Notes under the pieces: model-generated
Told to the model about the DNA's origin: nothing
The model's input: the letters and a program-made list of their open reading frames with translations, nothing else
Database searches by the model: none
Program-made: the position numbers and the translations under genes
Part shown: positions 1 through 64,000 of the stretch, piece after piece
How the letters are laid out: the number at the start of each line of letters is the position of its first letter
How positions within the stretch are numbered: the first letter of the stretch is position 1
Assembly: GCF_024700885.2 (NCBI RefSeq)
Contig: NZ_CP117016.1
Source: Escherichia coli
Lineage (GTDB): Bacteria; Pseudomonadota; Gammaproteobacteria; Enterobacterales; Enterobacteriaceae
DNA length: 64,000 nt
Direction: 5' to 3' (one strand)

Positions 1-433
1 GGTGTGACTTTTTTGGTGGGATACGTCGTATGCGCAGGTGCGCAATTGTAATAAAACTTCGCCGGAGTAGCGGTATCAATACTGGCAAAGACAACTTCTT
101 TTGCGCCTTTACCAACATACAGGGCTTCGCGGTGACCGATTTCATAGCATTGACCATCGACGGTAATCGTACCGGCACCGCCAATATTGATAACACCTAA
201 CTCGCGACGTTCCAGGAAATAGCTTACGCCGAGTTGTTTACCAACTTCCCCGCCAACGGAAACCGTTTTAGTTACCGGCATAATGCCGCCAACAATAATA
301 CGGTCAATGTGGCTGTAAACCATGGTGTACTCATCGGCGACAAATACCTTTTCAACCAAAAATTCATTGCGCAGCCCCTGGGTATCCAGCGTTTTTGCAT
401 GCGCACTGTGGATGCTCTGTCTTACGTCCACAT
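1..433 (-). CDS. kduI: 5-dehydro-4-deoxy-D-glucuronate isomerase, N-terminal portion (gene continues past the left edge)
   Basis: Reverse-strand translation from GTG at 433-431 reads [24 protein letters not shown]...; GGAGG Shine-Dalgarno 6 nt upstream; ORF-track 234..446(+) is its antisense shadow. Confidence 0.8.
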
Positions 434-473
434 CAACCTCCGATAATCAGTGAAGCGTGAAAATAGAAAACGA

Positions 474-493
474 TAGTGAAACGCTGTTTCGTT
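474..493. promoter_or_regulatory. KdgR-like operator, near-palindrome GTGAAACGCTGTTTCG, upstream of kduI
   Basis: Inverted half-sites TGAAAC / GTTTC seen in sequence; resemblance to the KdgR operator is from memory. Confidence 0.35.
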
Positions 494-540
494 TTCTCTA
501 TAAGGGGATGATATGCCCACGGGATAGGGTTTTCAATTAA

Positions 541-561
541 AAATAAAACAACGTTTCATTT
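541..561. promoter_or_regulatory. KdgR-like operator AAATAAAACAACGTTTCATTT upstream of kduI
   Basis: Near-palindrome AAATRAAAC..GTTTCATTT seen in sequence, about 110 bp upstream of the kduI start. Confidence 0.4.
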
Positions 562-717
562 TTAAGTTAAGGACTGAAAAAAGTGCAGTGTCGATCACGA
601 ATATGTCATGAGAATGGAAAAATCAGGGAGCCCTGAAAATGTATGTCGACTCGCCAGCCACCATTATTCAACAGATTAATGACGGCTGATATTTATCGGT
701 AAGGAGGAAATGCAGAG

Positions 718-1902
718 CTATTCGTCACGTTCAATGGTCAATGCCACGCCCTGGCCCCCGCCGATACAAAGCGTAGCCAGTCCTTTGCGGGCATTACGTT
801 TCACCATTTCATGAACCAGAGAAACGAGGATTCGGCAACCGGAAGCGCCTATTGGATGACCGAGTGCGATCGCGCCACCATTGACATTGACCCGACGCTC
901 ATCCCATTCAAGCATCTTGCCAACCGAAAGCGCCTGTGCAGCAAACGCTTCATTAGCCTCGATAAGATCGACATCAGCCAACTGCCAGCCAACACGCTCC
1001 AGGCAACGGCGGGTCGCATACACCGGCGCAATTCCCATCAATGCCGGATCTACACCAACGCTGGCAAATGCGCGGATGCGGGCCAGCACGGGTAAATTCA
1101 ACGCTCGTGCTTTGGCTTCGCTCATCATCATTACTGCAGCTGCGCCATCGTTTATGGATGATGCATTACCCGCTGTCACAGAGCCGAGACTATCAAATGA
1201 AGGATTTAAACGGGCTAAGCCTTCTGTACTGGCGTCAGTGCGTGGCTGTTCATCGGTATCTACAACCAACGTCTGACCGTTACTTTGGGTCATTACCGGG
1301 ACGATCTCATCTTTAAATCGTCCGGCGTCAATCGCCGCTCGCGCTTTTTGTTGCGAGCTAAGTGCGTAAGCATCCTGCAACTGACGGCTGATGCCATATT
1401 CGCGAGCCAGATTTTCGGCGGTGACACCAATATGATAATCATTGAAGGCATCCCACAACCCATCGTGCACAAGACTATCAACCAACTGGCTATTGCCAAG
1501 CTGTGCACCAGTGCGGCTATCAGTCAGAACATGTGGTGCGCGGCTCATGTTTTCCTGGCCACCGGCGATGACAATATCAGCCTCGCCACACTGTATCGCC
1601 TGAGTAGCCAGATGCAGTGCTTTAAGCCCGGAACCGCAAACGTCATTAATAGTGATTGCAGAAACGCTGTTAGGAAGACCACCTTTAATAGCCGATTGCC
1701 TTGCCGGATTCTGCCCTGCCCCTGCAGTCAACACCTGACCAAGAATCACTTCATCCACCGCATATGCAGGAACACCGGTACGTTCTATTAACGCTTTCAC
1801 GACCAGGCTGCCAAGTTCCACGGCGGAATGACCCGCTAACGCACCACGAAAGCAGCCGATAGGTGTCCGTAACGCCCCGACAATCACAACGTCTTTCATC
1901 AC
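718..1902 (-). CDS. yqeF: acetyl-CoA acetyltransferase (thiolase)
   Basis: 394-aa ORF with thiolase signatures (VCGSGL active-site Cys region, C-terminal CIGGGQG); the second Met at 1899 may be the true start. Confidence 0.9.
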   Translation of the reverse strand: MMKDVVIVGALRTPIGCFRGALAGHSAVELGSLVVKALIERTGVPAYAVDEVILGQVLTAGAGQNPARQSAIKGGLPNSVSAITINDVCGSGLKALHLATQAIQCGEADIVIAGGQENMSRAPHVLTDSRTGAQLGNSQLVDSLVHDGLWDAFNDYHIGVTAENLAREYGISRQLQDAYALSSQQKARAAIDAGRFKDEIVPVMTQSNGQTLVVDTDEQPRTDASTEGLARLNPSFDSLGSVTAGNASSINDGAAAVMMMSEAKARALNLPVLARIRAFASVGVDPALMGIAPVYATRRCLERVGWQLADVDLIEANEAFAAQALSVGKMLEWDERRVNVNGGAIALGHPIGASGCRILVSLVHEMVKRNARKGLATLCIGGGQGVALTIERDE

Positions 1903-2153
1903 AACCTCGCACCAATTAACAGTGCAATAGTAAATGATTGTTAATAACAGTTATCTTAATTGTTTAAAAAAAGTGATTTTTATCACAAAGGAAATACGCC
2001 TGACCAGCGGTCAGAGACATAACTGGCACGTAAGGTTTGCAACCACTAACCCACCAATAGAGAGGTAGAAAGGGCGTTAATCTCCCATACTTAACCTGGT
2101 TTATGGTAAATTGCCCTCCATTTTGTTTAATTTGTAGATGATACGTTCAGATA

Positions 2154-3383
2154 ATGTCTAATATTTGGTCAAAAGAAGAAACTCTGTGGAGTTTCGCGCT
2201 CTACGGCACAGCCGTTGGTGCAGGCACGCTCTTCCTTCCTATTCAGTTAGGTTCGGCAGGGGCTGTGGTCCTGTTTATTACTGCTCTGGTCGCCTGGCCT
2301 TTAACATATTGGCCACATAAAGCCTTATGCCAGTTCATCCTCTCATCAAAAACATCAGCAGGTGAAGGGATAACGGGCGCGGTAACACACTACTATGGCA
2401 AGAAGATTGGTAATCTGATTACCACGCTGTACTTCATCGCCTTTTTTGTCGTCGTGTTGATATATGCCGTGGCAATTACCAACTCACTTACGGAACAGCT
2501 GGCAAAGCATATGGTTATTGATCTTCGCATCCGTATGTTGGTGAGTCTGGGTGTTGTATTAATCCTGAATCTCATTTTTCTAATGGGACGCCATGCCACT
2601 ATTCGGGTAATGGGATTTTTGGTATTCCCATTGATTGCCTATTTCTTATTTCTTTCTATTTACCTGGTCGGTAGTTGGCAACCTGATCTATTAACTACCC
2701 AGGTAGAGTTCAATCAGAATACCCTTCACCAGATATGGATATCGATTCCCGTGATGGTTTTCGCCTTTAGCCATACGCCCATTATTTCTACGTTTGCCAT
2801 AGACAGACGTGAAAAATATGGCGAACATGCTATGGATAAATGCAAAAAAATTATGAAAGTCGCTTATCTCATCATCTGCATAAGTGTACTGTTCTTTGTC
2901 TTTAGCTGCCTGCTTTCTATTCCACCTTCGTATATTGAAGCGGCTAAAGAAGAAGGGGTTACCATTTTATCGGCGCTTTCTATGCTGCCGAACGCCCCAG
3001 CATGGTTGTCAATTTCCGGGATTATTGTCGCAGTCGTTGCGATGTCGAAATCATTCCTGGGTACGTACTTTGGCGTTATTGAAGGTGCCACGGAGGTCGT
3101 CAAAACAACACTGCAGCAGGTTGGTGTAAAGAAAAGTCGTGCATTTAACCGCGCACTATCAATTATGTTGGTATCGCTGATTACCTTCATTGTTTGTTGC
3201 ATTAACCCGAACGCGATATCGATGATTTACGCGATCAGCGGCCCGCTCATTGCCATGATACTTTTCATCATGCCTACGCTGTCAACATATCTCATCCCGG
3301 CGCTTAAACCCTGGCGTTCCATCGGAAATCTGATTACGCTGATCGTGGGTGTCCTGTGCGTATCGGTAATGTTCTTTAGCTAA
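2154..3383 (+). CDS. yqeG: multi-pass membrane transporter (amino-acid permease-like)
   Basis: 409-aa highly hydrophobic ORF with many predicted transmembrane segments; position after yqeF matches K-12 order. Confidence 0.85.
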   Translation: MSNIWSKEETLWSFALYGTAVGAGTLFLPIQLGSAGAVVLFITALVAWPLTYWPHKALCQFILSSKTSAGEGITGAVTHYYGKKIGNLITTLYFIAFFVVVLIYAVAITNSLTEQLAKHMVIDLRIRMLVSLGVVLILNLIFLMGRHATIRVMGFLVFPLIAYFLFLSIYLVGSWQPDLLTTQVEFNQNTLHQIWISIPVMVFAFSHTPIISTFAIDRREKYGEHAMDKCKKIMKVAYLIICISVLFFVFSCLLSIPPSYIEAAKEEGVTILSALSMLPNAPAWLSISGIIVAVVAMSKSFLGTYFGVIEGATEVVKTTLQQVGVKKSRAFNRALSIMLVSLITFIVCCINPNAISMIYAISGPLIAMILFIMPTLSTYLIPALKPWRSIGNLITLIVGVLCVSVMFFS

Positions 3384-3393
3384 TATCCATTGT

Positions 3394-3436
3394 GAATGGT
3401 TCAAAATTGCTACAATTTTGAACCATTCCAGTTTTC
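3394..3436 (+). terminator. rho-independent terminator after yqeG
   Basis: Perfect 16-bp inverted repeat GAATGGTTCAAAATTG / CAATTTTGAACCATTC with a 3-nt loop, followed by a T-rich tract. Confidence 0.6.
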
Positions 3437-3842
3437 ATAATGTTCATTTGTTATAATTCCGCTCTATCACTTCTCTCGTCATATCCTAGTATTATCAGTT
3501 AGTTAAACACACAAAGAGATCTGAACATCTTAAATAAGACTATTTAAGATGCATAACTTAGATTCGCAAGATATCTTCTGGTCATTCAAAAACAATTTGC
3601 GATATAGATATTCTCATACCATGAGATAGTTATCTGAACCACCATCAACCAGGTAAGATTAAATCAGTGAAACATAATCATATTTAATAACGAGAAATGC
3701 ATTTTTAAATGCTTTACTCAGAATTATAGCAAATACAGATTAATCGCAATTTTTCCCAGCAAAATTACAAAATCATGGTGTATTGACATCATCAATAACC
3801 AATGAAATTATGCAATTATATACGGATAGGGAGGTTCTTAAC

Positions 3843-4475
3843 ATGGGGCTTTGTAGTCGTTATAAAAGTCTTACATGCAATAGTTGCTCAATGCATTGCC
3901 AAATAATGCCAGAAGAGTCACCGCGTTTGCAGTATTGCGCAAACTCGTGTTTTTGTATGTGGCCCGAAGAAAGTTCATATTTTAATCGTGGTGTGGTGGA
4001 AGGTATCTTAACAAAAAACCACAATGCGAGATTAAGCGGATATATTTTTGTCGATTTTTCAGTAAGTTTTTTACGTCTATTCCTTGAAAAAGACTGGATT
4101 GACTATCTTGCAAGTACTGACATGGGGATTGTTTTAGTCAGCGACCGAAATATGCAATCGTTAGCTAACTACTGGCGAAAACACAACTCTGCAATATCTG
4201 CTGTCATATATAATGATGATGGTCTTGATGTTGCCAATGAAAAGATCAGACAACTATTTATTGGTCGTTATTTATCATTTACCAGAGGGAACACATTAAC
4301 TCAGATGGAATTCACCATAATGGGATATATGGTTTCTGGTTATAATCCATATCAGATTGCTGAAGTTCTGGATATGGATATCCGTAGCATCTACGCGTAC
4401 AAGCAACGAATCGAAAAGAGAATGGGTGGTAAAATAAACGAGTTATTTATTCGTTCACATTCGGTCCAACATTGA
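3843..4475 (+). CDS. yqeH: LuxR-family transcriptional regulator (ETT2-island remnant)
   Basis: ORF-track ORF 3783..4475 begins at TTG; the ATG at 3843 (MGLCSRYKSL...) gives 210 aa; C-terminal helix-turn-helix region of LuxR/GerE type (NTLTQMEFTIMGYMVSGYNPYQIAEVLDMDIRSIYAYKQRIEKRM); AT-rich codon usage. Confidence 0.8.
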   Translation: MGLCSRYKSLTCNSCSMHCQIMPEESPRLQYCANSCFCMWPEESSYFNRGVVEGILTKNHNARLSGYIFVDFSVSFLRLFLEKDWIDYLASTDMGIVLVSDRNMQSLANYWRKHNSAISAVIYNDDGLDVANEKIRQLFIGRYLSFTRGNTLTQMEFTIMGYMVSGYNPYQIAEVLDMDIRSIYAYKQRIEKRMGGKINELFIRSHSVQH

Positions 4476-4508
4476 TACTCAATAATCTGCCAGAATCATA
4501 CTCTGCTT

Positions 4509-4540
4509 ATACGGGCATCTATTGAAATGCCCGTATTTTA
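4509..4540 (+). terminator. rho-independent terminator after yqeH
   Basis: 10-bp perfect stem ATACGGGCAT / ATGCCCGTAT with an 8-nt loop, followed by TTTTAC. Confidence 0.6.
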
Positions 4541-4688
4541 CAAATAAGCAGTACCCCCAAGAGTAAACAACATGGTATTTAAAACCATCACACGAAAAAT
4601 TCAGAAGCATTACGAAATATGAATTTACAAACAGGTGATGCTGCCAACTTACTGATTTAGTGTATGATGGTGTTTTTGAGGTGCTCCA

Positions 4689-4964
4689 GTGGCTTCTGTT
4701 TCTATCAGCTGTCCCTCCTGTTCAGCTACTGACGGGGTGGTGCGTAACGGCAAAAGCACCGCCGGACATCAGCGCTATCTCTGCTCTCACTGCCGTAAAA
4801 CATGGCAACTGCAGTTCACTTACACCGCTTCTCAACCCGGTACGCACCAGAAAATCATTGATATGGCCATGAATGGCGTTGGATGCCGGGCAACTGCCCG
4901 CATTATGGGCGTTGGCCTCAACACGATTTTACGTCACTTAAAAAACTCAGGCCGCAGTCGGTAA
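4689..4964 (+). CDS. insA: IS1 InsA (transposition repressor)
   Basis: 91-aa [40 protein letters not shown]... recognised as IS1 InsA; GTG start. Confidence 0.95.
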
Positions 4965-5386
4965 CCTCGCGCATACAGCCGGGCAGTGACGTCATCGTCT
5001 GCGCGGAAATGGACGAACAGTGGGGCTATGTCGGGGCTAAATCGCGCCAGCGCTGGCTGTTTTACGCGTATGACAGTCTCCGGAAGACGGTTGTTGCGCA
5101 CGTATTCGGTGAACGCACTATGGCGACGCTGGGGCGTCTTATGAGCCTGCTGTCACCCTTTGACGTGGTGATATGGATGACGGATGGCTGGCCGCTGTAT
5201 GAATCCCGCCTGAAGGGAAAGCTGCACGTAATCAGCAAGCGATATACGCAGCGAATTGAGCGGCATAACCTGAATCTGAGGCAGCACCTGGCACGGCTGG
5301 GACGGAAGTCGCTGTCGTTCTCAAAATCGGTGGAGCTGCATGACAAAGTCATCGGGCATTATCTGAACATAAAACACTATCAATAA
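4883..5386 (+). CDS. insB: IS1 InsB frame; the transposase InsAB' is made by a -1 frameshift at the TTAAAAAACTC motif near 4936-4946
   Basis: 167-aa ORF matching InsB; A6C slippery motif present in the insA/insB overlap. Confidence 0.9.
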
Positions 5387-5638
5387 GTTGGAGTCATTAC
5401 CCAGTCTGTCGATGACATTACAATGCCAGGATGGGCTTTATCTTCACGTTGTGCTATCGCGGTGTGAGAGGTGCAACTGCCGCCAACGTTAGGTTATACT
5501 GTCATCTCACCGTGTAACTTAACGTGACAGTTACTAAGGGCGGATCACAATGGTAGAACTCCTAAGCAAATTAAATAGGTAACTGTTTAAGTTGCTGACA
5601 GAGAAGACTTTTTTGGTCTTCTCCACCTGGGGAGATTC

Positions 5639-5712
5639 TGGAGCGGGCGAAGGGAATCGAACCCTCGTATAGAGCTTGGGAAGCTCTCGTTCTACCATTG
5701 AACTACGCCCGC
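5639..5712 (-). tRNA. glyU: tRNA-Gly (anticodon CCC)
   Basis: Reverse complement reads GCGGGCGTAGTTCAATGGTAGAACGAGAGCTTCCCAAGCTCTATACGAGGGTTCGATTCCCTTCGCCCGCTCCA with encoded CCA. Confidence 0.95.
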
Positions 5713-5790
5713 TTCGAGATGCGTAAGGCATTATAAACCTTACGCTCTCCTTAGCAAGTGCCGCGCTGCTGACTGCTGATTAATTCGCCA

Positions 5791-6567
5791 TCAGCATTTT
5801 GGCTTGCTGCTCTGAGGCGGCAAGTAACGCAGCGGATCAATTGCCGTAGCACGGTAACGAATCTGGAAATGCAGGCGAACCGATGCCGCATCAGTGCTCC
5901 CCATAGTGGCGATTTTTTGCCCAGCCTTCACGCTTTGCCCATTATTTACCAGCATCGTGTCATTATGGGCGTAAGCCGTAATGTAATCTTCACTGTGTTT
6001 AATCATGATGAGATTACCGTAGCCACGCAGCTGGTTGCCCACATACACCACCTTTCCTGCACCCGCGGCGTAAATAGGTGTACCTCGTGGAGCTGAGATA
6101 TCAATCCCTTTATTGCCGCCATCAGCTGTCGAATACGGCATGATAACTTTCCCTGTCGTTGGCCATAACCAACAACGTTGCCCTACTGGCGGCCAGGAAG
6201 ATTTCGGTACTGCTGATGACGGTGTAACCGATGCGGTTTTGGTCGTTGATTTGGCGGTTGATTTACGTGTACTGCTACTTTTCGCCCCACCCAGTTTTAG
6301 TTTCTGACCAACTTCAATGGTGTAAGGGGGGGAAATGCCGTTCAGTCGCGCCAGCTCTTTTACGCTGGTTCCCGTGGTGCGCGAAATACGATATAGCGTA
6401 TCCCCCCGTTTCACGGTGTAAACGGAGCCGGAATACGTTCCTGTATCGGATGATTTGCTACCCGAGCAGCCCGCCAAAAGCAGTCCAACCGATAACAACA
6501 TCACGATACCCAGAGATTTTTTATTCAGGCGTCCCGCACTCAAAATCTTTCCTCGCTTAAAAAACAA
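5791..6567 (-). CDS. ygeR: LysM-domain / M23-family peptidase lipoprotein
   Basis: 258-aa ORF; lipobox LLLAGCSG; LysM motif (YTVKRGDTLYRISRTTGTSVKELARLNGI); M23 peptidase-like C-terminus. Confidence 0.85.
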   Translation of the reverse strand: MFFKRGKILSAGRLNKKSLGIVMLLSVGLLLAGCSGSKSSDTGTYSGSVYTVKRGDTLYRISRTTGTSVKELARLNGISPPYTIEVGQKLKLGGAKSSSTRKSTAKSTTKTASVTPSSAVPKSSWPPVGQRCWLWPTTGKVIMPYSTADGGNKGIDISAPRGTPIYAAGAGKVVYVGNQLRGYGNLIMIKHSEDYITAYAHNDTMLVNNGQSVKAGQKIATMGSTDAASVRLHFQIRYRATAIDPLRYLPPQSSKPKC

Positions 6568-6887
6568 GACGCCATATCATAGCAGCCAGCCTCTGGATAC
6601 CCAATCTCTTGCTTCTCGAAAAACGCGGTAATAGAGAAAGAGGTTAATTTCATTTGGCAAAGGGAAGTATCATCAGCAAAATATTCGCTGCAGAGGTATC
6701 GAATTTCCTGACTTTTTTACCCTATTTCCCATCCTGATGCGTAATAATCCTGATTTATCACATTGATTTTATCGCCACTCATATTGATACGTATCACTGC
6801 CCCTATTCAGAGTCCTGTTTCGTATCATATCTGTGTTTTTTTAACGTCATCACACTTCCTTCCTCCCCTAACGCTTATCGTCGTTTC

Positions 6888-6902
6888 TGGCGTAAATCTT
6901 GC
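6888..6902 (+). promoter_or_regulatory. candidate sigma54 (-24/-12) promoter for xdhA: TGGCGTAAATCTTGC
   Basis: GG and GC spaced as in the TGGCAC-N5-TTGC consensus; about 96 bp upstream of the xdhA start. Confidence 0.4.
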
Positions 6903-6997
6903 CTGCTTAGACTAAATCTTTGCCATAAGAACCAAATGTTCAAATCGAGGGGATTTCTATGGAAGCGCGGGAAGCAACCGCTACGGGTGAATCTTGC

Positions 6998-9256
6998 ATG
7001 CGCGTCGATGCCATTGCTAAGGTCACCGGGCGGGCACGATATACTGACGATTATGTTATGGCGGGCATGTGTTACGCGAAATATGTACGTAGCCCTATCG
7101 CACATGGTTATGCCGTAAGTATTAATGATGAACAAGCCAGAAGTTTACCAGGCGTACTGGCGATTTTTACCTGGGAAGATGTACCTGATATCCCATTCGC
7201 TACAGCTGGGCATGCCTGGACACTTGACGAAAACAAGCGCGATACCGCCGATCGCGCACTGCTAACTCGCCATGTTCGTCATCATGGTGACGCCGTTGCC
7301 ATCGTCGTGGCCCGTGATGAACTCACGGCAGAAAAAGCGGCGCAATTGGTCAGCATTGAGTGGCAAGAATTACCCGTTATCACCACGCCAGAAGCGGCGC
7401 TGGCAGATGACGCTGCACCAATCCATAACGGCGGCAATTTACTAAAACAAAGCTCGATGTCGACGGGTAATGTCCAACAAACAATCGATGCCGCCGATTA
7501 CCAGGTGCAGGGGCACTATCAGACGCCGGTCATTCAACATTGTCACATGGAAAGCGTGACATCGCTGGCATGGATGGAGGATGACTCGCGAATTACCATC
7601 GTTTCCAGCACCCAGATCCCGCACATTGTTCGCCGTGTGGTTGGTCAGGCGCTGAATATTCCCTGGTCATGCGTACGAGTCATCAAACCGTTTGTCGGTG
7701 GCGGTTTTGGTAATAAACAGGATGTACTGGAAGAGCCAATGGCGGCATTCCTGACCAGCAAGCTTGGCGGCATTCCGGTGAAAGTTTCCCTTAGCCGTGA
7801 AGAGTGTTTCCTCGCAACCCGTACCCGCCACGCTTTTACTATTGACGGGCAAATGGGCGTGAACCGCGACGGAACATTGAAAGGTTATAGTCTGGATGTT
7901 CTGTCTAACACCGGCGCTTATGCATCTCACGGGCACTCCATCGCTTCTGCAGGGGGGAATAAAGTCGCTTACCTTTATCCTCGTTGTGCCTACGCTTACA
8001 GTTCAAAGACCTGCTATACCAACCTCCCCTCGGCTGGTGCGATGCGTGGTTATGGCGCGCCACAAGTCGTATTTGCCGTTGAGTCTATGCTTGATGACGC
8101 CGCGACAGCGTTAGGTATTGATCCTGTTGAAATTCGTTTACGCAACGCCGCCCGCGAAGGAGATGCTAATCCGCTCACAGGCAAACGTATTTACAGCGCA
8201 GGGTTGCCGGAGTGTCTTGAAAAAGGCCGGAAAATCTTTGAATGGGAAAAACGCCGTGCAGAGTGCCAGAACCAGCAAGGCAATTTACGCCGCGGCGTTG
8301 GCGTCGCCTGTTTTAGCTACACCTCTAACACCTGGCCTGTCGGCGTAGAAATTGCTGGCGCGCGCCTGTTGATGAATCAGGATGGAACCATCAACGTACA
8401 GAGTGGTGCCACGGAAATCGGCCAGGGTGCCGACACCGTGTTCTCGCAAATGGTGGCAGAAACCGTGGGGGTTCCGGTCAGCGACATTCGCGTTATTTCA
8501 ACACAAGATACCGACGTTACGCCGTTCGATCCCGGCGCATTTGCCTCACGCCAGAGCTATGTTGCCGCGCCCGCGCTACGCAGTGCGGCACTGTTATTAA
8601 AGGAGAAAATCATCGCTCACGCCGCTGTCATGCTACATCAGTCAGCGATGAATCTTACCTTGATAAAAGGCCATATCGTGCTGGTTGAACGACCGGAAGA
8701 GCCGTTAATGTCGTTAAAAGATTTGGCGATGGATGCCTTCTACCACCCTGAACGCGGCGGGCAGCTCTCTGCCGAAAGCTCCATCAAAACCACCACTAAC
8801 CCACCAGCGTTTGGCTGTACCTTTGTTGATCTGACGATCGATATTGCGCTGTGCAAAGTCACCATCAACCGCATCCTTAACGTTCATGATTCGGGCCATA
8901 TTCTTAATCCGTTGCTGGCAGAAGGTCAGGTACACGGCGGAATGGGAATGGGCATTGGCTGGGCGCTATTTGAAGAGATGATCATCGATGCGAAAAGCGG
9001 CGTGGTCCGTAACCCCAATCTGCTGGATTACAAAATGCCCACCATGCCGGATCTGCCACAACTGGAAAGCGCGTTCGTCGAAATCAATGAGCCGCAATCC
9101 GCATACGGACATAAGTCACTGGGTGAGCCACCAATAATTCCTGTTGCCGCTGCTATTCGTAACGCGGTGAAGATGGCTACCGGTGTTGCAATCAATACAC
9201 TGCCGCTGACGCCAAAACGGTTATATGAAGAGTTCCATCTGGCAGGATTGATTTGA
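6998..9256 (+). CDS. xdhA: xanthine dehydrogenase, molybdopterin-binding subunit
   Basis: 752 aa from the Met at 6998 (MRVDAIAKVTGRARYTDDY...); GGGFGNK molybdopterin-hydroxylase motif; ORF-track N-terminal extension from 6959 rejected. Confidence 0.9.
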   Translation: MRVDAIAKVTGRARYTDDYVMAGMCYAKYVRSPIAHGYAVSINDEQARSLPGVLAIFTWEDVPDIPFATAGHAWTLDENKRDTADRALLTRHVRHHGDAVAIVVARDELTAEKAAQLVSIEWQELPVITTPEAALADDAAPIHNGGNLLKQSSMSTGNVQQTIDAADYQVQGHYQTPVIQHCHMESVTSLAWMEDDSRITIVSSTQIPHIVRRVVGQALNIPWSCVRVIKPFVGGGFGNKQDVLEEPMAAFLTSKLGGIPVKVSLSREECFLATRTRHAFTIDGQMGVNRDGTLKGYSLDVLSNTGAYASHGHSIASAGGNKVAYLYPRCAYAYSSKTCYTNLPSAGAMRGYGAPQVVFAVESMLDDAATALGIDPVEIRLRNAAREGDANPLTGKRIYSAGLPECLEKGRKIFEWEKRRAECQNQQGNLRRGVGVACFSYTSNTWPVGVEIAGARLLMNQDGTINVQSGATEIGQGADTVFSQMVAETVGVPVSDIRVISTQDTDVTPFDPGAFASRQSYVAAPALRSAALLLKEKIIAHAAVMLHQSAMNLTLIKGHIVLVERPEEPLMSLKDLAMDAFYHPERGGQLSAESSIKTTTNPPAFGCTFVDLTIDIALCKVTINRILNVHDSGHILNPLLAEGQVHGGMGMGIGWALFEEMIIDAKSGVVRNPNLLDYKMPTMPDLPQLESAFVEINEPQSAYGHKSLGEPPIIPVAAAIRNAVKMATGVAINTLPLTPKRLYEEFHLAGLI

Positions 9257-9266
9257 GGATAACATC

Positions 9267-10145
9267 ATGTTTGATTTTGCTTCTTACCATCGCGCAGCAA
9301 CCCTTGCCGATGCCATCAACCTGCTGGCTGACAACCCACAGGCCAAACTGCTCGCCGGTGGCACTGACGTACTGATTCAGCTCCACCATCACAATGACCG
9401 TTATCGCCATATTGTTGATATTCATAATCTGGCGGAGCTGCGGGGAATTACGCTAGCGGAAGATGGCTCACTACGTATCGGCTCTGCAACGACATTTACC
9501 CAGCTCATTGAAGATCCTGTAACTCAACGTCATCTCCCAGCGTTATGTGCTGCGGCCTCGTCCATTGCCGGACCGCAGATCCGTAACGTCGCTACCTACG
9601 GTGGAAATATTTGCAACGGTGCTACCAGTGCAGATTCTGCCACGCCAACGCTAATTTATGACGCGAAACTGGAGATTCACTCCCCGCGCGGTGTTCGTTT
9701 CGTCCCGATTAATGGCTTTCACACTGGGCCGGGCAAAGTGTCTCTTGAGCATGACGAAATCCTTGTCGCCTTTCATTTTCCGCCCCAGCCGAAAGAACAC
9801 GCGGGCAGCGCGCATTTTAAATATGCCATGCGCGACGCAATGGATATTTCAACGATTGGCTGCGCCGCACATTGCCGACTGGATAACGGCAATTTCAGCG
9901 AATTACGCCTGGCATTTGGTGTTGCCGCGCCAACGCCAATTCGCTGCCAACATGCCGAACAGACTGCACAAAATGCGCCATTAAACCTGCAAACACTGGA
10001 AGCCATCAGCGAATCAGTCCTGCAAGATGTCGCCCCGCGTTCTTCATGGCGGGCCAGTAAAGAGTTTCGTCTGCATCTCATCCAGACGATGACCAAAAAA
10101 GTGATTAGCGAAGCCGTCGCCGCGGCGGGGGGAAAATTGCAATGA
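9267..10145 (+). CDS. xdhB: xanthine dehydrogenase, FAD-binding subunit
   Basis: 292-aa ORF of the CO-dehydrogenase flavoprotein family; immediately downstream of xdhA. Confidence 0.9.
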
Positions 10146-10621
10146 ATCACAGCGAAACAATCACCATCGAATGCACCATTAACGGGATGCCTTTTCAGCT
10201 TCACGCCGCACCAGGCACGCCGCTCTCGGAATTACTCCGCGAACAAGGACTGCTAAGTGTCAAACAAGGGTGCTGCGTGGGTGAATGTGGTGCCTGTACG
10301 GTGCTGGTCGACGGCACAGCAATAGACAGTTGCTTATACCTTGCCGCCTGGGCTGAAGGAAAAGAGATCCGCACGCTGGAAGGTGAAGCGAAAGGCGGAA
10401 AACTTTCTCATGTACAGCAGGCTTATGCTAAATCCGGCGCAGTGCAGTGCGGGTTTTGTACGCCTGGCCTGATTATGGCTACCACAGCAATGCTGGCGAA
10501 ACCACGCGAGAAGCCATTAACCATTACGGAAATTCGTCGCGGACTGGCGGGAAATCTTTGTCGCTGCACGGGGTATCAGATGATTGTAAATACAGTTCTG
10601 GATTGCGAGAAAACGAAGTAA
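10142..10621 (+). CDS. xdhC: xanthine dehydrogenase, 2Fe-2S subunit
   Basis: 159-aa ORF with Cys clusters [11 protein letters not shown] and CGFCTPG; ATGA overlap with the xdhB stop. Confidence 0.9.
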
Positions 10622-10626
10622 AAGGA

Positions 10627-10650
10627 TATCCGGCCTGAATTCAGGCCGGA
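10627..10650. terminator. bidirectional terminator-like perfect palindrome between convergent xdhC and ygeV
   Basis: ATCCGGCCTGAATTCAGGCCGGAT is a perfect 24-bp palindrome. Confidence 0.5.
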
Positions 10651-10660
10651 TTCACTGAGG

Positions 10661-12439
10661 TTATGTGTTTAACAACTCATATTTCTTAATCTTGCGATAG
10701 AGCGTAGCAATGCCGATGCCCAGTTCATCAGCAACTTGCTTCTTGCTGTTATGACGTGAAAGCGCCTCGCGGATCATTTGCTTTTCCATCTCCTCCAGCG
10801 CCGTGCCGCCCGCATCATCGAGTGCCAGGTGCGCCTCGTTGACCTCTGTTACATCACTTTGCTCCGTTGTGCCATTATTCAGCAGATTTGGCGGCAATAG
10901 CGTGCTGTCGATAACTTCACCTGAAGGAACCACGTTAACCAGATATTCCATCAAATTGCTTAACTCGCGCAGGTTTCCGGGCCAACGATGCTTACGCAAT
11001 ATTTCGACGACATCGGGAGCAATGCCCGGATAAACCGATCCCAGACGACGGGTATGCAGATGTAAAAAGTAATGCACCAGTAGTTCAATATCTTCCTGAC
11101 GTTCACGCAGCGGTGGCAGAGTTATCGGGATAACATTAAGTCGGTAGAAGAGATCTTCGCGGAATTTACCTTCGGCAATGAACTGGGCCAAATTCTGGTT
11201 AGTTGCAGAAATGATGCGAATGTCGACTTGTATTGGGCTACTGGCACCAATCGGCAGAATTTCACGCGCCTCAATAGCGCGCAGTAATTTAGCCTGCAAC
11301 ATTAATGGCATATCACCTATTTCATCGAGAAACAGCGTGCCCGTATTCGCCGCCTGAATCAACCCTGTTTTACCGTTGGCAGAAGCGCCAGTAAATGCGC
11401 CTTTAACATAACCGAACAGTTCGCTCTCCAGAAGCTGCTCCGGAATCGCGGCACAGTTGATAGCAATAAAGGGTTTATTCCGTCTTCCGCTCAACTTATG
11501 GATTGCACGGGCGACAACTTCTTTACCCGTGCCGCTTTCACCAACCACCATAACGCTGGATGGGCTGGGTGCAATACGGCTAATGAGTCGTTTTAATTGC
11601 CGCATAACACGGCACTCGCCAACCAATTGTTCAATATGCGGTTCATCAGGTGCATTTGCTACAGAAAAACTGGTATGCGATTGGTGAAACGCCATTAAAA
11701 ATAATTGTCGGCCCTGAATGTTATGCAATTGACCAATGATTAATTCACTTTTATCGTCCCACGAAACAATATGCTGCATATGTCCATGGGTAAAATTACT
11801 CTCAAATGTTAATGGTCTGAAACGGATAGGTTTCCCAATAATATTATTTTGTACAACACCAAGTGTTTTTAAGGCAGTCTGATTAACAAACTGAATCCGA
11901 TTATCGTCATCAACAACTAATACACCCTGATCCATATTATCGATCATGGTCGCGAATATTTTACTGATGTTATCTCCTGGTCCCTGATCCTCCAGAAGTT
12001 TCGAAACAAAAATGGTGGATATATGGCGAACGTAATCAGAAAATTCGCGTAAATTATCACTAATATGCTCTTGTTGCTCGTGGGTAACGGCAATCAAACT
12101 TATCACCCCAACACAACGATCCTGTAAAATGACAGGCGTACCCAGAAATGCTTTTTCGCGGCAATTTTCTTTACTATCGCAACCTTCGCAAAGGGGATCG
12201 AAGCGAGACTGTGTCACAACTTTTTCAGTTTTCGTTTCCAGGACGTGGCGGAGCAGGCGTGAGTTGCCGCTCAACTGGCGACCAAGAAACTTCCCATACG
12301 CGCCCGTTCCGGCGACGCGACACAAGTTTTCATCAACGATCTCAACCTCAAGCTGCAAAACGCTGGCAAGCATTCTGGCAAAACGCTGAATTGTCGGTTG
12401 AATTTGCATCAATACTGACTGCGTAGTAGCAAGCTCCAT
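10661..12439 (-). CDS. ygeV: sigma54-dependent transcriptional activator (bacterial enhancer-binding protein)
   Basis: 592-aa ORF with AAA+ Walker A GESGTGKE, the sigma54-contact motif GAFTGA, and a C-terminal helix-turn-helix. Confidence 0.9.
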   Translation of the reverse strand: MELATTQSVLMQIQPTIQRFARMLASVLQLEVEIVDENLCRVAGTGAYGKFLGRQLSGNSRLLRHVLETKTEKVVTQSRFDPLCEGCDSKENCREKAFLGTPVILQDRCVGVISLIAVTHEQQEHISDNLREFSDYVRHISTIFVSKLLEDQGPGDNISKIFATMIDNMDQGVLVVDDDNRIQFVNQTALKTLGVVQNNIIGKPIRFRPLTFESNFTHGHMQHIVSWDDKSELIIGQLHNIQGRQLFLMAFHQSHTSFSVANAPDEPHIEQLVGECRVMRQLKRLISRIAPSPSSVMVVGESGTGKEVVARAIHKLSGRRNKPFIAINCAAIPEQLLESELFGYVKGAFTGASANGKTGLIQAANTGTLFLDEIGDMPLMLQAKLLRAIEAREILPIGASSPIQVDIRIISATNQNLAQFIAEGKFREDLFYRLNVIPITLPPLRERQEDIELLVHYFLHLHTRRLGSVYPGIAPDVVEILRKHRWPGNLRELSNLMEYLVNVVPSGEVIDSTLLPPNLLNNGTTEQSDVTEVNEAHLALDDAGGTALEEMEKQMIREALSRHNSKKQVADELGIGIATLYRKIKKYELLNT

Positions 12440-12749
12440 AGCTTTACCTTCCAGACTTACTTAAAAGTCGATCATTGAAGACGTTGATGGTTCACAGATC
12501 ATGATGATATTAACTCAGGCGAAATTGGCTTTGATAAAAACATAAGATTTTTATCACTTTCTAATGAAATTATGGAAGAGATATCACATTTCTATATCAA
12601 TATGAGAATTACGGCGGTGAGTTTATCAAACTGAAGAGAGAGCGCCTGTTCCTTTATCTTATTTCTGATACTTAGCAGCAAATAAATAACGCGATAAAAA
12701 AAGCCAAACGTTTTCGTATTTTACAAACAACCAGAAGCTGGCATCAATT

Positions 12750-12765
12750 TGTGATCAACCCCACA
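12750..12765. promoter_or_regulatory. CRP-like site TGTGATCAACCCCACA upstream of ygeW
   Basis: TGTGA-N6-CCACA, 9 of 10 matches to the CRP half-sites TGTGA-N6-TCACA. Confidence 0.35.
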
Positions 12766-12808
12766 CATTACCCGTCAAATTAGTCTTTTGCAGCCGCTTG
12801 GATAATTC

Positions 12809-12823
12809 TGGCATAGTTATTGT
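12809..12823 (+). promoter_or_regulatory. candidate sigma54 -24/-12 element TGGCATAGTTATTGT upstream of ygeW
   Basis: GG at -24 spacing and TTGT in place of TTGC; about 90 bp upstream of the ygeW start. Confidence 0.3.
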
Positions 12824-12915
12824 TAGTCCCAGGTATAGCTGTGAAAAGACCAATCACTTTTGGCAAGTCACAGTGAAATAAACCTCTTTGCCTGTCATTC
12901 CACTACCGGGACTTT

Positions 12916-14106
12916 ATGATGAAAACTGTTAATGAGCTGATTAAGGATATCAATTCGCTGACCTCTCACCTTCACGAGAAAGATTTTTTGTTAACGTGGG
13001 AACAGACGCCAGATGAACTGAAACAAGTACTGGACGTTGCCGCAGCATTAAAAGCACTGCGTGCTGAAAACATCTCAACCAAAGTCTTTAATAGTGGATT
13101 AGGTATTTCCGTATTCCGCGACAACTCCACCCGTACCCGTTTCTCTTATGCTTCCGCGCTTAACCTGCTCGGCCTTGCACAGCAAGATCTCGACGAAGGC
13201 AAATCACAAATCGCTCACGGCGAAACCGTGCGTGAAACCGCCAATATGATCTCCTTCTGCGCCGATGCCATCGGTATTCGTGACGATATGTATCTGGGCG
13301 CAGGCAACGCCTATATGCGTGAAGTTGGCGCTGCACTTGATGACGGTTACAAGCAGGGTGTGCTGCCGCAACGTCCGGCTTTAGTGAACCTGCAATGCGA
13401 TATTGACCACCCGACTCAGTCAATGGCTGACCTGGCATGGTTACGTGAACACTTTGGTTCACTGGAAAACCTGAAAGGTAAAAAAATCGCCATGACCTGG
13501 GCCTACTCCCCAAGCTATGGCAAACCGCTCTCTGTACCACAAGGCATCATCGGTCTGATGACTCGCTTCGGTATGGATGTCACCCTGGCCCATCCGGAAG
13601 GCTACGACCTGATCCCGGATGTCGTTGAAGTCGCTAAAAACAATGCTAAAGCCTCCGGCGGTAGCTTCCGTCAGGTCACCAGCATGGAAGAAGCCTTCAA
13701 AGACGCAGACATCGTTTATCCGAAGTCATGGGCACCTTACAAAGTGATGGAAGAGCGTACTGAATTGCTGCGTGCGAACGATCACGAAGGCTTAAAAGCA
13801 CTGGAAAAACAGTGTCTGGCACAGAACGCGCAACACAAAGACTGGCATTGTACTGAAGAGATGATGGAACTGACCCGTGATGGCGAAGCCCTGTACATGC
13901 ACTGCCTGCCAGCTGATATCAGCGGCGTATCCTGCAAAGAAGGTGAAGTGACTGAAGGCGTATTCGAAAAATACCGTATCGCGACCTACAAAGAAGCCAG
14001 CTGGAAGCCTTATATCATCGCCGCGATGATCCTGTCCCGCAAATACGCCAAACCAGGTGCACTGCTCGAGCAACTGCTGAAAGAAGCGCAAGAACGCGTG
14101 AAATAA
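12916..14106 (+). CDS. ygeW: carbamoyltransferase (ornithine/aspartate transcarbamylase superfamily)
   Basis: 396-aa ORF with the carbamoyl-phosphate-binding STRTR motif and HCLP motif. Confidence 0.85.
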   Translation: MMKTVNELIKDINSLTSHLHEKDFLLTWEQTPDELKQVLDVAAALKALRAENISTKVFNSGLGISVFRDNSTRTRFSYASALNLLGLAQQDLDEGKSQIAHGETVRETANMISFCADAIGIRDDMYLGAGNAYMREVGAALDDGYKQGVLPQRPALVNLQCDIDHPTQSMADLAWLREHFGSLENLKGKKIAMTWAYSPSYGKPLSVPQGIIGLMTRFGMDVTLAHPEGYDLIPDVVEVAKNNAKASGGSFRQVTSMEEAFKDADIVYPKSWAPYKVMEERTELLRANDHEGLKALEKQCLAQNAQHKDWHCTEEMMELTRDGEALYMHCLPADISGVSCKEGEVTEGVFEKYRIATYKEASWKPYIIAAMILSRKYAKPGALLEQLLKEAQERVK

Positions 14107-14163
14107 CCCCTCGGGCCGATCAGCTGGTCGGCCCTCTATTTCCAGAGGCCAAAAGGATAGGAT

Positions 14164-15360
14164 ATGTCCGTTTTCTCATTGAAGATTGATATCGCCGATA
14201 ACAAATTTTTCAACGGCGAAACATCACCGCTCTTTTCGCAAAGCCAGGCCAAACTGGCGCGCCAGTTCCACCAGAAAATTGCTGGTTATCGCCCAACACC
14301 GCTTTGTGCGCTGGACGATCTCGCAAACCTTTTTGGTGTGAAGAAAATTCTCGTCAAAGACGAATCAAAACGATTCGGTCTGAACGCCTTCAAAATGCTC
14401 GGCGGTGCGTACGCCATCGCTCAATTATTGTGTGAAAAATATCATCTTGATATCGAAACGCTGTCATTTGAGCATCTGAAAAATGCCATCGGCGAAAAAA
14501 TGACCTTCGCGACCACCACCGACGGCAACCACGGGCGCGGTGTGGCATGGGCAGCACAGCAACTCGGACAGAATGCGGTGATTTACATGCCGAAAGGTTC
14601 TGCTCAGGAACGCGTTGACGCCATTCTGAACCTCGGTGCCGAGTGCATCGTCACGGATATGAACTATGACGATACCGTTCGCCTGACCATGCAACACGCG
14701 CAGCAGCACGGCTGGGAAGTGGTGCAAGATACCGCCTGGGAAGGTTACACCAAAATCCCAACCTGGATCATGCAGGGCTATGCAACACTGGCAGATGAAG
14801 CCGTCGAGCAAATGCGTGAAATGGGCGTAACCCCGACGCACGTTCTGCTGCAAGCTGGTGTCGGTGCAATGGCCGGTGGTGTGCTGGGTTATCTGGTCGA
14901 CGTCTATAGCCCGCAAAATCTGCACAGCATTATTGTTGAACCTGACAAAGCTGACTGTATTTATCGCTCCGGCGTCAAAGGCGACATCGTCAACGTTGGC
15001 GGTGATATGGCCACCATCATGGCGGGCCTGGCCTGCGGCGAACCTAACCCGCTGGGCTGGGAAATCCTACGTAACTGCGCCACCCAATTCATCTCCTGCC
15101 AGGACAGTGTTGCCGCATTAGGTATGCGTGTGCTGGGTAATCCGTACGGCAATGACCCGCGCATCATCTCCGGTGAATCCGGCGCTGTCGGTTTGGGCGT
15201 TCTCGCAGCGGTTCATTATCACCCGCAACGTCAAAGCCTGATGGAAAAACTGGCGCTGAACAAAGATGCCGTAGTGCTGGTTATCAGCACTGAAGGCGAC
15301 ACAGACGTGAAGCACTACCGCGAAGTTGTCTGGGAAGGCAAACACGCTGTAGCACCTTAA
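14164..15360 (+). CDS. ygeX: PLP-dependent diaminopropionate ammonia-lyase
   Basis: 398-aa ORF; position after ygeW matches K-12 order; family assignment (Trp-synthase beta / serine dehydratase fold) is from memory of this gene, no specific motif checked. Confidence 0.85.
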   Translation: MSVFSLKIDIADNKFFNGETSPLFSQSQAKLARQFHQKIAGYRPTPLCALDDLANLFGVKKILVKDESKRFGLNAFKMLGGAYAIAQLLCEKYHLDIETLSFEHLKNAIGEKMTFATTTDGNHGRGVAWAAQQLGQNAVIYMPKGSAQERVDAILNLGAECIVTDMNYDDTVRLTMQHAQQHGWEVVQDTAWEGYTKIPTWIMQGYATLADEAVEQMREMGVTPTHVLLQAGVGAMAGGVLGYLVDVYSPQNLHSIIVEPDKADCIYRSGVKGDIVNVGGDMATIMAGLACGEPNPLGWEILRNCATQFISCQDSVAALGMRVLGNPYGNDPRIISGESGAVGLGVLAAVHYHPQRQSLMEKLALNKDAVVLVISTEGDTDVKHYREVVWEGKHAVAP

Positions 15361-15417
15361 TCACCCTATTGGAACTGCTCCCTGCAAAACGGGGAGTAAA
15401 AAATCTGGAGAAAAATA

Positions 15418-16629
15418 ATGGCTAAGAATATTCCATTCAAACTGATTCTTGAAAAAGCAAAAGATTACCAGGCGGACATGACTCGCTTCCTGCGCGACAT
15501 GGTTGCTATTCCCAGTGAAAGCTGCGACGAAAAACGCGTAGTACATCGTATTAAAGAAGAGATGGAAAAAGTCGGCTTCGATAAAGTTGAAATCGACCCG
15601 ATGGGCAACGTTCTCGGTTATATCGGCCACGGCCCGCGTCTGGTGGCAATGGACGCTCATATTGATACCGTCGGCATTGGCAACATCAAAAACTGGGACT
15701 TCGATCCGTACGAAGGCATGGAAACTGATGAGCTGATCGGTGGTCGCGGTACTTCCGACCAGGAAGGCGGCATGGCATCTATGGTTTATGCCGGTAAAAT
15801 CATTAAAGACCTCGGTCTGGAAGATGAATATACCCTGCTGGTTACCGGTACTGTGCAGGAAGAAGACTGCGACGGTCTGTGCTGGCAGTACATTATTGAA
15901 CAATCCGGCATTCGCCCGGAATTTGTGGTCAGTACCGAACCAACCGACTGCCAGGTATACCGTGGTCAGCGCGGTCGTATGGAAATTCGTATTGATGTTC
16001 AGGGTGTTAGCTGCCACGGTTCTGCGCCAGAACGCGGTGACAACGCCATTTTCAAAATGGGTCCGATTCTTGGCGAATTACAAGAACTCTCCCAACGTCT
16101 GGGTTATGACGAATTCCTCGGCAAAGGCACCCTCACCGTTTCTGAAATCTTCTTCACATCCCCAAGCCGTTGCGCTGTAGCAGATAGCTGCGCCGTCTCT
16201 ATTGACCGCCGTCTGACCTGGGGCGAAACCTGGGAAGGCGCGCTGGACGAAATCCGCGCCCTGCCTGCAGTACAGAAAGCTAACGCGGTTGTTTCTATGT
16301 ACAACTACGACCGTCCGTCCTGGACTGGCCTGGTTTACCCAACCGAATGCTACTTCCCGACCTGGAAAGTGGAAGAAGATCACTTCACCGTTAAAGCACT
16401 GGTGAATGCCTACGAAGGTCTGTTTGGCAAAGCGCCGGTTGTTGATAAGTGGACCTTCTCAACTAACGGCGTATCTATCATGGGCCGTCACGGCATTCCG
16501 GTGATCGGCTTTGGCCCAGGTAAAGAACCTGAAGCGCATGCACCTAACGAAAAAACCTGGAAATCTCACCTGGTGACCTGTGCCGCGATGTACGCGGCAA
16601 TCCCGTTAAGCTGGCTGGCAACCGAATAA
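15418..16629 (+). CDS. ygeY: M20-family metallopeptidase / amidohydrolase
   Basis: 403-aa ORF; position between ygeX and hyuA matches K-12 order; M20 (ArgE/DapE) family assignment is from memory, no specific motif checked. Confidence 0.85.
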
Positions 16630-16646
16630 TTACTCTTCACTTATTC

Positions 16647-16671
16647 CCCTCCGGTTCGCCGGAGGGTTTTT
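16647..16671 (+). terminator. intrinsic terminator-like hairpin between ygeY and hyuA
   Basis: CCCTCCGG-TTCG-CCGGAGGG stem-loop followed by TTTTT, ending 11 nt before the hyuA start. Confidence 0.5.
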
Positions 16672-16681
16672 GGAGTTTGCT

Positions 16682-18067
16682 ATGCGCGTATTGATCAAAA
16701 ACGGCACTGTCGTTAACGCAGATGGACAAGCCAAACAGGATTTGCTGATTGAAAGCGGGATTGTTCGCCAGTTGGGCAACAATATTTCGCCACAGCTCCC
16801 GTATGAAGAAATTGATGCCACTGGCTGTTACGTTTTCCCTGGCGGCGTGGATGTCCATACGCATTTCAATATTGATGTCGGCATCGCGCGCAGTTGTGAT
16901 GATTTTTTTACCGGTACCCGCGCAGCTGCGTGTGGCGGTACAACAACCATTATTGACCATATGGGATTTGGCCCGAATGGCTGCCGGTTACGCCATCAAC
17001 TGGAGGTTTATCGTGGTTATGCCGCCCATAAGGCGGTCATCGACTACAGCTTTCACGGTGTGATCCAGCACATTAATCACGCCATCCTCGACGAAATTCC
17101 GATGATGGTCGAAGAAGGACTGAGCAGTTTTAAACTCTATTTAACCTATCAATACAAACTCAACGATGACGAAGTTTTGCAGGCGTTACGCCGCTTGCAT
17201 GAGTCCGGCGCGCTGACCACCGTGCACCCGGAAAATGATGCAGCTATCGCCAGCAAGCGGGCGGAGTTTATTGCCGCAGGGTTAACCGCGCCGCGCTATC
17301 ACGCCTTGAGTCGCCCTCTGGAATGCGAAGCGGAAGCCATCGCCCGCATGATTAACCTGGCACAAATTGCCGGTAACGCCCCGCTCTATATCGTGCACCT
17401 GTCTAACGGCTTAGGTCTGGATTATCTGCGTCTTGCCCGTGCGAATCACCAGCCAGTCTGGGTTGAAACCTGCCCACAATATCTCCTGTTGGACGAACGC
17501 AGTTACGATACAGAAGATGGCATGAAGTTCATTCTTAGCCCACCGCTGCGTAACGTACGCGAGCAGGACAAACTGTGGTGTGGCATCAGCGATGGTGCGA
17601 TTGACGTGGTAGCGACCGATCACTGCACATTCTCGATGGCTCAACGCCTGCAAATTTCTAAAGGCGATTTCAGTCGCTGCCCAAATGGCTTACCCGGTGT
17701 GGAAAACCGCATGCAGTTACTGTTTTCCAGTGGCGTTATGACGGGACGTATAACACCGGAACGTTTTGTTGAATTAACCAGCGCGATGCCCGCCAGGCTG
17801 TTTGGCCTGTGGCCGCAAAAAGGATTATTAGCGCCCGGTTCCGATGGCGACGTGGTGATTATCGACCCACGTCAGAGTCAACAAATTCAGCATCGCCATC
17901 TCCACGACAACGCCGACTACTCGCCATGGGAGGGTTTTACCTGTCAGGGCGCGATTGTCAGAACTTTATCCCGTGGTGAAACGATTTTCTGTGACGGCAC
18001 TTTTACAGGCAAAGCCGGGCGAGGTCGTTTCCTGCGACGCAAACCGTTTGTCCCTCCCGTGCTCTAA
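16682..18067 (+). CDS. hyuA: D-phenylhydantoinase (cyclic amidohydrolase)
   Basis: 461 aa from the ATG at 16682 (MRVLIKNGTVV...); metal-binding HTHF motif; ORF-track start at 16670 is TTG. Confidence 0.85.
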   Translation: MRVLIKNGTVVNADGQAKQDLLIESGIVRQLGNNISPQLPYEEIDATGCYVFPGGVDVHTHFNIDVGIARSCDDFFTGTRAAACGGTTTIIDHMGFGPNGCRLRHQLEVYRGYAAHKAVIDYSFHGVIQHINHAILDEIPMMVEEGLSSFKLYLTYQYKLNDDEVLQALRRLHESGALTTVHPENDAAIASKRAEFIAAGLTAPRYHALSRPLECEAEAIARMINLAQIAGNAPLYIVHLSNGLGLDYLRLARANHQPVWVETCPQYLLLDERSYDTEDGMKFILSPPLRNVREQDKLWCGISDGAIDVVATDHCTFSMAQRLQISKGDFSRCPNGLPGVENRMQLLFSSGVMTGRITPERFVELTSAMPARLFGLWPQKGLLAPGSDGDVVIIDPRQSQQIQHRHLHDNADYSPWEGFTCQGAIVRTLSRGETIFCDGTFTGKAGRGRFLRRKPFVPPVL

Positions 18068-18114
18068 CCACTGCCAAGGATCTATACACAATCAAGAATG
18101 ATGAGTGAGGAAAA

Positions 18115-19047
18115 ATGAGTAAGAAAATTGTTCTCGCCCTGGGCGGGAATGCGCTGGGCGACGATCTGGCCGGGCAAATGAAAGCGGTAAAAATTACTTC
18201 TCAGGCAATTGTTGATTTAATTGCCCAGGGACATGAGGTCATCGTCACTCACGGTAACGGGCCACAGGTGGGCATGATTAACCAGGCCTTTGAAGCTGCC
18301 GCAAAAACTGAAGCGCACTCGCCAATGCTGCCGATGTCTGTCTGTGTTGCCTTAAGCCAGGGTTATATTGGTTACGATCTACAAAACGCATTAAGAGAAG
18401 AACTGCTTTCTCGTGGCATTAATAAACCTGTAGCAACGCTGGTTACCCAGGTCGAAGTCGATGCTAACGACCCGGCATTCCTCAACCCGACCAAACCGAT
18501 CGGTTCGTTCTTTACCGAGCAAGAAGCAGAGCAACTGACAAAACAGGGTTACACTCTGAAAGAAGATGCTGGTCGCGGCTATCGCCGTGTTGTTGCCTCG
18601 CCAAAACCGGTTGATATCATTGAAAAAGAAACGGTTAAAGCGTTGGTAGATGCAGGCCAGGTGGTGATCACCGTTGGCGGTGGTGGTATCCCTGTTATTC
18701 GTGAAGGTAACCACCTGCGTGGTGCCAGTGCGGTTATCGATAAAGACTGGGCCAGCGCCCGTTTAGCAGAAATGATTGATGCCGATATGCTGATCATTCT
18801 GACTGCGGTAGAAAAAGTGGCCATTAACTTCGGTAAAGAGAATGAACAGTGGCTCGATCGCCTGTCATTAAGTGATGCTGAACGCTTTATCGAAGAAGGT
18901 CATTTTGCGAAAGGTTCTATGCTGCCTAAAGTGGAAGCTGCCGCCTCGTTTGCTCGCTCTCGCGCAGGTCGTGAAGCACTGATTACCGTATTGAGCAAAG
19001 CGAAAGAAGGGATTGAAGGCAAAACCGGAACGGTGATTTGTCAGTAA
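18115..19047 (+). CDS. yqeA: carbamate kinase-like protein
   Basis: 310-aa ORF of the amino-acid kinase family (N-terminal LGGNAL, GGGIP motif). Confidence 0.85.
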   Translation: MSKKIVLALGGNALGDDLAGQMKAVKITSQAIVDLIAQGHEVIVTHGNGPQVGMINQAFEAAAKTEAHSPMLPMSVCVALSQGYIGYDLQNALREELLSRGINKPVATLVTQVEVDANDPAFLNPTKPIGSFFTEQEAEQLTKQGYTLKEDAGRGYRRVVASPKPVDIIEKETVKALVDAGQVVITVGGGGIPVIREGNHLRGASAVIDKDWASARLAEMIDADMLIILTAVEKVAINFGKENEQWLDRLSLSDAERFIEEGHFAKGSMLPKVEAAASFARSRAGREALITVLSKAKEGIEGKTGTVICQ

Positions 19048-19050
19048 TTA

Positions 19051-19084
19051 AAAGGCCGGGTGGGTAATACCATCCGGCCATTTT
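19051..19084. terminator. bidirectional terminator between convergent yqeA and yqeB
   Basis: GGCCGG...CCGGCC stem flanked by A-run and T-run. Confidence 0.5.
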
Positions 19085-19087
19085 CAT

Positions 19088-20713
19088 TTAAGCCACTTCC
19101 AGCACTTCTTTTGTCGCTTTCACGCCCTGATGCATCAACATCATTAACGCCTCAAGTACGCCGCCGCCAATTGCCCGGGCTTTATCAGAAACGCTGGTGA
19201 AATCAGCCGTTTCACCACGAGGATCGATATCACCAATTTTAAAACCACCGACCACTGCTAGTCCGTCGTTCAACAAGCCACGCACCATCCCCGTCAACGG
19301 TGCTTTAATTTCATGCTCACCAATCCAGGCAATCACATCGCCCTCTTTCACCAGATCGCCTAATTTCACGTTGGATCGCATAATGCCTGCAGCAGGAGCA
19401 CGGATCACCCGTCGGGTGGTATGCCCCATAATATTGCTAGGAACACCGGTATTCTCCTGCGCACAACCAGAGTAAATCACCTGACCGAGCCAGTGCCCGC
19501 GATTTGTTTCAATTACCGCATGACAATCCTTCCCTGCAATAAAGCCCGGCCCAAGCGCGATTGTTACTGGTGCCATATCTGCCCGCGTCCCCAAATTCTG
19601 TTTCGCCAGAATAGCGTCCACCACGCAAAGCGGTTTCAGTTCATCAAGCAATGAACAGGCGGGATCTACCATCACAGGGATGAATCCGCGTTCGGTAAGT
19701 TTCATCGCTTCCGCAGAGCTGGTTGCCAGGCGGGCAGTGACGCCTTCGACCGTCATTTCGCCATCGAACACGGCCTGGGCAAACGCCACGGTACAACGAA
19801 TCACTGTCGGTTTTTCCACTTCCAGCATGATCACTTTAAAACCCGCATGATACAGACGTAGCGCCACACCACTGGCGATATCCCCCGCACCGCGAATCAC
19901 CACCAGCTGGTGTCCGGAAGGATGAGAAGGTTTCATCATCAGCCCACCCGGCGCGTTATTTTTCACCTGTAATATTTCTGCCAGCACGCTGATGGCGATC
20001 TCCTGCGGCGTTTCCGCACCTATGTTGTAACCAACGGGCGCATGTAAACGGGCAATATGTTCTTCAGCCACGCCTTTCTCACGCAATTGACGCAGGAAAA
20101 GCTGAACCTTGCGGCGACTTGCCAGCAACCCCAGCCATGCAATGGGCTGTTCAATGAGTTTGTCGAGGGCTTCACGATCCTGATTATTCGTGGCAATCAG
20201 GACAAAATTATCAGGGCGAATATCCAGTGCTTCCACTGCCGCACCAAACGACTCAGCATGGAGAAGCGTGGTTGATGGTGGGAATAATTCAGGATTGAGG
20301 CTTTCGCGATAAATATCGGCAACGGCAATATCAAATCCTAATAGCGCCGCACTCTGGGCTATCGCCCGGTTGACATGCCCCGCGCCAATCAACACCAGAC
20401 GTGGACGCATACCATGGACGCTGATAAATACGGACATTGCACCTCCACAATCTGACCCGACAGCATCCGCACCGTTACGAGCCATACGTCCATGGAATAA
20501 TCGCGGCTTACGTTCCTGCAATGCCTGAAGCGACTCTTCAATCACCTTCCGCTCAACCATTCCGCCACCAATTGTACCGACGATAGAGCCATCGGCGCGC
20601 ACTAACATTTGTGCAGAATGGCGGGGAGTCGAGCCTCGGCTATCAACAATTTGCGCCATCGCAAACGGACAATTTTGCTCTTCGAGTTTTGCAGCCTCTG
20701 TGAAAATATTCAT
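19088..20713 (-). CDS. yqeB: XdhC/CoxI-family accessory protein (marker of selenium-dependent molybdenum hydroxylase loci)
   Basis: 541-aa ORF; synteny with yqeC and mocA. Confidence 0.8.
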   Translation of the reverse strand: MNIFTEAAKLEEQNCPFAMAQIVDSRGSTPRHSAQMLVRADGSIVGTIGGGMVERKVIEESLQALQERKPRLFHGRMARNGADAVGSDCGGAMSVFISVHGMRPRLVLIGAGHVNRAIAQSAALLGFDIAVADIYRESLNPELFPPSTTLLHAESFGAAVEALDIRPDNFVLIATNNQDREALDKLIEQPIAWLGLLASRRKVQLFLRQLREKGVAEEHIARLHAPVGYNIGAETPQEIAISVLAEILQVKNNAPGGLMMKPSHPSGHQLVVIRGAGDIASGVALRLYHAGFKVIMLEVEKPTVIRCTVAFAQAVFDGEMTVEGVTARLATSSAEAMKLTERGFIPVMVDPACSLLDELKPLCVVDAILAKQNLGTRADMAPVTIALGPGFIAGKDCHAVIETNRGHWLGQVIYSGCAQENTGVPSNIMGHTTRRVIRAPAAGIMRSNVKLGDLVKEGDVIAWIGEHEIKAPLTGMVRGLLNDGLAVVGGFKIGDIDPRGETADFTSVSDKARAIGGGVLEALMMLMHQGVKATKEVLEVA

Positions 20714-20760
20714 ACCAACCTCAATGGATATCCTTTCAGTAACCCGGAATACCCGGGCCG

Positions 20761-21531
20761 CTAATTCACAAATCTGCGCGCGATTGCAGGATGTTCTTGT
20801 ATATCGCCCAGCCAGATTGCCTCTACGTCGTGTTGTTGCAGCGGTTGAAGGAGCTCGCTTTGTGCAATCGCATTCTCACATTGAGAAAAACGGTTAATGA
20901 ACCAGACTCGCCGACAACCTTGCGGTACGTTTTTAAATGCGCCCTGAGGGTGGCGAACCAGCGCAACGAGATCGCTCAGTTGCAAGGTTGCATCAGGTGT
21001 TAACCCGGTAATATCAGCAAACTGCGACCAGCGATGGACATTTTCTGTGCTCACTTTCGCGCCCAAAATATGTCCTCCCATCACAGCAATCACGCAGCAA
21101 CTGCTTTTGGGTATGCAAGGTTCGTGCTCATCAGGCGCTTTTAACGTCATTCCACGCGAGCCATCTGCCTCAATGAGAATTACGTCACACTCTGGTCGTT
21201 GCACCAGTGCATCAATCGCTTCTGGCGTAAATCCCTGCACTTTTCCCTGGTTCGCTTTCCAGCTGTGAAAACAAAATGAAATGGGGGATGTAAGAGACGC
21301 ATGAGGAAGCATGGCGGGATCACGACAGAAAACCACGGGCCAGTGAGACGTTGGCATAAACATATGTGTCGTCGTAGTGATTAACACACGCCTGCCGCTA
21401 GCCTGGAGCAGTTCTGCCAGCCAAAAAAGCAAGCTGGTTTTCCCCCCAGCCCCAACAACAGAAATCACAGTGGGACGTTTCTGCGCGCCTAAATCAATGA
21501 ATAATGCCGATGGGTCAACTATACTTTTCAC
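20761..21531 (-). CDS. yqeC: selenium-dependent molybdenum hydroxylase system protein (YqeC family)
   Basis: 256-aa ORF with P-loop-like VVGAGGKTS; synteny. Confidence 0.75.
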   Translation of the reverse strand: MKSIVDPSALFIDLGAQKRPTVISVVGAGGKTSLLFWLAELLQASGRRVLITTTTHMFMPTSHWPVVFCRDPAMLPHASLTSPISFCFHSWKANQGKVQGFTPEAIDALVQRPECDVILIEADGSRGMTLKAPDEHEPCIPKSSCCVIAVMGGHILGAKVSTENVHRWSQFADITGLTPDATLQLSDLVALVRHPQGAFKNVPQGCRRVWFINRFSQCENAIAQSELLQPLQQHDVEAIWLGDIQEHPAIARRFVN

Positions 21532-21633
21532 GAGTCTTTATGACCTCTCTGGGATAAATTATCCCCAACTTAATCCATCAGGAAGTAACGCAATTATCAG
21601 GCGTTATTAGCCCCTATAAATAATGGAACCACT

Positions 21634-22212
21634 ATGTCAGCCATCGACTGTATAATTACCGCTGCCGGATTATCATCAAGAATGGGGCAATGGAAAATGA
21701 TGTTACCCTGGCAACAGGGAACAATTCTTGATACAAGTATCAAAAATGCGTTGCAGTTTTGTAGCCGAATTATTTTAGTCACCGGCTATCGTGGTAATGA
21801 ACTGCACGAGCGTTATGCGAACCAGAGCAATATCACTATTATCCACAACCCAGATTATGCGCAGGGTTTACTAACATCAGTAAAGGCCGCAGTACCCGCG
21901 GTAAAAACAGAATATTGTTTTCTCACCCACGGTGACATGCCTACCCTCACCATCGATATTTTTAGAAAAATCTGGTCGTTACGAAATGATGGCGCAATAC
22001 TGCCACTCCATAATGGCATTCCCGGCCATCCGATTTTAGTGTCAAAGCCATGCCTGATGCAGGCAATCCAGCGTCCCAATATCACCAATATGCGTCAGGC
22101 ACTCCTTATGGGAGATCATTATTCCGTCGAAATAGAAAATGCAGAAATAATTTTAGATATTGATACTCCGGACGACTTTATTACAGCGCAAAAAAGGTAT
22201 ACTAAAATTTAG
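21634..22212 (+). CDS. mocA: molybdenum cofactor cytidylyltransferase (MobA-like)
   Basis: 192-aa ORF with MobA-like nucleotidyltransferase N-terminus (AAGLSSRMG). Confidence 0.8.
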   Translation: MSAIDCIITAAGLSSRMGQWKMMLPWQQGTILDTSIKNALQFCSRIILVTGYRGNELHERYANQSNITIIHNPDYAQGLLTSVKAAVPAVKTEYCFLTHGDMPTLTIDIFRKIWSLRNDGAILPLHNGIPGHPILVSKPCLMQAIQRPNITNMRQALLMGDHYSVEIENAEIILDIDTPDDFITAQKRYTKI

Positions 22213-22366
22213 AAAATGTAGTTAAACGATTGCGTTCAAATATTTAATCCCTCCAGCACTCTTTATCATAATGATAAGGAATCACTGATTTTGAGAAAAG
22301 AGAAAAAGTGATAAATGGGCTGGCAATAATAATTTTCAGGAGTGATTTTAATTCTCATTTGGCACC

Positions 22367-22382
22367 TGTGAGTTCATTCACA
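22367..22382. promoter_or_regulatory. CRP binding site TGTGAGTTCATTCACA upstream of ygfK
   Basis: Perfect match to both CRP consensus half-sites TGTGA-N6-TCACA. Confidence 0.55.
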
Positions 22383-22436
22383 AAAAGCTCCTAAGTTTCG
22401 AGCCGCCTCACATTTTTTTATATTTCCCGCCAAACC

Positions 22437-22452
22437 TGGCAAGAGTGGTGCG
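22437..22452 (+). promoter_or_regulatory. candidate sigma54 -24/-12 element TGGCAAGAGTGGTGCG upstream of ygfK
   Basis: GG-N10-GC spacing correct; about 80 bp upstream of the ygfK start. Confidence 0.3.
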
Positions 22453-22533
22453 ATTGTTGCTCTATCCCCCTAAACCACCGGATTTCTCAACACCGGTCAC
22501 TCAATGATATCTGTATAAGCTAAGGAGAGGGTT

Positions 22534-25500
22534 ATGGGGGATATTATGCGTCCCATTCCGTTTGAGGAACTTTTGACGCGCATATTTGATGAATACCAAC
22601 AACAACGCTCAATCTTTGGTATTCCCGAGCAACAGTTTTACTCACCCGTAAAAGGTAAAACTGTTAGCGTCTTCGGTGAAACCTGTGCCACTCCCGTCGG
22701 CCCTGCCGCTGGCCCGCACACGCAGCTCGCGCAAAATATTGTCACTTCCTGGCTGACTGGCGGGCGCTTCATCGAACTAAAAACCGTCCAAATTCTTGAC
22801 CGTCTGGAGCTGGAAAAGCCCTGTATCGATGCCGAAGACGAGTGCTTTAACACCGAATGGTCTACCGAATTTACCCTGCTTAAAGCCTGGGATGAATACC
22901 TCAAAGCCTGGTTTGCCCTGCACCTTCTCGAAGCGATGTTCCAGCCTTCTGATTCCGGTAAATCGTTCATCTTTAATATGAGCGTCGGTTATAACCTCGA
23001 AGGTATTAAGCAACCGCCGATGCAACAGTTCATCGACAATATGATGGATGCATCTGACCATCCGAAATTCGCTCAATATCGCGATACGCTGAATAAATTA
23101 CTCCAGGATGACGCATTTTTAGCCCGCCACGGATTGCAGGAAAAACGCGAATGCCTGCAGGCCTTACCGGCACGCATCCCCACCAGCATGGTAGAAGGCG
23201 TTACCCTCTCCACCATGCACGGCTGTCCTCCGCATGAAATCGAAGCCATTTGCCGCTACATGCTGGAAGAAAAAGGGCTCAATACCTTTGTGAAACTCAA
23301 CCCGACCTTACTGGGGTACGCGCGTGTTCGTGAGATCCTCGATGTCTGCGGTTTCGGTTACATAGGCTTAAAAGAAGAGTCATTTGATCACGACCTCAAG
23401 CTGACGCAAGCGCTGGAAATGCTGGAACGCCTGATGGTACTGGCAAAAGAAAAATCACTCGGCTTTGGCGTAAAACTGACTAACACTCTCGGCACCATCA
23501 ACAATAAAGGCGCACTGCCTGGTGAAGAGATGTATATGTCAGGCCGTGCGCTGTTCCCGCTCTCCATCAATGTTGCAGCAGTTCTCTCTCGCGCCTTTGA
23601 CGGCAAACTGCCCATTTCTTATTCCGGTGGTGCCAGTCAGCTGACTATCCGCGATATTTTTGATACTGGTATTCGCCCTATTACTATGGCAACCGACCTG
23701 CTGAAACCTGGCGGCTATCTGCGCTTAAGTGCCTGCATGCGCGAGCTGGAAGGCTCCGACGCCTGGGGGCTTGACCATGTTGACGTCGAACGCCTGAACA
23801 AACTGGCAGCAGACGCGTTAACCATGGAATACACTCAGAAACACTGGAAGCCAGAAGAGCGTATTGAAGTGGCAGAAGACCTGCCGCTGACCGACTGCTA
23901 CGTTGCACCGTGCGTTACTGCTTGCGCCATTAAACAGGATATTCCGGAATACATCCGTCTGCTTGGCGAACACCGCTATGCCGACGCACTGGAACTCATC
24001 TACCAACGCAACGCCCTGCCCGCCATTACCGGTCATATTTGCGATCACCAGTGCCAATACAACTGTACCCGCCTGGATTACGACAGTGCGCTGAATATCC
24101 GCGAACTGAAAAAAGTCGCGCTGGAAAAAGGTTGGGATGAATATAAGCAACGCTGGCACAAACCAGCCGGTTCTGGTTCACGCCATCCGGTTGCCGTGAT
24201 TGGTGCAGGTCCGGCGGGTCTGGCAGCAGGTTACTTCCTTGCCAGAGCGGGCCATCCGGTTACGCTGTTTGAACGCGAAGCCAATGCGGGCGGCGTGGTG
24301 AAAAATATCATTCCTCAGTTCCGTATTCCTGCAGAGTTAATTCAGCACGATATCGATTTTGTTGCCGCTCACGGCGTGAAATTTGAGTATGGCTGCTCAC
24401 CCGATTTGACCGTTGAACAGTTAAAAAATCAGGGCTTCCACTATGTTCTGATTGCCACCGGCACTGATAAAAATAGCGGTGTGAAACTGGCGGGCGACAA
24501 CCAAAATGTCTGGAAATCACTCCCCTTCCTGCGTGAATACAACAAGGGCACAGCGCTCAAGCTGGGCAAACATGTGGTCGTTGTCGGGGCGGGTAACACG
24601 GCAATGGACTGCGCTCGTGCGGCGTTACGCGTTCCAGGCGTAGAAAAAGCAACGGTCGTTTACCGTCGTTCACTGCAAGAGATGCCAGCATGGCGCGAAG
24701 AGTATGAAGAAGCGTTGCACGACGGTGTGGAGTTCCGTTTCCTGAATAATCCGGAACGTTTCGATGCTGATGGCACCTTAACCTTGCGCGTTATGTCGCT
24801 TGGCGAACCTGATGAGAAAGGTCGTCGCCGTCCGGTTGAAACCAACGAAACAGTAACACTGCATGTAGACAGCCTGATCACCGCCATTGGTGAACAGCAG
24901 GATACTGAAGCCCTGAATGCGATGGGCGTGCCGCTGGACAAAAACGGCTGGCCAGACGTCGACCATAATGGCGAAACTCGTCTGACTGACGTCTTTATGA
25001 TCGGCGACGTACAGCGCGGACCATCCTCCATTGTCGCTGCTGTCGGAACCGCGCGTCGGGCGACCGATGCCATCCTTAGTCGGGAAAACATCCGTTCCCA
25101 CCAGAACGATAAATACTGGAACAACGTCAATCCGGCGGAAATCTATCAACGCAAAGGCGATATCTCTATCACCCTGGTGGATAGCGACGATCGTGACGCG
25201 TTTGTCGCCCAGGAAGCCGCACGCTGCCTTGAATGTAACTACGTTTGCAGCAAGTGTGTGGATGTCTGCCCGAACCGCGCCAACGTATCCATTGCGGTCC
25301 CTGGCTTCCAGATCCGTTTCCAGACGCTGCACCTCGACGCTTACTGTAACGAATGCGGCAACTGCGCTCAGTTCTGCCCGTGGAACGGTAAACCGTACAA
25401 AGACAAAATCACCGTCTTCAGCCTGTCGCAAGACTTTGATAACAGCAGCAACCCTGGCTTCCTTGTGGAAGATTGCCGGGTACGAGTACGTCTGAATAAC

Positions 25501-25632
25501 CAAAGCTGGGTGTTAAACATCGACAGCGAAGGTCAGTTCAACAACGAACCACCGGAGCTGAACGATATGTGCCGCATTATTAGCCATGTCCACCAGCATC
25601 ATCATTATCTGCTGGGCCGCGTGGAGGTGTAA
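22534..25632 (+). CDS. ygfK: large Fe-S / FAD-NAD(P) oxidoreductase (glutamate-synthase-beta-like domain), putative selenate reductase subunit
   Basis: 1032-aa ORF; Rossmann motif [21 protein letters not shown]; Cys clusters; AAGGAG Shine-Dalgarno. Confidence 0.85.
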   Translation: MGDIMRPIPFEELLTRIFDEYQQQRSIFGIPEQQFYSPVKGKTVSVFGETCATPVGPAAGPHTQLAQNIVTSWLTGGRFIELKTVQILDRLELEKPCIDAEDECFNTEWSTEFTLLKAWDEYLKAWFALHLLEAMFQPSDSGKSFIFNMSVGYNLEGIKQPPMQQFIDNMMDASDHPKFAQYRDTLNKLLQDDAFLARHGLQEKRECLQALPARIPTSMVEGVTLSTMHGCPPHEIEAICRYMLEEKGLNTFVKLNPTLLGYARVREILDVCGFGYIGLKEESFDHDLKLTQALEMLERLMVLAKEKSLGFGVKLTNTLGTINNKGALPGEEMYMSGRALFPLSINVAAVLSRAFDGKLPISYSGGASQLTIRDIFDTGIRPITMATDLLKPGGYLRLSACMRELEGSDAWGLDHVDVERLNKLAADALTMEYTQKHWKPEERIEVAEDLPLTDCYVAPCVTACAIKQDIPEYIRLLGEHRYADALELIYQRNALPAITGHICDHQCQYNCTRLDYDSALNIRELKKVALEKGWDEYKQRWHKPAGSGSRHPVAVIGAGPAGLAAGYFLARAGHPVTLFEREANAGGVVKNIIPQFRIPAELIQHDIDFVAAHGVKFEYGCSPDLTVEQLKNQGFHYVLIATGTDKNSGVKLAGDNQNVWKSLPFLREYNKGTALKLGKHVVVVGAGNTAMDCARAALRVPGVEKATVVYRRSLQEMPAWREEYEEALHDGVEFRFLNNPERFDADGTLTLRVMSLGEPDEKGRRRPVETNETVTLHVDSLITAIGEQQDTEALNAMGVPLDKNGWPDVDHNGETRLTDVFMIGDVQRGPSSIVAAVGTARRATDAILSRENIRSHQNDKYWNNVNPAEIYQRKGDISITLVDSDDRDAFVAQEAARCLECNYVCSKCVDVCPNRANVSIAVPGFQIRFQTLHLDAYCNECGNCAQFCPWNGKPYKDKITVFSLSQDFDNSSNPGFLVEDCRVRVRLNNQSWVLNIDSEGQFNNEPPELNDMCRIISHVHQHHHYLLGRVEV

Positions 25633-25634
25633 TC

Positions 25635-26963
25635 ATGTTGATTCTGAAGAATGTCACCGCAGTGCAGTTACACCCGGCGAAAGTGCAGGAAGGCGTTGAT
25701 ATCGCCATCGAAAATGATGTGATTGTCGCTATCGGCGATGCCCTGACGCAACGCTACCCCGATGCCAGCTACAAAGAGATGCATGGTCGGATTGTGATGC
25801 CAGGAATTGTCTGCTCGCACAACCATTTTTACTCGGGGCTGTCCCGCGGAATTATGGCAAACATCGCCCCCTGCCCGGATTTCATCTCAACGCTGAAAAA
25901 TCTCTGGTGGCGACTCGATCGCACCCTTGATGAAGAGTCGCTCTATTACAGCGGACTGATTTGTTCCCTGGAAGCGATTAAGGGCGGATGTACATCGGTT
26001 ATCGATCACCATGCCTCTCCGGCGTATATCGACGGGTCGCTCTCCACATTGCGCAACGCATTTTTAAAAGTTGGCCTGCGCGCGATGACCTGTTTTGAAA
26101 CTACTGACCGTAACAACGGTATCAAAGAGTTGCAGGAAGGTGTAGAAGAAAACATCCGCTTCGCCCGTCAGATTGATGAGGCGAAGAAAGCAGCAACCGA
26201 ACCGTATCTGGTGGAAGCACATATCGGCGCTCACGCGCCGTTTACCGTGCCGGATGCCGGTCTGGAGATGCTGCGTGAAGCCGTGAAAGCCACAGGTCGT
26301 GGTTTGCACATTCACGCTGCGGAAGACCTTTATGACGTTTCCTACAGTCACCACTGGTACGGCAAAGACCTGCTGGCACGACTGGCGCAATTCGATCTCA
26401 TCGACAGCAAAACGCTGGTCGCTCATGGGCTGTACTTGTCGAAAGATGACATCGCCCTACTCAATCAGCGCGATGCGTTCCTAGTGCATAACGCCCGTTC
26501 AAACATGAACAACCATGTCGGCTACAACCATCACCTTAGCGACATCCGCAATCTGGCGTTGGGAACTGACGGCATTGGTTCGGACATGTTTGAAGAGATG
26601 AAATTTGCCTTCTTTAAACATCGCGATGCGGGTGGTCCGCTGTGGCCTGACAGTTTTGCCAAAGCACTGGCTAACGGCAACGAACTGATGAGCCGCAACT
26701 TTGGCGCGAAATTTGGCCTTCTGGAAGCCGGTTACAAAGCCGATTTAACCATTTGCGATTACAACTCGCCGACACCGCTGCTGGCAGACAATATCGCCGG
26801 GCATATCGCTTTCGGTATGGGCTCAGGCAGCGTTCATAGCGTGATGGTCAATGGCGTGATGGTCTATGAAGACCGTCAGTTTAACTTCGATTGCGATTCC
26901 ATTTATGCGCAAGCCAGAAAAGCCGCTGCCAGTATGTGGCGTCGGATGGATGCGCTGGCATAA
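25635..26963 (+). CDS. ssnA: amidohydrolase-family protein (chlorohydrolase / aminohydrolase)
   Basis: 442-aa ORF with HxH metal-binding motif (SHNHF); directly follows ygfK. Confidence 0.85.
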   Translation: MLILKNVTAVQLHPAKVQEGVDIAIENDVIVAIGDALTQRYPDASYKEMHGRIVMPGIVCSHNHFYSGLSRGIMANIAPCPDFISTLKNLWWRLDRTLDEESLYYSGLICSLEAIKGGCTSVIDHHASPAYIDGSLSTLRNAFLKVGLRAMTCFETTDRNNGIKELQEGVEENIRFARQIDEAKKAATEPYLVEAHIGAHAPFTVPDAGLEMLREAVKATGRGLHIHAAEDLYDVSYSHHWYGKDLLARLAQFDLIDSKTLVAHGLYLSKDDIALLNQRDAFLVHNARSNMNNHVGYNHHLSDIRNLALGTDGIGSDMFEEMKFAFFKHRDAGGPLWPDSFAKALANGNELMSRNFGAKFGLLEAGYKADLTICDYNSPTPLLADNIAGHIAFGMGSGSVHSVMVNGVMVYEDRQFNFDCDSIYAQARKAAASMWRRMDALA

Positions 26964-27013
26964 ATGACAAATACCCTCTTCCCGTAGGGAAGAGGGTTAA
27001 ATAAGGAAAGAAG

Positions 27014-27793
27014 ATGATTGAACAATTTTTCAGGCCCGACTCTGTCGAACAGGCGCTGGAACTGAAGCGCCGCTACAAGGATGAAGCCGTCTGGTTCGCC
27101 GGGGGCAGCAAACTCAACGCTACACCAACCCGTACCGATAAAAAGATTGCCATTTCCTTACAGGATCTGGAACTGGACTGGGTTGACTGGGATAACGGTG
27201 CACTGCGGATTGGCGCAATGTCTCGCTTGCAGCCACTGCGTGATGCGCGATTTATTCCTGCAGCACTGCGTGAAGCCCTCGGCTTTGTCTACTCTCGCCA
27301 TGTTCGTAATCAGTCGACCATTGGTGGTGAAATCGCCGCCCGGCAGGAAGAGTCTGTGCTGCTTCCCGTCCTGCTGGCACTGGATGCTGAACTGGTTTTT
27401 GGCAATGGCGAAACACTGTCAATCGAAGAGTACCTGGCCTGCCCATGCGATCGCCTGCTAACCGAAATTATCATTAAAGATCCGTATCGCACCTGTGCGA
27501 CCCGCAAAATTAGCCGTTCTCAGGCAGGTTTAACCGTCGTGACGGCAGCCGTTGCAATGACAGACCACGACGGTATGCGAATTGCGCTGGATGGCGTCGC
27601 CAGTAAAGCCCTGCGTCTGCACGATGTTGAAAAACAAAATCTGGAAGGCAATGCACTTGAACAGGCTGTCGCCAACGCCATTTTCCCGCAGGAAGATTTG
27701 CGGGGCAGCGTGGCCTATAAACGCTATATCACGGGAGTTCTGGTAGCCGACCTTTATGCCGACTGCCAACAGGCTGGGGAGGAAGCCGTATGA
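27014..27793 (+). CDS. ygfM: FAD-binding molybdopterin-dehydrogenase subunit-like protein
   Basis: 259-aa ORF; ATGA overlap with xdhD. Confidence 0.8.
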   Translation: MIEQFFRPDSVEQALELKRRYKDEAVWFAGGSKLNATPTRTDKKIAISLQDLELDWVDWDNGALRIGAMSRLQPLRDARFIPAALREALGFVYSRHVRNQSTIGGEIAARQEESVLLPVLLALDAELVFGNGETLSIEEYLACPCDRLLTEIIIKDPYRTCATRKISRSQAGLTVVTAAVAMTDHDGMRIALDGVASKALRLHDVEKQNLEGNALEQAVANAIFPQEDLRGSVAYKRYITGVLVADLYADCQQAGEEAV

Positions 27794-30660
27794 TCATCCA
27801 CTTTACTTTAAATGGCGCGCCTCAGGAGCTAACCGTTAATCCAGGCGAAAACGTGCAAAAGCTGTTGTTTAACATGGGAATGCACTCTGTACGCAACAGC
27901 GATGATGGATTCGGGTTTGCCGGTTCTGACGCAATTATCTGTAACGGTAATATCGTTAACGCGTCCTTGCTTATCGCCGCACAGTTAGAGAAGGCAGATA
28001 TTCGTACCGCAGAGTCTCTGGGCAAATGGAACGAGTTAAGTCTGGTTCAACAGGCAATGGTTGATGTTGGCGTGGTGCAGTCTGGTTATAACGATCCAGC
28101 TGCGGCTCTGATTATCACCGATCTTCTCGATCGCATTGCCACACCGACCCGCGAAGAGATCGACGACGCGCTTTCTGGTTTGTTCAGCCGCGATGCAGGC
28201 TGGCAACAATACTATCAGGTCATTGAACTGGCGGTTGCACGTAAAAATAATCCGCAGGCCACCATTGATATCGCTCCAACTTTCCGCGATGACCTTGAAG
28301 TCATTGGTAAGCATTATCCTAAAACTGATGCCGCGAAAATGGTGCAGGCGAAACCCTGCTATGTTGAAGACCGCGTAACGGCTGACGCCTGCGTCATTAA
28401 AATGTTACGTAGCCCACACGCTCACGCACTGATTACTCATCTGGATATCAGCAAAGCTGAAGCCTTACCGGGCGTTGTTCACGTTATTACTCACCTGAAT
28501 TGCCCGGATATCTACTATACCCCGGGCGGTCAGAGCGCACCGGAACCGTCACCGCTTGACCGCCGTATGTTCGGCAAGAAAATGCGTCACGTCGGCGATC
28601 GCGTTGCTGCGGTCGTCGCTGAAAGTGAAGAAATTGCGCTCGAAGCACTGAAGCTCATCGACGTTGAATATGAAGTGCTTAAACCTGTAATGTCGATCGA
28701 CGAAGCAATGGCGGAAGATGCGCCTGTCGTGCACGATGAACCGGTGGTGTATGTTGCTGGTGCGCCAGATACTCTGGAAGACGATAACAGCCATGCAGCC
28801 CAGCGCGGCGAACATATGATCATCAACTTCCCGATCGGTTCTCGCCCCCGTAAAAATATCGCCGCCAGTATTCATGGTCATATTGGCGATATGGACAAAG
28901 GCTTTGCCGATGCCGATGTGATCATTGAGCGAACCTATAACTCAACGCAGGCACAGCAGTGCCCGACTGAAACACATATCTGCTTTACCCGTATGGACGG
29001 CGATCGTCTGGTGATCCACGCCTCCACCCAGGTACCATGGCACTTACGCCGCCAGGTCGCGCGCCTCGTGGGCATGAAACAGCATAAAGTTCATGTCATT
29101 AAAGAGCGAGTTGGCGGCGGTTTTGGTTCCAAACAAGACATCCTGCTGGAAGAAGTGTGCGCCTGGGCAACCTGCGTGACCGGACGTCCGGTACTGTTCC
29201 GCTACACCCGTGAAGAAGAGTTTATTGCTAACACCTCTCGCCACGTCGCGAAAGTCACCGTCAAACTGGGCGCGAAAAAAGATGGTCGCCTGACGGCAGT
29301 GAAGATGGATTTCCGCGCCAACACGGGCCCTTACGGCAACCACTCACTCACCGTACCGTGTAACGGACCGGCGCTGTCGCTGCCGTTATATCCGTGTGAT
29401 AACGTCGATTTCCAGGTCACCACCTACTACAGCAACATTTGCCCAAATGGTGCTTATCAGGGTTATGGCGCGCCGAAAGGTAACTTCGCTATCACCATGG
29501 CATTAGCGGAACTGGCTGAACAGTTACAGATCGACCAGCTGGAAATTATCGAACGTAACCGTGTACACGAAGGGCAAGAGCTGAAAATTCTCGGTGCAAT
29601 CGGTGAAGGTAAAGCGCCGACCTCCGTTCCTTCCGCCGCCAGCTGCGCACTGGAAGAGATCCTGCGTCAGGGTCGCGAGATGATCCACTGGTCGTCACCG
29701 AAACCGCAAAATGGTGACTGGCACATCGGTCGCGGCGTCGCCATTATCATGCAGAAATCGGGTATCCCAGATATCGATCAGGCTAACTGCATGATCAAAC
29801 TGGAATCGGACGGCACCTTTATCGTTCATTCTGGCGGTGCGGATATTGGTACTGGTTTGGATACTGTGGTGACGAAACTGGCAGCAGAAGTGCTGCACTG
29901 CCCACCGCAGGACGTGCATGTTATCTCCGGTGATACCGATCATGCGTTGTTTGATAAAGGCGCATATGCCTCGTCCGGTACTTGCTTCTCGGGTAACGCG
30001 GCGCGTTTGGCAGCAGAAAATCTGCGGGAGAAAATTCTGTTCCACGGTGCACAAATGTTGGGTGAGCCAGTGGCAGATGTCCAACTAGCAACGCCGGGCG
30101 TCGTGCGCGGCAAGAAAGGCGAAGTTAGTTTCGGGGATATTGCCCATAAAGGCGAAACCGGCACCGGCTTTGGTTCACTGGTGGGAACTGGCAGTTATAT
30201 CACGCCTGATTTCGCCTTCCCGTATGGCGCAAACTTCGCTGAAGTTGCCGTCAACGCGCGTACGGGTGAAATCCGCCTGGATAAATTCTACGCCTTGCTG
30301 GACTGCGGTACACCGGTCAACCCGGAATTAGCATTGGGACAAATCTACGGTGCTACCCTGCGAGCTATCGGCCACAGTATGAGCGAAGAGATCATTTATG
30401 ACGCCGAAGGTCACCCGTTAACGCGTGATTTACGCAGTTACGGTGCACCGAAAATTGGTGACATTCCGCGTGATTTCCGCGCAGTGCTGGTGCCGAGCGA
30501 CGATAAAGTCGGCCCGTTCGGGGCGAAATCGATCTCGGAAATCGGTGTAAATGGCGCAGCTCCGGCGATTGCTACCGCAATTCACGATGCCTGCGGCATC
30601 TGGTTACGCGAATGGCATTTCACACCGGAGAAAATACTCACCGCGCTGGAAAAAATATAA
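27790..30660 (+). CDS. xdhD: fused molybdopterin-binding / Fe-S hydroxylase (xanthine dehydrogenase family)
   Basis: 956-aa ORF with GGGFGSKQD molybdopterin motif. Confidence 0.85.
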   Translation: MIIHFTLNGAPQELTVNPGENVQKLLFNMGMHSVRNSDDGFGFAGSDAIICNGNIVNASLLIAAQLEKADIRTAESLGKWNELSLVQQAMVDVGVVQSGYNDPAAALIITDLLDRIATPTREEIDDALSGLFSRDAGWQQYYQVIELAVARKNNPQATIDIAPTFRDDLEVIGKHYPKTDAAKMVQAKPCYVEDRVTADACVIKMLRSPHAHALITHLDISKAEALPGVVHVITHLNCPDIYYTPGGQSAPEPSPLDRRMFGKKMRHVGDRVAAVVAESEEIALEALKLIDVEYEVLKPVMSIDEAMAEDAPVVHDEPVVYVAGAPDTLEDDNSHAAQRGEHMIINFPIGSRPRKNIAASIHGHIGDMDKGFADADVIIERTYNSTQAQQCPTETHICFTRMDGDRLVIHASTQVPWHLRRQVARLVGMKQHKVHVIKERVGGGFGSKQDILLEEVCAWATCVTGRPVLFRYTREEEFIANTSRHVAKVTVKLGAKKDGRLTAVKMDFRANTGPYGNHSLTVPCNGPALSLPLYPCDNVDFQVTTYYSNICPNGAYQGYGAPKGNFAITMALAELAEQLQIDQLEIIERNRVHEGQELKILGAIGEGKAPTSVPSAASCALEEILRQGREMIHWSSPKPQNGDWHIGRGVAIIMQKSGIPDIDQANCMIKLESDGTFIVHSGGADIGTGLDTVVTKLAAEVLHCPPQDVHVISGDTDHALFDKGAYASSGTCFSGNAARLAAENLREKILFHGAQMLGEPVADVQLATPGVVRGKKGEVSFGDIAHKGETGTGFGSLVGTGSYITPDFAFPYGANFAEVAVNARTGEIRLDKFYALLDCGTPVNPELALGQIYGATLRAIGHSMSEEIIYDAEGHPLTRDLRSYGAPKIGDIPRDFRAVLVPSDDKVGPFGAKSISEIGVNGAAPAIATAIHDACGIWLREWHFTPEKILTALEKI

Positions 30661-30669
30661 GTAATAAAT

Positions 30670-30698
30670 GGCCGCTTCGGCGGCCTGTTTCTCTGTTT
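30670..30698 (+). terminator. rho-independent terminator after xdhD
   Basis: GGCCGC-TTCG-GCGGCC hairpin followed by TGTTTCTCTGTTT. Confidence 0.6.
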
Positions 30699-30824
30699 GA
30701 ACGACGACCAAATAGTGACTGCGAAAATGAGATAAGCCGTTCTCAAGGCGTCCTGCGCCCCAAATTCGTGGGAATTTATTTTACTGATTCAGATGATCAA
30801 ATTTACTTTAAAAGGAGTGAAGGG

Positions 30825-32225
30825 ATGTCTGATATAAACCATGCAGGTTCTGACCTTATATTTGAACTGGAGGATCGCCCTCCCTTTCATCAGGCTCTCG
30901 TTGGTGCCATTACCCATCTGTTGGCAATTTTCGTTCCGATGGTAACCCCCGCGTTAATCGTGGGTGCGGCCTTACAGCTTTCCGCTGAAACAACTGCCTA
31001 TCTTGTTTCAATGGCGATGATCGCCTCTGGTATTGGTACCTGGTTACAAGTAAACCGCTATGGCATCGTCGGTTCTGGCCTACTCTCAATTCAGTCAGTC
31101 AATTTTTCATTTGTTACGGTCATGATTGCGCTGGGCAGCAGCATGAAAAGCGACGGTTTTCACGAAGAGTTAATCATGTCGTCGCTCCTCGGCGTCTCCT
31201 TCGTTGGCGCATTTCTGGTTGTCGGCTCTTCTTTTATCCTGCCCTATTTACGTCGGGTTATTACGCCTACCGTCAGCGGCATTGTGGTGCTGATGATCGG
31301 CTTAAGCCTGATTAAAGTCGGCATTATCGATTTTGGTGGAGGATTTGCAGCCAAAAGCAGCGGTACATTCGGCAATTACGAACATCTCGGCGTTGGTTTA
31401 TTGGTTTTGATTGTGGTGATCGGCTTTAACTGCTGTCGCAGTCCGTTGCTACGCATGGGAGGGATCGCCATTGGGCTATGTGTCGGCTATATCGCATCGT
31501 TATGCCTGGGCATGGTGGATTTCAGCAGTATGCGCAATTTGCCGTTAATCACCATCCCACATCCGTTCAAATACGGCTTTAGTTTTAGCTTCCATCAGTT
31601 CCTGGTGGTTGGCACGATTTATCTGCTTAGCGTGCTGGAAGCTGTCGGCGATATCACCGCCACGGCAATGGTTTCCCGCCGCCCCATTCAGGGGGAAGAG
31701 TATCAGTCCCGACTGAAAGGCGGCGTGCTGGCAGACGGTCTGGTTTCTGTTATCGCCTCCGCTGTCGGATCATTACCCTTAACCACGTTTGCGCAAAATA
31801 ATGGGGTTATTCAGATGACTGGCGTCGCTTCACGTTATGTCGGGCGAACCATCGCGGTAATGCTGGTTATCCTCGGCTTATTTCCGATGATTGGCGGCTT
31901 CTTCACGACCATTCCCTCGGCAGTTCTGGGAGGCGCAATGACGTTGATGTTTTCCATGATTGCCATCGCAGGGATTCGCATCATCATCACCAACGGTTTA
32001 AAGCGCCGAGAAACACTTATTGTCGCCACTTCTTTAGGTTTAGGGCTTGGCGTCTCCTACGATCCCGAAATTTTTAAAATATTGCCAGCCTCTATTTATG
32101 TACTAGTTGAAAACCCTATTTGTGCTGGCGGGTTAACTGCGATTTTATTAAATATTATCCTCCCTGGTGGCTACCGACAGGAAAACGTTCTGCCTGGTAT
32201 TACCTCAGCGGAAGAGATGGATTAA
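30825..32225 (+). CDS. xanQ: xanthine permease (NCS2/NAT family)
   Basis: 466 aa from the ATG at 30825 (MSDINHAGSDL...) with AAGGAG upstream; ORF-track extension from 30612 rejected. Confidence 0.85.
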   Translation: MSDINHAGSDLIFELEDRPPFHQALVGAITHLLAIFVPMVTPALIVGAALQLSAETTAYLVSMAMIASGIGTWLQVNRYGIVGSGLLSIQSVNFSFVTVMIALGSSMKSDGFHEELIMSSLLGVSFVGAFLVVGSSFILPYLRRVITPTVSGIVVLMIGLSLIKVGIIDFGGGFAAKSSGTFGNYEHLGVGLLVLIVVIGFNCCRSPLLRMGGIAIGLCVGYIASLCLGMVDFSSMRNLPLITIPHPFKYGFSFSFHQFLVVGTIYLLSVLEAVGDITATAMVSRRPIQGEEYQSRLKGGVLADGLVSVIASAVGSLPLTTFAQNNGVIQMTGVASRYVGRTIAVMLVILGLFPMIGGFFTTIPSAVLGGAMTLMFSMIAIAGIRIIITNGLKRRETLIVATSLGLGLGVSYDPEIFKILPASIYVLVENPICAGGLTAILLNIILPGGYRQENVLPGITSAEEMD

Positions 32226-32239
32226 CAGTAAAGGAGTCA

Positions 32240-33559
32240 ATGATGTCAGGAGAACACACGTTAAAAGCGGTACGAGGCAGTTTTATTGATGTCACCCGTA
32301 CAGTCGATAACCCAGAGGAGATTGCCTCTGCGCTGCGGTTTATTGAGGATGGTTTATTACTCATTAAACAGGGAAAAGTGGAATGGTTTGGCGAATGGGA
32401 AGACGGAAAGCATCAAATTCCTGACACTATTCGCGTGCGCGACTATCGCGGCAAACTGATAGTACCGGGCTTTGTCGATACACATATCCATTATCCGCAA
32501 AGTGAAATGGTGGGGGCCTATGGTGAACAATTGCTGGAGTGGTTGAATAAACACACCTTCCCTACTGAACGTCGTTATGAGGATTTAGAGTACGCCCGCG
32601 AAATGTCGGCGTTCTTCATCAAGCAGCTTTTACGTAACGGAACCACCACGGCTCTGGTGTTTGGCACTGTTCATCCGCAATCCGTTGATGCGCTGTTTGA
32701 AGCCGCCAGCCATATCAATATGCGTATGATTGCCGGTAAGGTGATGATGGACCGCAACGCACCGGATTATCTGCTCGACACTGCCGAAAGCAGCTATCAC
32801 CAAAGCAAAGAGCTGATCGAACGCTGGCACAAAAATGGTCGTCTGTTGTATGCGATTACGCCACGCTTCGCCCCTACCTCATCTCCTGAACAGATGGCGA
32901 TGGCGAAACGCCTGAAAGAAGAATATCCGGATACGTGGGTACATACCCATCTCTGTGAAAACAAAGATGAAATTGCCTGGGTGAAAGAACTTTATCCTGA
33001 CCATGATGGCTATCTGGATGTTTACCATCAGTACGGCCTGACCGGTAAAAACTGTGTCTTTGCTCACTGCGTCCATCTCGAAGAAAAAGAGTGGGATCGT
33101 CTCAGCGAAACCAAATCCAGCATTGCTTTCTGTCCGACCTCCAACCTTTACCTCGGCAGCGGCTTATTCAACTTGAAAAAAGCATGGCAGAAGAAAGTTA
33201 AAGTGGGCATGGGAACGGATATCGGTGCCGGAACAACTTTCAACATGCTGCAAACGCTGAACGAAGCCTACAAAGTATTGCAATTACAAGGCTATCGCCT
33301 CTCGGCATATGAAGCGTTTTACCTGGCCACGCTCGGCGGAGCGAAATCTCTGGGCCTTGACGATTTAATTGGCAACTTTTTACCTGGCAAAGAGGCTGAT
33401 TTCGTGGTGATGGAACCCACCGCCACTCCGCTACAGCAGCTGCGCTATGACAACTCTGTTTCTTTAGTCGACAAATTGTTCGTGATGATGACGTTGGGCG
33501 ATGACCGTTCGATCTACCGCACCTACGTTGATGGTCGTCTGGTGTACGAACGCAACTAA
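32240..33559 (+). CDS. guaD: guanine deaminase
   Basis: 439 aa from the ATG at 32240 (MMSGEHTLKAV...); amidohydrolase HIHYPQ motif; AAGGAG Shine-Dalgarno. Confidence 0.85.
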   Translation: MMSGEHTLKAVRGSFIDVTRTVDNPEEIASALRFIEDGLLLIKQGKVEWFGEWEDGKHQIPDTIRVRDYRGKLIVPGFVDTHIHYPQSEMVGAYGEQLLEWLNKHTFPTERRYEDLEYAREMSAFFIKQLLRNGTTTALVFGTVHPQSVDALFEAASHINMRMIAGKVMMDRNAPDYLLDTAESSYHQSKELIERWHKNGRLLYAITPRFAPTSSPEQMAMAKRLKEEYPDTWVHTHLCENKDEIAWVKELYPDHDGYLDVYHQYGLTGKNCVFAHCVHLEEKEWDRLSETKSSIAFCPTSNLYLGSGLFNLKKAWQKKVKVGMGTDIGAGTTFNMLQTLNEAYKVLQLQGYRLSAYEAFYLATLGGAKSLGLDDLIGNFLPGKEADFVVMEPTATPLQQLRYDNSVSLVDKLFVMMTLGDDRSIYRTYVDGRLVYERN

Positions 33560-33594
33560 TAATAAAACTTTAACATCCTCGTGAGGACATCATT

Positions 33595-34962
33595 ATGTCT
33601 GGAGACATCCTACAAACACCGGACGCACCAAAGCCACAGGGCGCGCTGGATAATTATTTTAAAATTACCGCTCGTGGCAGTACCGTTCGTCAGGAAGTAC
33701 TGGCTGGCTTAACGACCTTTCTGGCCATGGTTTATTCCGTTATCGTCGTTCCGGGAATGCTGGGCAAAGCAGGTTTTCCTCCCGCAGCTGTGTTTGTTGC
33801 CACCTGTCTGGTCGCGGGCTTCGGCTCGTTGCTGATGGGATTATGGGCCAATTTGCCAATGGCGATTGGTTGCGCGATTTCCCTGACGGCGTTTACCGCA
33901 TTCAGTCTGGTACTCGGGCAACAAATTAGCGTTCCTGTCGCACTGGGCGCGGTCTTTCTGATGGGAGTCATCTTCACCGCCATTTCCGTAACCGGTGTGC
34001 GTACCTGGATCTTACGTAATTTACCGATGGGGATCGCTCACGGTACAGGTATCGGTATCGGGCTGTTTCTGCTGCTGATTGCTGCTAACGGTGTGGGAAT
34101 GGTTATCAAAAACCCGATTGAAGGCTTGCCAGTGGCGCTCGGTGCGTTTACCTCCTTCCCGGTGATGATGAGCTTACTAGGGCTGGCGGTCATCTTCGGT
34201 CTGGAGAAGTGTCGCGTACCCGGCGGGATCTTGTTGGTGATTATTGCAATTTCGATCATCGGCTTAATCTTTGACCCAGCGGTGAAGTACCACGGTCTGG
34301 TGGCGATGCCAAGCCTGACTGGCGAAGATGGTAAGTCTCTGATTTTCAGCCTCGATATTATGGGCGCACTCCAGCCAACTGTACTTCCGAGTGTACTGGC
34401 ATTGGTGATGACCGCAGTGTTCGACGCCACTGGCACCATCCGTGCCGTCGCCGGTCAGGCGAATTTGTTGGATAAAGACAACCAGATCATCAACGGCGGC
34501 AAAGCCCTGACCAGTGACTCAGTAAGTTCAATATTCTCCGGCCTGGTGGGCGCAGCGCCCGCAGCGGTTTATATCGAATCAGCGGCAGGAACCGCCGCCG
34601 GGGGTAAAACAGGGTTAACCGCAACCGTAGTGGGGGCGTTATTCCTGCTGATTCTGTTCTTATCACCGCTGTCATTTTTGATCCCTGGTTACGCCACTGC
34701 ACCCGCTCTGATGTACGTAGGTTTGCTGATGTTAAGTAACGTCTCGAAGCTGGATTTCAATGATTTTATTGACGCTATGGCTGGCCTGGTGTGTGCCGTG
34801 TTCATCGTTCTGACTTGTAATATCGTTACCGGTATTATGCTGGGCTTTGTGACACTGGTCGTAGGCCGCGTCTTTGCACGCGAATGGCAAAAGCTGAATA
34901 TTGGTACGGTGATCATTACTGCCGCACTGGTCGCATTTTACGCGGGTGGTTGGGCAATCTAA
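33595..34962 (+). CDS. ghxQ: guanine/hypoxanthine permease (NCS2 family)
   Basis: 455-aa hydrophobic ORF. Confidence 0.85.
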
Positions 34963-34965
34963 TAG

Positions 34966-34997
34966 ATTCTCCGCGCCTTTCAGCGCGGAGATTTCTT
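34966..34997 (+). terminator. terminator after ghxQ
   Basis: TCTCCGCGC-CTTTCA-GCGCGGAGA hairpin followed by TTTCTTTC. Confidence 0.55.
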
Positions 34998-35489
34998 TCA
35001 CAGAGGATTCTCACCGCTGGCAACAATACGCTGCTGGCGGACTCGCCTGAGTTCTCTTTCAGTAAGCAACTGCAGCGCCTGTGTTGGGCAAGATTCAACG
35101 CAGGCTGGCCCCTCTTCCCGCTGTTCACAGAGATCGCATTTCACGATTTGTTGCCGGGTATCCCCCGGCAACGACTGAATGGTGATCATTCCAAACGGGC
35201 ACGCACTGACGCAACTCTGACAGCCAATACAACGGGCAGAATTGGTCTGCACCACCTGCTCGCCCATCGTCAGCGCCCCCACGGGGCAAGCGCCAACACA
35301 AGGGGCGTTTTCACACTGATGGCACATCACCGGCGCACTGATGCTGTCCAGTCGCTGTACCTTCAGCCGGGGTAAAAAGACATCGGCATTCAACTCCTGT
35401 TCTGAAGGGTGAGCGACCACACAGGCTACTTCACAAGTACGGCAGCCAATACAGTCAGCCGGATTAACGATAATTAACGATTTCATCAC
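34998..35489 (-). CDS. ygfS: 4Fe-4S ferredoxin-type protein
   Basis: 163-aa ORF with several CxxCxxCxxxCP motifs. Confidence 0.85.
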
Positions 35490-37405
35490 GATGCCTTCGT
35501 ATCAAACAGAGTTAACATATCGCGCGCCGCCTGCCTTCCTGCGGCCATTGCAGTGACAACCAGATCCGCGCCATGAACTGCATCACCACCAGCAAAGACT
35601 TTTTTCAGATGCGTCTGGGTAGGTAAATACCCGACGTCACCGGTTTGAATCAGGCCCCATTTATCGAGTTTAATTCCGCTGCCCTGCAACCACGGCATGG
35701 CATGCGCCTGGAAACCAAAGGCCATAATGAGAACATCGGCGGGCAATTCAAACTCTGAACCCGCTACCGGACGAGGACGACGGCGACCATCCGGCCCCGG
35801 CTCCCCCATGGCGGTACGAATCAGGCCCACTGCAGTTAAACGCCCATCTTCGTCACAAGCGATATATTGCGGCTGAACATTGAACTGAAACTCGACACCT
35901 TCCTCGCGCGCATTGACCACCTCTTTGCGCGAGCCCGGCATACTGACTTCATCACGACGATACGCGCAGGTCACGCTGGCGGCATTGAGGCGGATGGAGG
36001 TCCGCAAACAATCCATGGTCGTATCGCCACCGCCCAATACCACGACTCGCTTACCTTCCACATCCGTCAGCGGATACTCTTCAGACTCCGGCAACCCCAT
36101 GAGCTGGCGGGTATGGGCAGTCAGGAACGGTAGAGCCTGAATGACACCGGGCGCATCTTCATGCGGCAGATCTGCTCGCATCATCCCGTAAGTCCCCACG
36201 CCGATGAAAACTGCATCATATTCAGAAGTTAAATCGCTAAAGGTAATATCGCGGCCAATTTCACAGTTAAGATGAAAGTCGATTCCCATTGCGGTGAATA
36301 TCTCTCGCCGCTGGCTTAATACCGTTTTATCGAGTTTGAAAGGAGGTATGCCAAAAGTCAGCATACCGCCAATTTCTGGATGGCGATCAAAGACATCAAC
36401 CTGAACTCCTGCGCGCGCCAGAATATCAGCACACCCTAACCCTGCAGGCCCTGCGCCAATCACCGCCACTTTTTCGATACGGGGAACAACTTTGCTGACA
36501 TCGGGACGCCAGCCCATCGCCAGCGCGGTATCGGTGATGTAGCGTTCCAGATTCCCGATAGAGACTGCGCCAGAGTGATCTTTCAAAGTACATGCGCCTT
36601 CACAAAGACGGTCCTGTGGACATACCCTGCCGCAGATTTCTGGTAAGGAACTGGTCTGGTGGCAAAGTTCTGCCGCTTCAATAATCTTTCCTTCCTGCAC
36701 CAGACGGATGTAATCCGGAATAGCGTTATGCAGCGGGCAATGCCAGTTGCAGTTAGCTTTTTCGGCGCAATAAACACAGCGGTCACTCTCATAAGTCGCT
36801 TGTTGTGGATCCAGCCCGTAATAGATTTCGCCAAAGTGGGTTTTCCGTTCACTCGCTGAAATGTTATCTGCGCCTTTACGCGAGTTAACGGGGAGCAACG
36901 CTGCACTGCGAGATGGCTGAGCGTCTGATGACGCTTTTCCTGCTGCCGTTTTGCGCTGGCGGGCCACCTTTATCTGCTGCAACCCTTTATCGTCCATCAG
37001 CCGTAACGCCTGTGTTGGGCAGACTTCAATACAGGCTTGCGTGCCGGAACTGCGCTGGTTACAAAGGTCGCATTTCTGCGCAATCGTATCGACCATCTCA
37101 ACGACGCCAAAGGAGCAAGCGATTGCGCATCTTTTACAACCAATACATTTTTGCTCGTCCAGTTGTACGCTATCGGGCTGGAAAGTCAGAGCATTAACCG
37201 GACAAGCCGTAACGCAAGGGGCATTGTTGCAGTGATGGCAGGCCACCGGATTCGCAGCCTGGCCTTTCCCTACAACGTGGATACGCGGTCGAAAGTCACT
37301 GTGACTCAGCGGCCAGTTTTCTTGATTATGTGCCATCGCACAGGCAATTTCACAAGCATGACAGCCTATACATTCCGCAGCTTCAGCAGCGATAAACTTA
37401 TTCAT
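35486..37405 (-). CDS. ygfT: Fe-S / FAD-NAD(P) oxidoreductase (glutamate-synthase-beta-like)
   Basis: 639 aa from MNKFIAAE...; ferredoxin Cys motifs plus [21 protein letters not shown]; alternative start at 37420. Confidence 0.85.
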
Positions 37406-37756
37406 TTGCATCCCTTTCATTTAATGAGTTATGTCTTCTCAAATTTCGCGATGCAATAAATGGGCATATATTAGGTAGCATGGCCGATTTAATTATAATT
37501 TTGCGACTGAGTTCAAATTATTGCCCCTCAATCTGTGCCGCTTTCATTATTTCAACATTGCCGACCAAAAGAGATCTAACCAGATAAAAACGATTAAATA
37601 CGAGAGTGCGACATGCCAGAATGATTAATGAAATATCAATATGAGAAAATTACAGATAATTCCATTGTCAGGTTCTCTTCTCATTTTCGTGGTTTAACCA
37701 CGATTATGTGATTGCCTCCGCAATTCCTGTCTCTAACTCCCCTTCCTCGCAAAAAC

Positions 37757-37771
37757 TGGCACTCCACGAGC
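37757..37771 (+). promoter_or_regulatory. candidate sigma54 -24/-12 element TGGCACTCCACGAGC upstream of uacT
   Basis: Perfect TGGCAC at -24 and GC at the -12 position; about 70 bp upstream of the uacT start. Confidence 0.35.
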
Positions 37772-37840
37772 ATGTGTTTAGACAGTTTCATTAACGTAAA
37801 CGGTTGCTTTTTACTCTGGCGAGCGAAAGGAGAAACACTG

Positions 37841-39289
37841 ATGAGCGCCATAGATTCCCAACTTCCCTCATCTTCAGGGCAAGATCGCCCAACTGATGAG
37901 GTTGACCGCATATTATCACCAGGAAAGCTGATCATACTCGGTCTGCAACACGTCCTTGTCATGTACGCAGGTGCAGTCGCTGTTCCTCTTATGATTGGTG
38001 ACCGACTGGGCCTCTCAAAAGAAGCTATTGCGATGCTCATTAGCTCGGATCTCTTTTGCTGCGGGATCGTCACATTATTGCAATGTATCGGTATCGGCCG
38101 CTTTATGGGGATCCGCCTGCCGGTGATTATGTCGGTGACCTTCGCCGCTGTAACACCAATGATAGCCATTGGGATGAACCCGGATATCGGCCTGCTGGGG
38201 ATATTCGGTGCCACTATCGCCGCGGGTTTTATCACCACATTATTAGCGCCACTTATCGGTCGCTTGATGCCTTTATTCCCGCCACTGGTTACCGGTGTGG
38301 TTATTACTTCTATCGGACTTAGCATCATTCAGGTGGGTATTGACTGGGCCGCAGGAGGTAAAGGGAATCCGCAATATGGTAATCCCGTTTATTTAGGTAT
38401 CTCCTTTGCCGTCTTAATTTTTATCTTGCTCATTACTCGCTATGCGAAAGGATTTATGTCCAACGTCGCCGTATTACTGGGGATTGTATTTGGCTTTTTA
38501 CTTTCGTGGATGATGAATGAAGTCAATTTATCCGGGCTACATGATGCTTCATGGTTTGCGATTGTCACGCCGATGTCATTTGGTATGCCGATTTTCGATC
38601 CCGTTTCCATTCTGACCATGACTGCCGTGTTAATCATCGTGTTTATCGAGTCGATGGGGATGTTCCTGGCACTGGGTGAAATAGTCGGTCGTAAACTCTC
38701 TTCACACGATATTATTCGCGGGCTGCGTGTCGATGGCGTAGGGACAATGATAGGCGGAACGTTTAACAGCTTCCCCCACACGTCATTTTCACAAAACGTT
38801 GGCCTGGTTAGCGTGACGCGCGTTCATAGCCGCTGGGTGTGTATTTCTTCGGGAATTATATTAATCCTGTTTGGCATGGTGCCAAAAATGGCGGTGCTGG
38901 TCGCCTCCATTCCGCAATTTGTGCTGGGCGGTGCTGGGCTGGTGATGTTCGGCATGGTACTGGCGACAGGAATTCGAATTCTGTCGCGCTGTAACTACAC
39001 CACCAACCGTTACAACCTCTATATTGTGGCGATCAGTCTCGGCGTTGGCATGACTCCGACGCTCTCTCACGATTTCTTTTCTAAGTTACCGGCCGTACTG
39101 CAACCGTTGCTGCATAGCGGCATTATGCTCGCAACCCTTAGCGCCGTTGTGCTGAACGTCTTCTTTAATGGCTATCAGCATCATGCTGATCTGGTGAAGG
39201 AATCCGTCTCTGATAAAGATTTAAAAGTCAGGACAGTACGTATGTGGCTTCTGATGCGCAAGCTGAAGAAAAATGAGCATGGAGAATAA
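37841..39289 (+). CDS. uacT: uric acid permease (NCS2/NAT family)
   Basis: 482 aa from the ATG at 37841 (MSAIDSQLPSS...) with AAAGGAG upstream; ORF-track extension from 37712 rejected. Confidence 0.85.
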   Translation: MSAIDSQLPSSSGQDRPTDEVDRILSPGKLIILGLQHVLVMYAGAVAVPLMIGDRLGLSKEAIAMLISSDLFCCGIVTLLQCIGIGRFMGIRLPVIMSVTFAAVTPMIAIGMNPDIGLLGIFGATIAAGFITTLLAPLIGRLMPLFPPLVTGVVITSIGLSIIQVGIDWAAGGKGNPQYGNPVYLGISFAVLIFILLITRYAKGFMSNVAVLLGIVFGFLLSWMMNEVNLSGLHDASWFAIVTPMSFGMPIFDPVSILTMTAVLIIVFIESMGMFLALGEIVGRKLSSHDIIRGLRVDGVGTMIGGTFNSFPHTSFSQNVGLVSVTRVHSRWVCISSGIILILFGMVPKMAVLVASIPQFVLGGAGLVMFGMVLATGIRILSRCNYTTNRYNLYIVAISLGVGMTPTLSHDFFSKLPAVLQPLLHSGIMLATLSAVVLNVFFNGYQHHADLVKESVSDKDLKVRTVRMWLLMRKLKKNEHGE

Positions 39290-39290
39290 T

Positions 39291-39416
39291 ATGAATCTTT
39301 TAATGCGCGCTATATTCAGTCTGTTGTTGCTTTTTACTCTCTCTATTCCTGTCATTTCTGACTGTGTTGCAATGGCCATTGAAAGTCGCTTCAAATATAT
39401 GATGCTGCTTTTTTAA
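39291..39416 (+). CDS. yqfG: small hydrophobic protein, 41 aa (MNLLMRAIFSLLLLFTLSIPVISDCVAMAIESRFKYMMLLF)
   Basis: Not in the ORF track (<60 aa); GGAG about 6 nt upstream; K-12 has a small gene yqfG near idi (from memory). Confidence 0.45.
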   Translation: MNLLMRAIFSLLLLFTLSIPVISDCVAMAIESRFKYMMLLF

Positions 39417-39538
39417 ATGGTTTTTACCTGTCGACATCCGCTCAAAACGGGCGGTTGTCGATAAACGCTCACTTGGTTAATCATTTCACTCTTCAATTAT
39501 CTATAATGATGAGTGATTAGAATTACATGTGAGAAATT

Positions 39539-40087
39539 ATGCAAACGGAACACGTCATTTTATTGAATGCACAGGGAGTTCCCACGGGTACGCTGGAAAA
39601 GTATGCCGCACACACGGCAGACACTCTCTTACATCTCGCGTTCTCCAGTTGGCTGTTTAATGCCAAAGGGCAATTATTAGTTACCCGCCGCGCACTGAGC
39701 AAAAAAGCATGGCCTGGCGTGTGGACTAACTCGGTTTGTGGGCACCCACAACTGGGAGAAAGCAACGAAGACGCAGTGATCCGCCGTTGCCGTTATGAGC
39801 TTGGCGTGGAAATTACGCCTCCTGAATCTATCTATCCTGACTTTCGCTACCGCGCCACCGATCCGAATGGCATTGTGGAAAATGAAGTGTGTCCGGTATT
39901 TGCCGCACGCACGACCAGTGCGTTACAGATCAATGATGATGAAGTGATGGATTATCAATGGTGTGATTTAGCAGATGTATTACACGGTATTGATGCCACA
40001 CCGTGGGCGTTCAGTCCGTGGATGGTGATGCAGGCAGCCAATAGTGAAGCAAGAAAATTGTTGTCTGCTTTCGCGCAGCACAATTAA
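39539..40087 (+). CDS. idi: isopentenyl-diphosphate delta-isomerase
   Basis: 182-aa ORF of the Nudix-fold IPP isomerase type. Confidence 0.9.
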
Positions 40088-40110
40088 AAAACCCCGACAT
40101 TTGCCGGGGT
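40086..40110 (-). terminator. rho-independent terminator of the prfB-lysS operon
   Basis: On the minus strand, ACCCCGGCAAATGTCGGGGT hairpin followed by TTTTTT. Confidence 0.65.
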
Positions 40111-40129
40111 TGTGAGCATAACGTAATGC

Positions 40130-41647
40130 TTATTTCACCGGACGCATCGCCGGGAACAGAATAACGTCGCGGATGGTATGGCTGTTGGTGAACAGCATTA
40201 CCATACGGTCGATACCAATTCCCAGACCTGCTGTCGGCGGTAAGCCATGTTCCAGTGCGGTGACATAATCTTCGTCGTAGAACATCGCTTCGTCGTCGCC
40301 TGCGTCTTTCGCGGCAACCTGATCCAGGAAGCGCTGCGCCTGATCTTCCGCGTCATTCAGCTCGCTAAAGCCGTTACCGATTTCACGACCACCAATGAAG
40401 AACTCAAAGCGGTCTGTGATTTCCGGGTTAACGTCGTTACGACGCGCCAGCGGAGAAACTTCTGCCGGATATTCAGTAATGAAGGTCGGCTGAATCAGAT
40501 GTGCTTCTGCCACTTCTTCGAAGATCTCGGTAACGATACGGCCCAGACCCCAGCTCTTCTCAACGTGGATACCGATAGATTCAGCAATCGCTTTCGCAGA
40601 GTCGAAGTTGTCCAGATCTGCCATGTCGGTTTCCGGGCGATATTTCTTGATCGCTTCACGCATGGTCAGTTTTTCGAACGGTTTACCGAAGTCCAGCGTC
40701 ACGTCGCCGTAGGTCACTTCCGTCTTACCGAGAATATCCTGTGCCAGAGTACGGAACAGCGATTCGGTCAGCTCGATCAGATCTTTGTAATCCGCGTAAG
40801 CCATATAGAGTTCCATCATGGTGAACTCTGGGTTATGACGTACGGAGATACCTTCGTTACGGAAGTTACGGTTGATTTCGAATACACGCTCGAAGCCACC
40901 GACCACCAGACGCTTGAGGTACAGTTCCGGCGCGATACGCAGGTACATGTCGAGATCCAGCGCATTATGGTGGGTGATAAACGGACGCGCAGCGGCACCG
41001 CCTGGGATCACCTGCATCATCGGCGTTTCAACTTCCATAAAGCCGCGGTTCACCATGAACTGGCGAATACCAGAGAGGATCTGCGAGCGCACTTTAAAAG
41101 TGTTGCGGGATTCATCGTTAGAGATGAGATCCAAATAACGCTGACGATAGCGCGCTTCCTGATCCTGCAAGCCGTGGAATTTGTCCGGCAGCGGACGCAG
41201 TGCTTTGGTCAGCAGACGCAGCTCGGTGCAGTGGATAGACAGTTCGCCAGTTTTGGTTTTGAACAGTTTACCTTTCGCGCCGAGGATGTCGCCGAGGTCC
41301 CATTTTTTGAACTGCTCGTTGTAAATGCCTTCCGGCAGATCGTCACGGGCAACGTACAGCTGAATGCGGCCCCCCACGTCCTGCAGGGTAACGAAAGACG
41401 CTTTACCCATAATACGACGGGTCATCATGCGGCCAGCAACGGCAACTTCGATGTTCAGCGCTTCCAGTTCTTCGTTCTCTTTACCGTCGAATTCTGCGTG
41501 CAATTGGTCAGAGGTATGATCGCGACGGAAATCGTTCGGGAAGGCAATCCCCTGCTCGCGCAGGTTCGCCAGCTTCTCACGACGCGTTTTCAGTTCATTG
41601 TTAAGATCGACTACCGCGTCAGCGCCCTGTGCGTGTTGTTCAGACAT
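40130..41647 (-). CDS. lysS: lysine--tRNA ligase (constitutive)
   Basis: 505-aa class II aminoacyl-tRNA synthetase; immediately downstream of prfB. Confidence 0.95.
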
Positions 41648-41656
41648 GTTGGTTCC

Positions 41657-42755
41657 TCATAACCCTGCTTTCAAACTTGCTTCGATAAATTGATCCAGGC
41701 TGCCGTCCAGCACGGCCTGCGTGTTGCGGGTTTCTACCCCGGTACGCAGATCTTTAATGCGGGAGTCATCAAGGACATAAGAACGAATCTGGCTGCCCCA
41801 GCCGATATCAGATTTATTATCTTCCATCGCCTGTTTCTCGGCATTTTTCTTCTGCATCTCCAGTTCATAAAGCTTCGCTTTCATCTGCTTCATGGCCTGG
41901 TCTTTGTTCTTGTGCTGGGAACGGTCGTTCTGGCACTGGGTCACGATCCCGGTCGGGATGTGGGTAATACGCACCGCAGATTCGGTACGGTTAACGTGCT
42001 GACCGCCCGCGCCGGACGCGCGATAAACGTCGATGCGCAGATCCGCCGGGTTGATTTCGATATCAATATCGTCATCAACTTCCGGGTAAACAAACGCGGA
42101 GCTGAACGACGTGTGGCGACGACCGCCGGAGTCAAACGGGCTCTTACGCACCAGGCGGTGAACGCCAGTTTCTGTACGCAGCCAGCCGTAAGCGTAATCG
42201 CCGGAGATTTTGATCGTCACGGATTTAATACCCGCCACTTCACCTTCCGACTCTTCGATGATTTCAGTTTTGAAACCACGCGATTCTGCCCAGCGCAGAT
42301 ACATACGCTCAAGCATGCTCGCCCAGTCCTGTGCTTCCGTACCACCAGACCCCGCCTGAATATCGAGGTAGCAGTCGGCGCTGTCATATTCGCCAGAGAA
42401 CATACGGCGGAACTCAAGCTGCGCCAGTTTTTCTTCCAGAGCGTCGAGTTCAGCAACGGCTTCGTTAAAGGTTTCTTCGTCGTCAGCTTCTACAGCCAGT
42501 TCCAGCAGACCAGAAACATCTTCCAGCCCCTGTTTCATTTGGTCAAGGGTGTCGACAACGGCTTCGAGGGAGGAACGCTCTTTACCCAGCGCCTGTGCGC
42601 GTTCGGGTTCGTTCCAGACATCCGGCTGTTCCAGCTCGGCGTTTACTTCTTCCAGACGCTCTTTCTTGGCGTCATAGTCAAAGATACCCCCTAAGAACGT
42701 CGGAGCGTTCCGTGAGGTCCTGAATGCGATTATTTACCGGATTAATTTCAAACAT
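41657..42755 (-). CDS. prfB: peptide chain release factor 2, requiring a programmed +1 ribosomal frameshift
   Basis: N-terminal [12 protein letters not shown]... starts at 42755; frameshift site CTT TGA C at 42677-42683 (minus strand) preceded by the internal Shine-Dalgarno AGGGGG; downstream frame is the 41657..42538 ORF. Confidence 0.95.
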
Positions 42756-42845
42756 GGTCTGATTTCTTTTCTTGAGCTAGTCAAAATGCGGTGATAAGAG
42801 CGGGATTGTACCCAATCCACGCTCTTTTTTATAGAGAAGATGACG

Positions 42846-44579
42846 CTAAATTGGCCAGATATTGTCGATGATAATTTGCAGGCTGCGATTGCCGCGAAAC
42901 TCGTTGATATCAAGCTTATAAGCCAGTTGCACTTCGCGCACGCCGTTATCCGGCCAAAGGGCGGTATCAACGTTAAAGGCAATGCCGTCCAGCAGCGGGC
43001 CGCCGCCGACCGGTTCAACCATGACCTTCAAATGGCGTTCGCCTACCAGTCGTTGTTGCAGAAGGCGGAAATGACCGTCAAACAGCGGCTCCGGGAACAT
43101 CTGCCCCCACGGGCCAGCATCGCGCAGCAGCTGCGCTACTTCCATGGTCATTTCGGCCGGGCTTAACGGGCCGTCTGACACCACTTCGCCTTGCAATAGT
43201 GAAGGATCCAGCCACTCAGTAACCAGTTCGCCAAACCGTTGTTGAAAGAGTTCGAATTTATCCTCTTCCAGCGACAAACCAGCCGCCATCGCATGACCGC
43301 CAAACTTGAGCATCATGCCAGGGTAGAGCATGTCTAACCGCTCCAGCGCATCACGCATATGCAGCCCCTGAATGGAGCGACCGGAACCTTTCAGCGTACC
43401 ATCACCTGCTGGCGCAAAGGCGATAACCGGACGATGAAAACGCTCTTTGATGCGCGAAGCCAGAATGCCGACCACGCCCTGATGCCATTCGGGGTGATAC
43501 ATTGCCAGCCCACCGGGTAGCGTGTCGCGGCTGCGCTCCAGTTTCTCGCACAGGGTCAGGGCTTCAATCTGCATTCCCTGTTCGATCTCTTTTCGCGTCT
43601 GGTTTAGCGCATCGAGTTCATTTGCCAGCACGCGCGCTTCGCCGATGTTGTCGCACAGCAACAGCGCCACACCAACGGACATATCATCCAGTCGCCCGGC
43701 GGCATTGAGACGCGGCCCCAGCGCAAAACCTAAATCGCTGGCGGCGAGTTTTTGCGCATCGCGATTGGCCACTTCCAGCAGCGCTTTAATCCCCGGACGG
43801 CACTTCCCGGCGCGGATGCGGCTCATCCCCTGCCAGGTCAGAATACGGTTATTAGCGTCCAGCGGCACCACGTCTGCCACTGTCCCCAACGCCACCAGAT
43901 CCAGCAGTTCTGCCAGATTAGGAATTGCGATGCCGCGCTCATCAAACCAGCCCTGATCGCGCAAAAAGGTGCGCAGAGCCAGCATCAGATAAAACGCCAC
44001 ACCCACGCCTGCCAGTGATTTCGACGGGAAATTACAGTCGCGCAAGTTAGGGTTAATGATCGCTTCCGCTGCGGGTAATGTGTCGCCCGGCAAATGGTGA
44101 TCGGTAACAATAACCGGAATGCCCAACGAACGAGCGTGTTCAACCCCCGCATGGGAGGAAATACCGTTATCCACCGTGACAATTAACTGCGCGCCACGGG
44201 CATGGGCCTGATCGACTACTTCCGGGCTTAAGCCGTAACCGTCTTCGAAACGGTTTGGTACCAGGTAGTCGATATTGCTGCAACCAAGCGAGCGCATCGC
44301 CAGCACGCTTAGAGCCGTGCTGGTCGCGCCGTCGGCGTCGAAATCACCGACCACAATAATCCGCGTTCCTTCGCGAAAAGCGTTGTAAAGGATCTCAACG
44401 GCCTTTTCGACGCCGCTCAGTTGCTGCCAGGGCAGCATACCTTTAACACTGCGTTCCAGTTCATGCGCACTGCGTACTCCCCGGCTGGCGTATAAACGGC
44501 GCAGCAAGGGAGGCAATTCCGCGGGCAAGTCTGCCGTTTCATCGACTTCACGGCGACGAAGTTGTATCTGTTGTTTCAC
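42846..44579 (-). CDS. recJ: single-stranded-DNA-specific 5'-3' exonuclease
   Basis: 577-aa ORF with DHH motif (VTDHH). Confidence 0.95.
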   Translation of the reverse strand: MKQQIQLRRREVDETADLPAELPPLLRRLYASRGVRSAHELERSVKGMLPWQQLSGVEKAVEILYNAFREGTRIIVVGDFDADGATSTALSVLAMRSLGCSNIDYLVPNRFEDGYGLSPEVVDQAHARGAQLIVTVDNGISSHAGVEHARSLGIPVIVTDHHLPGDTLPAAEAIINPNLRDCNFPSKSLAGVGVAFYLMLALRTFLRDQGWFDERGIAIPNLAELLDLVALGTVADVVPLDANNRILTWQGMSRIRAGKCRPGIKALLEVANRDAQKLAASDLGFALGPRLNAAGRLDDMSVGVALLLCDNIGEARVLANELDALNQTRKEIEQGMQIEALTLCEKLERSRDTLPGGLAMYHPEWHQGVVGILASRIKERFHRPVIAFAPAGDGTLKGSGRSIQGLHMRDALERLDMLYPGMMLKFGGHAMAAGLSLEEDKFELFQQRFGELVTEWLDPSLLQGEVVSDGPLSPAEMTMEVAQLLRDAGPWGQMFPEPLFDGHFRLLQQRLVGERHLKVMVEPVGGGPLLDGIAFNVDTALWPDNGVREVQLAYKLDINEFRGNRSLQIIIDNIWPI

Positions 44580-44584
44580 GCGAA

Positions 44585-45295
44585 TTATTTACCGCTGGTC
44601 ATTTTTTGGTGTTCGTCGAGGAATTCTTTCATGTCTTTCGGCGGCTGGTAACCCGGAACAAGTGTGCCATTGCTCAGCACAACTGCTGGAGTACCGCTAA
44701 CGCCAAGCTGGACGCCAAGTGCGTAATGGTCGGCAATATCCACGTCGCAGCTGGCTGGTGCGACGCTTTTACCTGCCATCACATCATCAAACGCTTTGTT
44801 TTTATCTTTCGCACACCAGATAGCTTTCATTTCTTTCTCTGCATCGCTATCCAGCCCCTGGCGCGGGAAAGCAAGATAACGCACGGTGATCCCCAGCGCG
44901 TTATAGTCTGCCATTTGCTCATGCAGTTTGTGGCAGTAACCACAGGTAATATCAGTAAACACGGTGATGACGTGTTTTTCCTGCGGCGCTTTATAAACGA
45001 TCATCTCTTTTTCAAGCGCATTCAACTGCTTTAACAGCATCTTATTGGTGACATTGACCGGAGCCGTGCCACTAACGTCATACATTGGCCCCTGAATGAT
45101 ATGTTTACCATCATCGGTGATGTACAACACACCGCTGTTAGTCAGAACTGTCTTCATGCCAGCTACGGGCGCGGGCTGAATATCGCTGCTTTTGATGCCC
45201 ATTTTGGCTAACGTTTGTTGAATTGCCGCGTCATCAGCCTGAGCAAAGCCTGAAAACGCCGCCAACAAAGTAAACAACATAAAACCTTTCTTCAT
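44585..45295 (-). CDS. dsbC: periplasmic disulfide bond isomerase
   Basis: 236-aa ORF with signal peptide and CGYC active site. Confidence 0.95.
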   Translation of the reverse strand: MKKGFMLFTLLAAFSGFAQADDAAIQQTLAKMGIKSSDIQPAPVAGMKTVLTNSGVLYITDDGKHIIQGPMYDVSGTAPVNVTNKMLLKQLNALEKEMIVYKAPQEKHVITVFTDITCGYCHKLHEQMADYNALGITVRYLAFPRQGLDSDAEKEMKAIWCAKDKNKAFDDVMAGKSVAPASCDVDIADHYALGVQLGVSGTPAVVLSNGTLVPGYQPPKDMKEFLDEHQKMTSGK

Positions 45296-45319
45296 AAATC
45301 TTCCCGTTCTTTTCAGACA

Positions 45320-46216
45320 TCACGCCCGCGGGTGATGCTGTTGATGAAGTTGCCGCAGACGCTCGGTAGCGACATGCGTATAAATTTGCGTGGTGGAGAG
45401 ATCGCTGTGGCCCAGTAGCATCTGCACCACGCGTAAATCCGCACCATGATTTAATAAGTGAGTGGCAAAAGCGTGACGCAACACATGCGGTGACAGCTTT
45501 TCGCTGTCGATACCCGCCAGCACGGCATAATGTTTAATGCGGTGCCAGAAGGTCTGTCGCGTCATCTGCTGCGCACGCTGGCTGGGAAACAACACGTCAA
45601 TTGACACACCATTCAGCAGCCACGGACGCCCATGTTCCAGATAGGTTTCCAGCCAGTAAACCGCCTCTTCACCTAACGGCACCAGGCGCTCTTTGTTGCC
45701 TTTACCAATGACCCGCACTACGCCCTGACGCAGGCTGATATCACTCATTGTCAGCCCGACCAGTTCAGAGACACGCAGTCCGGTAGCATACAACACTTCA
45801 AGCATGGCTTTATCGCGTAGCTCCAGTGGCTGATCAATTAATGGTGCCTGCAATAAACGTTCGACCTGCGCTTCGCTTAAATCTTTTGGCAAACGCTGGG
45901 GCAATTTCGGTGAAGCGAGATGCGCACTGGGATCGTCTTCACGAAACTTTTCGCGATAAAGATACTGGAACAATCGGCGCACTGCACTCAGCAAACGCGC
46001 TGAGCTGGTGGCTTTATACCCGCCCTCCAGCCTTTCTGCCAGTAATGCCTGCAAATCGTCACTTTGCGCCGTCGCCAGCGTCAACCCGCGGTGATGCAAC
46101 CACTCCACCATCATTGACAGATCGCGACGGTATGCGTTCAACGTATTTTCAGCCAGATTTTTTTCCAGCCACAGAGCATCAAGAAACTGCTCGATGCGTG
46201 CCAGATCCTGTTTCAC
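45320..46216 (-). CDS. xerD: site-specific tyrosine recombinase
   Basis: 298-aa ORF with tyrosine-recombinase R..HxxR..Y residues. Confidence 0.95.
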   Translation of the reverse strand: MKQDLARIEQFLDALWLEKNLAENTLNAYRRDLSMMVEWLHHRGLTLATAQSDDLQALLAERLEGGYKATSSARLLSAVRRLFQYLYREKFREDDPSAHLASPKLPQRLPKDLSEAQVERLLQAPLIDQPLELRDKAMLEVLYATGLRVSELVGLTMSDISLRQGVVRVIGKGNKERLVPLGEEAVYWLETYLEHGRPWLLNGVSIDVLFPSQRAQQMTRQTFWHRIKHYAVLAGIDSEKLSPHVLRHAFATHLLNHGADLRVVQMLLGHSDLSTTQIYTHVATERLRQLHQQHHPRA

Positions 46217-46327
46217 TTGCGCCCCTTATGGTCACTCATTTGATCCATTATGCCTTATTGTGCCGTGACTAAAGCGATTCTGATACACTAGCCGCAAAAG
46301 CCACAGCAGAATCGAGAAGCTTACGTT

Positions 46328-46849
46328 ATGAATATGGGTCTTTTTTACGGTTCCAGCACCTGTTACACCGAAATGGCGGCAGAAAAAATCCGCGATATTA
46401 TCGGCCCAGAACTGGTGACCTTACATAACCTCAAGGACGACTCCCCGAAATTAATGGAGCAGTACGATGTGCTCATTCTGGGTATCCCGACCTGGGATTT
46501 TGGTGAAATCCAGGAAGACTGGGAAGCCGTCTGGGATCAGCTCGACGACCTGAACCTCGAAGGTAAAATTGTTGCGCTGTATGGGCTTGGCGATCAACTG
46601 GGATACGGCGAGTGGTTCCTCGATGCGCTCGGTATGCTGCATGACAAGCTCTCGACCAAAGGCGTGAAGTTCGTCGGCTACTGGCCAACGGAAGGATATG
46701 AGTTTACCAGCCCGAAACCGGTGATTGCTGACGGGCAACTGTTCGTGGGTCTGGCGCTGGACGAAACTAACCAATATGACCTTAGCGACGAGCGTATTCA
46801 GAACTGGTGCGAGCAAATCCTCAACGAAATGGCAGAGCATTACGCCTGA
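46328..46849 (+). CDS. fldB: flavodoxin 2
   Basis: 173-aa long-chain flavodoxin. Confidence 0.9.
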
Positions 46850-46888
46850 TGTCACTGACGGCTTAGCGCATATGCTTTGCCGTCATCT

Positions 46889-47555
<667 letters not shown>

Positions 47556-47785
47556 TCACGAAAGTCCAGTACCCCGCTATTGTAACGTGTTTTTCGACTT
47601 CTTTTGCGGGAATATCAGTAAACACAATCGCGATCGCGAAATTAATTCACAACAATTCAAGGGCTTCATTTTTTTGGAAGTCGCCTCGCAGAAGGCACAG
47701 ATCGCGTAGTGAAAGCACTTGCATTGCCTCATAGCTCTTTTACCATTAGTCATTAATACGCCGTTAAGCAACTCAGGACTCTATT

Positions 47786-48766
47786 ATGGCTTTTACACCT
47801 TTTCCTCCCCGTCAGCCTACGGCTTCTGCCCGTTTGCCACTGACGCTGATGACGCTTGATGACTGGGCGCTTGCCACCATTACTGGCGCGGACAGCGAAA
47901 AATATATGCAGGGTCAAGTGACAGCAGATGTCAGCCAGATGACAGAAGATCAGCACCTGCTCGCCGCCCATTGCGACGCCAAAGGCAAAATGTGGAGCAA
48001 CTTACGTCTGTTCCGCGACGGCGATGGCTTTGCATGGATTGAACGGCGCAGCGTGCGTGAACCGCAGCTGACTGAACTGAAAAAATATGCGGTGTTCTCT
48101 AAAGTGACAATCGCGCCAGACGACGAGCGTGTGCTGCTTGGTGTTGCCGGTTTTCAGGCGCGCGCCGCGCTGGCAAATCTCTTTAGTGAACTGCCTTCGA
48201 AAGAAAAACAGGTAGTTAAAGAAGGCGCGACCACTTTGCTATGGTTTGAACACCCGGCAGAACGTTTCCTGATCGTAACCGATGAAGCCACTGCCAATAT
48301 GCTGACCGATAAACTGCGCGGTGAAGCGGAACTGAACAATAGCCAACAGTGGCTGGCATTAAACATTGAAGCGGGTTTCCCGGTGATTGATGCCGCCAAC
48401 AGCGGGCAGTTTATCCCACAGGCGACCAACCTCCAGGCGCTGGGCGGCATTAGCTTTAAAAAAGGCTGCTATACCGGACAAGAGATGGTGGCGCGAGCTA
48501 AATTCCGTGGTGCCAACAAACGCGCGCTCTGGTTGCTGACAGGTAGTGCCAGCCGACTGCCGGAAGCTGGTGAAGACTTAGAGCTGAAAATGGGCGAGAA
48601 CTGGCGTCGTACCGGTACGGTGCTGGCTGCGGTCAAACTGGAAGATGGTCAGGTCGTGGTACAGGTCGTCATGAATAACGATATGGAACCGGACAGCATC
48701 TTCCGCGTGCGTGACGATGCGAATACATTGCGTATCGAGCCGCTGCCGTATTCGCTCGAAGAGTAA
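47786..48766 (+). CDS. ygfZ: tRNA-modifying protein YgfZ (folate-binding)
   Basis: 326-aa ORF with C-terminal KGCYTGQE motif. Confidence 0.9.
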
Positions 48767-48774
48767 ATCTCTGT

Positions 48775-48805
48775 GTCGCATCAGGCATTTATCGCCTGAT
48801 GCGAC
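48775..48805. repeat. REP (repetitive extragenic palindrome) element
   Basis: GTCGCATCAGGCATTTATCGCCTGATGCGAC palindrome between convergent ygfZ and yqfA. Confidence 0.7.
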
Positions 48806-48842
48806 GCGGGTGTGTCTTTTCAGGCCTACAAAGGCACACCCA

Positions 48843-49505
<663 letters not shown>

Positions 49506-49665
49506 TTACTCCGGAGAAACGTACACGCACATGTATACCTCTCCAGCGTAACTGAGAATAGTTCCAGTGAACACCTGTTAGCTAAAATAAATTCTGATTT
49601 GGGACTAATCTCCTAAAAATCATGAAATTAAATGCAAAATTTCAACTAACAGGCGTGAGTTCAAT

Positions 49666-49977
49666 TTAAAGGCATTTAAATTCAATCACATAAAACTGTA
49701 TCTGGCCGGGATAGATGTCGGCAATGACCTTTTTCAGTTCTGGCAGGGTCATATTCTCCTGCCCTGCATGTTTTTCCGTCAGCGTATCCAGCGTTACGGT
49801 TGAGGTTGCAGTGACTTCAATCGTGCAAAAATAACCGTCATCTTCAAAACGTCCGACACGAAGCACATCACCCGTTTTGAAGTGCGATTCAGACTCGTCG
49901 CGGATGGTGATGGTTTTACGCCCAGCCAGAATGTCATCCTGGAAACGTTGAAAAAAAGTGATGTCGTTTGGCTGCAT
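49666..49977 (-). CDS. yqfB: ASCH-domain protein
   Basis: 103-aa ORF. Confidence 0.8.
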
Positions 49978-49994
49978 GGTACTATTTCCTGTAA

Positions 49995-51455
<1,461 letters not shown>

Positions 51456-51466
51456 TTACCCGATGT

Positions 51467-51491
51467 GCCTGATGCGCCCCGCTCATCAGGC
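51467..51491. repeat. REP-like imperfect palindrome
   Basis: GCCTGATGCGCCCCGCTCATCAGGC. Confidence 0.5.
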
Positions 51492-51574
51492 CTGGCGCTC
51501 CTGTCATATATTGAACTCCAGGAGTTTATATTTACGCTTCATCCGACACACAAAGCGCACTTTATTAACAAGCT

Positions 51575-51597
51575 AAAAAGGCGCCGAAGCGCCTTTA
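51575..51597 (-). terminator. rho-independent terminator of gcvTHP
   Basis: On the minus strand, AAAGGCGCTTCGGCGCCTTTTT. Confidence 0.7.
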
Positions 51598-51618
51598 GAA
51601 GATAGTCGAATCAGTGAA

Positions 51619-54492
51619 TTACTGGTATTCGCTAATCGGTACGCAGGAGCAGAACAGGTTACGGTCGCCGTAAACATCATCCAGACGTTTCACTGTCGGC
51701 CAGTATTTGTCTGCCACGCCTGCCGGGAATACCGCAACTTCACGGCTGTACGGATGCGCCCACTCGGCGACCAGTTCGCTCTGAATGTGCGGCGCGTTCA
51801 CCAGCGGGTTATCTTCCAGCGGCCAGACACCGGCTTTCACCTGGTCAATTTCTGCGCGGATAGCCAGCATCGCGTCGATAAAGCGATCCAGTTCCACTTT
51901 GCTTTCGGATTCGGTCGGTTCAACCATCAGCGTACCCGCCACCGGGAATGACATGGTCGGCGCGTGGAAACCGTAGTCGATCAGACGCTTGGCAATATCC
52001 AGTTCGCTGATGCCGGTTTCTTCTTTCAGCGGACGAATATCAAGAATACATTCGTGCGCCACGCGACCGTCGCGACCGGTATACAGCACCGGGAAAGCAT
52101 CCTGCAGGCGGCTGGCAATATAGTTGGCGTTAAGAATTGCCACCTGGCTTGCTTTTTTCAGCCCTTCTGCGCCCATCATGCGGATGTACATCCAGCTGAT
52201 TGGCAGGATAGAGGCACTACCGAACGGTGCCGCAGAAACCGCGCCCTGACGGGTTAACATGCCTTCGATTTGCACCACGCTATGACCCGGTACAAACGGT
52301 GCCAAATGCGCTTTCACACCGATCGGTCCCATACCTGGGCCGCCGCCACCGTGCGGAATGCAGAAGGTTTTATGCAGGTTGAGATGCGAAACGTCCGCGC
52401 CAATAAAGCCCGGTGAGGTAATGCCAACCTGGGCGTTCATGTTCGCGCCATCAAGGTAAACCTGACCGCCGAACTGATGCACGACTTCACACACTTCACG
52501 GATCGTTTCTTCGTACACGCCGTGGGTGGAAGGATAAGTCACCATGATGCAGGAGAGATTATCGCCCGCCTGTTCCGCTTTCGCGCGCAGGTCAGTCAGA
52601 TCGATGTTGCCATTTTTATCACATGCCACAACCACCACCTGCATTCCTGCCATATGTGCAGAAGCAGGGTTAGTTCCGTGCGCAGAAGCCGGGATCAGGC
52701 AGATATCGCGATGCCCCTCGTTGCGGCTTTCATGATAATGACGAATCGCCAGCAGGCCCGCGTATTCGCCCTGTGCGCCAGAGTTCGGCTGCATACAAAC
52801 GGCGTCGTAACCAGTCAGTTTCACCAGCCAATCAGCCAGCTGCGCAATCATCTGCTGATAACCTTCTGCCTGTTCCGGCGGGCAGAACGGGTGCAGTTCG
52901 GCAAATTCCGGCCAGGTGATGGGGATCATCTCGGCGGCGGCGTTCAGTTTCATGGTGCAGGAACCCAGCGGGATCATCGCCTGATTCAGCGCCAGATCTT
53001 TACGCTCCAGCGAGTGCATATAGCGCATCATTTCGGTTTCGCTGTGGTAGCGATTAAACACCGGATGGGTGAGGATTTCGTCGTCGCGCAGCATCGCAGG
53101 CTGGATAGAGCGGCTGTCGTGAGCCACGTCTTTGTCCAGCGTGTCGATGTCCAGGCCGTGGTTATCCCCCAGCAGTACGCTGAAAAGCTGCATCACGTTT
53201 TCGCGCGTGGTGGTTTCATCAAGGGTGATCCCAACCGCGTTCAGGATATCGCTACGCAGGTTGATTTCAGCCGCTTCGGCACGCGCCAGTACGCCCGCCT
53301 TGTCGGCCACTTCCACACACAGAGTGTCGAAATAGTGCGCATGGCGCAGCTTCAGACCTTTTTGTTGCAGGCCTGCCGCCAGGATATCGGTCAGACGGTG
53401 AATGCGGTTAGCGATACGTTTCAGGCCAACCGGGCCGTGATAAACGGCATACAGGCTGGCGATGTTTGCCAGCAGCACCTGGGAAGTACAAATGTTGGAG
53501 TTCGCTTTCTCACGACGAATATGTTGCTCGCGAGTCTGCATCGCCATGCGCAGAGCGGTGTTGCCAGCTGCATCTTTCGATACACCGATAATACGGCCCG
53601 GCATTGAGCGTTTGTATTCGTCTTTCGCCGCAAAGAATGCCGCGTGTGGGCCACCGTAACCCATCGGTACGCCAAAGCGTTGCGCCGAACCAAAAACAAT
53701 ATCCGCGCCCTGTTTACCCGGCGCAGTTAACAGCACCAGCGCCATAATATCGGCGGCGACACTGACCACAATTTTGCGTGATTTCAGTTCGCTAATAAGC
53801 GCGGTGTAGTCGTGAATTTCACCAGTAGTGCCGACCTGCTGTAACAGCACGCCGAAGACGTCCTGGTGGTCGAGCACTTTTTGCGCATCATCGACAATCA
53901 CTTCAAAACCAAAGGTTTCAGCACGAGTACGGACCACATCCAGCGTTTGCGGATGCACATCGGAAGCCACGAAGAAGCGGTTGGCATTTTTCAGTTTGCT
54001 GACGCGTTTCGCCATCGCCATTGCTTCGGCGGCAGCGGTGGCTTCGTCAAGAAGAGAAGCCGATGCCATATCCAGACCGGTCAAATCCAGCGTTACCTGC
54101 TGGAAGTTGAGCAGTGCTTCAAGGCGGCCCTGGGAGACTTCAGGTTGATACGGAGTATACGCGGTATACCAGCCCGGATTTTCCAGCATGTTACGCAGAA
54201 TAACCGGCGGTAGCTGCACGGCGGTGTAACCCATGCCGATGTAAGACGTGAAGCGTTTATTGCGACTGGCAATAGCCTTGAGTTCCGCCAGCGCGGCGTA
54301 TTCGGTCGCCGGTGCGCCAACCTGCGGCGGGGTCGCAAGCTGAATATCTTTCGGCACAATCTGGCCGGTCAGCGCGTTTAACGATTGTGCGCCAACGGCA
54401 TTCAGCATTTCTTGCTGTTGCGCGGCGTCCGGTCCGATATGGCGTTCAATAAAAGCGCCGCTGTTTTCAAGCTGGCTTAACGTCTGTGTCAT
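51619..54492 (-). CDS. gcvP: glycine dehydrogenase (decarboxylating), glycine cleavage P protein
   Basis: 957 aa from [22 protein letters not shown]...; ORF-track extension to 54576 rejected. Confidence 0.95.
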
Positions 54493-54610
54493 GAGCGATG
54501 GTTCCTGAAACGTGCAGTGAATTGTGAACCTCTCTCCTTGCGAAGAGAGTGAGGGTGAGGCGTAAAAGTTCCTCACCCTGATCCTCTCCCGCAGAAGAGG
54601 AATAAAGCCG

Positions 54611-55000
54611 TTACTCGTCTTCTAACAATGCTTCGTATGCGGTCGCATCCAGCAGTGATTCCAGTTCGCTTTCATCGCTGGCTTTGATTTTAAAGATCCA
54701 GCCGCCTGCATACGGTTCGCTGTTCACCAGTTCCGGGGAATCGCTCAGTGCGTCGTTTACCGCCACGATTTCACCGCTTACTGGCGCATAAATGTCTGAC
54801 GCCGCTTTTACCGATTCGGCAACCGCGCAGTCATCGCCCGCGCTAACCGTCGCGCCCACTTCCGGCAGGTCAACAAACACCATATCGCCTAACAGCTCCT
54901 GGGCATGTTCGGTGATACCAACGGTGTAAGTGCCGTCGGCTTCTTTACGCAGCCATTCGTGTTCTTTGCTGTATTTCAGTTCTGCTGGTACGTTGCTCAT
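54611..55000 (-). CDS. gcvH: glycine cleavage system H protein (lipoyl carrier)
   Basis: 129 aa from [16 protein letters not shown]... Confidence 0.95.
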
Positions 55001-55023
55001 CAATCAATCTCCAAAAAAGTAAA

Positions 55024-56118
55024 TCACGCGACGGCTTTACCGTTACGCACAAAAACAGGTTTCGTCACTTTAACCGGCATTTCACGGTTGCGAATTTGCA
55101 CAATCGCTGTTTCACCAATACCTTCCGGCACGCGCGCCAGCGCAATGCTGTAACCCAGCGTCGGGGAGAAAGTCCCGCTGGTGATAATGCCTTCATGCTG
55201 GTTGCCCTGCGCATCGGTAAAACGTACCGGCAGTTCATTACGCAGCACGCCTTTTTCGGTCATCACCAGACCAACCAGTTTTTCTGTGCCATGCTCACGC
55301 TGCACTTCCAGGGCTTCACGACCGATGAAGTCACGATCTGCCGGTTCCCAGGCGATAGTCCAGCCCATATTGGCGGCTAAAGGAGAGATGGTTTCGTCCA
55401 TCTCCTGACTATAAAGATTCATACCCGCTTCCAGACGCAGCGTGTCACGCGCGCCCAGGCCGCATGGCTTAACGCCCGCTTCCACCAGCGCACGCCAGAA
55501 ATCGGCCGCTTTTTCATTGGGCAGCGCAATTTCGTAGCCCGCTTCACCGGTGTAACCGGTGGTGGCAATAAACAGATCGCCCGCCTGCACGCCAAAGAAC
55601 GGTTTCATCCCTTCCACCGCCTGACGCTGGGTGTCATTAAACAGTGTGGCAGCTTTTGCCTGCGCATTCGGCCCTTGTACGGCGATCATGGAAAGGTCAT
55701 CACGAACGGTAATTTCGATGCCGAAAGGTTCAGCGTGTTGGGTAATCCAGGAGAGGTCTTTTTCGCGGGTGGCGGAGTTAACAACGAGGCGGAAGAAATC
55801 TTCAGTAAAGTAGTAGACGATGAGGTCATCTATCACACCGCCAGAGGCATTCAACATCCCCGAGTAAAGGGCTTTGCCGCTTTTGGTGAGTTTCGCCACA
55901 TCGTTCGCCAGCAGATAACGCAAAAACTCCCGGGTGCGGCTGCCGCGAAGATCGACGATGGTCATATGTGACACATCAAACATTCCGGCATCGGTACGTA
56001 CCGCATGATGTTCGTCGATTTGCGAACCGTAATGCAGCGGCATCATCCAGCCGTGGAAATCCACCATGCGAGCGCCGCAAAGCGTGTGTTGTTCGTATAA
56101 AGGAGTCTGTTGTGCCAT
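55024..56118 (-). CDS. gcvT: aminomethyltransferase, glycine cleavage T protein
   Basis: 364 aa from [11 protein letters not shown]... with AGGAG Shine-Dalgarno; ORF-track extension to 56241 rejected. Confidence 0.95.
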
Positions 56119-56565
56119 CTTGTCCTCATTGAATAAGCGGGGCTGACAACTTTTCCATGGCGAAATTATCACCACGAAACCCAGCATCGGAGCCACTCCC
56201 GGTCCCCAACGCAATCGTTCTCTTTTGCCTGAACTTACCACCGAAACAGACTGTTAACCATAAGGTAAAATTGATCATCACATTAGCTTATGGTTAAAAA
56301 ACGCCAAAATCGCAACAGAATAAAAAACCAAAAAATGAACAAATCTCTATATAAAGATAAACAAATGAGAAACTTAATTTGAATAAAGCAATATTAAGAA
56401 CTGAAAAAATGTCAAAAAACACTAAATCAAAAATTCGTGACATTAGAAAATATAATGCGAAAACGGAGGTGAAATTAGTTTATTTCAAATGAGGAAAATC
56501 TCCCGGCGAAAAAACCGGGAGATGAAAGTGTGATGGGTATCAAATAAACAACAGAGGAGAAATTT
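56119..56565 (-). promoter_or_regulatory. gcvTHP promoter / upstream regulatory region (AT-rich)
   Basis: 447-bp intergenic region upstream of gcvT; known from the literature to carry GcvA, Lrp, PurR and CRP sites, which were not mapped individually here. Confidence 0.5.
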
Positions 56566-57768
56566 TTAACGCAGCCATTCAGGCAAATCGTTTAATCCCA
56601 TTGCCTGGCGGATAAGTTGTGGTTTAACGCCAGGAAGCGTGTCGGCCAGTTTCAGACCAATATCACGCAGCAGTTTTTTCGCCGGATTAGCCCCGGAAAA
56701 CAGATCGCGGAATCCCTGCATACCAGCCAGCATCAGCGCCGCACTGTGCTTACGGCTACGCTCATAGCGACGCAGGTAAATGTACTGCCCGATGTCTTTA
56801 CCCTGACGATGCAACCGTTTCAGTTCGGCAATCAGCTCTGCGGCATCCATAAAGCCGAGATTAACGCCCTGCCCCGCGAGCGGGTGAATAGTATGCGCGG
56901 CGTCGCCCACCAACGCCAGACGGTGTGCGGCAAACTGGCGGGCATAACGCCCCGTCAGCGGGAACACCTGACGCTCGCTCTCAACCTTGCATAAGCCCAG
57001 GCGATTATCAAAAGCGATATTTAACGCGCGATTAAATTCGTCTTCACTTGCCTGCTGCATCCGCTGCGCTTCCTCTGGCGACAGTGACCAGACAATCGAG
57101 CAAAGATGCGGATCGCTAAGCGGTAAAAAGGCCAGAATGCCTTCGCCATGGAAAACCTGCCGCGCCACCGCATCATGCGGTTCTTCCGTGCGAATGGTCG
57201 CTACCAGCGCGTGATGCTGATAATCCCAGAAAGTCAGCGGAATATCGGCTTTGTTGCGCAACCAGGAATTAGCGCCGTCCGCGCCAATCACCAGACGCGC
57301 CGTTAACATGCTGCCATCTTTCAGCGTCAGGAAGGTTTCATTTTCTCCCCAGGCGACCTGCTGTAATTCTGCGGGGGCTAACAGAGTGATATCTGACGAC
57401 TGATGTGCTTTGTTCCACAGCGCGTAGTGAATCACTGAATTTTCAACGATATGCCCAAGATGGCTATAGCCCATGCTTTGATCGTCAAACGAAATGTGAC
57501 CAAAACTGTCTTTGTCCCACACTTCCATACCGTGATAACAACTGGCCCTACGAGAGAGAATGTCCTGCCAGACGCCAAGACGGGTGAGTAATTTTTCGCT
57601 GGCGGCATTGATAGCCGAAACGCGCAGTTGTGGTGGTGCATCCGCCGCCAGAGGTTCCGGTACGCGCTGCTCCAGTACGGCAACGCGTAAGCCGCTCCCC
57701 TGTAAGCCGCAGGCAACCGCCAGCCCCACCATGCCGCCGCCAACAATGGCTACATCAACACTTTGCAT
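56566..57768 (-). CDS. ubiI: FAD-dependent 2-octaprenylphenol hydroxylase
   Basis: 400-aa ORF with N-terminal GGGMVG dinucleotide-binding motif. Confidence 0.9.
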   Translation of the reverse strand: MQSVDVAIVGGGMVGLAVACGLQGSGLRVAVLEQRVPEPLAADAPPQLRVSAINAASEKLLTRLGVWQDILSRRASCYHGMEVWDKDSFGHISFDDQSMGYSHLGHIVENSVIHYALWNKAHQSSDITLLAPAELQQVAWGENETFLTLKDGSMLTARLVIGADGANSWLRNKADIPLTFWDYQHHALVATIRTEEPHDAVARQVFHGEGILAFLPLSDPHLCSIVWSLSPEEAQRMQQASEDEFNRALNIAFDNRLGLCKVESERQVFPLTGRYARQFAAHRLALVGDAAHTIHPLAGQGVNLGFMDAAELIAELKRLHRQGKDIGQYIYLRRYERSRKHSAALMLAGMQGFRDLFSGANPAKKLLRDIGLKLADTLPGVKPQLIRQAMGLNDLPEWLR

Positions 57769-57790
57769 TGTTTATTCCTTAAAACCGCCT

Positions 57791-58969
57791 TCAACGCGCC
57801 ACCCAACCGAGGGTGCGCTGCGCCAGCACATCGCGTGCCGGGGTAAATAATTCCATCGTCATCAGCCCGATGTTGCGCCCGACAACCAGCGGGGTCCAAC
57901 GGTTGGCAAAAAGATGTACAAGGCTGTCCGTGACGCCGATGGTTGCTTCGCGATCGCTCTGTCGACGCTGCTGATAACGGCACAATACGCCGTAATCACC
58001 CATGTCTTCTCCGCGCTCCTGCGCCTGAGTCAGAGTTTCTGCAAGGCTCATCACATCACGCATACCGAGGTTGAACCCTTGCCCGGCGATGGGGTGCAGA
58101 GTTTGCGCCGCATTGCCCACCAGCACAGTGCGATGGGTAATCGGTCTGGCGGCGCGGGTTAATGCCAGCGGATAAGCACTGCGTTTACCAGCGTGGGTAA
58201 TTTTCCCAAGTCGCCAGCCAAAGGCCGACTGGAGTTCACGGCAAAACTTCTCGTCGCTCCACGACAGCACCTCTTCGCGCCGTTCCAGTGGATGACACCA
58301 GACCAGCGAACAGCGTCCGTCAGACATCGGCAACATCGCCAGCGGGCCATGTTGCGTAAAGCGTTCAAAAGCGCGCCCTTCATGCGCAACGGAAGTCGCA
58401 ACGTTGGCAATCACAGCCAGTTGTTCGTAAGGCTCCTGCTGCCAGTCAACGCCGCACACAGTGGCTAACGCTGAATGGGTGCCATCAGCGGCTACCAGCA
58501 CGCGGCCCGTCAGCGTTTCGCCACACTCCAGCGTCACTTCAACATGACTCTGAGTACGGGCAACGTTAGCCACGCGATCCGGGCAATGCAGCGTTACGCC
58601 AGGTGCTTTGCGCAGCAATGCAAACAGCCGTTGCCCGACATTGTGCAATTCGACAACCTGTCCCAGCGCCGCCAGTTGGTAATCTTCTGCGGCGAGGGTG
58701 ACGAATCCGGCATGACCACGATCGCTGACATGCACGGTAGTGATGGCGGTTGCGCAATCAGCCAGAGATTGCCAGACGCCGATGCGCGCCAGTTGCTGAC
58801 AGGTACCCGCCGCCAGCGCTATCGCTCGTCCATCAAAGCCCGGATGAGCATGTGACTCTGGCGCAGTCGCTTCAATCAAATGTACCGGCAGCGCCCCGTG
58901 ACTTAACCGGGAAATAGCCAGCGCCAGCGTCGCGCCCGCCATGCCGCCACCGACGATGATTACGCTCAT
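57791..58969 (-). CDS. ubiH: FAD-dependent 2-octaprenyl-6-methoxyphenol hydroxylase
   Basis: 392-aa ORF with GGGMAG motif. Confidence 0.9.
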   Translation of the reverse strand: MSVIIVGGGMAGATLALAISRLSHGALPVHLIEATAPESHAHPGFDGRAIALAAGTCQQLARIGVWQSLADCATAITTVHVSDRGHAGFVTLAAEDYQLAALGQVVELHNVGQRLFALLRKAPGVTLHCPDRVANVARTQSHVEVTLECGETLTGRVLVAADGTHSALATVCGVDWQQEPYEQLAVIANVATSVAHEGRAFERFTQHGPLAMLPMSDGRCSLVWCHPLERREEVLSWSDEKFCRELQSAFGWRLGKITHAGKRSAYPLALTRAARPITHRTVLVGNAAQTLHPIAGQGFNLGMRDVMSLAETLTQAQERGEDMGDYGVLCRYQQRRQSDREATIGVTDSLVHLFANRWTPLVVGRNIGLMTMELFTPARDVLAQRTLGWVAR

Positions 58970-60291
58970 TGCTTTCTCGCAGCAGCCATCAACGCTTCGA
59001 TTTCTTCCGGCTTTTTCACCACGCTGGCGGTGAGGTTTTCGTTGCCGGTTTCGGTAATCACAATGTCGTCTTCAATACGAATGCCGATACCGCGATATTG
59101 TTCTGGCACATCCGCATCCGGCGCGATATACAGACCAGGCTCTACGGTCAGTACCATCCCCGGTTCCAGAATGCGCGAGCGATCCTGGCCATAAACGCCA
59201 ACGTCATGGACATCCAGTCCTAACCAGTGGCTAAGGCCATGCATAAAGAAAGGACGATGGGCGTTCTGAGCGATCAGTTCATCAACATCACCTTTCAGGA
59301 TGCCGAGTTTTACCAGGCCGCTAACCATGATACGCACCACTTCACCAGTGACTTCCTGCATGGAAGTTCCCGGACGATACAGGCGCAGGCTGGTTTCGAG
59401 AGACTCCAGCACAATGTCGTAGATTTCACGCTGGGCCTGGGTGAATTTGCCGTTGACCGGGAAGGTGCGGGTAATATCGCCCGCGTAACCTTTGTATTCA
59501 CAACCCGCGTCAATCAACACCAGGTCACCGTCGCGCAGTTCACTCTCGTTTTCGGTGTAGTGCAGAATGCAGCCGTTTTCACCGCTGCCGACAATGGTGT
59601 TATAGGACGGATAGCGCGCACCGTGGCGGTTAAATTCGTGGTGAATTTCGCCTTCCAGATGGTACTCGAACATTCCCGGACGGCATTTTTCCATCGCCCG
59701 GGTATGCGCCAGGGCGGTGATTTCTCCCGCGCGGCGAAGTACGGCAATCTCTTCCGGCGATTTGAACAGGCGCATTTCATGAACAATGGGACGCCAGTCG
59801 ATCATCGTTGCTGGCGCGGTGAGATTTTGTCGCGAGCCTTTACGCAGCTTTTCCAGCGCGCTGTTCACGATTTCATCAGCATATGCATATTCGCCCTGGG
59901 CGTGGTAAACCACATCCAGACCATTAAGTAGTTGATAAAGTTGCTGATTAATTTCGCTGAATGCCAGTGCGCGGTGAACGCCCAGTTTCTCTGGCGCGGC
60001 ATCCTGACCTAAACGACGGCCAAACCAGATCTCCGCCGTCAGGTCGCGAACGCGGTTAAACAGAACGCTGTGGTTATGAGTGTCATCGCTTTTAATCAGC
60101 ACCAGCACCGCTTCCGGTTCGTTAAAGCCGGTGAAGTACCAGAAGTCACTGTTCTGACGATAGGGGTATTCGCTGTCGGCGCTACGTGTTACTTCTGGTG
60201 CAGCAAAAATCAGCGCGGCGCTGCCGGGTTGCATTTGCTCCACCAGGGCCTGACGGCGACGCTGAAACTCTTGCCGGGATATCTCACTCAT
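58966..60291 (-). CDS. pepP: Xaa-Pro aminopeptidase
   Basis: 441 aa from MSEISRQEFQRRRQAL...; ORF-track extension to 60504 rejected. Confidence 0.9.
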   Translation of the reverse strand: MSEISRQEFQRRRQALVEQMQPGSAALIFAAPEVTRSADSEYPYRQNSDFWYFTGFNEPEAVLVLIKSDDTHNHSVLFNRVRDLTAEIWFGRRLGQDAAPEKLGVHRALAFSEINQQLYQLLNGLDVVYHAQGEYAYADEIVNSALEKLRKGSRQNLTAPATMIDWRPIVHEMRLFKSPEEIAVLRRAGEITALAHTRAMEKCRPGMFEYHLEGEIHHEFNRHGARYPSYNTIVGSGENGCILHYTENESELRDGDLVLIDAGCEYKGYAGDITRTFPVNGKFTQAQREIYDIVLESLETSLRLYRPGTSMQEVTGEVVRIMVSGLVKLGILKGDVDELIAQNAHRPFFMHGLSHWLGLDVHDVGVYGQDRSRILEPGMVLTVEPGLYIAPDADVPEQYRGIGIRIEDDIVITETGNENLTASVVKKPEEIEALMAAARKQ

Positions 60292-60316
60292 AACACTCTC
60301 CTTACGTTTTTTGTTT

Positions 60317-60895
60317 TTAGTGTAGAGTCGGTTTTTGTACTTCTGGCGCGGTCGGTTGCGGATGAGTAAAGGTGTCGTGGCATAACAGCGCGGCAACACG
60401 AACGTATTCGATGATCTCTTCAAGCGACATTTCAAGCTCTTCCTGATCTTCGTCTTCGTCGTAGCCCAGCTGCGCGATGTTACGCAGATCGTCGATGGCT
60501 TCACCGGTTTCGCCGGTCACTTTGTCCAGCTTCGGTTGCGTAACGCCAAGACCAAGCAGGAAGTGATTGACCCAACCTGCCAGCGCATCAGCCCGATCGA
60601 AAACGCTGACATCATCGCCATCAGGCAGATAAAGTTGAAAAAGGAAGCCGTCATCCTGCAGGGCATCGCTGGTGGCAGAGTGCATTTTACGCAGTGCCTG
60701 TGCCAGCTCATGACCGAAAGCCATGCCTTCGTTCGTCAGGTCGTGAAGTAGCGGCAGCCATGAGCTGTCATCGTTACCGCCACATATCATCCCACTGATT
60801 AAACCATGCATCTCAGCAGGGGTCAGACCCGTCCCTTGTTGGTTCAGATACTGGTTCATTTCGTTGTAACCAGGCATTTCGTTCTGTATAGACAT
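60317..60895 (-). CDS. ygfB: UPF0149-family protein
   Basis: 192 aa from [10 protein letters not shown]... Confidence 0.85.
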
Positions 60896-60996
60896 AAGCA
60901 TTCGTCGTCAAAGGGAGGAATATTCATGATATGCTACCACTTTGGGCCCTGGTGGACCAGAAAAGGGCTTGTCTCTTCTCATCAGGGTAGCTATAG

Positions 60997-61392
<396 letters not shown>

Positions 61393-61433
61393 CACTTTTC
61401 GGTTTACTGTGGTAGAGTAACCGTGAAGACAAA

Positions 61434-61617
61434 ATTTCTCTGAGATGTTCGCAAGCGGGCCAGTCCCCTGAGCCGATATTTCATACCACAAGAATGTGGC
61501 GCTCCGCGGTTGGTGAGCATGCTCGGTCCGTCCGAGAAGCCTTAAAACTGCGACGACACATTCACCTTGAACCAAGGGTTCAAGGGTTACAGCCTGCGGC
61601 GGCATCTCGGAGATTCC
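61434..61617 (+). ncRNA. ssrS: 6S RNA (RNA polymerase sigma70-holoenzyme regulator)
   Basis: Matches the remembered 6S sequence ATTTCTCTGAGATGTTCGCAAGCGGGCCAGTCCCCTGAGCC...GGCATCTCGGAGATTCCCT. Confidence 0.9.
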
Positions 61618-61691
61618 CTTCTTATCTGGCACCAGCCATGACGCAACTACCAGAACTCCCACTGACATTATCCCGACAAGAAATCCGCAAA

Positions 61692-62240
61692 ATGATTCGG
61701 CAACGTCGTCGTGCGTTAACGCCGGAACAACAGCAGGAAATGGGTCAACAAGCTGCTACCCGGATGATGACTTATCCCCCAGTGGTGATGGCGCATACGG
61801 TCGCTGTATTCCTCTCTTTTGATGGCGAACTCGACACCCAGCCACTCATAGAACAACTCTGGCGCGCCGGTAAGCGCGTATATCTTCCAGTTTTGCATCC
61901 CTTTAGTGCCGGTAATTTGCTGTTCCTGAATTACCATCCGCAAAGCGAACTGGTGATGAACAGGTTGAAGATCCATGAGCCAAAACTGGATGTGCGTGAC
62001 GTGCTACCCCTTTCCCGATTAGACGTGTTGATCACACCGCTGGTCGCCTTTGATGAGTACGGTCAGCGCCTGGGAATGGGCGGTGGTTTTTATGATCGAA
62101 CCTTACAAAACTGGCAGCACTATAAAATGCAACCGGTGGGTTATGCGCATGATTGTCAGTTGGTGGAAAAACTCCCCGTTGAAGAGTGGGATATCCCACT
62201 TCCTGCGGTGGTTACACCGTCGAAAGTCTGGGAGTGGTGA
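61692..62240 (+). CDS. fau: 5-formyltetrahydrofolate cyclo-ligase
   Basis: 182 aa from MIRQRRRALTPEQQQEMGQQAA...; lies just downstream of 6S RNA; ORF-track extension from 61494 would run through ssrS and is rejected. Confidence 0.85.
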   Translation: MIRQRRRALTPEQQQEMGQQAATRMMTYPPVVMAHTVAVFLSFDGELDTQPLIEQLWRAGKRVYLPVLHPFSAGNLLFLNYHPQSELVMNRLKIHEPKLDVRDVLPLSRLDVLITPLVAFDEYGQRLGMGGGFYDRTLQNWQHYKMQPVGYAHDCQLVEKLPVEEWDIPLPAVVTPSKVWEW

Positions 62241-62301
62241 GGGCGACACACCTGCATCGCCCTGATTGACATCGTTGATTCTTTAACCTAATTTAGTGAG
62301 T

Positions 62302-62445
62302 AAGGGTAAGGGAGGATGACTCCTCCCCTGAGACTGACTGTTAATAAGCTGGGAAACTTATGAGTAACAGTACAATCAGTATGATGACAAGTCGCATCAT
62401 AACCCTTCTCCTTCAAGCCCTCGCTTCGGTGAGGGCTTTACCGTT
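62302..62445 (+). ncRNA. sibC: SibC-like antisense sRNA (type I antitoxin), ends approximate
   Basis: Putative promoter TTGACA (62266-62271), 17-bp spacer, TAATTT (62289-62294); fully antisense to ibsC; 3' hairpin AGCCCTCGCTTCGGTGAGGGCT. Confidence 0.5.
62341..62400 (-). CDS. ibsC: IbsC-family 19-aa hydrophobic toxin (type I toxin-antitoxin)
   Basis: Reverse strand encodes ATG ATG CGA CTT GTC ATC ATA CTG ATT GTA CTG TTA CTC ATA AGT TTC CCA GCT TAT TAA = MMRLVIILIVLLLISFPAY; AAGGAG Shine-Dalgarno upstream. Confidence 0.75.
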   Translation of the reverse strand: MMRLVIILIVLLLISFPAY

Positions 62446-62588
62446 ACAGCCCCATGCTGCCCTGCCATCGTAAATCCCCATTAAATAAACACAACGCATT
62501 GATCTGACTTTGATTTATTTCTTCGAGCAGACTCGCAAAGGCAATTGCAGCGCACTACAAATGGCAGCGACATGCGCGGGAGAAGCGA

Positions 62589-62618
62589 TAAAAAAACGGG
62601 CAAGTCAGTGACCTGCCC
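62589..62618 (-). terminator. rho-independent terminator of serA
   Basis: On the minus strand, CGGGCAGGTCACTGACTTGCCCG followed by TTTTTTT. Confidence 0.7.
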
Positions 62619-62640
62619 GTTGATTTTCAGAGAAGGGGAA

Positions 62641-63873
62641 TTAGTACAGCAGGCGGGCGCGAATGGTACCCGGAATAGCTTTCATTGCCTGCAGCGCTTT
62701 TTCGGCAACGTCTTCGTCGGCTTCAATATCAATAACCACATAACCCATCTGGGCGGAAGTTTGCAGATATTGCGCGGCGATGTTGACGCCCTGCTCGGCG
62801 AAGATTTTGTTCAGCGCAGTTAGCACGCCCGGACGGTTTTCGTGGATGTGCATCAGACGACGCCCACCGTGCAGTGGCAGCGAGACTTCCGGGAAGTTCA
62901 CCGCAGAGAGCGTTGAGCCATTGTCAGAATACTTGATCAATTTACCCGCAACTTCCAGGCCGATATTCTCCTGCGCTTCCTGAGTCGAACCGCCAATGTG
63001 TGGCGTCAGAAGGACGTTGTCGAATTCACACAGCGGAGAGGTAAATGGATCGCTATTGGTTGCCGGTTCCGTCGGGAATACGTCGATTGCCGCCCCCGCC
63101 AGATGTTTGCTCGCCAGCGCGTCACACAGCGCCGGAATATCCACCACAGTACCGCGCGAAGCATTAATCAGCAGCGAGCCGGGCTTCATTAGTGAAATCT
63201 CTTTCGCACCCATCATATTTTTGGTGGACGGATTCTCTGGTACATGCAGACTCACCACATCGCTCATATTCAGCAGGTCAGAAAGATGCTGTACCTGAGT
63301 GGCGTTGCCCAGCGGCAGTTTGTTTTCAATATCATAAAAGTAAACATACATTCCCAGCGATTCAGCCAGAATGCCCAATTGCGTACCAATATGACCGTAG
63401 CCGATGATACCCAGCTTTTTGCCGCGCGCTTCAAAAGAACCCGCCGCCAGTTTGTTCCACACGCCACGGTGCGCTTTAGCATTGGCTTCCGGCACGCCGC
63501 GCAATAGCAGCAGCAGTTCGCCAATCACCAGCTCCGCAACAGAGCGCGTATTTGAGAACGGTGCGTTAAATACCGGGATCCCGCGTTTTGCCGCCGCATC
63601 CAGATCAACCTGGTTTGTTCCGATACAGAAACAGCCAATAGCGACCAGTTTTTCTGCGGCGTTGATCACGTCTTCAGTCAGATGGGTACGGGATCGCAGG
63701 CCGATGAAGTGGGCATCGCGGATGGATTCTTTTAATTGTTCATCATCCAGCGCGCCTTTGTGAAATTCGATGTTGGTGTAACCCGCTGCACGAAGGCTTT
63801 CAAGCGCCTTTTGGTGCACGCCTTCTACCAGCAGAAACTTAATCTTGTCTTTCTCCAGCGATACCTTTGCCAT
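62641..63873 (-). CDS. serA: D-3-phosphoglycerate dehydrogenase
   Basis: 410-aa ORF MAKVSLEKDKIKFLLVEGVHQ... with NAD-binding GxGxxG (GIIGYGHIG). Confidence 0.95.
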   Translation of the reverse strand: MAKVSLEKDKIKFLLVEGVHQKALESLRAAGYTNIEFHKGALDDEQLKESIRDAHFIGLRSRTHLTEDVINAAEKLVAIGCFCIGTNQVDLDAAAKRGIPVFNAPFSNTRSVAELVIGELLLLLRGVPEANAKAHRGVWNKLAAGSFEARGKKLGIIGYGHIGTQLGILAESLGMYVYFYDIENKLPLGNATQVQHLSDLLNMSDVVSLHVPENPSTKNMMGAKEISLMKPGSLLINASRGTVVDIPALCDALASKHLAGAAIDVFPTEPATNSDPFTSPLCEFDNVLLTPHIGGSTQEAQENIGLEVAGKLIKYSDNGSTLSAVNFPEVSLPLHGGRRLMHIHENRPGVLTALNKIFAEQGVNIAAQYLQTSAQMGYVVIDIEADEDVAEKALQAMKAIPGTIRARLLY

Positions 63874-64000
63874 TTACCCAATCCTGTCTTTTGAAATGTT
63901 GTGTGCGGATTTGCATCCGCCTTTCAACATATCAAAAAATAATATTGCGGCAATATGAACGTTTGCGTCGCAATGTTGAGGAAATATCACGCAAAGGTAT

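Follow-up and report, generated by a model that had tools for sequence, protein, structure and literature searches.

We conclude that ygeV most likely switches on the genes for anaerobic uric-acid/purine breakdown in Escherichia coli. Its product is probably the enterobacterial orthologue of DioR, that is, a GAF-PAS-AAA+-HTH activator whose dedicated target is the gene cluster for anaerobic uric-acid/purine (2,8-dioxopurine) degradation, and we regard the mechanism proposed below as probable to the same degree. The analysis covered a 64-kb stretch of E. coli contig NZ_CP117016.1, referred to here as the window. That YgeV, a protein already named, is a sigma-54 activator is largely known from earlier work; the present analysis adds that its sensor is composed of GAF and PAS and not of a receiver domain, and describes a three-cysteine motif that has been unstudied so far. 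Genetic dependence and induction of the cluster by urate were published by others: as cited in later papers, Iwadate & Kato (2019) connected ygeV with the consumption of urate under anaerobic conditions, a ygeV mutant having lower ygfT expression and lower urate consumption, and ygfK and ygfT are strongly induced by urate. A YgeV iModulon covers the cluster, and YgeV was renamed IsrR after indole-induced ygeV transcription (Kumar, 2022). With these reports and the available sigma-54 ChIP-seq data, the initial annotation, which had left signal, ligand and target operons unassigned, is out of date for signal and targets; for the ligand it stands, as none of the papers found demonstrates binding of YgeV to a ligand or to DNA.

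The ygeV reading frame is 100% identical in sequence to its counterpart in E. coli SMS-3-5 (NC_010498.1), and the ygeV region occurs in 5285 of 5426 complete genomes of the species. As initially annotated, YgeV is an enhancer-binding protein. It has Walker A (GESGTGKE, residues 300-307), a GAFTGA contact loop (347-352), Walker B (DE at 372-373) and a C-terminal HTH; Pfam assigns Sigma54_activat (PF00158) to residues 272-439 (E = 7.6e-71), AAA_lid_14 to 445-528 and HTH_8 to 548-587 (E = 1.4e-13). Because the AAA+ module begins at residue 272, the sensory region comprises residues 1 to about 270, in agreement with the long N-terminal region of about 280 aa noticed before. The spacer to the divergent ygeW measures 476 bp to the first ygeW ATG (12916), the distance given earlier, and 479 bp with the RefSeq ygeW start (12919). 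Chance origin of the reading frame, motifs, domains and spacer is excluded. All features are listed in Table 1.

Table 1. Features of ygeV and of the promoter regions of the purine cluster in the window.
Feature	Coordinates	Strand	Description
ygeV coding sequence	10661..12439	-	ORF, 592 aa; 100% identical to annotated ygeV
GAF domain, residues 1-150	11990..12439	-	AF2 model pLDDT 85.5; profile matches of relatives; structural matches
Cys triad C84-x2-C87-x5-C93, then E95	12161..12190	-	loop between strands 73-75 and 97-105
PAS domain, residues 158-254	11678..11968	-	PAS_8 E = 8e-8; PAS E = 3.5e-6; AF2 model
Sigma-54 AAA+ module, residues 272-528	10856..11626	-	Pfam; Walker A 11519-11542, GAFTGA 11384-11401
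Fis-type HTH DNA-binding domain, residues 548-587	10679..10798	-	HTH_8
xdhA UAS, two repeats	6753..6792		TATCACATTGAT at 6756 (+), TATCAATATGAG at 6778-6789 (-)
xdhA CRP-like half-site ..ATCACA	6839..6854		centre about -67.5; ATCACA invariant in 11 genera
xdhA sigma-54 promoter TGGCGTAAATCTTGCC	6888..6903	+	invariant (11 genera); ChIP-seq OS29
UAS-like block ACAGATCATGATGATATTA, weaker	12494..12512		55-75 bp upstream of ygeV ATG; ATGATA.TAAC conserved; PWM 13.3 bits
ygeV-ygeW UAS1 CTATATCAATATGAGAATT	12592..12610	+	centre about -234 from predicted ygeW start site
ygeV-ygeW UAS2 TTTATCAAACTGAAG	12622..12636	+	half-site TTATCA invariant in 23 genera
ygeV-ygeW CRP-like site TGTGATCAACCCCACA	12750..12765		centre about -77.5; GTGA..N..TC.CA kept in 23 genera
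ygeW sigma-54 promoter TGGCATAGTTATTGTT	12809..12824	+	unusual TTGT at -12; ChIP-seq OS30; genomic SELEX
UAS-type palindrome TTTTCTCAATGTGAGAATG, yqeC 3' end	20871..20889	-	PWM 18.5 bits; about 220 bp downstream of PyqeC, about 165 bp upstream of yqeB ATG
Intragenic sigma-54 promoter in yqeC, drives yqeB	21114..21130	-	scan; validated IS34 / PyqeC; motif kept in 15 genera
ygfK UAS, perfect palindrome CTTTATCATAATGATAAGG	22261..22279		centre about -202; invariant in 8 genera; PWM 20.2 bits
ygfK second invariant block AGTGATTTTAATTCTCAT	22341..22358		includes TGAGAATTA half-site on minus strand
ygfK perfect CRP core TGTGAGTTCATTCACA	22367..22382		centre about -97.5; kept in 6/8 genera
ygfK sigma-54 promoter TGGTGCGATTGTTGCT	22446..22461	+	invariant (8 genera); ChIP-seq OS31
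ygfT sigma-54 site TATGCCCATTTATTGCA, weak	37451..37467	-	ChIP-seq OS32, low motif score
ygfT-uacT UAS AAATATCAATATGAGAAAA	37631..37649	+	about -143 from uacT, about -201 from ygfT
uacT sigma-54 promoter TGGCACTCCACGAGCA, candidate	37757..37772	+	consensus and PWM scans; Pluralibacter likeness

A domain search of the N-terminus for GAF and PAS, as had been suggested before, found both. Among 39 relatives, GAF_2 was detected in 28 and SpoVT_C in 26, the structural matches of the N-terminal model include the GAF domains of DhaR(N), SpoVT and fRMsr, and the profile matches of the second region include the PAS domains of DhaR, WalK, DcuS and CitA. Response_reg was absent from the best 25 of the 29 YgeV Pfam matches (all with E up to 0.074). 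YgeV was described as an orphan two-component response regulator (Kumar, 2022), which is at odds with these matches and with an N-terminus that folds as GAF and PAS.

The best solved-structure match is DhaR, the activator of the E. coli dihydroxyacetone kinase operon, in which a GAF-like and a PAS domain are likewise followed by AAA+ and HTH. DhaR works with sigma-70, lacks a functional GAFTGA loop (intact in YgeV) and senses protein partners. The GAF-PAS region of YgeV might similarly need no small molecule and instead sense a pathway enzyme's state through contact between the two proteins, like E. coli DhaR with its partners DhaK and DhaL. Among the meaningful structural matches, DhaR(N) indeed ranks first (4lrx/4lry/4lrz, E about 1e-9 to 1e-10; 4lrx E = 3.6e-10), DhaR is the best PDB profile match (E = 1.7e-8), and the NCBIfam DhaR model is the only one whose alignment extends into the sensor region (it covers residues 97-589). 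However, the likeness does not go beyond the fold (13-14% identity, TM about 0.3), and such contact would leave unexplained the YgeV-family-specific cysteine triad, which DhaR lacks. No candidate partner is evident, and induction of the target genes by exogenous urate equally fits a metabolite signal; we consider contact sensing improbable.

The three cysteines C84, C87 and C93 (Cx2Cx5C) are invariant across 71 diverse relatives at 26-52% identity. The triad was found in 84 of 88 full-length representatives, 62 of these 84 also having E95, and is kept even in distant relatives adjoining non-purine operons; in the AF2 model the block has a pLDDT of 93-97. A GAF fold with a conserved group of residues of metal-ligand type is what GAF metal/Fe-S sensors have, and in YgeV the triad suggests a metal or Fe-S site. 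In the enhancer-binding proteins VnfA/AnfA, NorR and PexR, an N-terminal GAF domain with conserved Cys/His/Asp ligands for an Fe-S cluster, non-heme iron or Zn/Fe gates the AAA+ module. The Cys motif of VnfA lies at the extreme N-terminus, whereas that of YgeV lies in the loop 76-96 with other spacing, and YgeV has an extra PAS domain. Potentially, the triad is itself the actual sensor (Fe-S or metal), and YgeV is chiefly an oxygen/redox switch that confines the pathway to anaerobiosis, with purine induction coming from elsewhere. The invariance of the motif, also near non-purine operons, the metal/Fe-S GAF domains of VnfA and PexR and the reported anaerobic or microaerobic nature of the urate pathway are consistent with this, but a three-Cys site could be a structural zinc site, and we judge a pure redox switch possible though somewhat unlikely. 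It is also tempting to speculate that, throughout the YgeV/DioR family, the invariant Cx2Cx5C(xE) GAF loop holds a redox-active metal or an Fe-S cluster. Its members would then be dual-input activators (anaerobiosis plus a purine-derived ligand), and the module would be reused by hundreds of relatives governing other anaerobic amino-acid/purine fermentations in gut Firmicutes. We offer this proposal tentatively and think it on the whole unlikely; if true, the Cys-loop GAF would represent a class of Fe-S/metal sensors that is widespread but has gone unrecognised, and would offer a starting point for engineering probiotics that degrade urate.

To locate sigma-54 promoters, scans by motif were of little use: the bare consensus (TGGCAC-N5-TTGCW, 2 mismatches allowed) matched the window at chance level (45 matches, 44 expected), and the 41 matches of an approximate sigma-54 PWM were scattered in coding DNA. 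Since both scans were uninformative, promoters were judged by conservation and published ChIP-seq. At xdhA, ygeW and ygfK, the upstream matches show no variation in 8-23 genera and coincide with ChIP-seq sites, which confirms the earlier placing of ygeV among candidate sigma-54 promoters. ChIP-seq from 2015 detected sigma-54 binding at xdhA, ygeW, ygfK and ygfT and within yqeC (yqeB promoter), and 5 of the 135 genome-wide sites in published ChIP-seq fall in about 31 kb of the cluster; in genomic SELEX, the ygeV/ygeW spacer was selected by RpoN holoenzyme. The ygeW promoter core TGGCA-N4-TATTGTTA is invariant in 23 genera. At ygfK, a candidate at 22437-22452 was rejected, as it is not conserved and overlaps the real site. 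The uacT promoter, also named in the initial annotation, is absent from the sigma-54 ChIP-seq table and stays a candidate; Pluralibacter gergoviae has a similar TGGCACCGGATAAGCA at comparable distance. PyqeC (IS34) was experimentally validated as yqeB promoter. In the stretch from the palindrome inside yqeC to the ATG of yqeB no GG-N10-GC was found, the validated promoter being located further upstream. A sigma-70 scan of the ygeV-ygeW spacer for ygeV's own promoter was at chance level, and none was assigned.

The PyqeC-yqeB transcript rises in nitrogen limitation, so another activator may also act on the cluster, and the YgeV iModulon is nearly always silent under laboratory conditions. Both observations would be expected if the sigma-54 promoters were driven mainly by another activator, e.g., NtrC under nitrogen limitation, with YgeV minor or cryptic. 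Conserved activator-adjacent synteny and a dedicated repeat are, however, typical of a pathway-specific activator, and ygfT expression depends on ygeV, and we hold a leading role of NtrC to be very improbable. The YgeV iModulon peaks in ethanol-treated baeR/cpxR knockouts and not in any purine condition; ethanol as the YgeV signal, suggested by this pattern, was not adopted, as it has no support in the sequence.

The sigma-54 promoters of xdhA, ygeW, ygfK and uacT/ygfT are preceded, at a distance of 120-235 bp, by an inverted repeat, TTATCA-N3-TGA(T/G)AA, which is kept in up to 23 genera. With the invariant GG-N10-GC/GT of the nearby -24/-12 promoters at xdhA, ygeW and ygfK, this is the arrangement expected of an enhancer-binding protein and its targets. 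The 12-mer TATCAATATGAG is common to three unrelated spacers, and a search with TATCANNNTGAKA returned 4 distinct sites, where 0.18 matches were expected. A PWM trained solely on orthologous sites from non-E. coli genomes gave its three highest scores in the window to ygeW, ygfT/uacT and ygfK, with 12 matches of at least 13 bits compared to 1.2 in shuffles. UAS1 of the ygeV-ygeW spacer is the top match (26.6 bits), and its T.TCA...TGA.AA is invariant in 23 genera; the xdhA repeats (centres about -152 and -132; 17.2 and 16.6 bits) have invariant columns in 11 genera. UAS1 has 9-mers in common with the second ygfK block and the 15-mer ATATCAATATGAGAA with the ygfT-uacT UAS, and Pluralibacter has a comparable pair of repeat sites upstream of uacT. 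The block upstream of ygeV could serve autoregulation or belong to a ygeV sigma-70 promoter. In the yqeC palindrome, the arms are kept in 15 genera and the central 3 bp are variable. Repeat sites within yqeC, ygeX and guaD lie in coding DNA, where conservation is confounded by protein constraint. Loci of distant homologues in Buttiauxella selenatireducens and a Clostridiaceae bacterium have the same repeat next to sigma-54 promoters; in the Endozoicomonas locus it is located upstream of ygfK, where a strong promoter match was not found. The repeat is rich in AT, and the spacers it should explain are also those in which it was first seen.

Between repeat and sigma-54 promoter, CRP-like sites are found at ygeW, xdhA and ygfK. 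A Crp site in the ygeV-ygeW spacer was mentioned in published work, and glucose repression was reported. Another CRP-like site near PyqeC (21174-21189) was dropped, as its conservation ends at Escherichia/Citrobacter.

The YgeV family was gathered by exhaustive HMMER search; a word-indexed search with the N-terminus gave mostly fragments. ygeV is divergent from ygeW in 39 of 41 enterobacterial loci, the other two ending before ygeW, and homologues at 32-39% N-terminal identity sit within ygeW/ygeX/ygeY/amidohydrolase/carbamate-kinase/xdh/ygfK/yqeBC clusters, so that the gene context is conserved across phyla. DioR is a sigma-54 enhancer-binding protein of Clostridiales known from computational prediction only, with its function listed as 'Unknown' (Nie et al., 2019; PMC6615313), and was still termed uncharacterised in 2024. 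It is associated with the same gene set, namely dpaL, ygeW-ygfK-ssnA-ygeY, yqeB, yqeC-ygfJ-yqeB-xdhC, xdhABC and pbuX (PMC6615313), and ygeV likewise adjoins ygeW/dpaL/ygeY/xdh/ygfK/yqeB-type genes. The predicted DioR site, TTATCA-N3-TGATAA (in C. difficile TTCTCA-N3-TGAGAA), is located 175-390 bp from the gene start and upstream of a sigma-54 promoter; the candidate sites of this type in E. coli likewise lie upstream of sigma-54 promoters. The E. coli repeat is identical to DioR sites predicted in Clostridia, e.g., ATTTATCATAATGATAAGG, and 18 of the 19 positions of the ygfK UAS agree with a DioR site of C. botulinum. A Clostridiaceae homologue (P0073), compared in place of the named DioR proteins CBO2889 and CD2092, is 38% identical over its full length and has domains, neighbours and repeat as in YgeV. 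In contrast to DioR promoters, those of E. coli add CRP-like sites and, at ygeW, the TTGT element at -12. Since repeat and gene context are shared, YgeV is best read as the enterobacterial DioR orthologue; we found no paper that equates the two.

Alternatively, YgeV might mainly be IsrR, an indole-responsive regulator that tunes the LEE virulence genes of attaching-effacing pathogens, which lie outside the purine cluster, and its location in this cluster would be incidental. ygeV is among the genes most raised by indole in EHEC, and the IsrR study connects it with both indole and LEE. Its data, however, comprise ygeV transcription and downstream phenotypes and showed neither indole binding nor LEE promoter binding, and the protein it calls an orphan response regulator has no receiver domain. 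Moreover, ygeV stays with ygeW and purine genes in nearly all of 41 non-pathogen genomes and also in Endozoicomonas and Clostridiaceae, and the strongest repeat matches of the window are located in promoter regions of the cluster. Indole, a bicyclic heteroaromatic, could simply compete at a purine-type pocket. A main role as virulence regulator thus appears unlikely to us.

As the DioR orthologue, YgeV would bind the inverted repeats by its Fis-type HTH. These would serve xdhABC, ygeW-ygeX-ygeY-hyuA-arcC, ygfK-ssnA-ygfM-xdhD and the divergent ygfT/uacT, and one adjoins the yqeC-internal yqeB promoter. The signal at GAF-PAS, most likely urate or a pathway intermediate, would cause the AAA+ ring to open sigma-54 closed complexes using ATP and the GAFTGA loop. 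The CRP-like site between repeat and promoter probably serves to bend the DNA, and expression would then depend on carbon limitation; the invariant Cx2Cx5C may impose a further requirement, for a metal or a redox state (anaerobiosis). PrpR and prpBCDE provide a precedent: prpBCDE is a catabolic sigma-54 operon with an additional requirement for CRP, and the ligand of its divergent activator is 2-methylcitrate. A divergent pathway-specific activator and CRP control are common to both systems, whereas YgeV differs in its sensor domain and ligand and would control five or six promoters instead of one.

The genes around ygeV form the gut-bacterial pathway of uric acid removal, which is relevant to gout and hyperuricaemia. 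A urate-degrading E. coli Nissle was built by replacing the ygeV-ygeW promoter region, and E. coli strains with near-identical enzymes differ in their urate consumption rates and consume urate in some media only. The native switch would consist of YgeV sites, sigma-54 promoters, CRP sites, a ligand and possibly redox-sensitive cysteines, and knowing it would explain such strain and medium differences and allow rational engineering. If YgeV is DioR, results from E. coli would also hold for further gut anaerobes such as C. difficile and C. sporogenes.

The initial annotation described ygeV as the gene of an enhancer-binding protein with GESGTGKE and GAFTGA motifs, separated from the divergent ygeW by 476 bp, and this was exact. 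The 592-aa ORF annotated as ygeV (10661-12439, -) carries the two motifs at residues 300-307 and 347-352, and the spacer measures 476 bp, or 479 bp if counted to the RefSeq ygeW start. Window positions 10000-14000 are 100% identical to E. coli SMS-3-5 (NC_010498.1), where the window corresponds to 3072328-3136327, and of 5426 complete E. coli genomes, 5285 carry the ygeV region. An IS1A copy is directly flanked by yqeH and tRNA-Gly/actS (window ~3843-6543), at a position where K-12 carries ETT2 remnant genes (yqeI...ygeQ); from this comparison, the strain seems to have lost the ETT2 island at the IS1 junction. ygeV lies within a 33-kb block of catabolic genes (xdhABC; ygeW-dpaL(ygeX)-ygeY-hyuA-arcC(yqeA); yqeB, yqeC; mocA; ygfK-ssnA-ygfM-xdhD; xanQ-guaD-ghxQ; ygfS-ygfT; uacT), which recent work assigns to the anaerobic uric-acid/2,8-dioxopurine degradation pathway of gut bacteria.

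That YgeV has no assigned signal and no established targets holds only at the biochemical level, because ChIP-seq, SELEX, urate, mutant and iModulon reports exist. In K-12, sigma-54 ChIP-seq sites were reported at xdhA (CTGGCGTAAATCTTGCC), ygeW (CTGGCACACTTATTGTT), ygfK (GTGGTGCGATTGTTGCT) and, weakly, ygfT; with yqeC, the cluster holds 5 of 135 sites genome-wide. The promoter inside yqeC, required for making YqeB, was validated by mutation in the same study, and the ygeV/ygeW spacer was selected by RpoN holoenzyme in genomic SELEX. Urate strongly induces ygfK and ygfT, and in the work reporting this the phenotype appears to be suppressed by glucose. The best-supported model is that of a pathway-specific sigma-54 activator with CRP help and a urate-type signal. 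YgeV would bind the predicted operator TTATCA-N3-TGA(T/G)AA, assisted by CRP, and would be activated by urate or a pathway intermediate via its GAF-PAS sensor. We regard this regulon and operator as very probable, and a urate-type ligand as an even call. A less likely rival signal is indole: Kumar et al. renamed YgeV IsrR on the grounds of indole-induced ygeV transcription and lower LEE expression in a tnaA isrR mutant, data that concern transcription and LEE expression. Control of the cluster's promoters by NtrC is a further, unlikely rival. PRECISE-1K contains a 'YgeV iModulon' consisting mostly of ygeV cluster genes. As cited by others, Iwadate & Kato (2019) implicated ygeV in anaerobic urate consumption and observed reduced ygfT expression when ygeV was mutated.

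The location of ygeV among candidate sigma-54 promoters was borne out by the published ChIP-seq sites and by alignment of the xdhA, ygeW and ygfK promoters. Among 41 orthologous loci with 62-96% N-terminal identity (Escherichia, Citrobacter, Klebsiella, Atlantibacter, Yokenella, Trabulsiella, Cedecea, Raoultella, Kluyvera, Pluralibacter, Serratia, Buttiauxella and others), 39 have ygeV and ygeW in divergent orientation, and the remaining two end before ygeW. The ygeV-ygeW spacer was aligned across 23 genera, the xdhA upstream region across 11 and that of ygfK across eight. The non-consensus -12 element of the ygeW promoter, TTGT, is invariant across the 23 genera, and the spacer contains two more blocks near the ygeV start. 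Within this promoter, the spacer varies between strains (TGGCATAGTTATTGTT here versus TGGCACACTTATTGTT in K-12; 12809-12824). Upstream of xdhA, the sigma-54 promoter and an ATCACA half-site are conserved in the 11 genera. The xdhA ORF as called here (765 aa) apparently begins ~13 codons before the start used in K-12 (6959-6997), because the ChIP-seq table gives 84 nt from promoter to xdhA versus ~45 nt here; the true start is probably the second Met (MRVD...). The ygfT-uacT spacer and UAS1, the first repeat upstream of ygeW, have the 15-mer ATATCAATATGAGAA in common, and in Pluralibacter a similar site pair, a CRP-like site and TGGCACCGGATAAGCA precede uacT. A repeat PWM trained on non-E. coli sites only ranked the ygeW, ygfT/uacT and ygfK sites highest in the 64-kb window, with 12 matches of at least 13 bits versus 1.2 in shuffles. 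CRP-like centres are spaced by multiples of ~10 bp between promoters. Downstream of the sigma-54 promoters, the 5' leaders of ygeW (12826-12915; e.g. CACAGCAATCATTAAGCC.GTCATTCAC) and ygfK (22462-22533; e.g. CCG.CGG...ACCGG) hold blocks kept across genera, which may be leader-level regulatory elements.

Features of YgeV and of the cluster's regulatory regions (centres calculated from coordinates, relative to predicted start sites)
Feature	Position	Basis
YgeV Sigma54_activat	residues 272-439	Pfam, E = 7.6e-71
YgeV AAA lid	residues 445-528	Pfam
YgeV Fis-type HTH	residues 548-587	Pfam
ygeW sigma-54 promoter TGGCA-N4-TATTGTTA	12809-12825	conserved, 23 genera
ygeV-ygeW spacer, CRP-like TGTGA-N6-CCACA	12750-12765	23 genera
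ygeV-ygeW spacer, UAS1 T.TCA...TGA.AA	12595-12608	23 genera
ygeV-ygeW spacer, second TTATCA	12623-12628	23 genera
xdhA, two TATCA-N3-TGA copies, opposite orientation	6756 and 6778-6789	11 genera
ygfK palindrome TTATCATAATGATA	22263	8 genera
ygfK second block	22341-22358	8 genera
ygfK perfect CRP core	22367-22382	conserved in 6 of 8 genera
ygfK promoter	22446-22461	8 genera
Candidate repeat in ygeX/dpaL coding sequence	14437-14455	PWM, 15.1 bits
Candidate repeat in guaD coding sequence	32710-32728	PWM, 14.6 bits
Candidate repeat in ygeY coding sequence	15652-15670	PWM, 12.5 bits
xdhA predicted repeat centres; CRP-like centre	-152 and -132; -67.5	
ygeW predicted repeat centres; CRP-like centre	-234 and -205; -77.5	
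ygfK predicted repeat centres; CRP-like centre	-202 and -122; -97.5	
uacT predicted repeat centre; CRP-like centre	-143; -68.5	
ygfT predicted repeat centre	-201	

A domain search of the N-terminal region had been proposed, and it points to GAF plus PAS. For YgeV alone, Pfam placed the PAS start at 162-205 and left GAF below threshold. An exhaustive HMMER search matched residues 1-272 to 909 representative proteins, mostly 560-605-aa activators aligned over residues 8-240 with 23-40% identity; among 39 relatives, GAF_2 was found in 28, SpoVT_C (a GAF relative) in 26 and PAS in 19. An AlphaFold model from the relatives' alignment (mean pLDDT 85.5) comprises GAF 1-150, a linker helix and PAS 158-254. 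Single-domain structure matches include SpoVT and the GAF domains of free-methionine-sulfoxide reductase and PtsP. The closest meaningful solved structure is the GAF-PAS sensor of E. coli DhaR, and a less likely rival reading is that the YgeV sensor, DhaR-like, reads a protein partner rather than a small molecule. The 25 best of 29 Pfam matches, the model and the structure matches revealed no receiver domain in the N-terminus; thus, 'orphan response regulator' is a misnomer. Several database clusters (P0029, P0031-P0033, P0035; one with 344 members) hold 428-aa forms that start at M165 and lack the GAF domain. Such forms could reflect miscalled starts or a natural loss of the N-terminus, and in the latter case the proteins might be constitutively active.

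The only invariant N-terminal columns among 71 full-length relatives (26-52% identity) are C84, C87, C93 and G111. Of 88 full-length representatives, 84 carry the Cx2Cx5C motif, usually followed by x-E; it maps to a loop that joins strands 73-75 and 97-105 and is modelled with confidence. Since distant triad-bearing members adjoin other PALP/M20/transporter operons, the triad is a feature of the family and not purine-specific. On a low-GC Firmicute contig (L049, 2699-6187), two tandem YgeV-family activator genes lie beside a PALP (dpaL-like) gene. Enhancer-binding proteins with a metal GAF domain include NorR. Metal or Fe-S GAF domains are likewise described for VnfA and PexR, and by analogy with these precedents the triad is a probable metal or Fe-S site. 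It may be structural, or YgeV activation may depend on it for a redox or metal input; a role as redox or Fe-S sensor is rather unlikely.

The TTATCA-type repeat also accompanies sigma-54 promoters at the loci of two distant homologues, one from Buttiauxella selenatireducens and one from a Clostridiaceae bacterium; in the latter, TATCAAAATGAGA lies ~180-195 bp upstream of TGGCACTGGTTTTGCT, ahead of dpaL. In an Endozoicomonas locus it is found upstream of ygfK, where a scan of the locus gave no strong sigma-54 promoter match. In a Clostridiales comparison, the activator DioR was predicted, its function given as 'Unknown', with a regulon of dpaL-pyrC, ygeW-ygfK-ssnA-ygeY, yqeB, xdhABC and pbuX and sites including ATTTATCATAATGATAAGG, TATTATCATTTTGATAATA and ATTCTCGAATTGAGAATA (Nie et al., 2019; PMC6615313); in 2024 it was still termed uncharacterised. 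This regulon overlaps the ygeV cluster (ygeW, dpaL, ygfK, ssnA, ygeY, yqeB, xdhABC), and the E. coli ygfK site CTTTATCATAATGATAAGG is identical to ATTTATCATAATGATAAGG at 18 of 19 positions. From the common repeat, the regulon overlap and this site match, we conclude at the sequence level that YgeV and DioR would form one regulator family with a conserved operator, an equation not found stated in the literature examined. A palindrome of this type, TTCTCA-N3-TGAGAA, lies within the 3' end of yqeC (20871-20889, -), its arms conserved in 15 genera and its central 3 bp variable. It is ~220 bp downstream of the yqeC-internal promoter (21114-21130), with the yqeB ATG a further ~165 bp on, and may be a downstream enhancer. 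In C. difficile, a DioR site lies upstream of yqeB. In summary, the ygeV finding is real, yet ordinary to a specialist: a named gene of known kind, for which the literature already describes the promoters, an outline of the regulon and the physiological inducer. What this analysis usefully adds is the predicted operator that YgeV shares with DioR, along with the invariance of Cx2Cx5C.

Follow-up and report, generated by a model that had tools for sequence, protein, structure and literature searches.

Background

The closest natural analogue of the ygeV/ygeW region is the prpR-prpBCDE region of E. coli and Salmonella, in which the gene of an enhancer-binding protein likewise lies divergent from its sigma-54 catabolic operon, and in which intergenic CRP is reportedly needed for both promoters, so that a sigma-54 operon comes under catabolite repression. 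The prpBCDE operon, the only naturally positive precedent, also requires IHF, whereas the ygeW region is devoid of an IHF consensus. The two regions differ further in that the K-12 prpR-prpB spacer contains no CRP core with at least 7/10 matches, while the ygeW region has a 9/10 site; the prpR-prpB spacer therefore offers no usable site for a helical-face rule.

At glnAp2, dctA and Pu, as at ygeW, CRP-cAMP is located upstream of the sigma-54 closed complex, between enhancer and promoter, and both DNA bending and an AR1 contact have been invoked. There the effects are inhibitory, in contrast to the positive effect on ygeW in vivo. The glnAp2 site is weak, polymerase-recruited, centred at -51.5 and exposed on the polymerase face, from which CRP represses by bending the enhancer away, whereas the ygeW site is strong, autonomous, located at about -77.5 and on the opposite face. 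In the synthetic glnAp2 promoters of Huo et al. 2006, a consensus CRP site is said to have been moved between enhancer and promoter, with activity going up or down according to the helical face, and the stimulatory bends reportedly fell on the face opposite the polymerase. Those are engineered NtrC constructs, while the layout found in the YgeV regulon is natural and recurs within one regulon, and that of ygeW is conserved across Enterobacterales. Finally, IHF-assisted sigma-54 promoters such as nifH and Pu resemble ygeW in the succession of a distal enhancer, a site for a bending protein and a -24/-12 promoter, but they use IHF, whereas at ygeW a signal-responsive regulator, CRP, would do the bending. 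A review of enhancer-binding proteins in Salmonella contains nothing on CRP. The original prediction for this locus called the pairing of a CRP site with a sigma-54-type element unusual, which is a fair description, although precedents exist in glnAp2, dctA and Pu (CRP-repressed) and in prpBCDE (CRP-activated).

The ygeV/ygeW locus

The window analysed here is a 64,000-nucleotide stretch of E. coli DNA, whose bases 12300-13200 match strain SMS-3-5 at 100% identity and most other complete genomes at 95-99%. [quoted passage not shown] The latter is gene 1 of the cluster ygeW-dpaL(ygeX)-ygeY-hyuA-arcC, which has been assigned, with xdhABC, ygfK-ssnA-ygfM-xdhD and ygfT, to the anaerobic degradation of purines and uric acid. 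A "YgeV iModulon" consisting of purine/urate genes, ygeWXY included, has been described, and ygfT expression is decreased in a ygeV mutant. According to Pfam, YgeV comprises PAS, Sigma54_activat (E=7.6e-71), AAA lid and HTH_8 domains. Elsewhere in the window, an IS1A-family element is present at about 4689-5386, between yqeH and a tRNA-Gly gene (SMS-3-5 RefSeq annotation).

In the window, the promoter region (12735-12840) is present as a minority allele with TGGCAT-AGTTA in the sigma-54 element, and a version at least 99% identical to it is found in only 310 of the 4127 matching E. coli genomes. K-12 and the majority of genomes have TGGCAC-ACTTA, from which the window allele differs at two non-critical bases. 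The conservation of the 5'-UTR block in front of ygeW across Enterobacterales (20-region alignment, see below) exceeds what a ribosome-binding site alone would need; nevertheless, a search of the intergenic region and the 5' UTR against Rfam returned just two hits (E=0.61), far under the gathering scores, and hence no match to a structured RNA family. A terminator-like hairpin on the minus strand (12742-12730) was rejected, as it has a stem of 5 bp and 0.4 such sites are expected by chance.

Table 1. Coordinates (in the window) of genes, regulatory elements and repeats at ygeW and at related promoters
Feature	Sequence	Position	Strand	Basis and remarks
ygeV (isrR)		10661..12439	minus	ORF and RefSeq annotation; bacterial enhancer-binding protein, presumed activator of the ygeW promoter
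ygeW (knotted carbamoyltransferase)		12916..14106	plus	ORF and RefSeq annotation; Pfam OTCace_N, OTCace
Candidate ygeV sigma-70 -10 element	TATCAT	12504..12509	minus	near-invariant A..ATA columns in the 20-region alignment; putative
Perfect inverted repeat	TGATAAAAA-N7-TTTTTATCA	12532..12556	no strand	100% complementary; between ygeV start and enhancer cluster
Upstream-activating cluster	TGGAAGAGATATCACA (12573-12588), TATCAATATGAGA (12595-12607), TTTATCAAACTG (12622-12633)	12573..12633	no strand	presumed YgeV sites
CRP-cAMP site, ygeW	TGTGATCAACCCCACA	12750..12765	no strand	9/10 core positions; centre 12757.5; 51.5 bp to the first T of TGGCA (-24 element); about -77.5 vs predicted sigma-54 start
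Sigma-54 element, ygeW	CTGGCATAGTTATTGTT	12808..12824	plus	GG at -25/-24; non-canonical -12, TTGT for TTGC
Predicted ygeW transcription start		12835	plus	motif centre + 19; 81-nt 5' UTR
Conserved 5'-UTR block	GCCTGTCATTCCACTACCGGGA; GCCnGTCATTCACTACCAGGA	12890..12911	plus	directly 5' of ygeW start codon; ends in ribosome-binding site
CRP-like site, xdhA	TTTTAACGTCATCACA	6839-6854		8/10; 41.5 bp to -24 element; -67.5 vs predicted start
Sigma-54 element, xdhA		6887-6903		
CRP-like site, ygfK	TGTGAGTTCATTCACA	22367-22382		10/10; 71.5 bp to -24 element; -97.5 vs predicted start
Sigma-54 element, ygfK		22445-22461		
CRP-like site, ygfT	TGCGACTGAGTTCAAA	37502-37517	minus	8/10; 42.5 bp to -24 element; -68.5 vs predicted start
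Sigma-54 element, ygfT		37452-37468	minus	
CRP-like site, uacT	TGTGATTGCCTCCGCA	37707-37722		8/10; 42.5 bp to -24 element; -68.5 vs predicted start
Sigma-54 element, uacT	TGGCACTCCACGAGCA	37757-37772		
TATCAWWWTGAKA-type copy, xdhA		6777-6789		
TATCAWWWTGAKA-type copy, ygeW		12595-12607		
TATCAWWWTGAKA-type copy, ygfK		22264-22276		
TATCAWWWTGAKA-type copy, ygfT/uacT		37634-37646		

CRP site and sigma-54 element of ygeW

Both elements proposed upstream of ygeW are present: the CRP-like site was recovered base for base, and the sigma-54-like element TGGCATAGTTATTGT was found exactly at 12809-12823, separated from it by 43 bp (about 45 bp had been given originally). The CRP site conforms to TGTGA-N6-TCACA with both the G and C contact bases present; sequences with at most one mismatch to this consensus occur six times in the window compared to 1.92 expected, a number reached in one of 100 shuffles. 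In the sigma-54 element, TGGCAT-N5-TTGT, the GG is correctly positioned with respect to the -12 dinucleotide (in the consensus TGGCAC-N5-TTGC, GG and GC are 10 bp apart), and the degenerate pattern TGGCAY-N5-TTGY occurs once in the window compared to 1.14 expected, i.e. not above chance alone. Sequence by itself lends modest support to the CRP site and none to the sigma-54 element, so that other evidence is needed. Another sigma-54-like TGGCAT (12739-12744), which overlaps the CRP site, was rejected: its -12 spacing is wrong, conservation does not extend to Citrobacter or the other genera, and E. coli MLI109 has a broken copy.

Such evidence is available for K-12. A sigma-54 ChIP-seq site, OS30, whose motif is CTGGCACACTTATTGTT, was assigned to ygeW, with a start predicted to lie 80 bp upstream of the gene (Bonocora 2015), and we found that this motif is the K-12 allele of the sigma-54 element in the window. 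Occupancy at OS30 was weak (fold-above-threshold 3, PSSM score 9.8; Bonocora 2015), and a gSELEX peak of the sigma-54 (RpoN) holoenzyme falls in the ygeV/ygeW spacer. Our placement of the transcription start follows the rule in Table 1 of Bonocora 2015, which reproduces the published 80, 84, 62 and 36 bp for ygeW, xdhA, ygfK and ygfT, respectively; in K-12 the predicted ygeW start corresponds to about 3006182 of NC_000913.3. With regard to CRP, gSELEX recovered ygeV<>ygeW, ygfK and ygfT<>ygfU (Shimada 2011), and promoter fragments of ygeW, ygeV and xdhA were shifted by CRP-cAMP in gels (PMC6390033). The ygeW site predicted at -168 to -146 in the latter study, ATTTGTGATCAACC(C)ACACAT (Table S2), is the TGTGATCAACCCCACA site, and its predicted xdhA site is the xdhA CRP-like site of our Table 1. 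The cyaA crp mutant/wild-type mRNA ratios are approximately 0.20 for ygeW and 0.12 for ygeV; in the chemostat ygeW mRNA is very low (about 0.4-3 expression units) and ygeV far more abundant (PMC6390033). Urate degradation is repressed by glucose, and constitutive promoters put in place of the "native Crp-binding site" between ygeV and ygeW relieved this repression (PMC12507026).

Sigma-54 binding, CRP binding, the CRP/cAMP dependence of ygeV and ygeW mRNA and the glucose repression are therefore already shown in the literature, and the assignment of the motif pair to ygeW, supported here, had been demonstrated experimentally for K-12 by ChIP-seq, gSELEX and gel shift. The ygeW CRP and sigma-54 elements are real, were correctly interpreted and are already known. 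New here are the comparative analysis, the fixed spacing, the recurrence at sister promoters and the absence of an IHF consensus.

Other published CRP targets are also represented in the window. The sequence AGTGATTTTTATCACA (1972-1987) upstream of yqeF corresponds to the published yqeF CRP site CTTTGTGATAAAAAATCACTTTT (PMC6390033 Table S2), and near-consensus CRP cores occur at the start of yqeB (20699-20714) and inside yqeC (21174-21189), two genes that the PMC6390033 supplement, with reference to Zheng 2004, marks as regulated by CRP. The ygeV CRP site AAAGGGGCAGGCTATCTCTCTT given in PMC6390033 was discarded as a poor match, with several differences from the window allele AAAGGAACAGGCGCTCTCTCTT.

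Conservation of the promoter architecture across genera

A scan with YgeW showed ygeV and ygeW as a divergent pair in about 30 genomes of Gammaproteobacteria, and the intergenic regions of 20 Enterobacterales were aligned. Mean column identity in this alignment is 45%, and conservation shrinks to a few islands, with TGGCA, TTATTG(T) and CRP contact bases among the invariant columns. Within the CRP site, G12751, G12753 and A12765 are invariant and T12752, A12754, C12762 and C12764 nearly so, while the N6 spacer varies freely both across genera and within E. coli; among E. coli alleles, substitutions are confined to two spacers, N6 of the CRP site and N5 of the sigma-54 element. From Escherichia to Morganella (about 20 genera), the CRP centre is spaced 51.5 or 52.5 bp from the first T of TGGCA; in Serratia oryzae, Cedecea sulfonylureivorans and Erwinia mallotivora the spacing is 41.5 bp, i.e. 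one helical turn less. It is this conservation (invariant columns, fixed spacing, substitutions restricted to spacers) that raises both motifs above chance.

The -12 element (12820-12824) reads TTGT, or TTGA/TTGG in Serratia and Photobacterium, and never TTGC in any orthologue examined. This deviation of ygeW from the consensus is conserved in its own right; TTGT is also found in other mapped sigma-54 sites, e.g. that of pspG (Bonocora 2015).

The strongest conserved island, with the densest run of invariant columns in the alignment, is the cluster at 12573-12633, located about 175-236 bp upstream of the -24 element (approximately -200 to -260 relative to the start predicted for ygeW). Most genera have 155.5-158.5 bp between the enhancer core and the CRP centre, and the others about one turn more or less, with unconserved sequence in between. 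In Photobacterium, which retains both the enhancer and the sigma-54 element, no CRP-like site is present; CRP is thus not intrinsic to the system. No match to the IHF consensus WATCAANNNNTTR was found between enhancer and promoter in 32 intergenic regions, which sets ygeW apart from IHF-assisted sigma-54 promoters, although the scan was crude and weak sites could escape it.

In most genera, a candidate -10 element of ygeV, TATCAT, stays at the same place close to the ygeV start, with a constant 77 bp to the 12573-12588 element. That element, TGGAAGAGATATCACA, itself matches the CRP core at 8/10 positions and has an invariant TCACA; it may represent either an additional CRP site, at about -83.5 with respect to ygeV, or a part of the YgeV enhancer. 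The inverted repeat at 12532-12556 shares TGATA/TATCA half-sites with the enhancer cluster, and of its two arms only the left one, TTGATAAAGAT, is also conserved in more distant relatives.

Recurrence of the arrangement within the YgeV regulon

YgeV has the Sigma54_activat and HTH_8 domains of an enhancer-binding protein, and the conserved cluster of repeats upstream of ygeW presumably contains its sites. Within the window, one of these repeats, TATCAWWWTGAKA, is restricted to three places: upstream of ygeW, upstream of ygfK, where the copy is palindromic, and between ygfT and uacT (four matches at three sites compared to 0.02 expected). A search with the 14-mer TATCAATATGAGAA added a copy upstream of xdhA, on the minus strand and with two mismatches. 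This recurrence at promoters of the regulon suggests that the repeat is likely the binding site of YgeV (IsrR), and likely its enhancer; no description of it as a YgeV site was found in the literature examined. Weaker copies of the TATCAWWWTGAKA type are found within ygeY (15654-15667) and at 32713-32726.

Five promoters in the window, those of xdhA, ygeW, ygfK, ygfT and uacT, have a CRP-like site flanked by a TATCAWWWTGAKA-type enhancer on one side and a sigma-54 element on the other (Table 1). The uacT sigma-54 element is not among the intergenic ChIP-seq entries in the part of the sigma-54 data set covered here. The helical phases of the CRP sites cluster (Monte Carlo p=0.019, assuming 10.5 bp per turn), in a statistic that comprises five promoters, three of them with CRP matches of only 8/10 picked as the best per interval. 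All five sites are roughly half-integer turns (remainders 0.38-0.71) away from the position -50.5/-51.5 from which CRP represses glnAp2. They roughly share one helical face, opposite to the one that is repressing at glnAp2, and lie within roughly 2 bp of the face opposite the polymerase.

Proposed mechanism and alternative explanations

Two pieces of background bear on the position of the CRP site: about -77.5 is where IHF is located at many sigma-54 promoters, and the activator has to reach the sigma-54 closed complex from the unbound face. We propose that CRP-cAMP at about -77.5 probably serves as a direct, bend-providing co-activator of YgeV/sigma-54 transcription at ygeW, its direct and architectural action being suggested by the conserved layout. 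According to this model, the sigma-54 holoenzyme binds CTGGCAY-N5-TTGTT (12808-12824) as a closed complex, and transcription would start at about 12835 only after remodelling by YgeV, acting from the distal TATCA/TGATA repeats that are its presumed binding sites. CRP-cAMP would supply the bend given elsewhere by IHF. With such a bend inside the YgeV/sigma-54 loop, the operon would need both high cAMP and the YgeV signal, and would fire only when glucose is absent and that signal is present.

The extension of this model to the whole YgeV/sigma-54 regulon (xdhA, ygeW, ygfK, ygfT, uacT), with CRP-cAMP as a built-in bending co-activator that replaces IHF at -67.5/-68.5, -77.5 and -97.5, near the face accessible to the activator, is put forward more tentatively, as an attractive possibility that we would not yet bet on. 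What these comparisons suggest, a conserved placement of CRP in helical phase and in an IHF-like position throughout the regulon, may be new.

Alternatively, the CRP site could activate a sigma-70 promoter of ygeV, and ygeW would then simply follow the level of YgeV, with no direct role of CRP at the sigma-54 promoter. The mRNA of ygeV, by far the more abundant, does depend on CRP more strongly (ratio 0.12, 8-fold) than that of ygeW (0.20), a single CRP site that serves divergent promoters is common and has been described for prpR-prpBCDE, and the E. coli CRP site is directly adjoined by a minus-strand sigma-70-like promoter (TTGATG, 18 bp, TAAAAT at 12747-12718). However, this promoter would place CRP at about -46.5, an unproductive position; it is a 9/12 match, of which 1.8 are expected by chance in the region, and it is unconserved. 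Across 18 genera we found no minus-strand -10-like hexamer at a fixed offset from the CRP site, which points to the sigma-54 promoter as the site's conserved partner. The best conserved -10 candidate of ygeV (TATCAT, 12509 to 12504) is about 250 bp away from the CRP centre, too distant for CRP to act on it from there. A purely indirect effect also leaves aside that the distance between the CRP site and the sigma-54 element is constant to within 1 bp, and that xdhA and ygfK, neither of which has a regulator gene divergent from it, show the same arrangement. We therefore regard indirect control as the sole explanation as unlikely, while noting that direct action at ygeW and indirect action via ygeV are not mutually exclusive and can coexist.

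A second alternative is a CRP-activated sigma-70 promoter overlapping the sigma-54 element, with either GATAAT (12801-12806) or TATTGT (12818-12823) as the -10 hexamer; the former had been offered in the original prediction. GATAAT is indeed present on the plus strand as described and matches the -10 consensus at 5/6 positions. It would, however, place CRP at about -55.5, away from the class I and class II positions (near -41.5, -61.5, -72.5 or a further turn upstream), it has no -35 element, a promoter scan is silent at that spot, and in the 20-region alignment it is retained only in E. coli and Citrobacter, in contrast to the invariant sigma-54 element; this part of the prediction is unsupported. 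TATTGT would bring CRP to a class I position at about -72.5. It belongs to the invariant TTATTGT, and 14 of 18 genera score for a -10-like hexamer at this offset. A sigma-70 promoter would also be in line with the low basal CRP-dependent ygeW signal under aerobic conditions, when YgeV may be inactive. Nevertheless, TATTGT sits within the -12 element, and membership of the sigma-54 site is the better explanation for it: like GATAAT it has neither a -35 nor an extended -10 element and is not reported by the promoter scan, sigma-54, and not sigma-70, accounts for the invariant presence of TGGCA exactly 5 nt in front of TTG, and the ygeW site is occupied by sigma-54 in vivo (OS30). We consider a sigma-70 promoter at this place quite improbable.

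Least credible, to a degree that makes it barely worth entertaining, is the idea that CRP poises or mis-orients the closed complex and so acts negatively (as an anti-activator) at ygeW, in the manner of glnAp2, dctA and Pu; every CRP/sigma-54 case whose mechanism has been studied is inhibitory, via contact of AR1 with the alpha C-terminal domain and bending, but published data show that ygeW mRNA drops, and does not rise, without CRP-cAMP and that the urate pathway is repressed by glucose, and the CRP site, at about -77.5, is some 2.5 helical turns from the repressing position -50.5/-51.5, on the other face.

Significance

The operon headed by ygeW and its sister operons carry out anaerobic degradation of uric acid in gut bacteria, a process linked to host urate levels and gout. 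If CRP-cAMP acts as the direct, bend-providing co-activator proposed above, urate degradation would be off in the presence of sugars because glucose repression enters via a conserved CRP site within the sigma-54 enhancer loop. The urate pathway of E. coli Nissle has already been re-engineered by replacing the ygeV/ygeW control region, and knowledge of the CRP site shows engineers which bases to alter. The regulon with its five promoters is a natural test bed for a global sigma-70-type activator wired into sigma-54 promoters, a situation so far studied mechanistically only for repression. If true, regulon-wide bending by CRP would be the natural counterpart of the synthetic glnAp2 bend constructs, and would represent the first mechanistic case of a positive, face-of-helix-specific action of CRP at sigma-54 promoters.

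Follow-up and report, generated by a model that had tools for sequence, protein, structure and literature searches.

The stretch of Escherichia coli DNA analysed here (64,000 nucleotides of contig NZ_CP117016.1; hereafter the window) carries, in its ORF list, five plus-strand reading frames at 12916-14106, 14164-15360, 15418-16629, 16670/16682-18067 and 18115-19047, and the 100% identical sequence of SMS-3-5 (NC_010498.1) is annotated at these positions with ygeW, dpaL (ygeX), ygeY, hyuA and arcC (yqeA). ORFs, annotation and family scores thus bear out the five co-directional genes at 12916-19047 of a preliminary description of this DNA, which also gave intergenic gaps of 40-57 bp. The upper bound holds but the lower does not, because a TTG at 16670 had been counted as the start of hyuA; the conserved start is the ATG at 16682, with the TTG overlapping the hyuA Shine-Dalgarno sequence, and the gaps from ygeW to yqeA are 57, 57, 52 and 47 bp (true range 47-57 bp). 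Xanthine dehydrogenase genes had likewise been described as adjoining the block, and xdhABC does lie nearby (6959-10621), but ygeV (10661-12439, minus strand) intervenes, and XdhABC is not the entry enzyme of the pathway considered below. The ygeV gene, divergent from ygeW, codes for a sigma-54 enhancer-binding activator (annotated 'sigma-54 interaction domain-containing protein') and is the presumed regulator of the five-gene module. Linked to the block, all within 26 kb, are also ygfK, ssnA, ygfM and xdhD, the urate transporter gene uacT and the selenium/molybdenum cofactor genes yqeB, yqeC and mocA, and synteny is seen in other genera as well.

All five proteins score above curated NCBIfam cut-offs in profile searches. 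YgeW (12919-14106, plus strand, with an alternative in-frame ATG at 12916) is a knotted carbamoyltransferase, scoring 825 and 675 bits against models TIGR03316 and NF005538 (cut-offs 453 and 500) and matching the solved structure of E. coli YgeW (PDB 3Q98) over its full length; it contains the carbamoyl-phosphate motifs SxRTR and HPxQ, as STRTR at residues 70-74 and HPTQ at 164-167, as well as HCLP at 328-331. YgeX (DpaL; 14164-15360, plus strand) is a PLP-dependent 2,3-diaminopropionate ammonia-lyase (651 bits against the family model, cut-off 532) that matches PDB 4D9G, and YgeY (15418-16629, plus strand) is an M20 amidohydrolase of the ArgE/DapE type (722 bits against the YgeY-family M20 hydrolase model, cut-off 321), for which the structure search found no close solved structure. 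HyuA (16682-18067, plus strand) is a D-hydantoinase by its 675 bits against the D-hydantoinase/dihydropyrimidinase model TIGR02033 (cut-off 393). YqeA (ArcC; 18115-19047, plus strand) is a carbamate kinase, with 385.6 bits against the ArcC equivalog TIGR00746 (cut-off 358.25) and matches to the solved carbamate kinases 1B7B and 1E19 at E-values of 1e-88 to 1e-90.

The corresponding K-12 block (b2870-b2874) has the same genes, order, spacing and flanking genes. YgeW, YgeX, YgeY and YqeA are 100% identical between the two, and HyuA has one difference (I142M), residue 142 being Ile in K-12 and, in the window, the Met that is the consensus (38 of 42 orthologues). The block was found in 5178 of 5426 complete E. 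coli genomes, and its dN/dS relative to K-12, 0.003, indicates strong purifying selection. Among 80 YgeW loci retrieved independently from other species, 35, from Enterobacterales, Aeromonas and Photobacterium, have the same five-gene order and orientation; ygeY is the most conserved neighbour of ygeW (69 of the 80), and ygeV is divergent from ygeW in about 35.

We conclude with high confidence that the block encodes the lower half of the route by which E. coli degrades uric acid anaerobically, the 'reductive' or '2,8-dioxopurine' pathway, a role of the five genes that is already published and not new here: the pathway steps were worked out with K-12 mutants and purified enzymes by Liu et al. 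(Cell 2023; Nat Microbiol 2025) and Li et al. (Life Metab 2025). The upper half is encoded by ygfK-ssnA-ygfM-xdhD (22534-30660, plus strand; assigned by annotation, with enzymology from the literature), a module reported to convert urate via 2,8-dioxopurine and its dihydro form to ureidomethyl-hydantoin (PMC12507026). The enzyme that reduces urate to 2,8-dioxopurine is XdhD-YgfM, whereas XdhA makes urate by oxidising xanthine. The opener of the first ring, SsnA, is encoded outside the block, about 6.6 kb downstream (ssnA start at 25635). In the window, XdhD-YgfM, YgfK and SsnA would make 5-ureidomethyl-hydantoin from urate; HyuA would then open its hydantoin ring to give 2,3-diureidopropionate, one ureido group of which would be phosphorolysed by YgeW to carbamoyl phosphate, and YqeA would use this with ADP to form ATP and carbamate, a substrate-level phosphorylation yielding one ATP per urate. 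YgeY would hydrolyse the second ureido group, leaving 2,3-diaminopropionate, which YgeX would convert to pyruvate and two NH3. The literature has shown these five steps with the K-12 enzymes, to which those of the window are identical except for HyuA I142M.

The preliminary description had envisaged a fermentative purine/urate pathway in which a ring is opened, carbamoyl groups are removed and ATP is made from carbamoyl phosphate, and this agrees with the published assays of HyuA, YgeW, YqeA, YgeY and YgeX; its remark that the set is only partly characterised biochemically is out of date, all five enzymes having been assayed by 2025. The reactions of HyuA, YgeW (with phosphate), YgeY and YgeX have been shown in vitro, that of YgeW being weak compared with the hydrolytic alternative UacY (PMC12507026). 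ATP formation from 2,3-diureidopropanoate requires recombinant YgeW and YqeA together (bioRxiv 10.1101/2025.04.24.650524; Nat Microbiol 2025;10:2291), which is the in vitro check that had been suggested. The suggested metabolite profiling of deletion mutants on urate is also on record: K-12 deletions of ygeW, ygeX, ygeY or hyuA abolish the conversion of 13C-urate to labelled acetate, and ygeX mutants build up diaminopropionate. Detection of the YgeW and YgeY proteins was confined to in vivo conditions, in the gut of piglets.

Product names in RefSeq, 'D-phenylhydantoinase' for HyuA and 'YgeY family selenium metabolism-linked hydrolase' for YgeY, would suit a different reading, in which the genes cluster incidentally and keep unrelated older roles, HyuA serving to detoxify exogenous aryl-hydantoins, YgeX to detoxify free diaminopropionate, YqeA as a spare carbamate kinase of the arginine deiminase (ADI) type and YgeY as a selenium-metabolism hydrolase. 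We regard this as very improbable. Purified enzymes run consecutive steps on urate-derived intermediates, mutants accumulate pathway intermediates and lose urate-derived acetate, and the five-gene order is conserved across genera. YgeY owes its name to being associated in genomes with yqeB and yqeC, genes for a selenium cofactor, a link that the selenium-dependent molybdenum hydroxylase of the pathway accounts for, and a kinase of the ADI type would stand in a locus whose annotation has neither arcA nor arcD within 20 kb on either side of the block.

The proximity of xdhABC suggests xanthine as the entry compound, as would be expected if the module served clostridial (Rabinowitz) purine fermentation through xanthine, imidazoles and formiminoglycine, and allantoin, too, can yield ATP in E. 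coli by a route through a carbamate kinase, which the module might serve instead under anaerobic conditions; a dedicated allantoin route is mentioned in the literature. Either assignment is extremely improbable. Liu et al. saw none of the Rabinowitz intermediates in mutants of E. coli or C. sporogenes and found the apparent 'xanthine' to be 2,8-dioxopurine; moreover, the end product is pyruvate, not formiminoglycine, and the pathway is reported to be urate-specific, allantoin not entering it.

The urate pathway shares its energy-conserving logic with the ADI pathway (ArcA, the catabolic ornithine carbamoyltransferase ArcB and the carbamate kinase ArcC), in which an OTCase-family enzyme likewise forms carbamoyl phosphate by phosphorolysis and carbamate kinase turns it into ATP, a parallel also drawn in bioRxiv 10.1101/2025.04.24.650524. 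The substrates differ, however, being citrulline in the ADI pathway and 2,3-diureidopropionate for YgeW, and YgeW belongs to a separate knotted subfamily, scoring 133 bits against the OTCase model (cut-off 281). Membership of an ADI operon was considered and rejected, since arcA and arcD are missing and YgeW scores under the OTCase cut-offs; the block operates as an ADI energy module does, yet lies outside the ADI family. Reductive pyrimidine catabolism (PydA, PydB, PydC) and the industrial D-hydantoinase/carbamoylase process likewise join a cyclic amidohydrolase, which opens a reduced ring, to removal of an N-carbamoyl group, and Li et al. state the analogy explicitly. In contrast to these, the intermediate of the window pathway has two ureido groups, one of them lost by phosphorolysis instead of hydrolysis, and the decarbamoylase YgeY is of the ArgE/DapE-type M20 rather than the nitrilase type. 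In the variant of C. difficile and Fusobacterium, the intermediates up to diureidopropionate and the YgeY and YgeX steps are common to both, but UacY, a D-aminoacylase homologue, replaces YgeW and YqeA in a hydrolytic, irreversible step that gives neither carbamoyl phosphate nor ATP. Unlike these organisms, the window encodes the ATP-conserving version.

The two experimental papers assign the YgeW cleavage to different ureido groups, the 3-ureido group in Liu et al. and, in Li et al., the 2-ureido group, which would yield albizziin, and later commentary counts this question among the points still to settle. YgeW is closest to OTCase and the knotted N-acetylornithine carbamoyltransferase, with the OTC-type HCLP motif, and its score against ATCase is well under those against its closest relatives, while YgeY is closest to the ArgE/DapE alpha-N-deacylases. 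These family affinities weakly favour the order of Liu et al., in which YgeW might cleave the side-chain (3-) ureido group and YgeY then take the alpha-N-carbamoyl group, an order that, if true, would parallel that of AOTCase and ArgE. Removal of the 2-ureido group first is favoured, on the other hand, by the fact that UacY stands in for YgeW in C. difficile and by the commercial albizziin standard that Li et al. employed.

Upstream of ygeW, a sigma-54 promoter for the operon, CTGGCATAGTTATTGTT, was located at 12808-12824 (plus strand), with a -24 element GGCAT and an atypical -12 element TTGTT (canonical, TTGCA). It is the homologue of the K-12 ChIP-seq site OS30, CTGGCACACTTATTGTT, 80 nt upstream of ygeW, from which it differs by the -24 element (GGCAC in K-12) and one spacer change; the exact window sequence at 12800-12846 is a minority form, present in 193 of 4517 matching E. 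coli genomes. TGGCAC-N5-TTG is kept 70-115 nt upstream of ygeW in about 40 proteobacterial loci, and the promoter makes up invariant columns in an alignment of the region. Because the motif by itself occurs in the window at chance frequency (45 matches versus 44 expected), the promoter assignment rests on the K-12 ChIP-seq data and on this cross-genus conservation. Sigma-54 sites upstream of xdhA, ygeW, ygfK and ygfT are shared between K-12 and the window, that of ygfK (22445-22461) being an exact match to ChIP-seq site OS31. The locus combines a sigma-54 promoter with an adjacent gene for an enhancer-binding protein, as in a sigma-54-dependent operon, with occupancy taken solely from the K-12 literature.

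As candidate YgeV enhancer sites, we identified an inverted repeat TGATAA-N13-TTATCA at 12532-12556, the single exact match to this pattern in the 64-kb window, whose TTATCA arm is invariant across 15 genera, and TGAGAA-N14-TTATCA at 12603-12628, with one mismatch to the motif, in a conserved alignment block. Half-sites of this candidate motif are likewise present ahead of the sigma-54 promoters of ygfK and xdhA. A CRP-like box, TGTGATCAACCCCACA, at 12750-12765 lies at a constant distance of 59-60 nt from the sigma-54 element in most Enterobacterales, and Li et al. mention a native Crp site in the intergenic region upstream of ygeW and repression of the pathway by glucose. From these sequence features, we infer that the five genes would form one sigma-54/YgeV-dependent, CRP-modulated transcription unit running from 12808-12824 to a GC hairpin at 19054-19079.

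Three of the four gaps within this putative unit contain stem-loops on the plus strand. Stem-loop 1, between ygeW and ygeX at 14113-14134 (GGGCCGATC-AGCT-GGTCGGCCC), is without a clear U-tract; a stem like it is significant against shuffled sequences in 22 of 25 species and shows compensatory pairs (CG/UA, GC/AU). Stem-loop 2, between ygeX and ygeY at 15376-15398 (TGCTCCCTG-CAAAA-CGGGGAGTA), has a fold z-score of -2.8 and no U-tract, and is significant in 10 of 23 species, with compensatory changes in four of its six pairs. Stem-loop 3, between ygeY and hyuA at 16647-16666 (CCCTCCGG-TTCG-CCGGAGGG), is followed by TTTTT and is terminator-like in E. coli; a stem of 8-12 bp at this position, ending 12-16 nt ahead of the hyuA ATG, is significant in 23 of 23 species.

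Stem-loop 3 bears on a division into at least two transcription units, for instance ygeWXY plus hyuA-yqeA, with the hairpin after ygeY a real terminator. Such a division would fit the GC stem with its 5-nt T-tract, the further GC stem after ygeW, the wording 'ygeWXY operon' in the literature and the absence of yqeA from the 13-gene YgeV iModulon list. The same iModulon, however, includes hyuA with ygeW, ygeX and ygeY, indicating their co-regulation, and hyuA is not among the listed K-12 sigma-54 ChIP-seq sites; the 3' part of ygeY and the ygeY-hyuA gap yielded no sigma-54 motif, and a sigma-70 scan gave sites no more numerous than in shuffled sequences. The intrinsic-terminator pattern, present at 16647-16666 in E. 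coli and weak at 14113-14134, is also not general: among the 23 species compared, only E. coli, Hafnia and Morganella have the stem-loop 3 U-tract, and its absence from most of the genera retaining the stem would speak against termination as the reason for the stem's conservation. We consider two or more units unlikely and retain the putative single unit.

Across genera, the sequences of the stems after ygeW, ygeX and ygeY diverge while pairing is kept. The stems probably adjust the proportions of mRNA segments or enzymes, and they may be conserved post-transcriptional elements and not incidental spacers, acting by partial termination, protection from processing or stabilisation of mRNA segments and so determining in what ratios the five enzymes are made. 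Taken jointly, such a role of the stems and removal of the 3-ureido group first by YgeW make a tentative proposal, to which we give somewhat less than even chances. The hyuA-yqeA gap has no hairpin, and never a stem in the species compared; it measures only 0-18 nt in 13 other loci, and hyuA and yqeA would appear to be tightly coupled.

The strong GC hairpin at 19054-19079, between the convergent yqeA and yqeB, has a folding energy of -22.6 kcal/mol and a z-score of -5.0, and is likely a bidirectional terminator marking the 3' end of the operon. Relative to the window, the yqeA-yqeB interval of K-12 is longer by 180 bp of REP-like sequence. In the partner operon, a stem similar to those between the genes of the block occurs in the ssnA-ygfM gap.

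The window is identical (100%) to E. coli SMS-3-5 (NC_010498.1; record position minus 3,072,327 gives window position), and 12916–19047 holds five ORFs, all on the + strand, annotated in RefSeq as ygeW (knotted carbamoyltransferase), dpaL or ygeX (diaminopropionate ammonia-lyase), ygeY (M20 hydrolase), hyuA (D-phenylhydantoinase) and arcC or yqeA (carbamate kinase). Pfam and NCBIfam scans upheld all five family assignments, with scores well over the curated equivalog cut-offs; ORFs, annotation and family scans thus agree on the co-directional set ygeW–ygeX–ygeY–hyuA–yqeA given in the preliminary description, and this gene arrangement is confirmed. The gaps, put there at 40–57 bp, are in fact 57, 57, 52 and 47 bp: the upper bound holds, but the lower one came from using TTG 16670 as the hyuA start, a codon overlapping the Shine-Dalgarno sequence of hyuA, for which ATG 16682 is both the annotated start and the conserved one. 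For ygeW, whose ORF opens with ATGATG, we favour a start at 12919, since the second Met is where the alignment of most orthologues begins. Long antisense ORFs within the module genes (e.g. 15361–16017, − strand) were dismissed as mechanical, the coding regions that they overlap being well supported. Structures of the E. coli proteins have been solved for YgeW (3Q98) and YgeX (4D9G and related entries), and a structure search returned homologues only for HyuA and YqeA and nothing close for YgeY.

Upstream of the module lie xdhABC (6959–10621) and, between these and ygeW, the divergent sigma-54 activator gene ygeV (10661–12439, − strand); on its 3′ side follow yqeB, yqeC (−), mocA, ygfK–ssnA–ygfM–xdhD, xanQ, guaD, ghxQ, ygfS, ygfT (−) and uacT. 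Farther upstream, an IS1A copy (4689–5386) sits between yqeH and the tRNA-Gly gene glyU (5639–5712). In K-12, glyU is adjoined by ygeQ and other genes that form the ETT2 island remnant, and this island therefore appears to have been deleted or replaced in SMS-3-5.

The function of the module genes was solved in 2023–2025 (Liu et al., Cell 2023; bioRxiv 2025/Nat Microbiol 2025;10:2291; Li et al., Life Metab 2025, PMC12507026), and the pathway has been rebuilt with purified E. coli enzymes (Liu et al., Nat Microbiol 2025;10:2291; Li et al., PMC12507026). In the published scheme (Liu et al., 2025; PMC12507026), urate is reduced by XdhD–YgfM to 2,8-dioxopurine ('yanthine'), YgfK and SsnA carry out its reduction and the opening of its six-membered ring to give 5-ureidomethyl-hydantoin, HyuA opens the hydantoin ring to 2,3-diureidopropionate, YgeW with phosphate removes one ureido group and YgeY the other, and YgeX converts the resulting 2,3-diaminopropionate to pyruvate. 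ATP formation from ADP and diureidopropanoate needs recombinant YgeW and YqeA jointly, neither sufficing by itself (Liu et al., bioRxiv 2025). Because the encoded enzymes match those assayed (HyuA being one residue apart), the published function transfers directly to the window. Ring opening, decarbamoylation and ATP formation from carbamoyl phosphate in a urate pathway, as proposed from the sequence alone, are therefore supported as a correct interpretation of a function already known; the description of the set there as only partly characterized biochemically is outdated, and the mutant tests and the YgeW and YqeA assays suggested with it have both been carried out in published work. The neighbouring xanthine dehydrogenase genes xdhABC are indeed upstream, but XdhABC is not the entry enzyme and oxidises xanthine to urate (PMC12507026); the first ring opener, SsnA, is encoded in the partner operon ygfK–ssnA–ygfM–xdhD (22534–30660, + strand), outside the module. 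According to published work, gut bacteria carrying the pathway clear a substantial part of human urate; in mice, its over-expression by engineered E. coli lowered serum urate. The pathway is thus medically important, a significance already established by others with these same proteins, and the remaining value of the window lies in its regulatory and intercistronic details and in the question of YgeW regiochemistry.

On the latter the two published accounts differ: YgeW takes the 3-ureido group to yield (R)-3-amino-2-ureidopropanoate according to Liu et al. (2025), and the 2-ureido group to yield albizziin according to Li et al. (PMC12507026). The commentary by Percudani names YgeW regiochemistry and stereochemistry among the unresolved points, and we found no paper in the later literature deciding between 2- and 3-ureido cleavage. 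Outside its own family YgeW scored best against ornithine (133 bits) and N-acetylornithine (129 bits) carbamoyltransferases, compared with 75 bits for aspartate carbamoyltransferase, and it carries the OTC-type HCLP motif but not the DxxxSMG motif; the nearest relatives of YgeY after its own family are the ArgE/DapE alpha-N-deacylases. By analogy with the pair formed by N-acetylornithine carbamoyltransferase and ArgE, these are weak hints that YgeW might cleave the side-chain ureido group and YgeY alpha-N-decarbamoylate, the order of Liu et al. The opposite order of Li et al. is favoured by their use of a commercial albizziin standard (PMC12507026), and parsimony with the C. difficile variant, in which a D-aminoacylase homologue, UacY, replaces YgeW, favours it too.

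In SMS-3-5 the block is the counterpart of K-12 b2870–b2874. Its energy-conserving end, a catabolic carbamoyltransferase with a carbamate kinase, resembles that of the arginine deiminase pathway, but the block does not belong to that family, because arcA and arcD are absent and YgeW falls far under the ornithine carbamoyltransferase cut-offs; reductive pyrimidine catabolism and the hydantoinase/carbamoylase process offer further parallels. Of 5426 complete E. coli genomes, 5178 carry the module and 248 lack it; among the 5182 places that match in this collection, one is in a record classed as a plasmid. Relative to K-12 MG1655, 109 nucleotide differences leave four of the five proteins identical (dN/dS 0.003 and dS 0.084 over the five genes), and the sole amino-acid change is I142M in HyuA (gene at 16682–18067), at which K-12 rather than SMS-3-5 is unusual, since 38 of 42 orthologues have Met. 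The window thus shows that an environmental, multidrug-resistant strain has kept the module intact, with purifying selection acting strongly on it.

Beyond E. coli, we searched 80 YgeW-encoding loci from other species with all 22 E. coli cluster proteins. The same-strand order ygeW–ygeX–ygeY–hyuA–yqeA was retained in 35 of them (Enterobacterales, Aeromonas and Photobacterium), and some betaproteobacterial loci have a similar order without ygeX. Given its spread within E. coli, its conservation relative to K-12 and its recurrence in other species, the arrangement did not arise by chance. Within 10 kb of ygeW, ygeY was found in 69 of the 80; ygeX, hyuA and yqeA were near it in 38, 45 and 43, counts for which the thresholds may miss distant homologues. 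In Bacteroidota, Riflebacteria, Lentisphaerota, Spirochaetota and others (loci L041–L082), ygeY alone still adjoins ygeW, and no ygeX, yqeA or ygfK homologues were detected within 10 kb at the thresholds used; these distant-phylum loci may represent variant pathways or dispersed genes. The usual order in them is ygeY followed by ygeW, beside xdh-like genes, and one locus (L076) has two ygeW copies.

Strain-to-strain differences in urate consumption have been ascribed to regulation (Liu et al.), and the details described below (promoter, −24 allele, CRP-like box, candidate enhancer and hairpins) could help explain them and guide the design of uricolytic probiotics. K-12 sigma-54 ChIP-seq places sites upstream of xdhA, ygeW, ygfK and ygfT; their counterparts in the window match exactly at xdhA (6887–6903) and ygfK (22445–22461), with one change at ygfT (37452–37468, − strand) and with two at ygeW (12808–12824). 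Matches to a generic sigma-54 consensus with up to two mismatches occurred in the window at chance level (45 against 44 expected), so that the motif alone is uninformative here and the assignments rest on the K-12 ChIP-seq data and cross-genus conservation. The sequence TGGCAC-N5-TTG(T/A/G) lies 70–115 nt 5′ of ygeW in ~40 proteobacterial loci, and the ygeW sigma-54 promoter stands out as an invariant block when 15 genera are aligned, its −12 element being atypical (TTGTT, not TTGCA). Its −24 element is GGCAT in the window, as also in Hafnia, Morganella and Serratia oryzae, versus GGCAC in K-12. Of 4517 matching E. coli genomes, 193 have the exact window sequence 12800–12846, a minority allele that might contribute to strain differences in urate consumption.

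Farther upstream, a CRP-like box (12750–12765), its offset of 59–60 nt from the sigma-54 promoter fixed across genera, fits the Crp site and glucose repression of the pathway reported by Li et al. (PMC12507026). The inverted repeat TGATAA-N13/14-TTATCA, found upstream of ygeW at 12532–12556 and 12603–12628, is conserved there across genera; within the 64 kb of the window, 12532–12556 alone matches it exactly. Half-sites cluster 5′ of the ygfK (22263–22277, 22309–22314) and xdhA (6755–6760) promoters, which places the repeat or its half-sites 130–280 nt 5′ of the ygeW, ygfK and xdhA sigma-54 promoters. From this distribution we propose the repeat as a candidate enhancer for YgeV; no prior description of it as a YgeV motif was found in the literature. 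Within the ygeW 5′ UTR (12836–12918), conservation across genera is strong over the last ~30 nt ahead of the start codon (TCATTCCACTACCGGGAC), and an imperfect inverted repeat (CTGTGA...TCACAG) is present.

Three of the four gaps between the module genes contain GC-rich stem-loops, at 14113–14134 (ygeW–ygeX), 15376–15398 (ygeX–ygeY) and 16647–16666 (ygeY–hyuA). Only one of the 213 positions in the four spacers distinguishes SMS-3-5 from K-12, compared with a synonymous divergence of 0.084 in the flanking genes, a rate at which so few differences would arise with a chance of ~1.6e-7. When the uninterrupted stem of each species was compared with 300 dinucleotide shuffles (loci L003–L052), it was significant in 22 of 25 species at ygeW–ygeX, 10 of 23 at ygeX–ygeY and all 23 at ygeY–hyuA, and in one of 15 at hyuA–yqeA, a gap of just 0–18 nt in 13 further loci and often of only 0–12 nt. 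Expression of hyuA and yqeA appears to be tightly coupled. Among Enterobacterales the stem sequences diverge between genera with pairing retained, and RNAalifold found small consensus helices with compensatory pairs in the ygeW–ygeX and ygeX–ygeY alignments. It found no structure in the MAFFT alignment of ygeY–hyuA, although every row has the hairpin, because these stems change too rapidly to be aligned by sequence. In most Enterobacterales, 12–16 nt separate the end of the ygeY–hyuA stem from the start codon of hyuA; this stem does not appear to be conserved as an intrinsic terminator, since a U-tract follows it in E. coli, Hafnia and Morganella only. An Rfam scan of 10500–22600 (E ≤ 1) gave no match, so neither the intergenic hairpins nor the ygeW 5′ UTR are known RNA families. 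Compared with the REP-like K-12 insert downstream of yqeA, the gap hairpins showed no resemblance in sequence, and they are probably not REP/BIME copies. In the partner operon, the ssnA–ygfM gap (26964–27013) has a perfect 11-bp stem, ACCCTCTTCCC-GTA-GGGAAGAGGGT, without a U-tract (p=0.000 versus shuffles); no stem was seen in the cluster's other short gaps between co-directional genes.

With moderate confidence, we regard the gap hairpins as intercistronic modulators of segment stability or of partial termination. Alternatively, they could divide the block into separate transcription units, in line with the literature term 'ygeWXY operon' and with a 13-gene YgeV iModulon that leaves out yqeA; however, hyuA is co-regulated with ygeWXY, and internal promoter signal was absent by sigma-70 scan, sigma-54 motif and K-12 ChIP-seq. 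Because sigma-70 sites were no more frequent than in shuffles, internal promoters are unsupported. That iModulon contains ygeW, ygeX, ygeY and hyuA, its omission of yqeA coming despite the hairpin-free, tight hyuA–yqeA linkage. Such hairpins being common in bacterial operons, we consider those of the module, read as intercistronic elements, a detail rather than a discovery.

Downstream, a very stable predicted hairpin at 19054–19079 (−22.6 kcal/mol, z-score −5.0), between the convergent yqeA and yqeB, probably marks the 3′ end of the transcription unit. The two genes are 40 bp apart in the window (19048–19087) versus 220 bp in K-12 (14395–14614 of the fetched K-12 locus, L002), and the extra 180 bp of K-12 contains REP-like sequences and has a direct duplication of the terminator hairpin, AGGCCGGGTGGGTAATACCATCCGGCC, at its flanks.

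What the first reader, a model, noticed from the sequence alone, without database searches (positions are those of the whole stretch)
16647..16671. Intrinsic terminator-like hairpin inside the putative operon, overlapping the hyuA ribosome-binding region
CCCTCCGG-TTCG-CCGGAGGG followed by TTTTT ends 11 nt before the hyuA ATG, and the hyuA Shine-Dalgarno (TGGAG) lies in the T-tract region. It could attenuate read-through from ygeY or sequester the ribosome-binding region.
Basis: seen in the sequence. Interest (0 to 1): 0.35.

Follow-up and report, generated by a model that had tools for sequence, protein, structure and literature searches.

The report
Terminator-like hairpin between ygeY and hyuA
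A stable RNA hairpin followed by five U's sits between two genes of the E. coli urate-breakdown operon; the hairpin is real and conserved across about 70 species, but it is an ordinary kind of intercistronic element, most likely a leaky terminator and RNA-end protector, and it does not mask the ribosome-binding site.

Summary
CCCTCCGG-TTCG-CCGGAGGG (16647-16666) plus T5 (16667-16671) lies in the 52-nt ygeY-hyuA spacer, directly before the hyuA SD (GGAG, 16672-16675) and ATG (16682). The window is E. coli. The hairpin is single-copy, present in 5163 of 5426 complete genomes, and in the five sequence variants read it differs only in the loop or the upstream spacer. A motif this strict occurs 3 times in the window against 0.03 expected; the other two lie just past the 3' ends of ygeV and ghxQ.

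Across 76 species with the same gene order, 69 carry a hairpin of -15 kcal/mol or better at this junction. Stem sequences differ with compensatory changes. In 24 Enterobacteriaceae the stem ends 12-16 nt before the start codon. The U-tract is not conserved: only 5 of 39 species with a start-proximal hairpin have a run of four or more T directly after the stem.

The SD is not sequestered, and no alternative (antiterminator) pairing exists. No separate hyuA promoter was found.

Best reading: a constitutive intercistronic hairpin that in E. coli acts as a partial intrinsic terminator and 3'-end protector for ygeWXY mRNA, with read-through supplying hyuA-yqeA. No transcript 3'-end data were found. 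This is an ordinary kind of element, of low interest.

The parts
16627..16629 (+). ygeY stop codon TAA
   Evidence: RefSeq ygeY CDS end.
16630..16646 (+). 17-nt pyrimidine/AU-rich spacer (TTACTCTTCACTTATTC), unpaired in the centroid fold. It is long enough that a ribosome stopping at the ygeY stop codon should not cover the stem. It is a possible RNase E entry site; that is inference only.
   Evidence: The stop-to-hairpin distance is 8-18 nt in relatives.
16647..16666 (+). Hairpin: 8-bp stem CCCTCCGG/CCGGAGGG (7 G-C pairs), loop TTCG, -16.6 kcal/mol
   Evidence: The stem was invariant in the five E. coli variants read. Covariation in 24 Enterobacteriaceae.
16667..16671 (+). U5 tract directly after the stem. 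Together with the hairpin it makes the intrinsic-terminator motif. A 3' end would be expected at about 16669-16673.
   Evidence: Not conserved outside E. coli, Morganella and a few others.
16672..16675 (+). hyuA Shine-Dalgarno GGAG, 6 nt before the ATG. It lies outside the hairpin.
16682..18067 (+). hyuA coding sequence (D-phenylhydantoinase), ATG at 16682
12808..12824 (+). Sigma-54 promoter-like CTGGCATAGTTATTGTT upstream of ygeW. It is the presumed start of the transcript that reaches the hairpin.
   Evidence: MG1655 has CTGGCACACTTATTGTT, bound by sigma-54 in ChIP, 80 nt upstream of ygeW (PMC4591121).
19054..19079 (+). Hairpin after yqeA (-22.6 kcal/mol, tail ATTTTCATTT), between convergent yqeA and yqeB. 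It is the presumed end of read-through transcripts.
14113..14134 (+). ygeW|ygeX intercistronic hairpin (GGGCCGATC-AGCT-GGTCGGCCC) with a poor U-tract. It has the same architecture.
   Evidence: A hairpin of -12 kcal/mol or better occurs at this junction in 65 of 70 species.
15376..15398 (+). ygeX|ygeY intercistronic hairpin (-14 kcal/mol), followed by A6 and the ygeY SD
   Evidence: Less conserved: 38 of 73 species.

Best explanation
This is a constitutive intercistronic RNA hairpin that marks the boundary between a ygeW-ygeX-ygeY segment and a hyuA-yqeA segment of one sigma-54/YgeV-driven transcript.

In E. coli the hairpin is followed by U5, so it most likely works as a partial (leaky) Rho-independent terminator. 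Some polymerases would release at about 16669-16673, giving a ygeWXY mRNA whose 3' end is capped by the hairpin. The rest would read through to make hyuA-yqeA and end at the 19054-19079 hairpin. On read-through transcripts the same hairpin would block 3'-to-5' exonucleases after any cleavage downstream. Both routes predict more ygeWXY than hyuA-yqeA mRNA. The hairpin leaves the hyuA SD free.

Shown here: the motif, its stability, its single-copy status, its structural conservation, the free SD, and the absence of a competing structure. Inferred, not shown: termination itself, its efficiency, and any effect on decay.
For: - Motif and stability.
- A strict motif occurs 3 times in the window against 0.03 expected. 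The other two sites lie just past the 3' ends of ygeV and ghxQ.
- It is single-copy in 5163 of 5426 E. coli genomes. The variants read differ only in the loop (TTCG/TTCA/TTTA) or the upstream spacer, while the flanking coding DNA differs by up to about 6%.
- 69 of 76 species have a junction hairpin of -15 kcal/mol or better. The median folding z-score is -2.45 here against -0.14 at hyuA|yqeA.
- Covariation: 6 of 9 pairs change on both sides, and 0 of 500 shuffles reach the observed values. U-G pairs outnumber C-A at one stem position, 5 to 2, which hints that the sense-strand RNA is the folded molecule.
- No promoter-like site was found for hyuA: no sigma-70-like hit on the + strand between 15800 and 18593, and no sigma-54-like hit in the 3' part of ygeY. 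Only 5 nt separate the stem from the SD.
- hyuA is nevertheless listed with ygeW, ygeX and ygeY in the YgeV iModulon (PMC12133099). A ygeW-arcC deletion abolishes growth on urate (10.1101/2022.12.12.520169). Read-through must therefore occur.
- One source names the unit 'ygeWXY' (PMC10602906).
Against: - No experimental 3' end or coverage data exist for this junction in the sources I could search.
- The U-tract is only 5 nt and is followed by GGAG. There is no upstream A-tract.
- Among 39 species with a start-proximal hairpin, only 5 have a leading T run of four or more. Mixta and Erwinia place the SD directly after the stem. The conserved role therefore cannot be canonical termination, and the E. 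coli U5 could be incidental.
- Intercistronic hairpins without U-tracts are common in this window, for example ssnA|ygfM, ygeW|ygeX and gcvH|gcvP. Selection for a hairpin does not by itself imply termination.
Confidence: 0.5

Rival explanations
1. The hairpin acts only after transcription. It would be a decay barrier or processing landmark in a fully read-through polycistronic mRNA. It could be a malE-malF-type 3' protective structure for ygeWXY, a papA-type 5' stem-loop protecting hyuA-yqeA after RNase E cleavage in the AU-rich spacer, or both. Termination at U5 would be negligible.
For: - What is conserved is the hairpin, placed 0-9 nt before the SD, not the U-tract.
- Two other junctions of the same operon carry U-poor hairpins.
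- Protective hairpins in E. coli operons are reported as conserved in Salmonella and Enterobacter (PMC5927463).
- A 17-nt unpaired AU-rich spacer precedes the stem.
Against: - E. coli does have a U5 run, and the same strict motif elsewhere in the window lies just past gene 3' ends.
- No decay or RNase E cleavage data exist for this silent operon.
- No exact RN|WUU RNase E motif was seen in the spacer on reading the sequence.
Confidence: 0.27
2. The hairpin controls hyuA translation. It would act either by masking the ribosome-binding region or, conversely, by insulating the SD from upstream coding sequence or serving as a standby platform.
For: - The stem-to-SD spacing is tight and conserved: 0-9 nt, median 3-4, with the SD 5-9 nt from the start.
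- Native upstream spacers leave the SD more open than shuffled ones in 28 of 39 species. This fits insulation rather than masking.
Against: - The SD is outside the stem.
- In-silico deletion or scrambling of the hairpin changes predicted SD accessibility little, and in no consistent direction (0.21-0.57 depending on context).
- No conserved outer helix pairs with the SD.
Confidence: 0.08
3. The hairpin is a regulated attenuator. Termination would be switched by an alternative structure, a ligand, a protein or ygeY translation, as at the mccA-mccB terminator.
For: - It sits inside a tightly regulated, catabolite-repressed pathway operon.
- The stop-to-stem distance is 8-18 nt, so a ribosome at the ygeY stop could touch the 5' arm in some species.
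Against: - No Rfam match.
- Hairpin pair probability is 0.87 or higher in all contexts, and nothing within +/-300 nt resembles either arm.
- Stem sequence is not conserved between families, which argues against a sequence-specific protein or ligand pocket.
Confidence: 0.05
4. The hairpin is a relic with no present function. It would be a former transcription-unit terminator left behind when the spacer was compacted, or a hitch-hiking palindrome.
For: - In Vibrionaceae and Shewanella the same junction is 126-306 nt long. It has a terminator-like hairpin right after ygeY and room for a promoter.
- Hairpins in intergenic spacers are common.
Against: - The structure is kept across roughly 70 species while stem sequences turn over with compensatory changes.
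- Within E. coli the changes seen fall in the loop and the flank but not in the stem.
- The adjacent hyuA|yqeA spacer shows no such structure (z = -0.14).
Confidence: 0.1

Closest known systems
Internal (intra-operon) Rho-independent terminators that set the gene ratio, e.g. the mccA-mccB intergenic terminator of the microcin C operon (Zukher et al. 2014, PMC4231749)
   Same: A GC-rich hairpin plus U run in the spacer between two co-transcribed genes. It is predicted to give a short abundant upstream transcript and a minor read-through transcript. The hairpin also stabilises the short RNA.
   Different: Here termination is only predicted. The U-tract is short (5 nt) and is absent in most orthologous junctions. 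There is no sign of the upstream attenuating sequences or ribosome dependence described for mcc.
3' protective intercistronic hairpins of differential operon decay: malE-malF, puf, menBCE and others (Newbury 1987; Chen 1988; Dar and Sorek 2018, PMC5927463)
   Same: A stable stem-loop at the 3' edge of an upstream operon segment. It is conserved across Enterobacteriaceae, and several such hairpins occur in one operon.
   Different: The mal element is a repeated REP sequence, whereas this one is single-copy. Dar and Sorek excluded junctions carrying a hairpin-plus-U motif such as this one. No decay data exist here.
papB-papA type 5' stem-loop that protects the downstream cistron after RNase E cleavage (Bricker and Belasco 1999, cited in PMC5927463)
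   Same: A hairpin directly upstream of the downstream gene's ribosome-binding site, preceded by an unpaired AU-rich stretch.
   Different: No cleavage site has been mapped. Function as a 5' cap would need cleavage within a few nucleotides of 16647, which has not been shown.
REP/BIME repeated extragenic palindromes
   Same: A GC-rich palindrome in an intergenic spacer.
   Different: There is one copy per genome and no match elsewhere in E. coli. It is not a member of this family. By contrast, some Serratia orthologous spacers do carry long inserted palindromes that look REP-like; their copy number was not checked.

Membership tests
Rho-independent (intrinsic) terminator | GC-rich stem of about 5-14 bp with a 3-8 nt loop | tested here: met
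   8 bp, 7 of them G-C, loop 4, -16.6 kcal/mol.
Rho-independent (intrinsic) terminator | U-rich tract immediately 3' of the stem | tested here: met
   UUUUU at 16667-16671, then GGAGUUUG. This passes the criterion of 5 T in 8 but is short and interrupted by GGAG.
Rho-independent (intrinsic) terminator | RNA 3' ends generated at the U-tract in vivo or in vitro | not testable with these tools
   No entry for ygeW, ygeX, ygeY, hyuA or yqeA in the held supplements of Adams 2021 or Yan 2018. Other data sets were not held.
Rho-independent (intrinsic) terminator | Hairpin plus U-tract retained at the orthologous position | tested here: not met
   The hairpin is retained in 69 of 76 species. A leading T run of four or more occurs in only 5 of 39 start-proximal hairpins. 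As a control, hairpins after yqeA also often lack U-tracts (10 of 32 have at least 5 T in 8), so this test has limited weight.
Protective intercistronic hairpin (differential operon decay) | Stable structure at a cistron boundary, conserved in related genomes | tested here: met
Protective intercistronic hairpin (differential operon decay) | Upstream and downstream segments differ in half-life or abundance | not testable with these tools
   The operon is silent in standard conditions. RNA-seq of a promoter-replaced strain exists only as a figure (PMC12507026 Fig. S6).
REP/BIME repeat | Many dispersed copies per genome | tested here: not met
   One place per genome in 5163 genomes, blastn with 11-nt words at E up to 10.
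Riboswitch / attenuator with alternative structures | Match to a curated RNA family, or a competing antiterminator pairing | tested here: not met
   No relevant Rfam hit even at E up to 10. No sequence within +/-300 nt resembles either arm within one mismatch, and the hairpin probability is 0.87 or higher.
RBS-sequestering hairpin | SD or start codon paired within the structure | tested here: not met
   GGAG lies 5 nt 3' of the stem. Accessibility is not raised by removing the hairpin. There is no conserved outer helix.

The most novel reading that the evidence does not exclude
The ygeY|hyuA hairpin is a deliberately maintained module boundary that splits the anaerobic urate-degradation operon mRNA into ygeWXY and hyuA-yqeA parts. 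Lineages would tune the ratio by the number of U's between stem and SD: 0 in Mixta and Erwinia, 1-3 in most Enterobacteriaceae, 5-6 in E. coli and Morganella. This would shift the mechanism between pure decay barrier and partial termination while keeping the hairpin at a fixed distance from the ribosome-binding site.
Probability: 0.2. Interest if true: 0.35.

Novelty: new member of a known kind. Interest (0 to 1): 0.2.

Why it matters
The ygeW-yqeA genes are part of the gut-bacterial pathway that removes urate, which is relevant to gout. E. coli is being engineered to over-express them by replacing the promoter before ygeW (PMC12507026). If the hairpin terminates a substantial share of transcripts, hyuA and yqeA will lag behind ygeWXY in such strains, and removing or weakening it would be a simple improvement. 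It would also settle the inconsistent operon annotations in the literature ('ygeW', 'ygeWXY', 'ygeW-arcC'). Beyond that it is one more example of a common class of element.

Tried and rejected
- **REP or other repeat:** rejected; single copy.
- **Known RNA family:** none in the window region or in eight related loci.
- **Antiterminator or alternative fold:** none.
- **SD sequestration by the hairpin or by an outer helix:** my first 'best hairpin' search tended to extend stems onto the SD. A shuffle control showed this is not selected; if anything the trend is the opposite.
- **Separate hyuA promoter:** no sigma-70-like or sigma-54-like site in the 3' part of ygeY. The sigma-54 scan threshold was stricter than the known ygeW site (8 matches against a threshold of 9), so weak sites could be missed.
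- **Published 3'-end or transcription-unit data:** nothing for these genes in the Adams 2021 or Yan 2018 supplements. The Dar 2018 NAR, Conway 2014 and PRECISE-1K supplements are not held, and Ju 2019 is not held. The hairpin sequence occurs in no searchable paper.
- **RNA-seq of the promoter-replaced strain:** available only as an image.
- **U-tract control at the operon end:** inconclusive, because only 10 of 32 hairpins after yqeA have a U-tract.
- **Covariance model R1:** it found only the Enterobacteriaceae it was built from. Edwardsiella, Morganella, Erwinia and Aeromonas hairpins are too different in sequence, so covariation was counted only within that family.
- **Plain MAFFT alignment:** it put the E. 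coli, Atlantibacter and C. freundii stems one column out of register. The model-based alignment A5 was used instead, which leans towards the structure.

Full report
**What is there.** The window is Escherichia coli. It is 100% identical to strain 2012C-4221 over the 701 bases tested (window 16300-17000), and MG1655 carries the identical hairpin, T-run and SD. The finding lies in the 52-nt spacer between ygeY (stop TAA at 16627-16629) and hyuA (ATG at 16682). The order of elements is as follows:
- a 17-nt unpaired pyrimidine/AU-rich stretch;
- the hairpin CCCTCCGG-TTCG-CCGGAGGG at 16647-16666;
- TTTTT at 16667-16671;
- GGAG at 16672-16675;
- six nucleotides, then the ATG.

The only correction is that the SD core follows the T run rather than lying in it.

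**Is it more than chance?** The hairpin folds at -16.6 kcal/mol, z about -2.7. It forms with probability 0.87 or higher in every context tried, from 75 to 550 nt. The generic terminator scan is not enriched over shuffles. A strict version of the motif is: 8 or more perfect pairs, 7 or more G-C, loop 3-8, and 5 or more T in the next 8. It occurs three times in the window against 0.03 expected. The other two sites lie just past the 3' ends of ygeV and ghxQ. In this window, at least, the strict motif marks gene ends.

**Within E. coli.** The 50 nt around the hairpin occur once per genome in 5163 of 5426 complete genomes, so it is not a REP-type repeat. 4212 copies are identical to the window. In the lineages whose flanking coding DNA is about 6% diverged, and in the most divergent copies I fetched, the changes fall in three places: the loop (TTCG, TTCA, TTTA), an extra C before the stem, and the upstream spacer. 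The stem, T5, SD and SD-to-ATG spacer are unchanged. This rests on five sequences read in full, so it is suggestive only.

**Across species.** A genome scan with YgeY returned 80 species: Enterobacterales, Aeromonas, Vibrionaceae, Shewanella and some beta-proteobacteria. Nearly all have the order ygeW-ygeX-ygeY-hyuA-yqeA.
- Of 76 ygeY|hyuA junctions, 69 contain a simple hairpin of -15 kcal/mol or better.
- Folding z-scores against dinucleotide shuffles have a median of -2.45 at this junction. The medians are -1.8 at ygeW|ygeX, -0.8 at ygeX|ygeY and -0.14 at hyuA|yqeA.
- In the 24 Enterobacteriaceae-type junctions the core stem is 8-12 bp. It starts 8-17 nt after the stop codon and ends 12-16 nt before the start codon.
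- Stem sequences differ between genera. Examples are CCCTCCGG, TCCCCCGG, CTCCCGTCG, TCCCGCCGC, ACGCCCGCCGC and CCTCTCCGGC. In other families they include CCCCGGCAC, GCCCCGTAC, GGGGCGCC and TCGGCGCTC.
- On a model-based alignment of the 24, six of nine pairs show changes on both sides. None of 500 column shuffles reaches the observed values, and the structure beats all slid registers. That alignment is fitted to the structure, so the count leans its way. The per-species folds are independent of any alignment.
- Wobble pairs favour the sense strand: U-G 5 against C-A 2 at one position.

**What is not conserved.** The U-tract varies. Among 39 species with a start-proximal hairpin, only five have four or more T directly after the stem: E. 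coli, one 'Serratia silvae' contig and three Morganella.
- Serratia sp. Ag1, Enterobacillus and Hafnia have T5-6 after one to three other bases or further from the start codon.
- Most Enterobacteriaceae have TCT, TTCT or TATT and then the SD.
- Mixta and Erwinia have the SD abutting the stem.
- Hairpins after yqeA, at the end of the operon, also often lack U-tracts (10 of 32 have at least 5 T in 8). Absence of U's is therefore weak evidence against termination in those genomes.
- In Vibrionaceae and Shewanella the spacer is 126-306 nt. It has a terminator-like hairpin right after ygeY and room for a promoter, so the junction looks like a transcription-unit boundary there.

- *Attenuation.* The motif fits. 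However, there is no alternative pairing for either arm within +/-300 nt and no Rfam hit. Any termination would be constitutive and partial rather than switched.
- *RBS sequestration.* GGAG is outside the stem. Predicted SD accessibility depends on context (0.21-0.57) and is not raised by deleting or scrambling the hairpin. Shuffling the upstream spacer makes the SD less accessible than the native sequence in 28 of 39 species. This is the opposite of a selected masking helix.

**Must there be read-through?** I found no promoter-like site for hyuA. There is no sigma-70-like hit on the + strand between 15800 and 18593, and no sigma-54-like hit in the 3' part of ygeY. The stem is 5 nt from the SD. 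A sigma-54 site upstream of ygeW is documented (PMC4591121); the window carries CTGGCATAGTTATTGTT at 12808-12824. hyuA is listed with ygeW, ygeX and ygeY in the YgeV iModulon (PMC12133099). Deletion of ygeW-arcC abolishes anaerobic growth on urate (10.1101/2022.12.12.520169). HyuA acts in the same pathway (PMC12507026). Sources disagree on the unit: 'ygeW' (PMC8743547), 'ygeWXY' (PMC10602906) and 'ygeW-dpaL-ygeY-hydA-arcC'. A leaky terminator after ygeY would account for that disagreement.

**Conclusion.** The hairpin is real, under structural selection, and of a familiar kind. For E. coli I rank the readings as follows:
- partial intrinsic terminator that also caps the ygeWXY 3' end: 0.5;
- purely post-transcriptional stability or processing hairpin: 0.27;
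- relic without present function: 0.1;
- translational role: 0.08;
- regulated attenuator: 0.05.

Intercistronic hairpins are frequent in this very window: ygeW|ygeX, ygeX|ygeY, ssnA|ygfM, gcvH|gcvP and recJ|prfB. The closest described systems are internal operon terminators such as mccA-mccB (PMC4231749) and protective hairpins of differential operon decay (PMC5927463). No transcript-level data for this junction were found. The decisive experiments are simple and are listed under next steps.

Noticed in passing
window 14113-14134 (+): The ygeW|ygeX spacer carries a 9-bp GC-rich hairpin (-20.5 kcal/mol with its outer extension) and a poor U-tract (TCTATTTCC). A hairpin of -12 kcal/mol or better is present at this junction in 65 of 70 species.
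   Followed up: partly
window 15376-15398 (+): The ygeX|ygeY spacer has a 9-bp hairpin (-14 kcal/mol, z = -4.2) followed by A6 and then the ygeY SD. There is no U-tract at all, and it is conserved in only about half of the species.
   Followed up: partly
window 26964-27013 (- strand): The ssnA|ygfM spacer has the same architecture as the finding. The hairpin ACCCTCTTCCC-GTA-GGGAAGAGGGT (-19.4 kcal/mol) ends 16 nt before the ygfM start and has no U-tract.
   Followed up: no
window 12808-12824 (+): The sigma-54 promoter-like site upstream of ygeW reads CTGGCATAGTTATTGTT here. The ChIP-mapped MG1655 site is CTGGCACACTTATTGTT, so there are two differences between strains, one of them in the TGGCAC (-24) element.
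   Followed up: partly
window 10628-10651 (-) and 34968-34991 (+): These are the only other strict hairpin-plus-T motifs in the window. They lie directly after ygeV and after ghxQ and look like ordinary terminators.
   Followed up: partly
L004 (E. coli VTB96816v) 2338-5138: This strain has a deletion fusing dpaL to hyuA. It removes ygeY and the hairpin, and arcC (yqeA) is also frameshifted, so the operon is decaying. About 260 of 5426 E. coli genomes lack the junction altogether.
   Followed up: no
L068, L072, L073, L076, L081, L083 (Photobacterium) about 5250-5320; L074 and L077 further into the spacer; related in L075, L082, L085 (Vibrio): The 196-306-nt ygeY|hyuA spacers of Vibrionaceae share a long conserved hairpin (CCGTCCCGAGGG...CCCCCTCGGGATGG followed by ATTTTC), and some also carry a second near-perfect 40-nt palindrome. 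There is no Rfam match at gathering threshold. The nature of these elements is unknown.
   Followed up: partly
L041 5218-5354, L045 5218-5582, L047 5218-5549 (Serratia): The same spacer is expanded to 135-363 nt by long GC-rich palindromes (such as CCCCTCACCCCACCCCTCTCCCACAGGGAGAGGGGTGGGGTGAG) that look like REP-type insertions. Their copy number was not checked.
   Followed up: no
L059, L078, L080 (beta-proteobacterial MAGs): ygeY is followed by yqeA within 30-300 nt, with no hyuA between them and no ygeX match in the locus, so the ygeY 3' boundary is a point of gene-order change.
   Followed up: no

Follow-up and report, generated by a model that had tools for sequence, protein, structure and literature searches.

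In comparative genomics, the joint occurrence of yqeB, yqeC and mocA (ygfJ) was proposed to mark selenium-dependent molybdenum hydroxylases; no genome lacking selD was reported to carry the EF2563 domain of YqeB, and the E. coli locus was among those used to define the accessory set (Haft & Self 2008, PMC2276186). The enzymes encoded next to these genes were characterised later. [quoted passage not shown] 2025, PMC12507026). Deletion of xdhD caused urate accumulation with no 2,8-dioxopurine, deletion of ygfK left no ureidomethyl-hydantoin, and the enzymatic roles of the ygeW-yqeA products were assigned in the same pathway (PMC12507026). The order of urate conversion by XdhD-YgfM, reduction by YgfK, which needs NADPH, and ring opening by SsnA was also shown by Liu et al. 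2025 (bioRxiv 10.1101/2025.04.24.650524). The function of MocA was established by Neumann et al. 2009, as cited in PMC2997495. Selenium dependence was demonstrated biochemically for the Clostridium sporogenes orthologue, where DOPDH from a selD mutant was inactive (Liu et al. 2025, bioRxiv 10.1101/2025.04.24.650524), and genetically in C. difficile. Deletion of yqeC in C. difficile had no phenotype, which counts against the selenium installation proposed below for YqeB and YqeC.

The DNA analysed here is a 64,000 nt stretch of Escherichia coli contig NZ_CP117016.1, referred to as the window. Positions 19088-30660 contain seven intact genes, and the list of open reading frames reproduces these boundaries exactly. 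The region is the well-known E. coli yqeB-yqeC / mocA / ygfK-ssnA-ygfM-xdhD locus, already present in the literature. The features are listed in Table 1. The seven-gene set named in a previous sequence-only reading of the window is real, as the gene boundaries, the RefSeq annotation of the same seven genes, NCBIfam and Pfam all agree. That reading placed yqeB and yqeC before the rest; this is correct for position, but both genes are on the opposite strand, divergent from mocA. All seven genes lie inside its coordinates, which nevertheless cut the pathway in half, because ygeW-ygeX-ygeY-hyuA-yqeA, encoding the remaining steps, are located immediately upstream. Its description of the XdhD/YgfM substrate and the SsnA role as poorly defined is outdated, both having been assigned in 2025 (PMC12507026; bioRxiv 10.1101/2025.04.24.650524).

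Table 1. Genes and regulatory elements of the locus and its surroundings (positions in the window; NCBIfam scores with curated cut-offs in brackets).
Feature	Position	Strand	Product or element	Basis
ygeV	10661-12439	-	sigma-54 enhancer-binding protein	annotation and NCBIfam
ygeW-ygeX(dpaL)-ygeY-hyuA-yqeA(arcC)	12919-19047	+	downstream half of the uric acid pathway	annotation and NCBIfam
hairpin	19054-19079		10-bp stem, between the convergent yqeA and yqeB stops	consensus scan only
yqeB	19088-20713	-	XdhC-like Moco chaperone (aa 12-252) fused to EF2563 domain (aa 271-526)	TIGR03309, 412 bits (220), profile positions 1-256 of 256
yqeC	20761-21531	-	predicted SIMIBI-class P-loop NTPase; Walker A GAGGKTS (aa 27-33), E121-x-D123-G124	TIGR03172, 237 bits (73)
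sigma-54 promoter within yqeC, driving yqeB	21114-21130	-	TGAGCACGAACCTTGCA	exact match; K-12 validation, Bonocora et al. 2015, PMC4591121
mocA (ygfJ)	21634-22212	+	CTP:molybdopterin cytidylyltransferase, giving the MCD form of Moco	TIGR03310, 210 bits (186); NTP_transf_3
sigma-54 promoter of the ygfK operon	22445-22461	+	GTGGTGCGATTGTTGCT	exact match; ChIP-seq site OS31, PMC4591121
ygfK	22534-25632	+	Fe-S flavoprotein, NAD(P)H:2,8-dioxopurine oxidoreductase (DOPOR)	TIGR03315, 1774 bits (835); published biochemistry
ssnA	25635-26963	+	amidohydrolase opening the reduced purine ring, coupled to YgfK	TIGR03314, 735 bits (455); published biochemistry
ygfM	27014-27793	+	FAD-binding subunit of the XdhD enzyme	TIGR03312, 487 bits (241); FAD_binding_5; published co-purification with XdhD
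xdhD (ygfN)	27790-30660	+	[2Fe-2S]- and MCD-binding subunit, putative urate to 2,8-dioxopurine reductase (DOPDH)	TIGR03313, 2116 bits (1102); published biochemistry and deletion phenotypes
hairpin	30670-30685		GC-rich, directly past the xdhD stop	consensus scan only

The genes yqeB and yqeC are separated by 47 nt on the same strand, ssnA starts 2 nt past the ygfK stop, and ygfM and xdhD overlap by 4 nt. The 11.6-kb stretch was found in 5185 of 5426 complete E. coli genomes. Megablast showed about 100% identity to E. coli SMS-3-5 and MLI114 and 95-99% identity in 5176 further records; the differences from other E. coli are allelic only, and the window sequence fits the SMS-3-5 lineage. An Rfam scan of the whole window detected no RNA elements in the region.

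All seven proteins align with their NCBIfam models over the full length, with scores well in excess of the curated cut-offs, including the YqeB and YqeC families for which a profile search had been suggested, and their Pfam architectures agree with these identities. XdhD carries the Fer2_2, Ald_Xan_dh_C, MoCoBD_1 and MoCoBD_2 domains and YgfM carries FAD_binding_5, which places them in the xanthine oxidase family. The XdhD-type molybdenum subunit, YgfK and SsnA exceed equivalog or subfamily cut-offs and are encoded contiguously in one operon; YgeW, YgeX, YgeY, HyuA and YqeA also each score above the NCBIfam cut-off. XdhD retains E606 and the catalytic E917, and the putative activity of the protein encoded in the window is the conversion of urate to 2,8-dioxopurine published for the E. 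coli proteins. Neither XdhD nor YgfK had a solved structure in a sequence search of the PDB, where XdhD came closest to the alpha subunit of 4-hydroxybenzoyl-CoA reductase, likewise a reductive dehydroxylase.

Both sigma-54 sites, inside yqeC and ahead of ygfK, have been mapped in K-12 (Bonocora et al. 2015, PMC4591121). The site ahead of ygfK drives ygfK-ssnA-ygfM-xdhD, and the one inside yqeC drives yqeB. The -24/-12 element upstream of ygfK is conserved in six other genera. In a scan with the generic sigma-54 pattern, the ygfK site was the sole match and the count was at chance level, so the promoter evidence rests on the exact matches to experimentally mapped sites. YgeV, for which an iModulon has been described (PMC10602906), is the presumed activator of the sigma-54 promoters of the cluster. 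The consensus scan for sigma-70 promoters was at chance level (13 matches vs 12.2 in shuffled sequences), as was that for terminators (18 vs 13.5), where two plausible hairpins were the only gain. The hairpin past xdhD is likely to be the end of the operon.

The composition of the selenium accessory set was compared across genomes. At least 578 species genomes carry the EF2563 domain; 80 loci, 20 proteobacterial and 60 other, were kept for the neighbourhood scan. The yqeC gene was located within 2.5 kb of yqeB in 61 of the 80 species loci. The XdhC-like domain was fused to the EF2563 domain in 19/20 proteobacterial loci and was fused or adjacent in 30/60 of the others. Among the 60 non-proteobacterial loci, 22 had selD within 2.2 kb of yqeB; it was adjacent in none of the 20 proteobacterial ones. 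The yqeC and selD neighbourhoods support the claim, correctly taken from comparative genomics (Haft & Self 2008), that yqeB, yqeC and mocA mark selenium-dependent molybdenum hydroxylases. In E. coli, selD is outside the window and present in 5425/5426 complete genomes, which agrees with co-occurrence at the level of species; being core, it makes the comparison within E. coli uninformative.

Taken together, the region quite probably represents the module for entry and cofactor maturation in the reductive ('2,8-dioxopurine') pathway by which E. coli degrades uric acid anaerobically, including selenium installation inferred for YqeB and YqeC. Published experiments show that XdhD with its FAD subunit YgfM forms 2,8-dioxopurine by taking the 6-oxo group off urate, and that YgfK then reduces (dearomatises) this purine with NAD(P)H, while SsnA hydrolyses the ring and thereby pulls the unfavourable YgfK reduction forward. 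The products of the adjacent ygeW-yqeA genes finish the pathway to pyruvate, ammonia and carbamoyl phosphate/ATP, and MocA supplies the cytidine-dinucleotide form of Moco (MCD). In the maturation part, the XdhC-like half of YqeB may hold the MCD cofactor, and YqeB, through its EF2563 domain, together with the YqeC NTPase may install a terminal selenium ligand replacing the usual sulfido ligand. The selenium would derive from the selenophosphate made by SelD, and the cofactor would then be inserted into XdhD. Since the locus encodes the first committed steps of uric acid destruction by gut bacteria, it bears on gout and hyperuricaemia.

Other activities have been attached to these enzymes. The older annotation of ygfK-ygfM-xdhD as a selenate reductase survives in NCBIfam and RefSeq names ('putative selenate reductase subunit YgfK'; models Se_sel_red_FAD and Se_sel_red_Mo), which go back to a 2002 genetic report, as cited in PMC2276186. 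It is highly improbable and already contradicted in practice: selenate is neither required by nor stimulatory for purified YgfK, which specifically reduces 2,8-dioxopurine (bioRxiv 10.1101/2025.04.24.650524), whereas urate is reduced by XdhD-YgfM and the full pathway was reconstituted in line with mutant phenotypes (PMC12507026). The assumption that XdhD is a second xanthine/hypoxanthine dehydrogenase, redundant with XdhABC, can draw on 30% identity to XdhA over the molybdenum domain with the catalytic glutamate kept, and on a score of 517 bits with the XdhA model, though this is under the cut-off of 780. The chance of its being true is nonetheless minimal, as loss of xdhD does not stop xanthine consumption and leads to a build-up of urate, whereas the xdhA deletion mutant does not consume xanthine (PMC12507026), and urate and 2,8-dioxopurine are the only compounds that the C. 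sporogenes orthologue interconverts.

A more serious alternative concerns the cofactor. E. coli XdhD-YgfM could carry an ordinary sulfido-MCD, with YqeB acting as an XdhC-type chaperone for both XdhD and XdhABC and selenium playing no role. In its N-terminal half YqeB is genuinely homologous to XdhC, and a role as common chaperone was proposed for it on the grounds that an xdhC-type gene is missing from both xdhABC and xdhD (PMC2997495). In addition, the electron-transfer arrangement of the E. coli enzyme differs from that of the selenium-dependent clostridial one, selD is core within E. coli and adjacent to yqeB in none of the 20 proteobacterial loci, and Li et al. obtained active XdhD-YgfM with no mention of selenium supplementation in their paper (PMC12507026). 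Several lines of evidence stand against it: the restriction of EF2563 to selD-positive genomes (PMC2276186) and the selD neighbours of this domain outside proteobacteria, the inactivity of the orthologous enzyme without SelD (bioRxiv 10.1101/2025.04.24.650524) and the proteobacterial growth experiments of Kasahara et al. (2023 preprint), in which micromolar molybdenum and selenium were needed on urate by both species tested. We consider a selenium-free enzyme unlikely. LB medium already carries enough trace selenium for the production of selenoproteins, and activity of the enzyme from unsupplemented cells is therefore no proof either way. The formate dehydrogenases of E. coli belong to the selenocysteine-molybdenum enzymes too, and NCBIfam names of the YgfT/AegA family point to formate-dependent uricolysis in E. 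coli; the selenium and molybdenum requirement on urate is thus confounded. To our knowledge, no sequence signature exists for labile, non-selenocysteine selenium. The 'labile-selenium' label of the E. coli XdhD locus is still an inference: selenium dependence was demonstrated in C. sporogenes and C. difficile, and labile selenium essential for activity only for the C. sporogenes orthologue.

For selenium installation by YqeB and YqeC, the structural model of YqeC (pLDDT 91) matches SIMIBI NTPases, among them UreG, HypB and CooC, which serve in metallocentre assembly. Resemblance in fold and motifs, with a Walker A motif and an acidic residue of Walker B type, suggests that YqeC is a SIMIBI-class P-loop NTPase with putative hydrolytic activity. 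Across 44 homologues drawn from several phyla, the Walker A motif, E121-x-D123-G124, K97 and K131 are invariant, and residues 213-216 read N-K-x-D in most of them and NRFS in E. coli. Compared with UreG, HypB, CooC and the SRP/FtsY GTPases, YqeC shows an identity of only 10-19% and shares no Pfam or NCBIfam membership; only YqeC has the conserved K97, K131 and E137-P138 motifs. A PDB sequence search with YqeC gave no matches, and that with YqeB gave matches in the XdhC half only; in its model, the C-terminal half of YqeB looks like a Rossmann-like domain followed by a biotinyl-like barrel. Cys139 of YqeC, at first sight a candidate selenium carrier, is located in an H-E-P-C motif that is invariant in 38 gammaproteobacterial sequences, but was rejected as a universal catalytic residue, as only 19 of the 44 homologues have Cys at this position and 23 have Val. 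No conserved cysteine was found in the C-terminal domain of YqeB among 80 homologues. Tentatively, and with the odds somewhat against it, YqeC may be a nucleotide-driven, GTPase-like assembly factor that, with a three-part YqeB (XdhC-like Moco holder, Rossmann-like nucleotide- or anion-binding domain and biotinyl-like barrel), exchanges the terminal sulfido or oxo ligand of MCD for selenium before insertion into XdhD. If so, this E. coli locus, being genetically tractable, could be used to work out how the 'third selenium trait', proposed in 2008, operates. Modest starting points for such work are the fold assignments, the absence of any cysteine conserved throughout and the fact that yqeB has a sigma-54 promoter of its own.

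The locus corresponds to K-12 b2875-b2881 in genes, order, strands and lengths, and the published sigma-54 sites occur here without a mismatch. As in the accessory set of the 'third selenium utilisation trait' of Haft & Self 2008, which marks the least understood cellular use of selenium, all three families (TIGR03309 with TIGR03172 adjoining, and TIGR03310) stand beside a xanthine-oxidase-family enzyme, XdhD with YgfM. Proteobacterial YqeB is fused to the XdhC-like domain, whereas most other phyla have separate genes, and selD, distant on the E. coli chromosome, is commonly adjacent in Firmicutes, Spirochaetes and Actinobacteria. Nicotinate dehydrogenase of Eubacterium barkeri is a selenium-containing molybdenum hydroxylase. 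It shares the xanthine-oxidase-family molybdenum domain with XdhD (PDB 3hrd; phmmer E = 2.5e-44), but has another substrate and a split molybdenum subunit and, among solved structures, is further from XdhD than 4-hydroxybenzoyl-CoA reductase alpha. The C. sporogenes DOPDH (XdhAC) and C. difficile XdhD/UacX clusters share with E. coli the conversion of urate to 2,8-dioxopurine, the SsnA step and the linkage to yqeB/yqeC. Selenium dependence has been demonstrated for the clostridial enzymes only. The clostridial enzyme has no counterpart of the FAD subunit YgfM and makes no use of NAD(P)H, whereas the E. coli enzyme has the FAD subunit and uses NADH; in C. difficile, the PydA-like UacX takes the place of YgfK.

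The window is a piece of the E. coli chromosome, and its 11.6 kb yqeB-xdhD locus (19088-30660) is 100% identical to the genomes of E. coli SMS-3-5 and MLI114 (megablast). Seven genes with the same limits appear in the ORF list and in RefSeq's annotation of that identical record. All seven proteins gave full-length NCBIfam matches above the curated cut-off (up to about two to three times), including YqeB and YqeC, which were covered end to end, and the Pfam architectures are consistent with these assignments. The agreement of NCBIfam, Pfam and annotation confirms the gene set claimed by the sequence-only reading and speaks against a chance pattern. That reading had yqeB and yqeC preceding the other genes; they are indeed neighbours, but they diverge from mocA rather than simply preceding it. 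The characterised function of MocA is that of a CTP:molybdopterin cytidylyltransferase, which makes MCD, the cytidine-dinucleotide form of the molybdenum cofactor (Neumann et al. 2009, as cited in PMC2997495). The spacing of ygfK, ssnA, ygfM and xdhD is operon-like, with gaps of 2 nt and 50 nt and a 4-nt overlap (ORF list). The 50-nt spacer contains a hairpin, which may serve to process or stabilise the mRNA or may be meaningless.

Coordinates of genes, regulatory sites and other features in the window
Feature	Position	Strand	Remark
yqeB	19088-20713	-	ORF list, RefSeq
yqeC	20761-21531	-	ORF list, RefSeq
mocA	21634-22212	+	ORF list, RefSeq
ygfK	22534-25632	+	ORF list, RefSeq
ssnA	25635-26963	+	ORF list, RefSeq
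ygfM	27014-27793	+	ORF list, RefSeq
xdhD	27790-30660	+	ORF list, RefSeq
ygeW, ygeX/dpaL, ygeY, hyuA, yqeA/arcC	12919-19047		NCBIfam, all above cut-off
ygeY	15418-16629		
hyuA	16682-18067		
ATATTGATA copy	6781-6789	+	upstream of PxdhA 6887-6903
ATATTGATA copy	12595-12603	-	upstream of PygeW 12808-12824
ATATTGATA copy	22157-22165	+	upstream of PygfK 22445-22461
ATATTGATA copy	37634-37642	-	upstream of PygfT 37452-37468
ygfK sigma-54 promoter GTGGTGCGATTGTTGCT	22445-22461	+	
Sigma-54 site TGAGCACGAACCTTGCA	21114-21130	-	within yqeC
Perfect palindrome TATCATAATGATA	22264-22276		between mocA stop and ygfK sigma-54 promoter
Hairpin ACCCTCTTCCC...GGGAAGAGGGT	26973-26997		11-bp stem, ssnA-ygfM spacer
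yqeH to tRNA-Gly	3843-5712		
IS1A	about 4689-5386		
tRNA-Gly	5639-5712		
6S RNA (ssrS)	61434-61617		Rfam
Sib antitoxin RNA	62266-62416		Rfam

The substrate of XdhD/YgfM and the role of SsnA, called poorly defined in the sequence-only reading, were so until 2025, and this statement is now outdated (Li et al., PMC12507026; Liu et al.). E. coli XdhD, purified with a companion of ~30 kDa taken to be YgfM, converts urate to 2,8-dioxopurine ('yanthine') in an NADH-dependent manner (Li et al., PMC12507026). YgfK and SsnA, each inactive alone, together turn 2,8-dioxopurine into ureidomethyl-hydantoin with NAD(P)H, and HyuA, YgeW (or UacY), YgeY and YgeX lead from there to pyruvate (PMC12507026). Deletion of xdhD leaves xanthine consumption in place, with urate building up and no 2,8-dioxopurine formed, and deletion of ygfK abolishes ureidomethyl-hydantoin (PMC12507026); both phenotypes fit the order XdhD, then YgfK/SsnA. 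A reading of XdhD as a second xanthine dehydrogenase is contradicted by these mutants. Independent work on Clostridium sporogenes and E. coli led Liu et al. (bioRxiv 10.1101/2025.04.24.650524) to the same pathway; they coined the names DOPDH (XdhD-YgfM) and DOPOR (YgfK) and found YgfK to require NADPH, selenate being without effect. This indifference undercuts the name 'selenate reductase' in RefSeq and NCBIfam, and the corresponding functional reading is contradicted by the published assays.

The locus is the entry half of this pathway, and the other half lies directly upstream (ygeW to yqeA/arcC). The flanks on both sides carry the regulator gene ygeV, xdhABC, purine transporter genes, guaD and ygfST (RefSeq annotation). 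Three product names in RefSeq/NCBIfam no longer fit the biochemistry published in 2025: 'putative selenate reductase subunit YgfK' versus the published 2,8-dioxopurine reductase, 'YgeY family selenium metabolism-linked hydrolase' versus cleavage of the 3-ureido group (albizziin), and 'D-phenylhydantoinase' (HyuA) versus ureidomethyl-hydantoin hydrolase. Of 5426 complete E. coli genomes, 5185 contain the yqeB-xdhD stretch, most of them with 95–99% identity. About 241 have no match, yet selD is kept in all but one genome, so the uricolytic entry module has been lost in some lineages.

The families TIGR03309 (the C-terminal half of YqeB, or EF2563 domain), TIGR03172 (YqeC) and TIGR03310 (MocA) were described as the accessory set that accompanies selenium-dependent molybdenum hydroxylases and were defined partly from the E. 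coli yqeB-xdhD locus (Haft & Self, PMC2276186). The use of these genes as a comparative-genomics marker is thus genuine, and the linkage was re-tested with the YqeB C-terminal domain as the query, one genome being taken per species. Relatives were found in at least 578 species, of which 80 loci were retained and searched with the proteins of the window (tblastn). Of the 20 proteobacterial loci, 19 encode the EF2563 domain as a fusion with an XdhC-like domain; YqeC adjoins it in 19 of the 20, MocA in 18, YgfK in 17 and SsnA in 15. Among the 60 loci from Firmicutes, Spirochaetes, Chloroflexi, Actinobacteria and others, YqeC adjoins in 42 (median 0.8 kb) and selD, the gene for the selenophosphate source, in 22 (median 0.7 kb, all within 2.2 kb). 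By an informal estimate, chance would not come near to placing a single-copy selD this close to yqeB in more than one in three unrelated genomes. selD adjoins yqeB in none of the 20 proteobacterial loci; within E. coli selD is core (5425/5426 complete genomes) and its co-occurrence therefore uninformative.

By analogy, E. coli XdhD probably carries labile selenium. The serious rival has it carrying the usual sulfido-MCD, with YqeB acting only as a shared XdhC-type chaperone, a role suggested for YqeB in 2010 (PMC2997495). We regard this as unlikely, given the tight linkage of selD and the EF2563 domain in other organisms and the need of the orthologous enzyme for SelD: DOPDH purified from C. 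sporogenes mutated in selD is intact yet inactive (Liu et al., bioRxiv 10.1101/2025.04.24.650524). Selenium goes unmentioned in the paper of Li et al. on E. coli XdhD (PMC12507026). Judging by the YgfT/AegA family names, uricolysis in E. coli is formate-dependent, and formate dehydrogenases contain both selenocysteine and molybdenum. The requirement for added Mo and Se during growth on urate in two proteobacterial species (Kasahara et al. 2023, preprint) is confounded for these reasons.

As to how labile selenium might be handled, YqeB and YqeC were reported to be without predicted domains (Johnstone & Self). No universally conserved cysteine was found in YqeC (44 homologues) or the YqeB C-terminal domain (80 homologues), which makes it unlikely that either protein relays selenium in a persulfide-like manner. 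In the EF2563 domain, Arg, Lys, Asp or His is invariant at many positions, and these residues would suit an anionic ligand, e.g., selenophosphate, a nucleotide or MCD. In YqeC, Cys139 (H-E-P-C) is invariant in enterobacterial and other gammaproteobacterial proteins and is Val in most other phyla. The N-K-x-D motif at 213-216, kept by most homologues, is lost in the same proteins (N-R-F-S in E. coli). Judging from the alignments, these changes may reflect a lineage-specific shift in nucleotide preference or mechanism.

The published sigma-54 sites 5' of ygfK and within yqeC were both matched without mismatch, and the latter is needed for yqeB mRNA and protein, as found by mutagenesis (Bonocora et al., PMC4591121). 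yqeB is under its own sigma-54 control, recurring in distant lineages. The −24/−12 element 5' of ygfK is kept in Citrobacter, Kluyvera, Cedecea, Edwardsiella, Morganella and Photobacterium. Given the known pathway, sigma-54 regulation of the cluster would be connected with purines as a nitrogen source. Each of the purine cluster's four sigma-54 promoters is preceded, at a distance of 106–280 bp, by an exact copy of the 9-mer ATATTGATA, and three of these four copies extend to TCATATTGATA. The window contains eight copies against 0.43 expected from shuffles, an excess to which the AT-rich intergenic background possibly contributes. Similar sites (at most one mismatch) are present 5' of ygfK in Citrobacter, Kluyvera and Cedecea. 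The 9-mer is a candidate upstream activating site of YgeV, the sigma-54 enhancer-binding protein encoded in the window; a literature search found no published YgeV binding site. The palindrome TATCATAATGATA has TGATA/TATCA half-sites, as in the ATATTGATA motif.

Elsewhere in the window, IS1A lies directly between yqeH and tRNA-Gly, beyond which actS and then xdhA follow. In K-12 the corresponding interval is occupied by what remains of the ETT2 type III secretion island, which this lineage seems to have lost beside IS1. The 6S RNA and Sib antitoxin RNA are commonplace in E. coli and have no connection with the uricolytic locus.

The locus is already known. What interest remains attaches to how selenium is inserted chemically, a question for which E. 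coli would be a convenient model, and to a motif that the cluster's four sigma-54 promoters possibly share on their upstream side. [quoted passage not shown] K-12 b2875-b2881 shows the same genes, order, promoters and annotation; the window carries the reference locus itself, not a variant.
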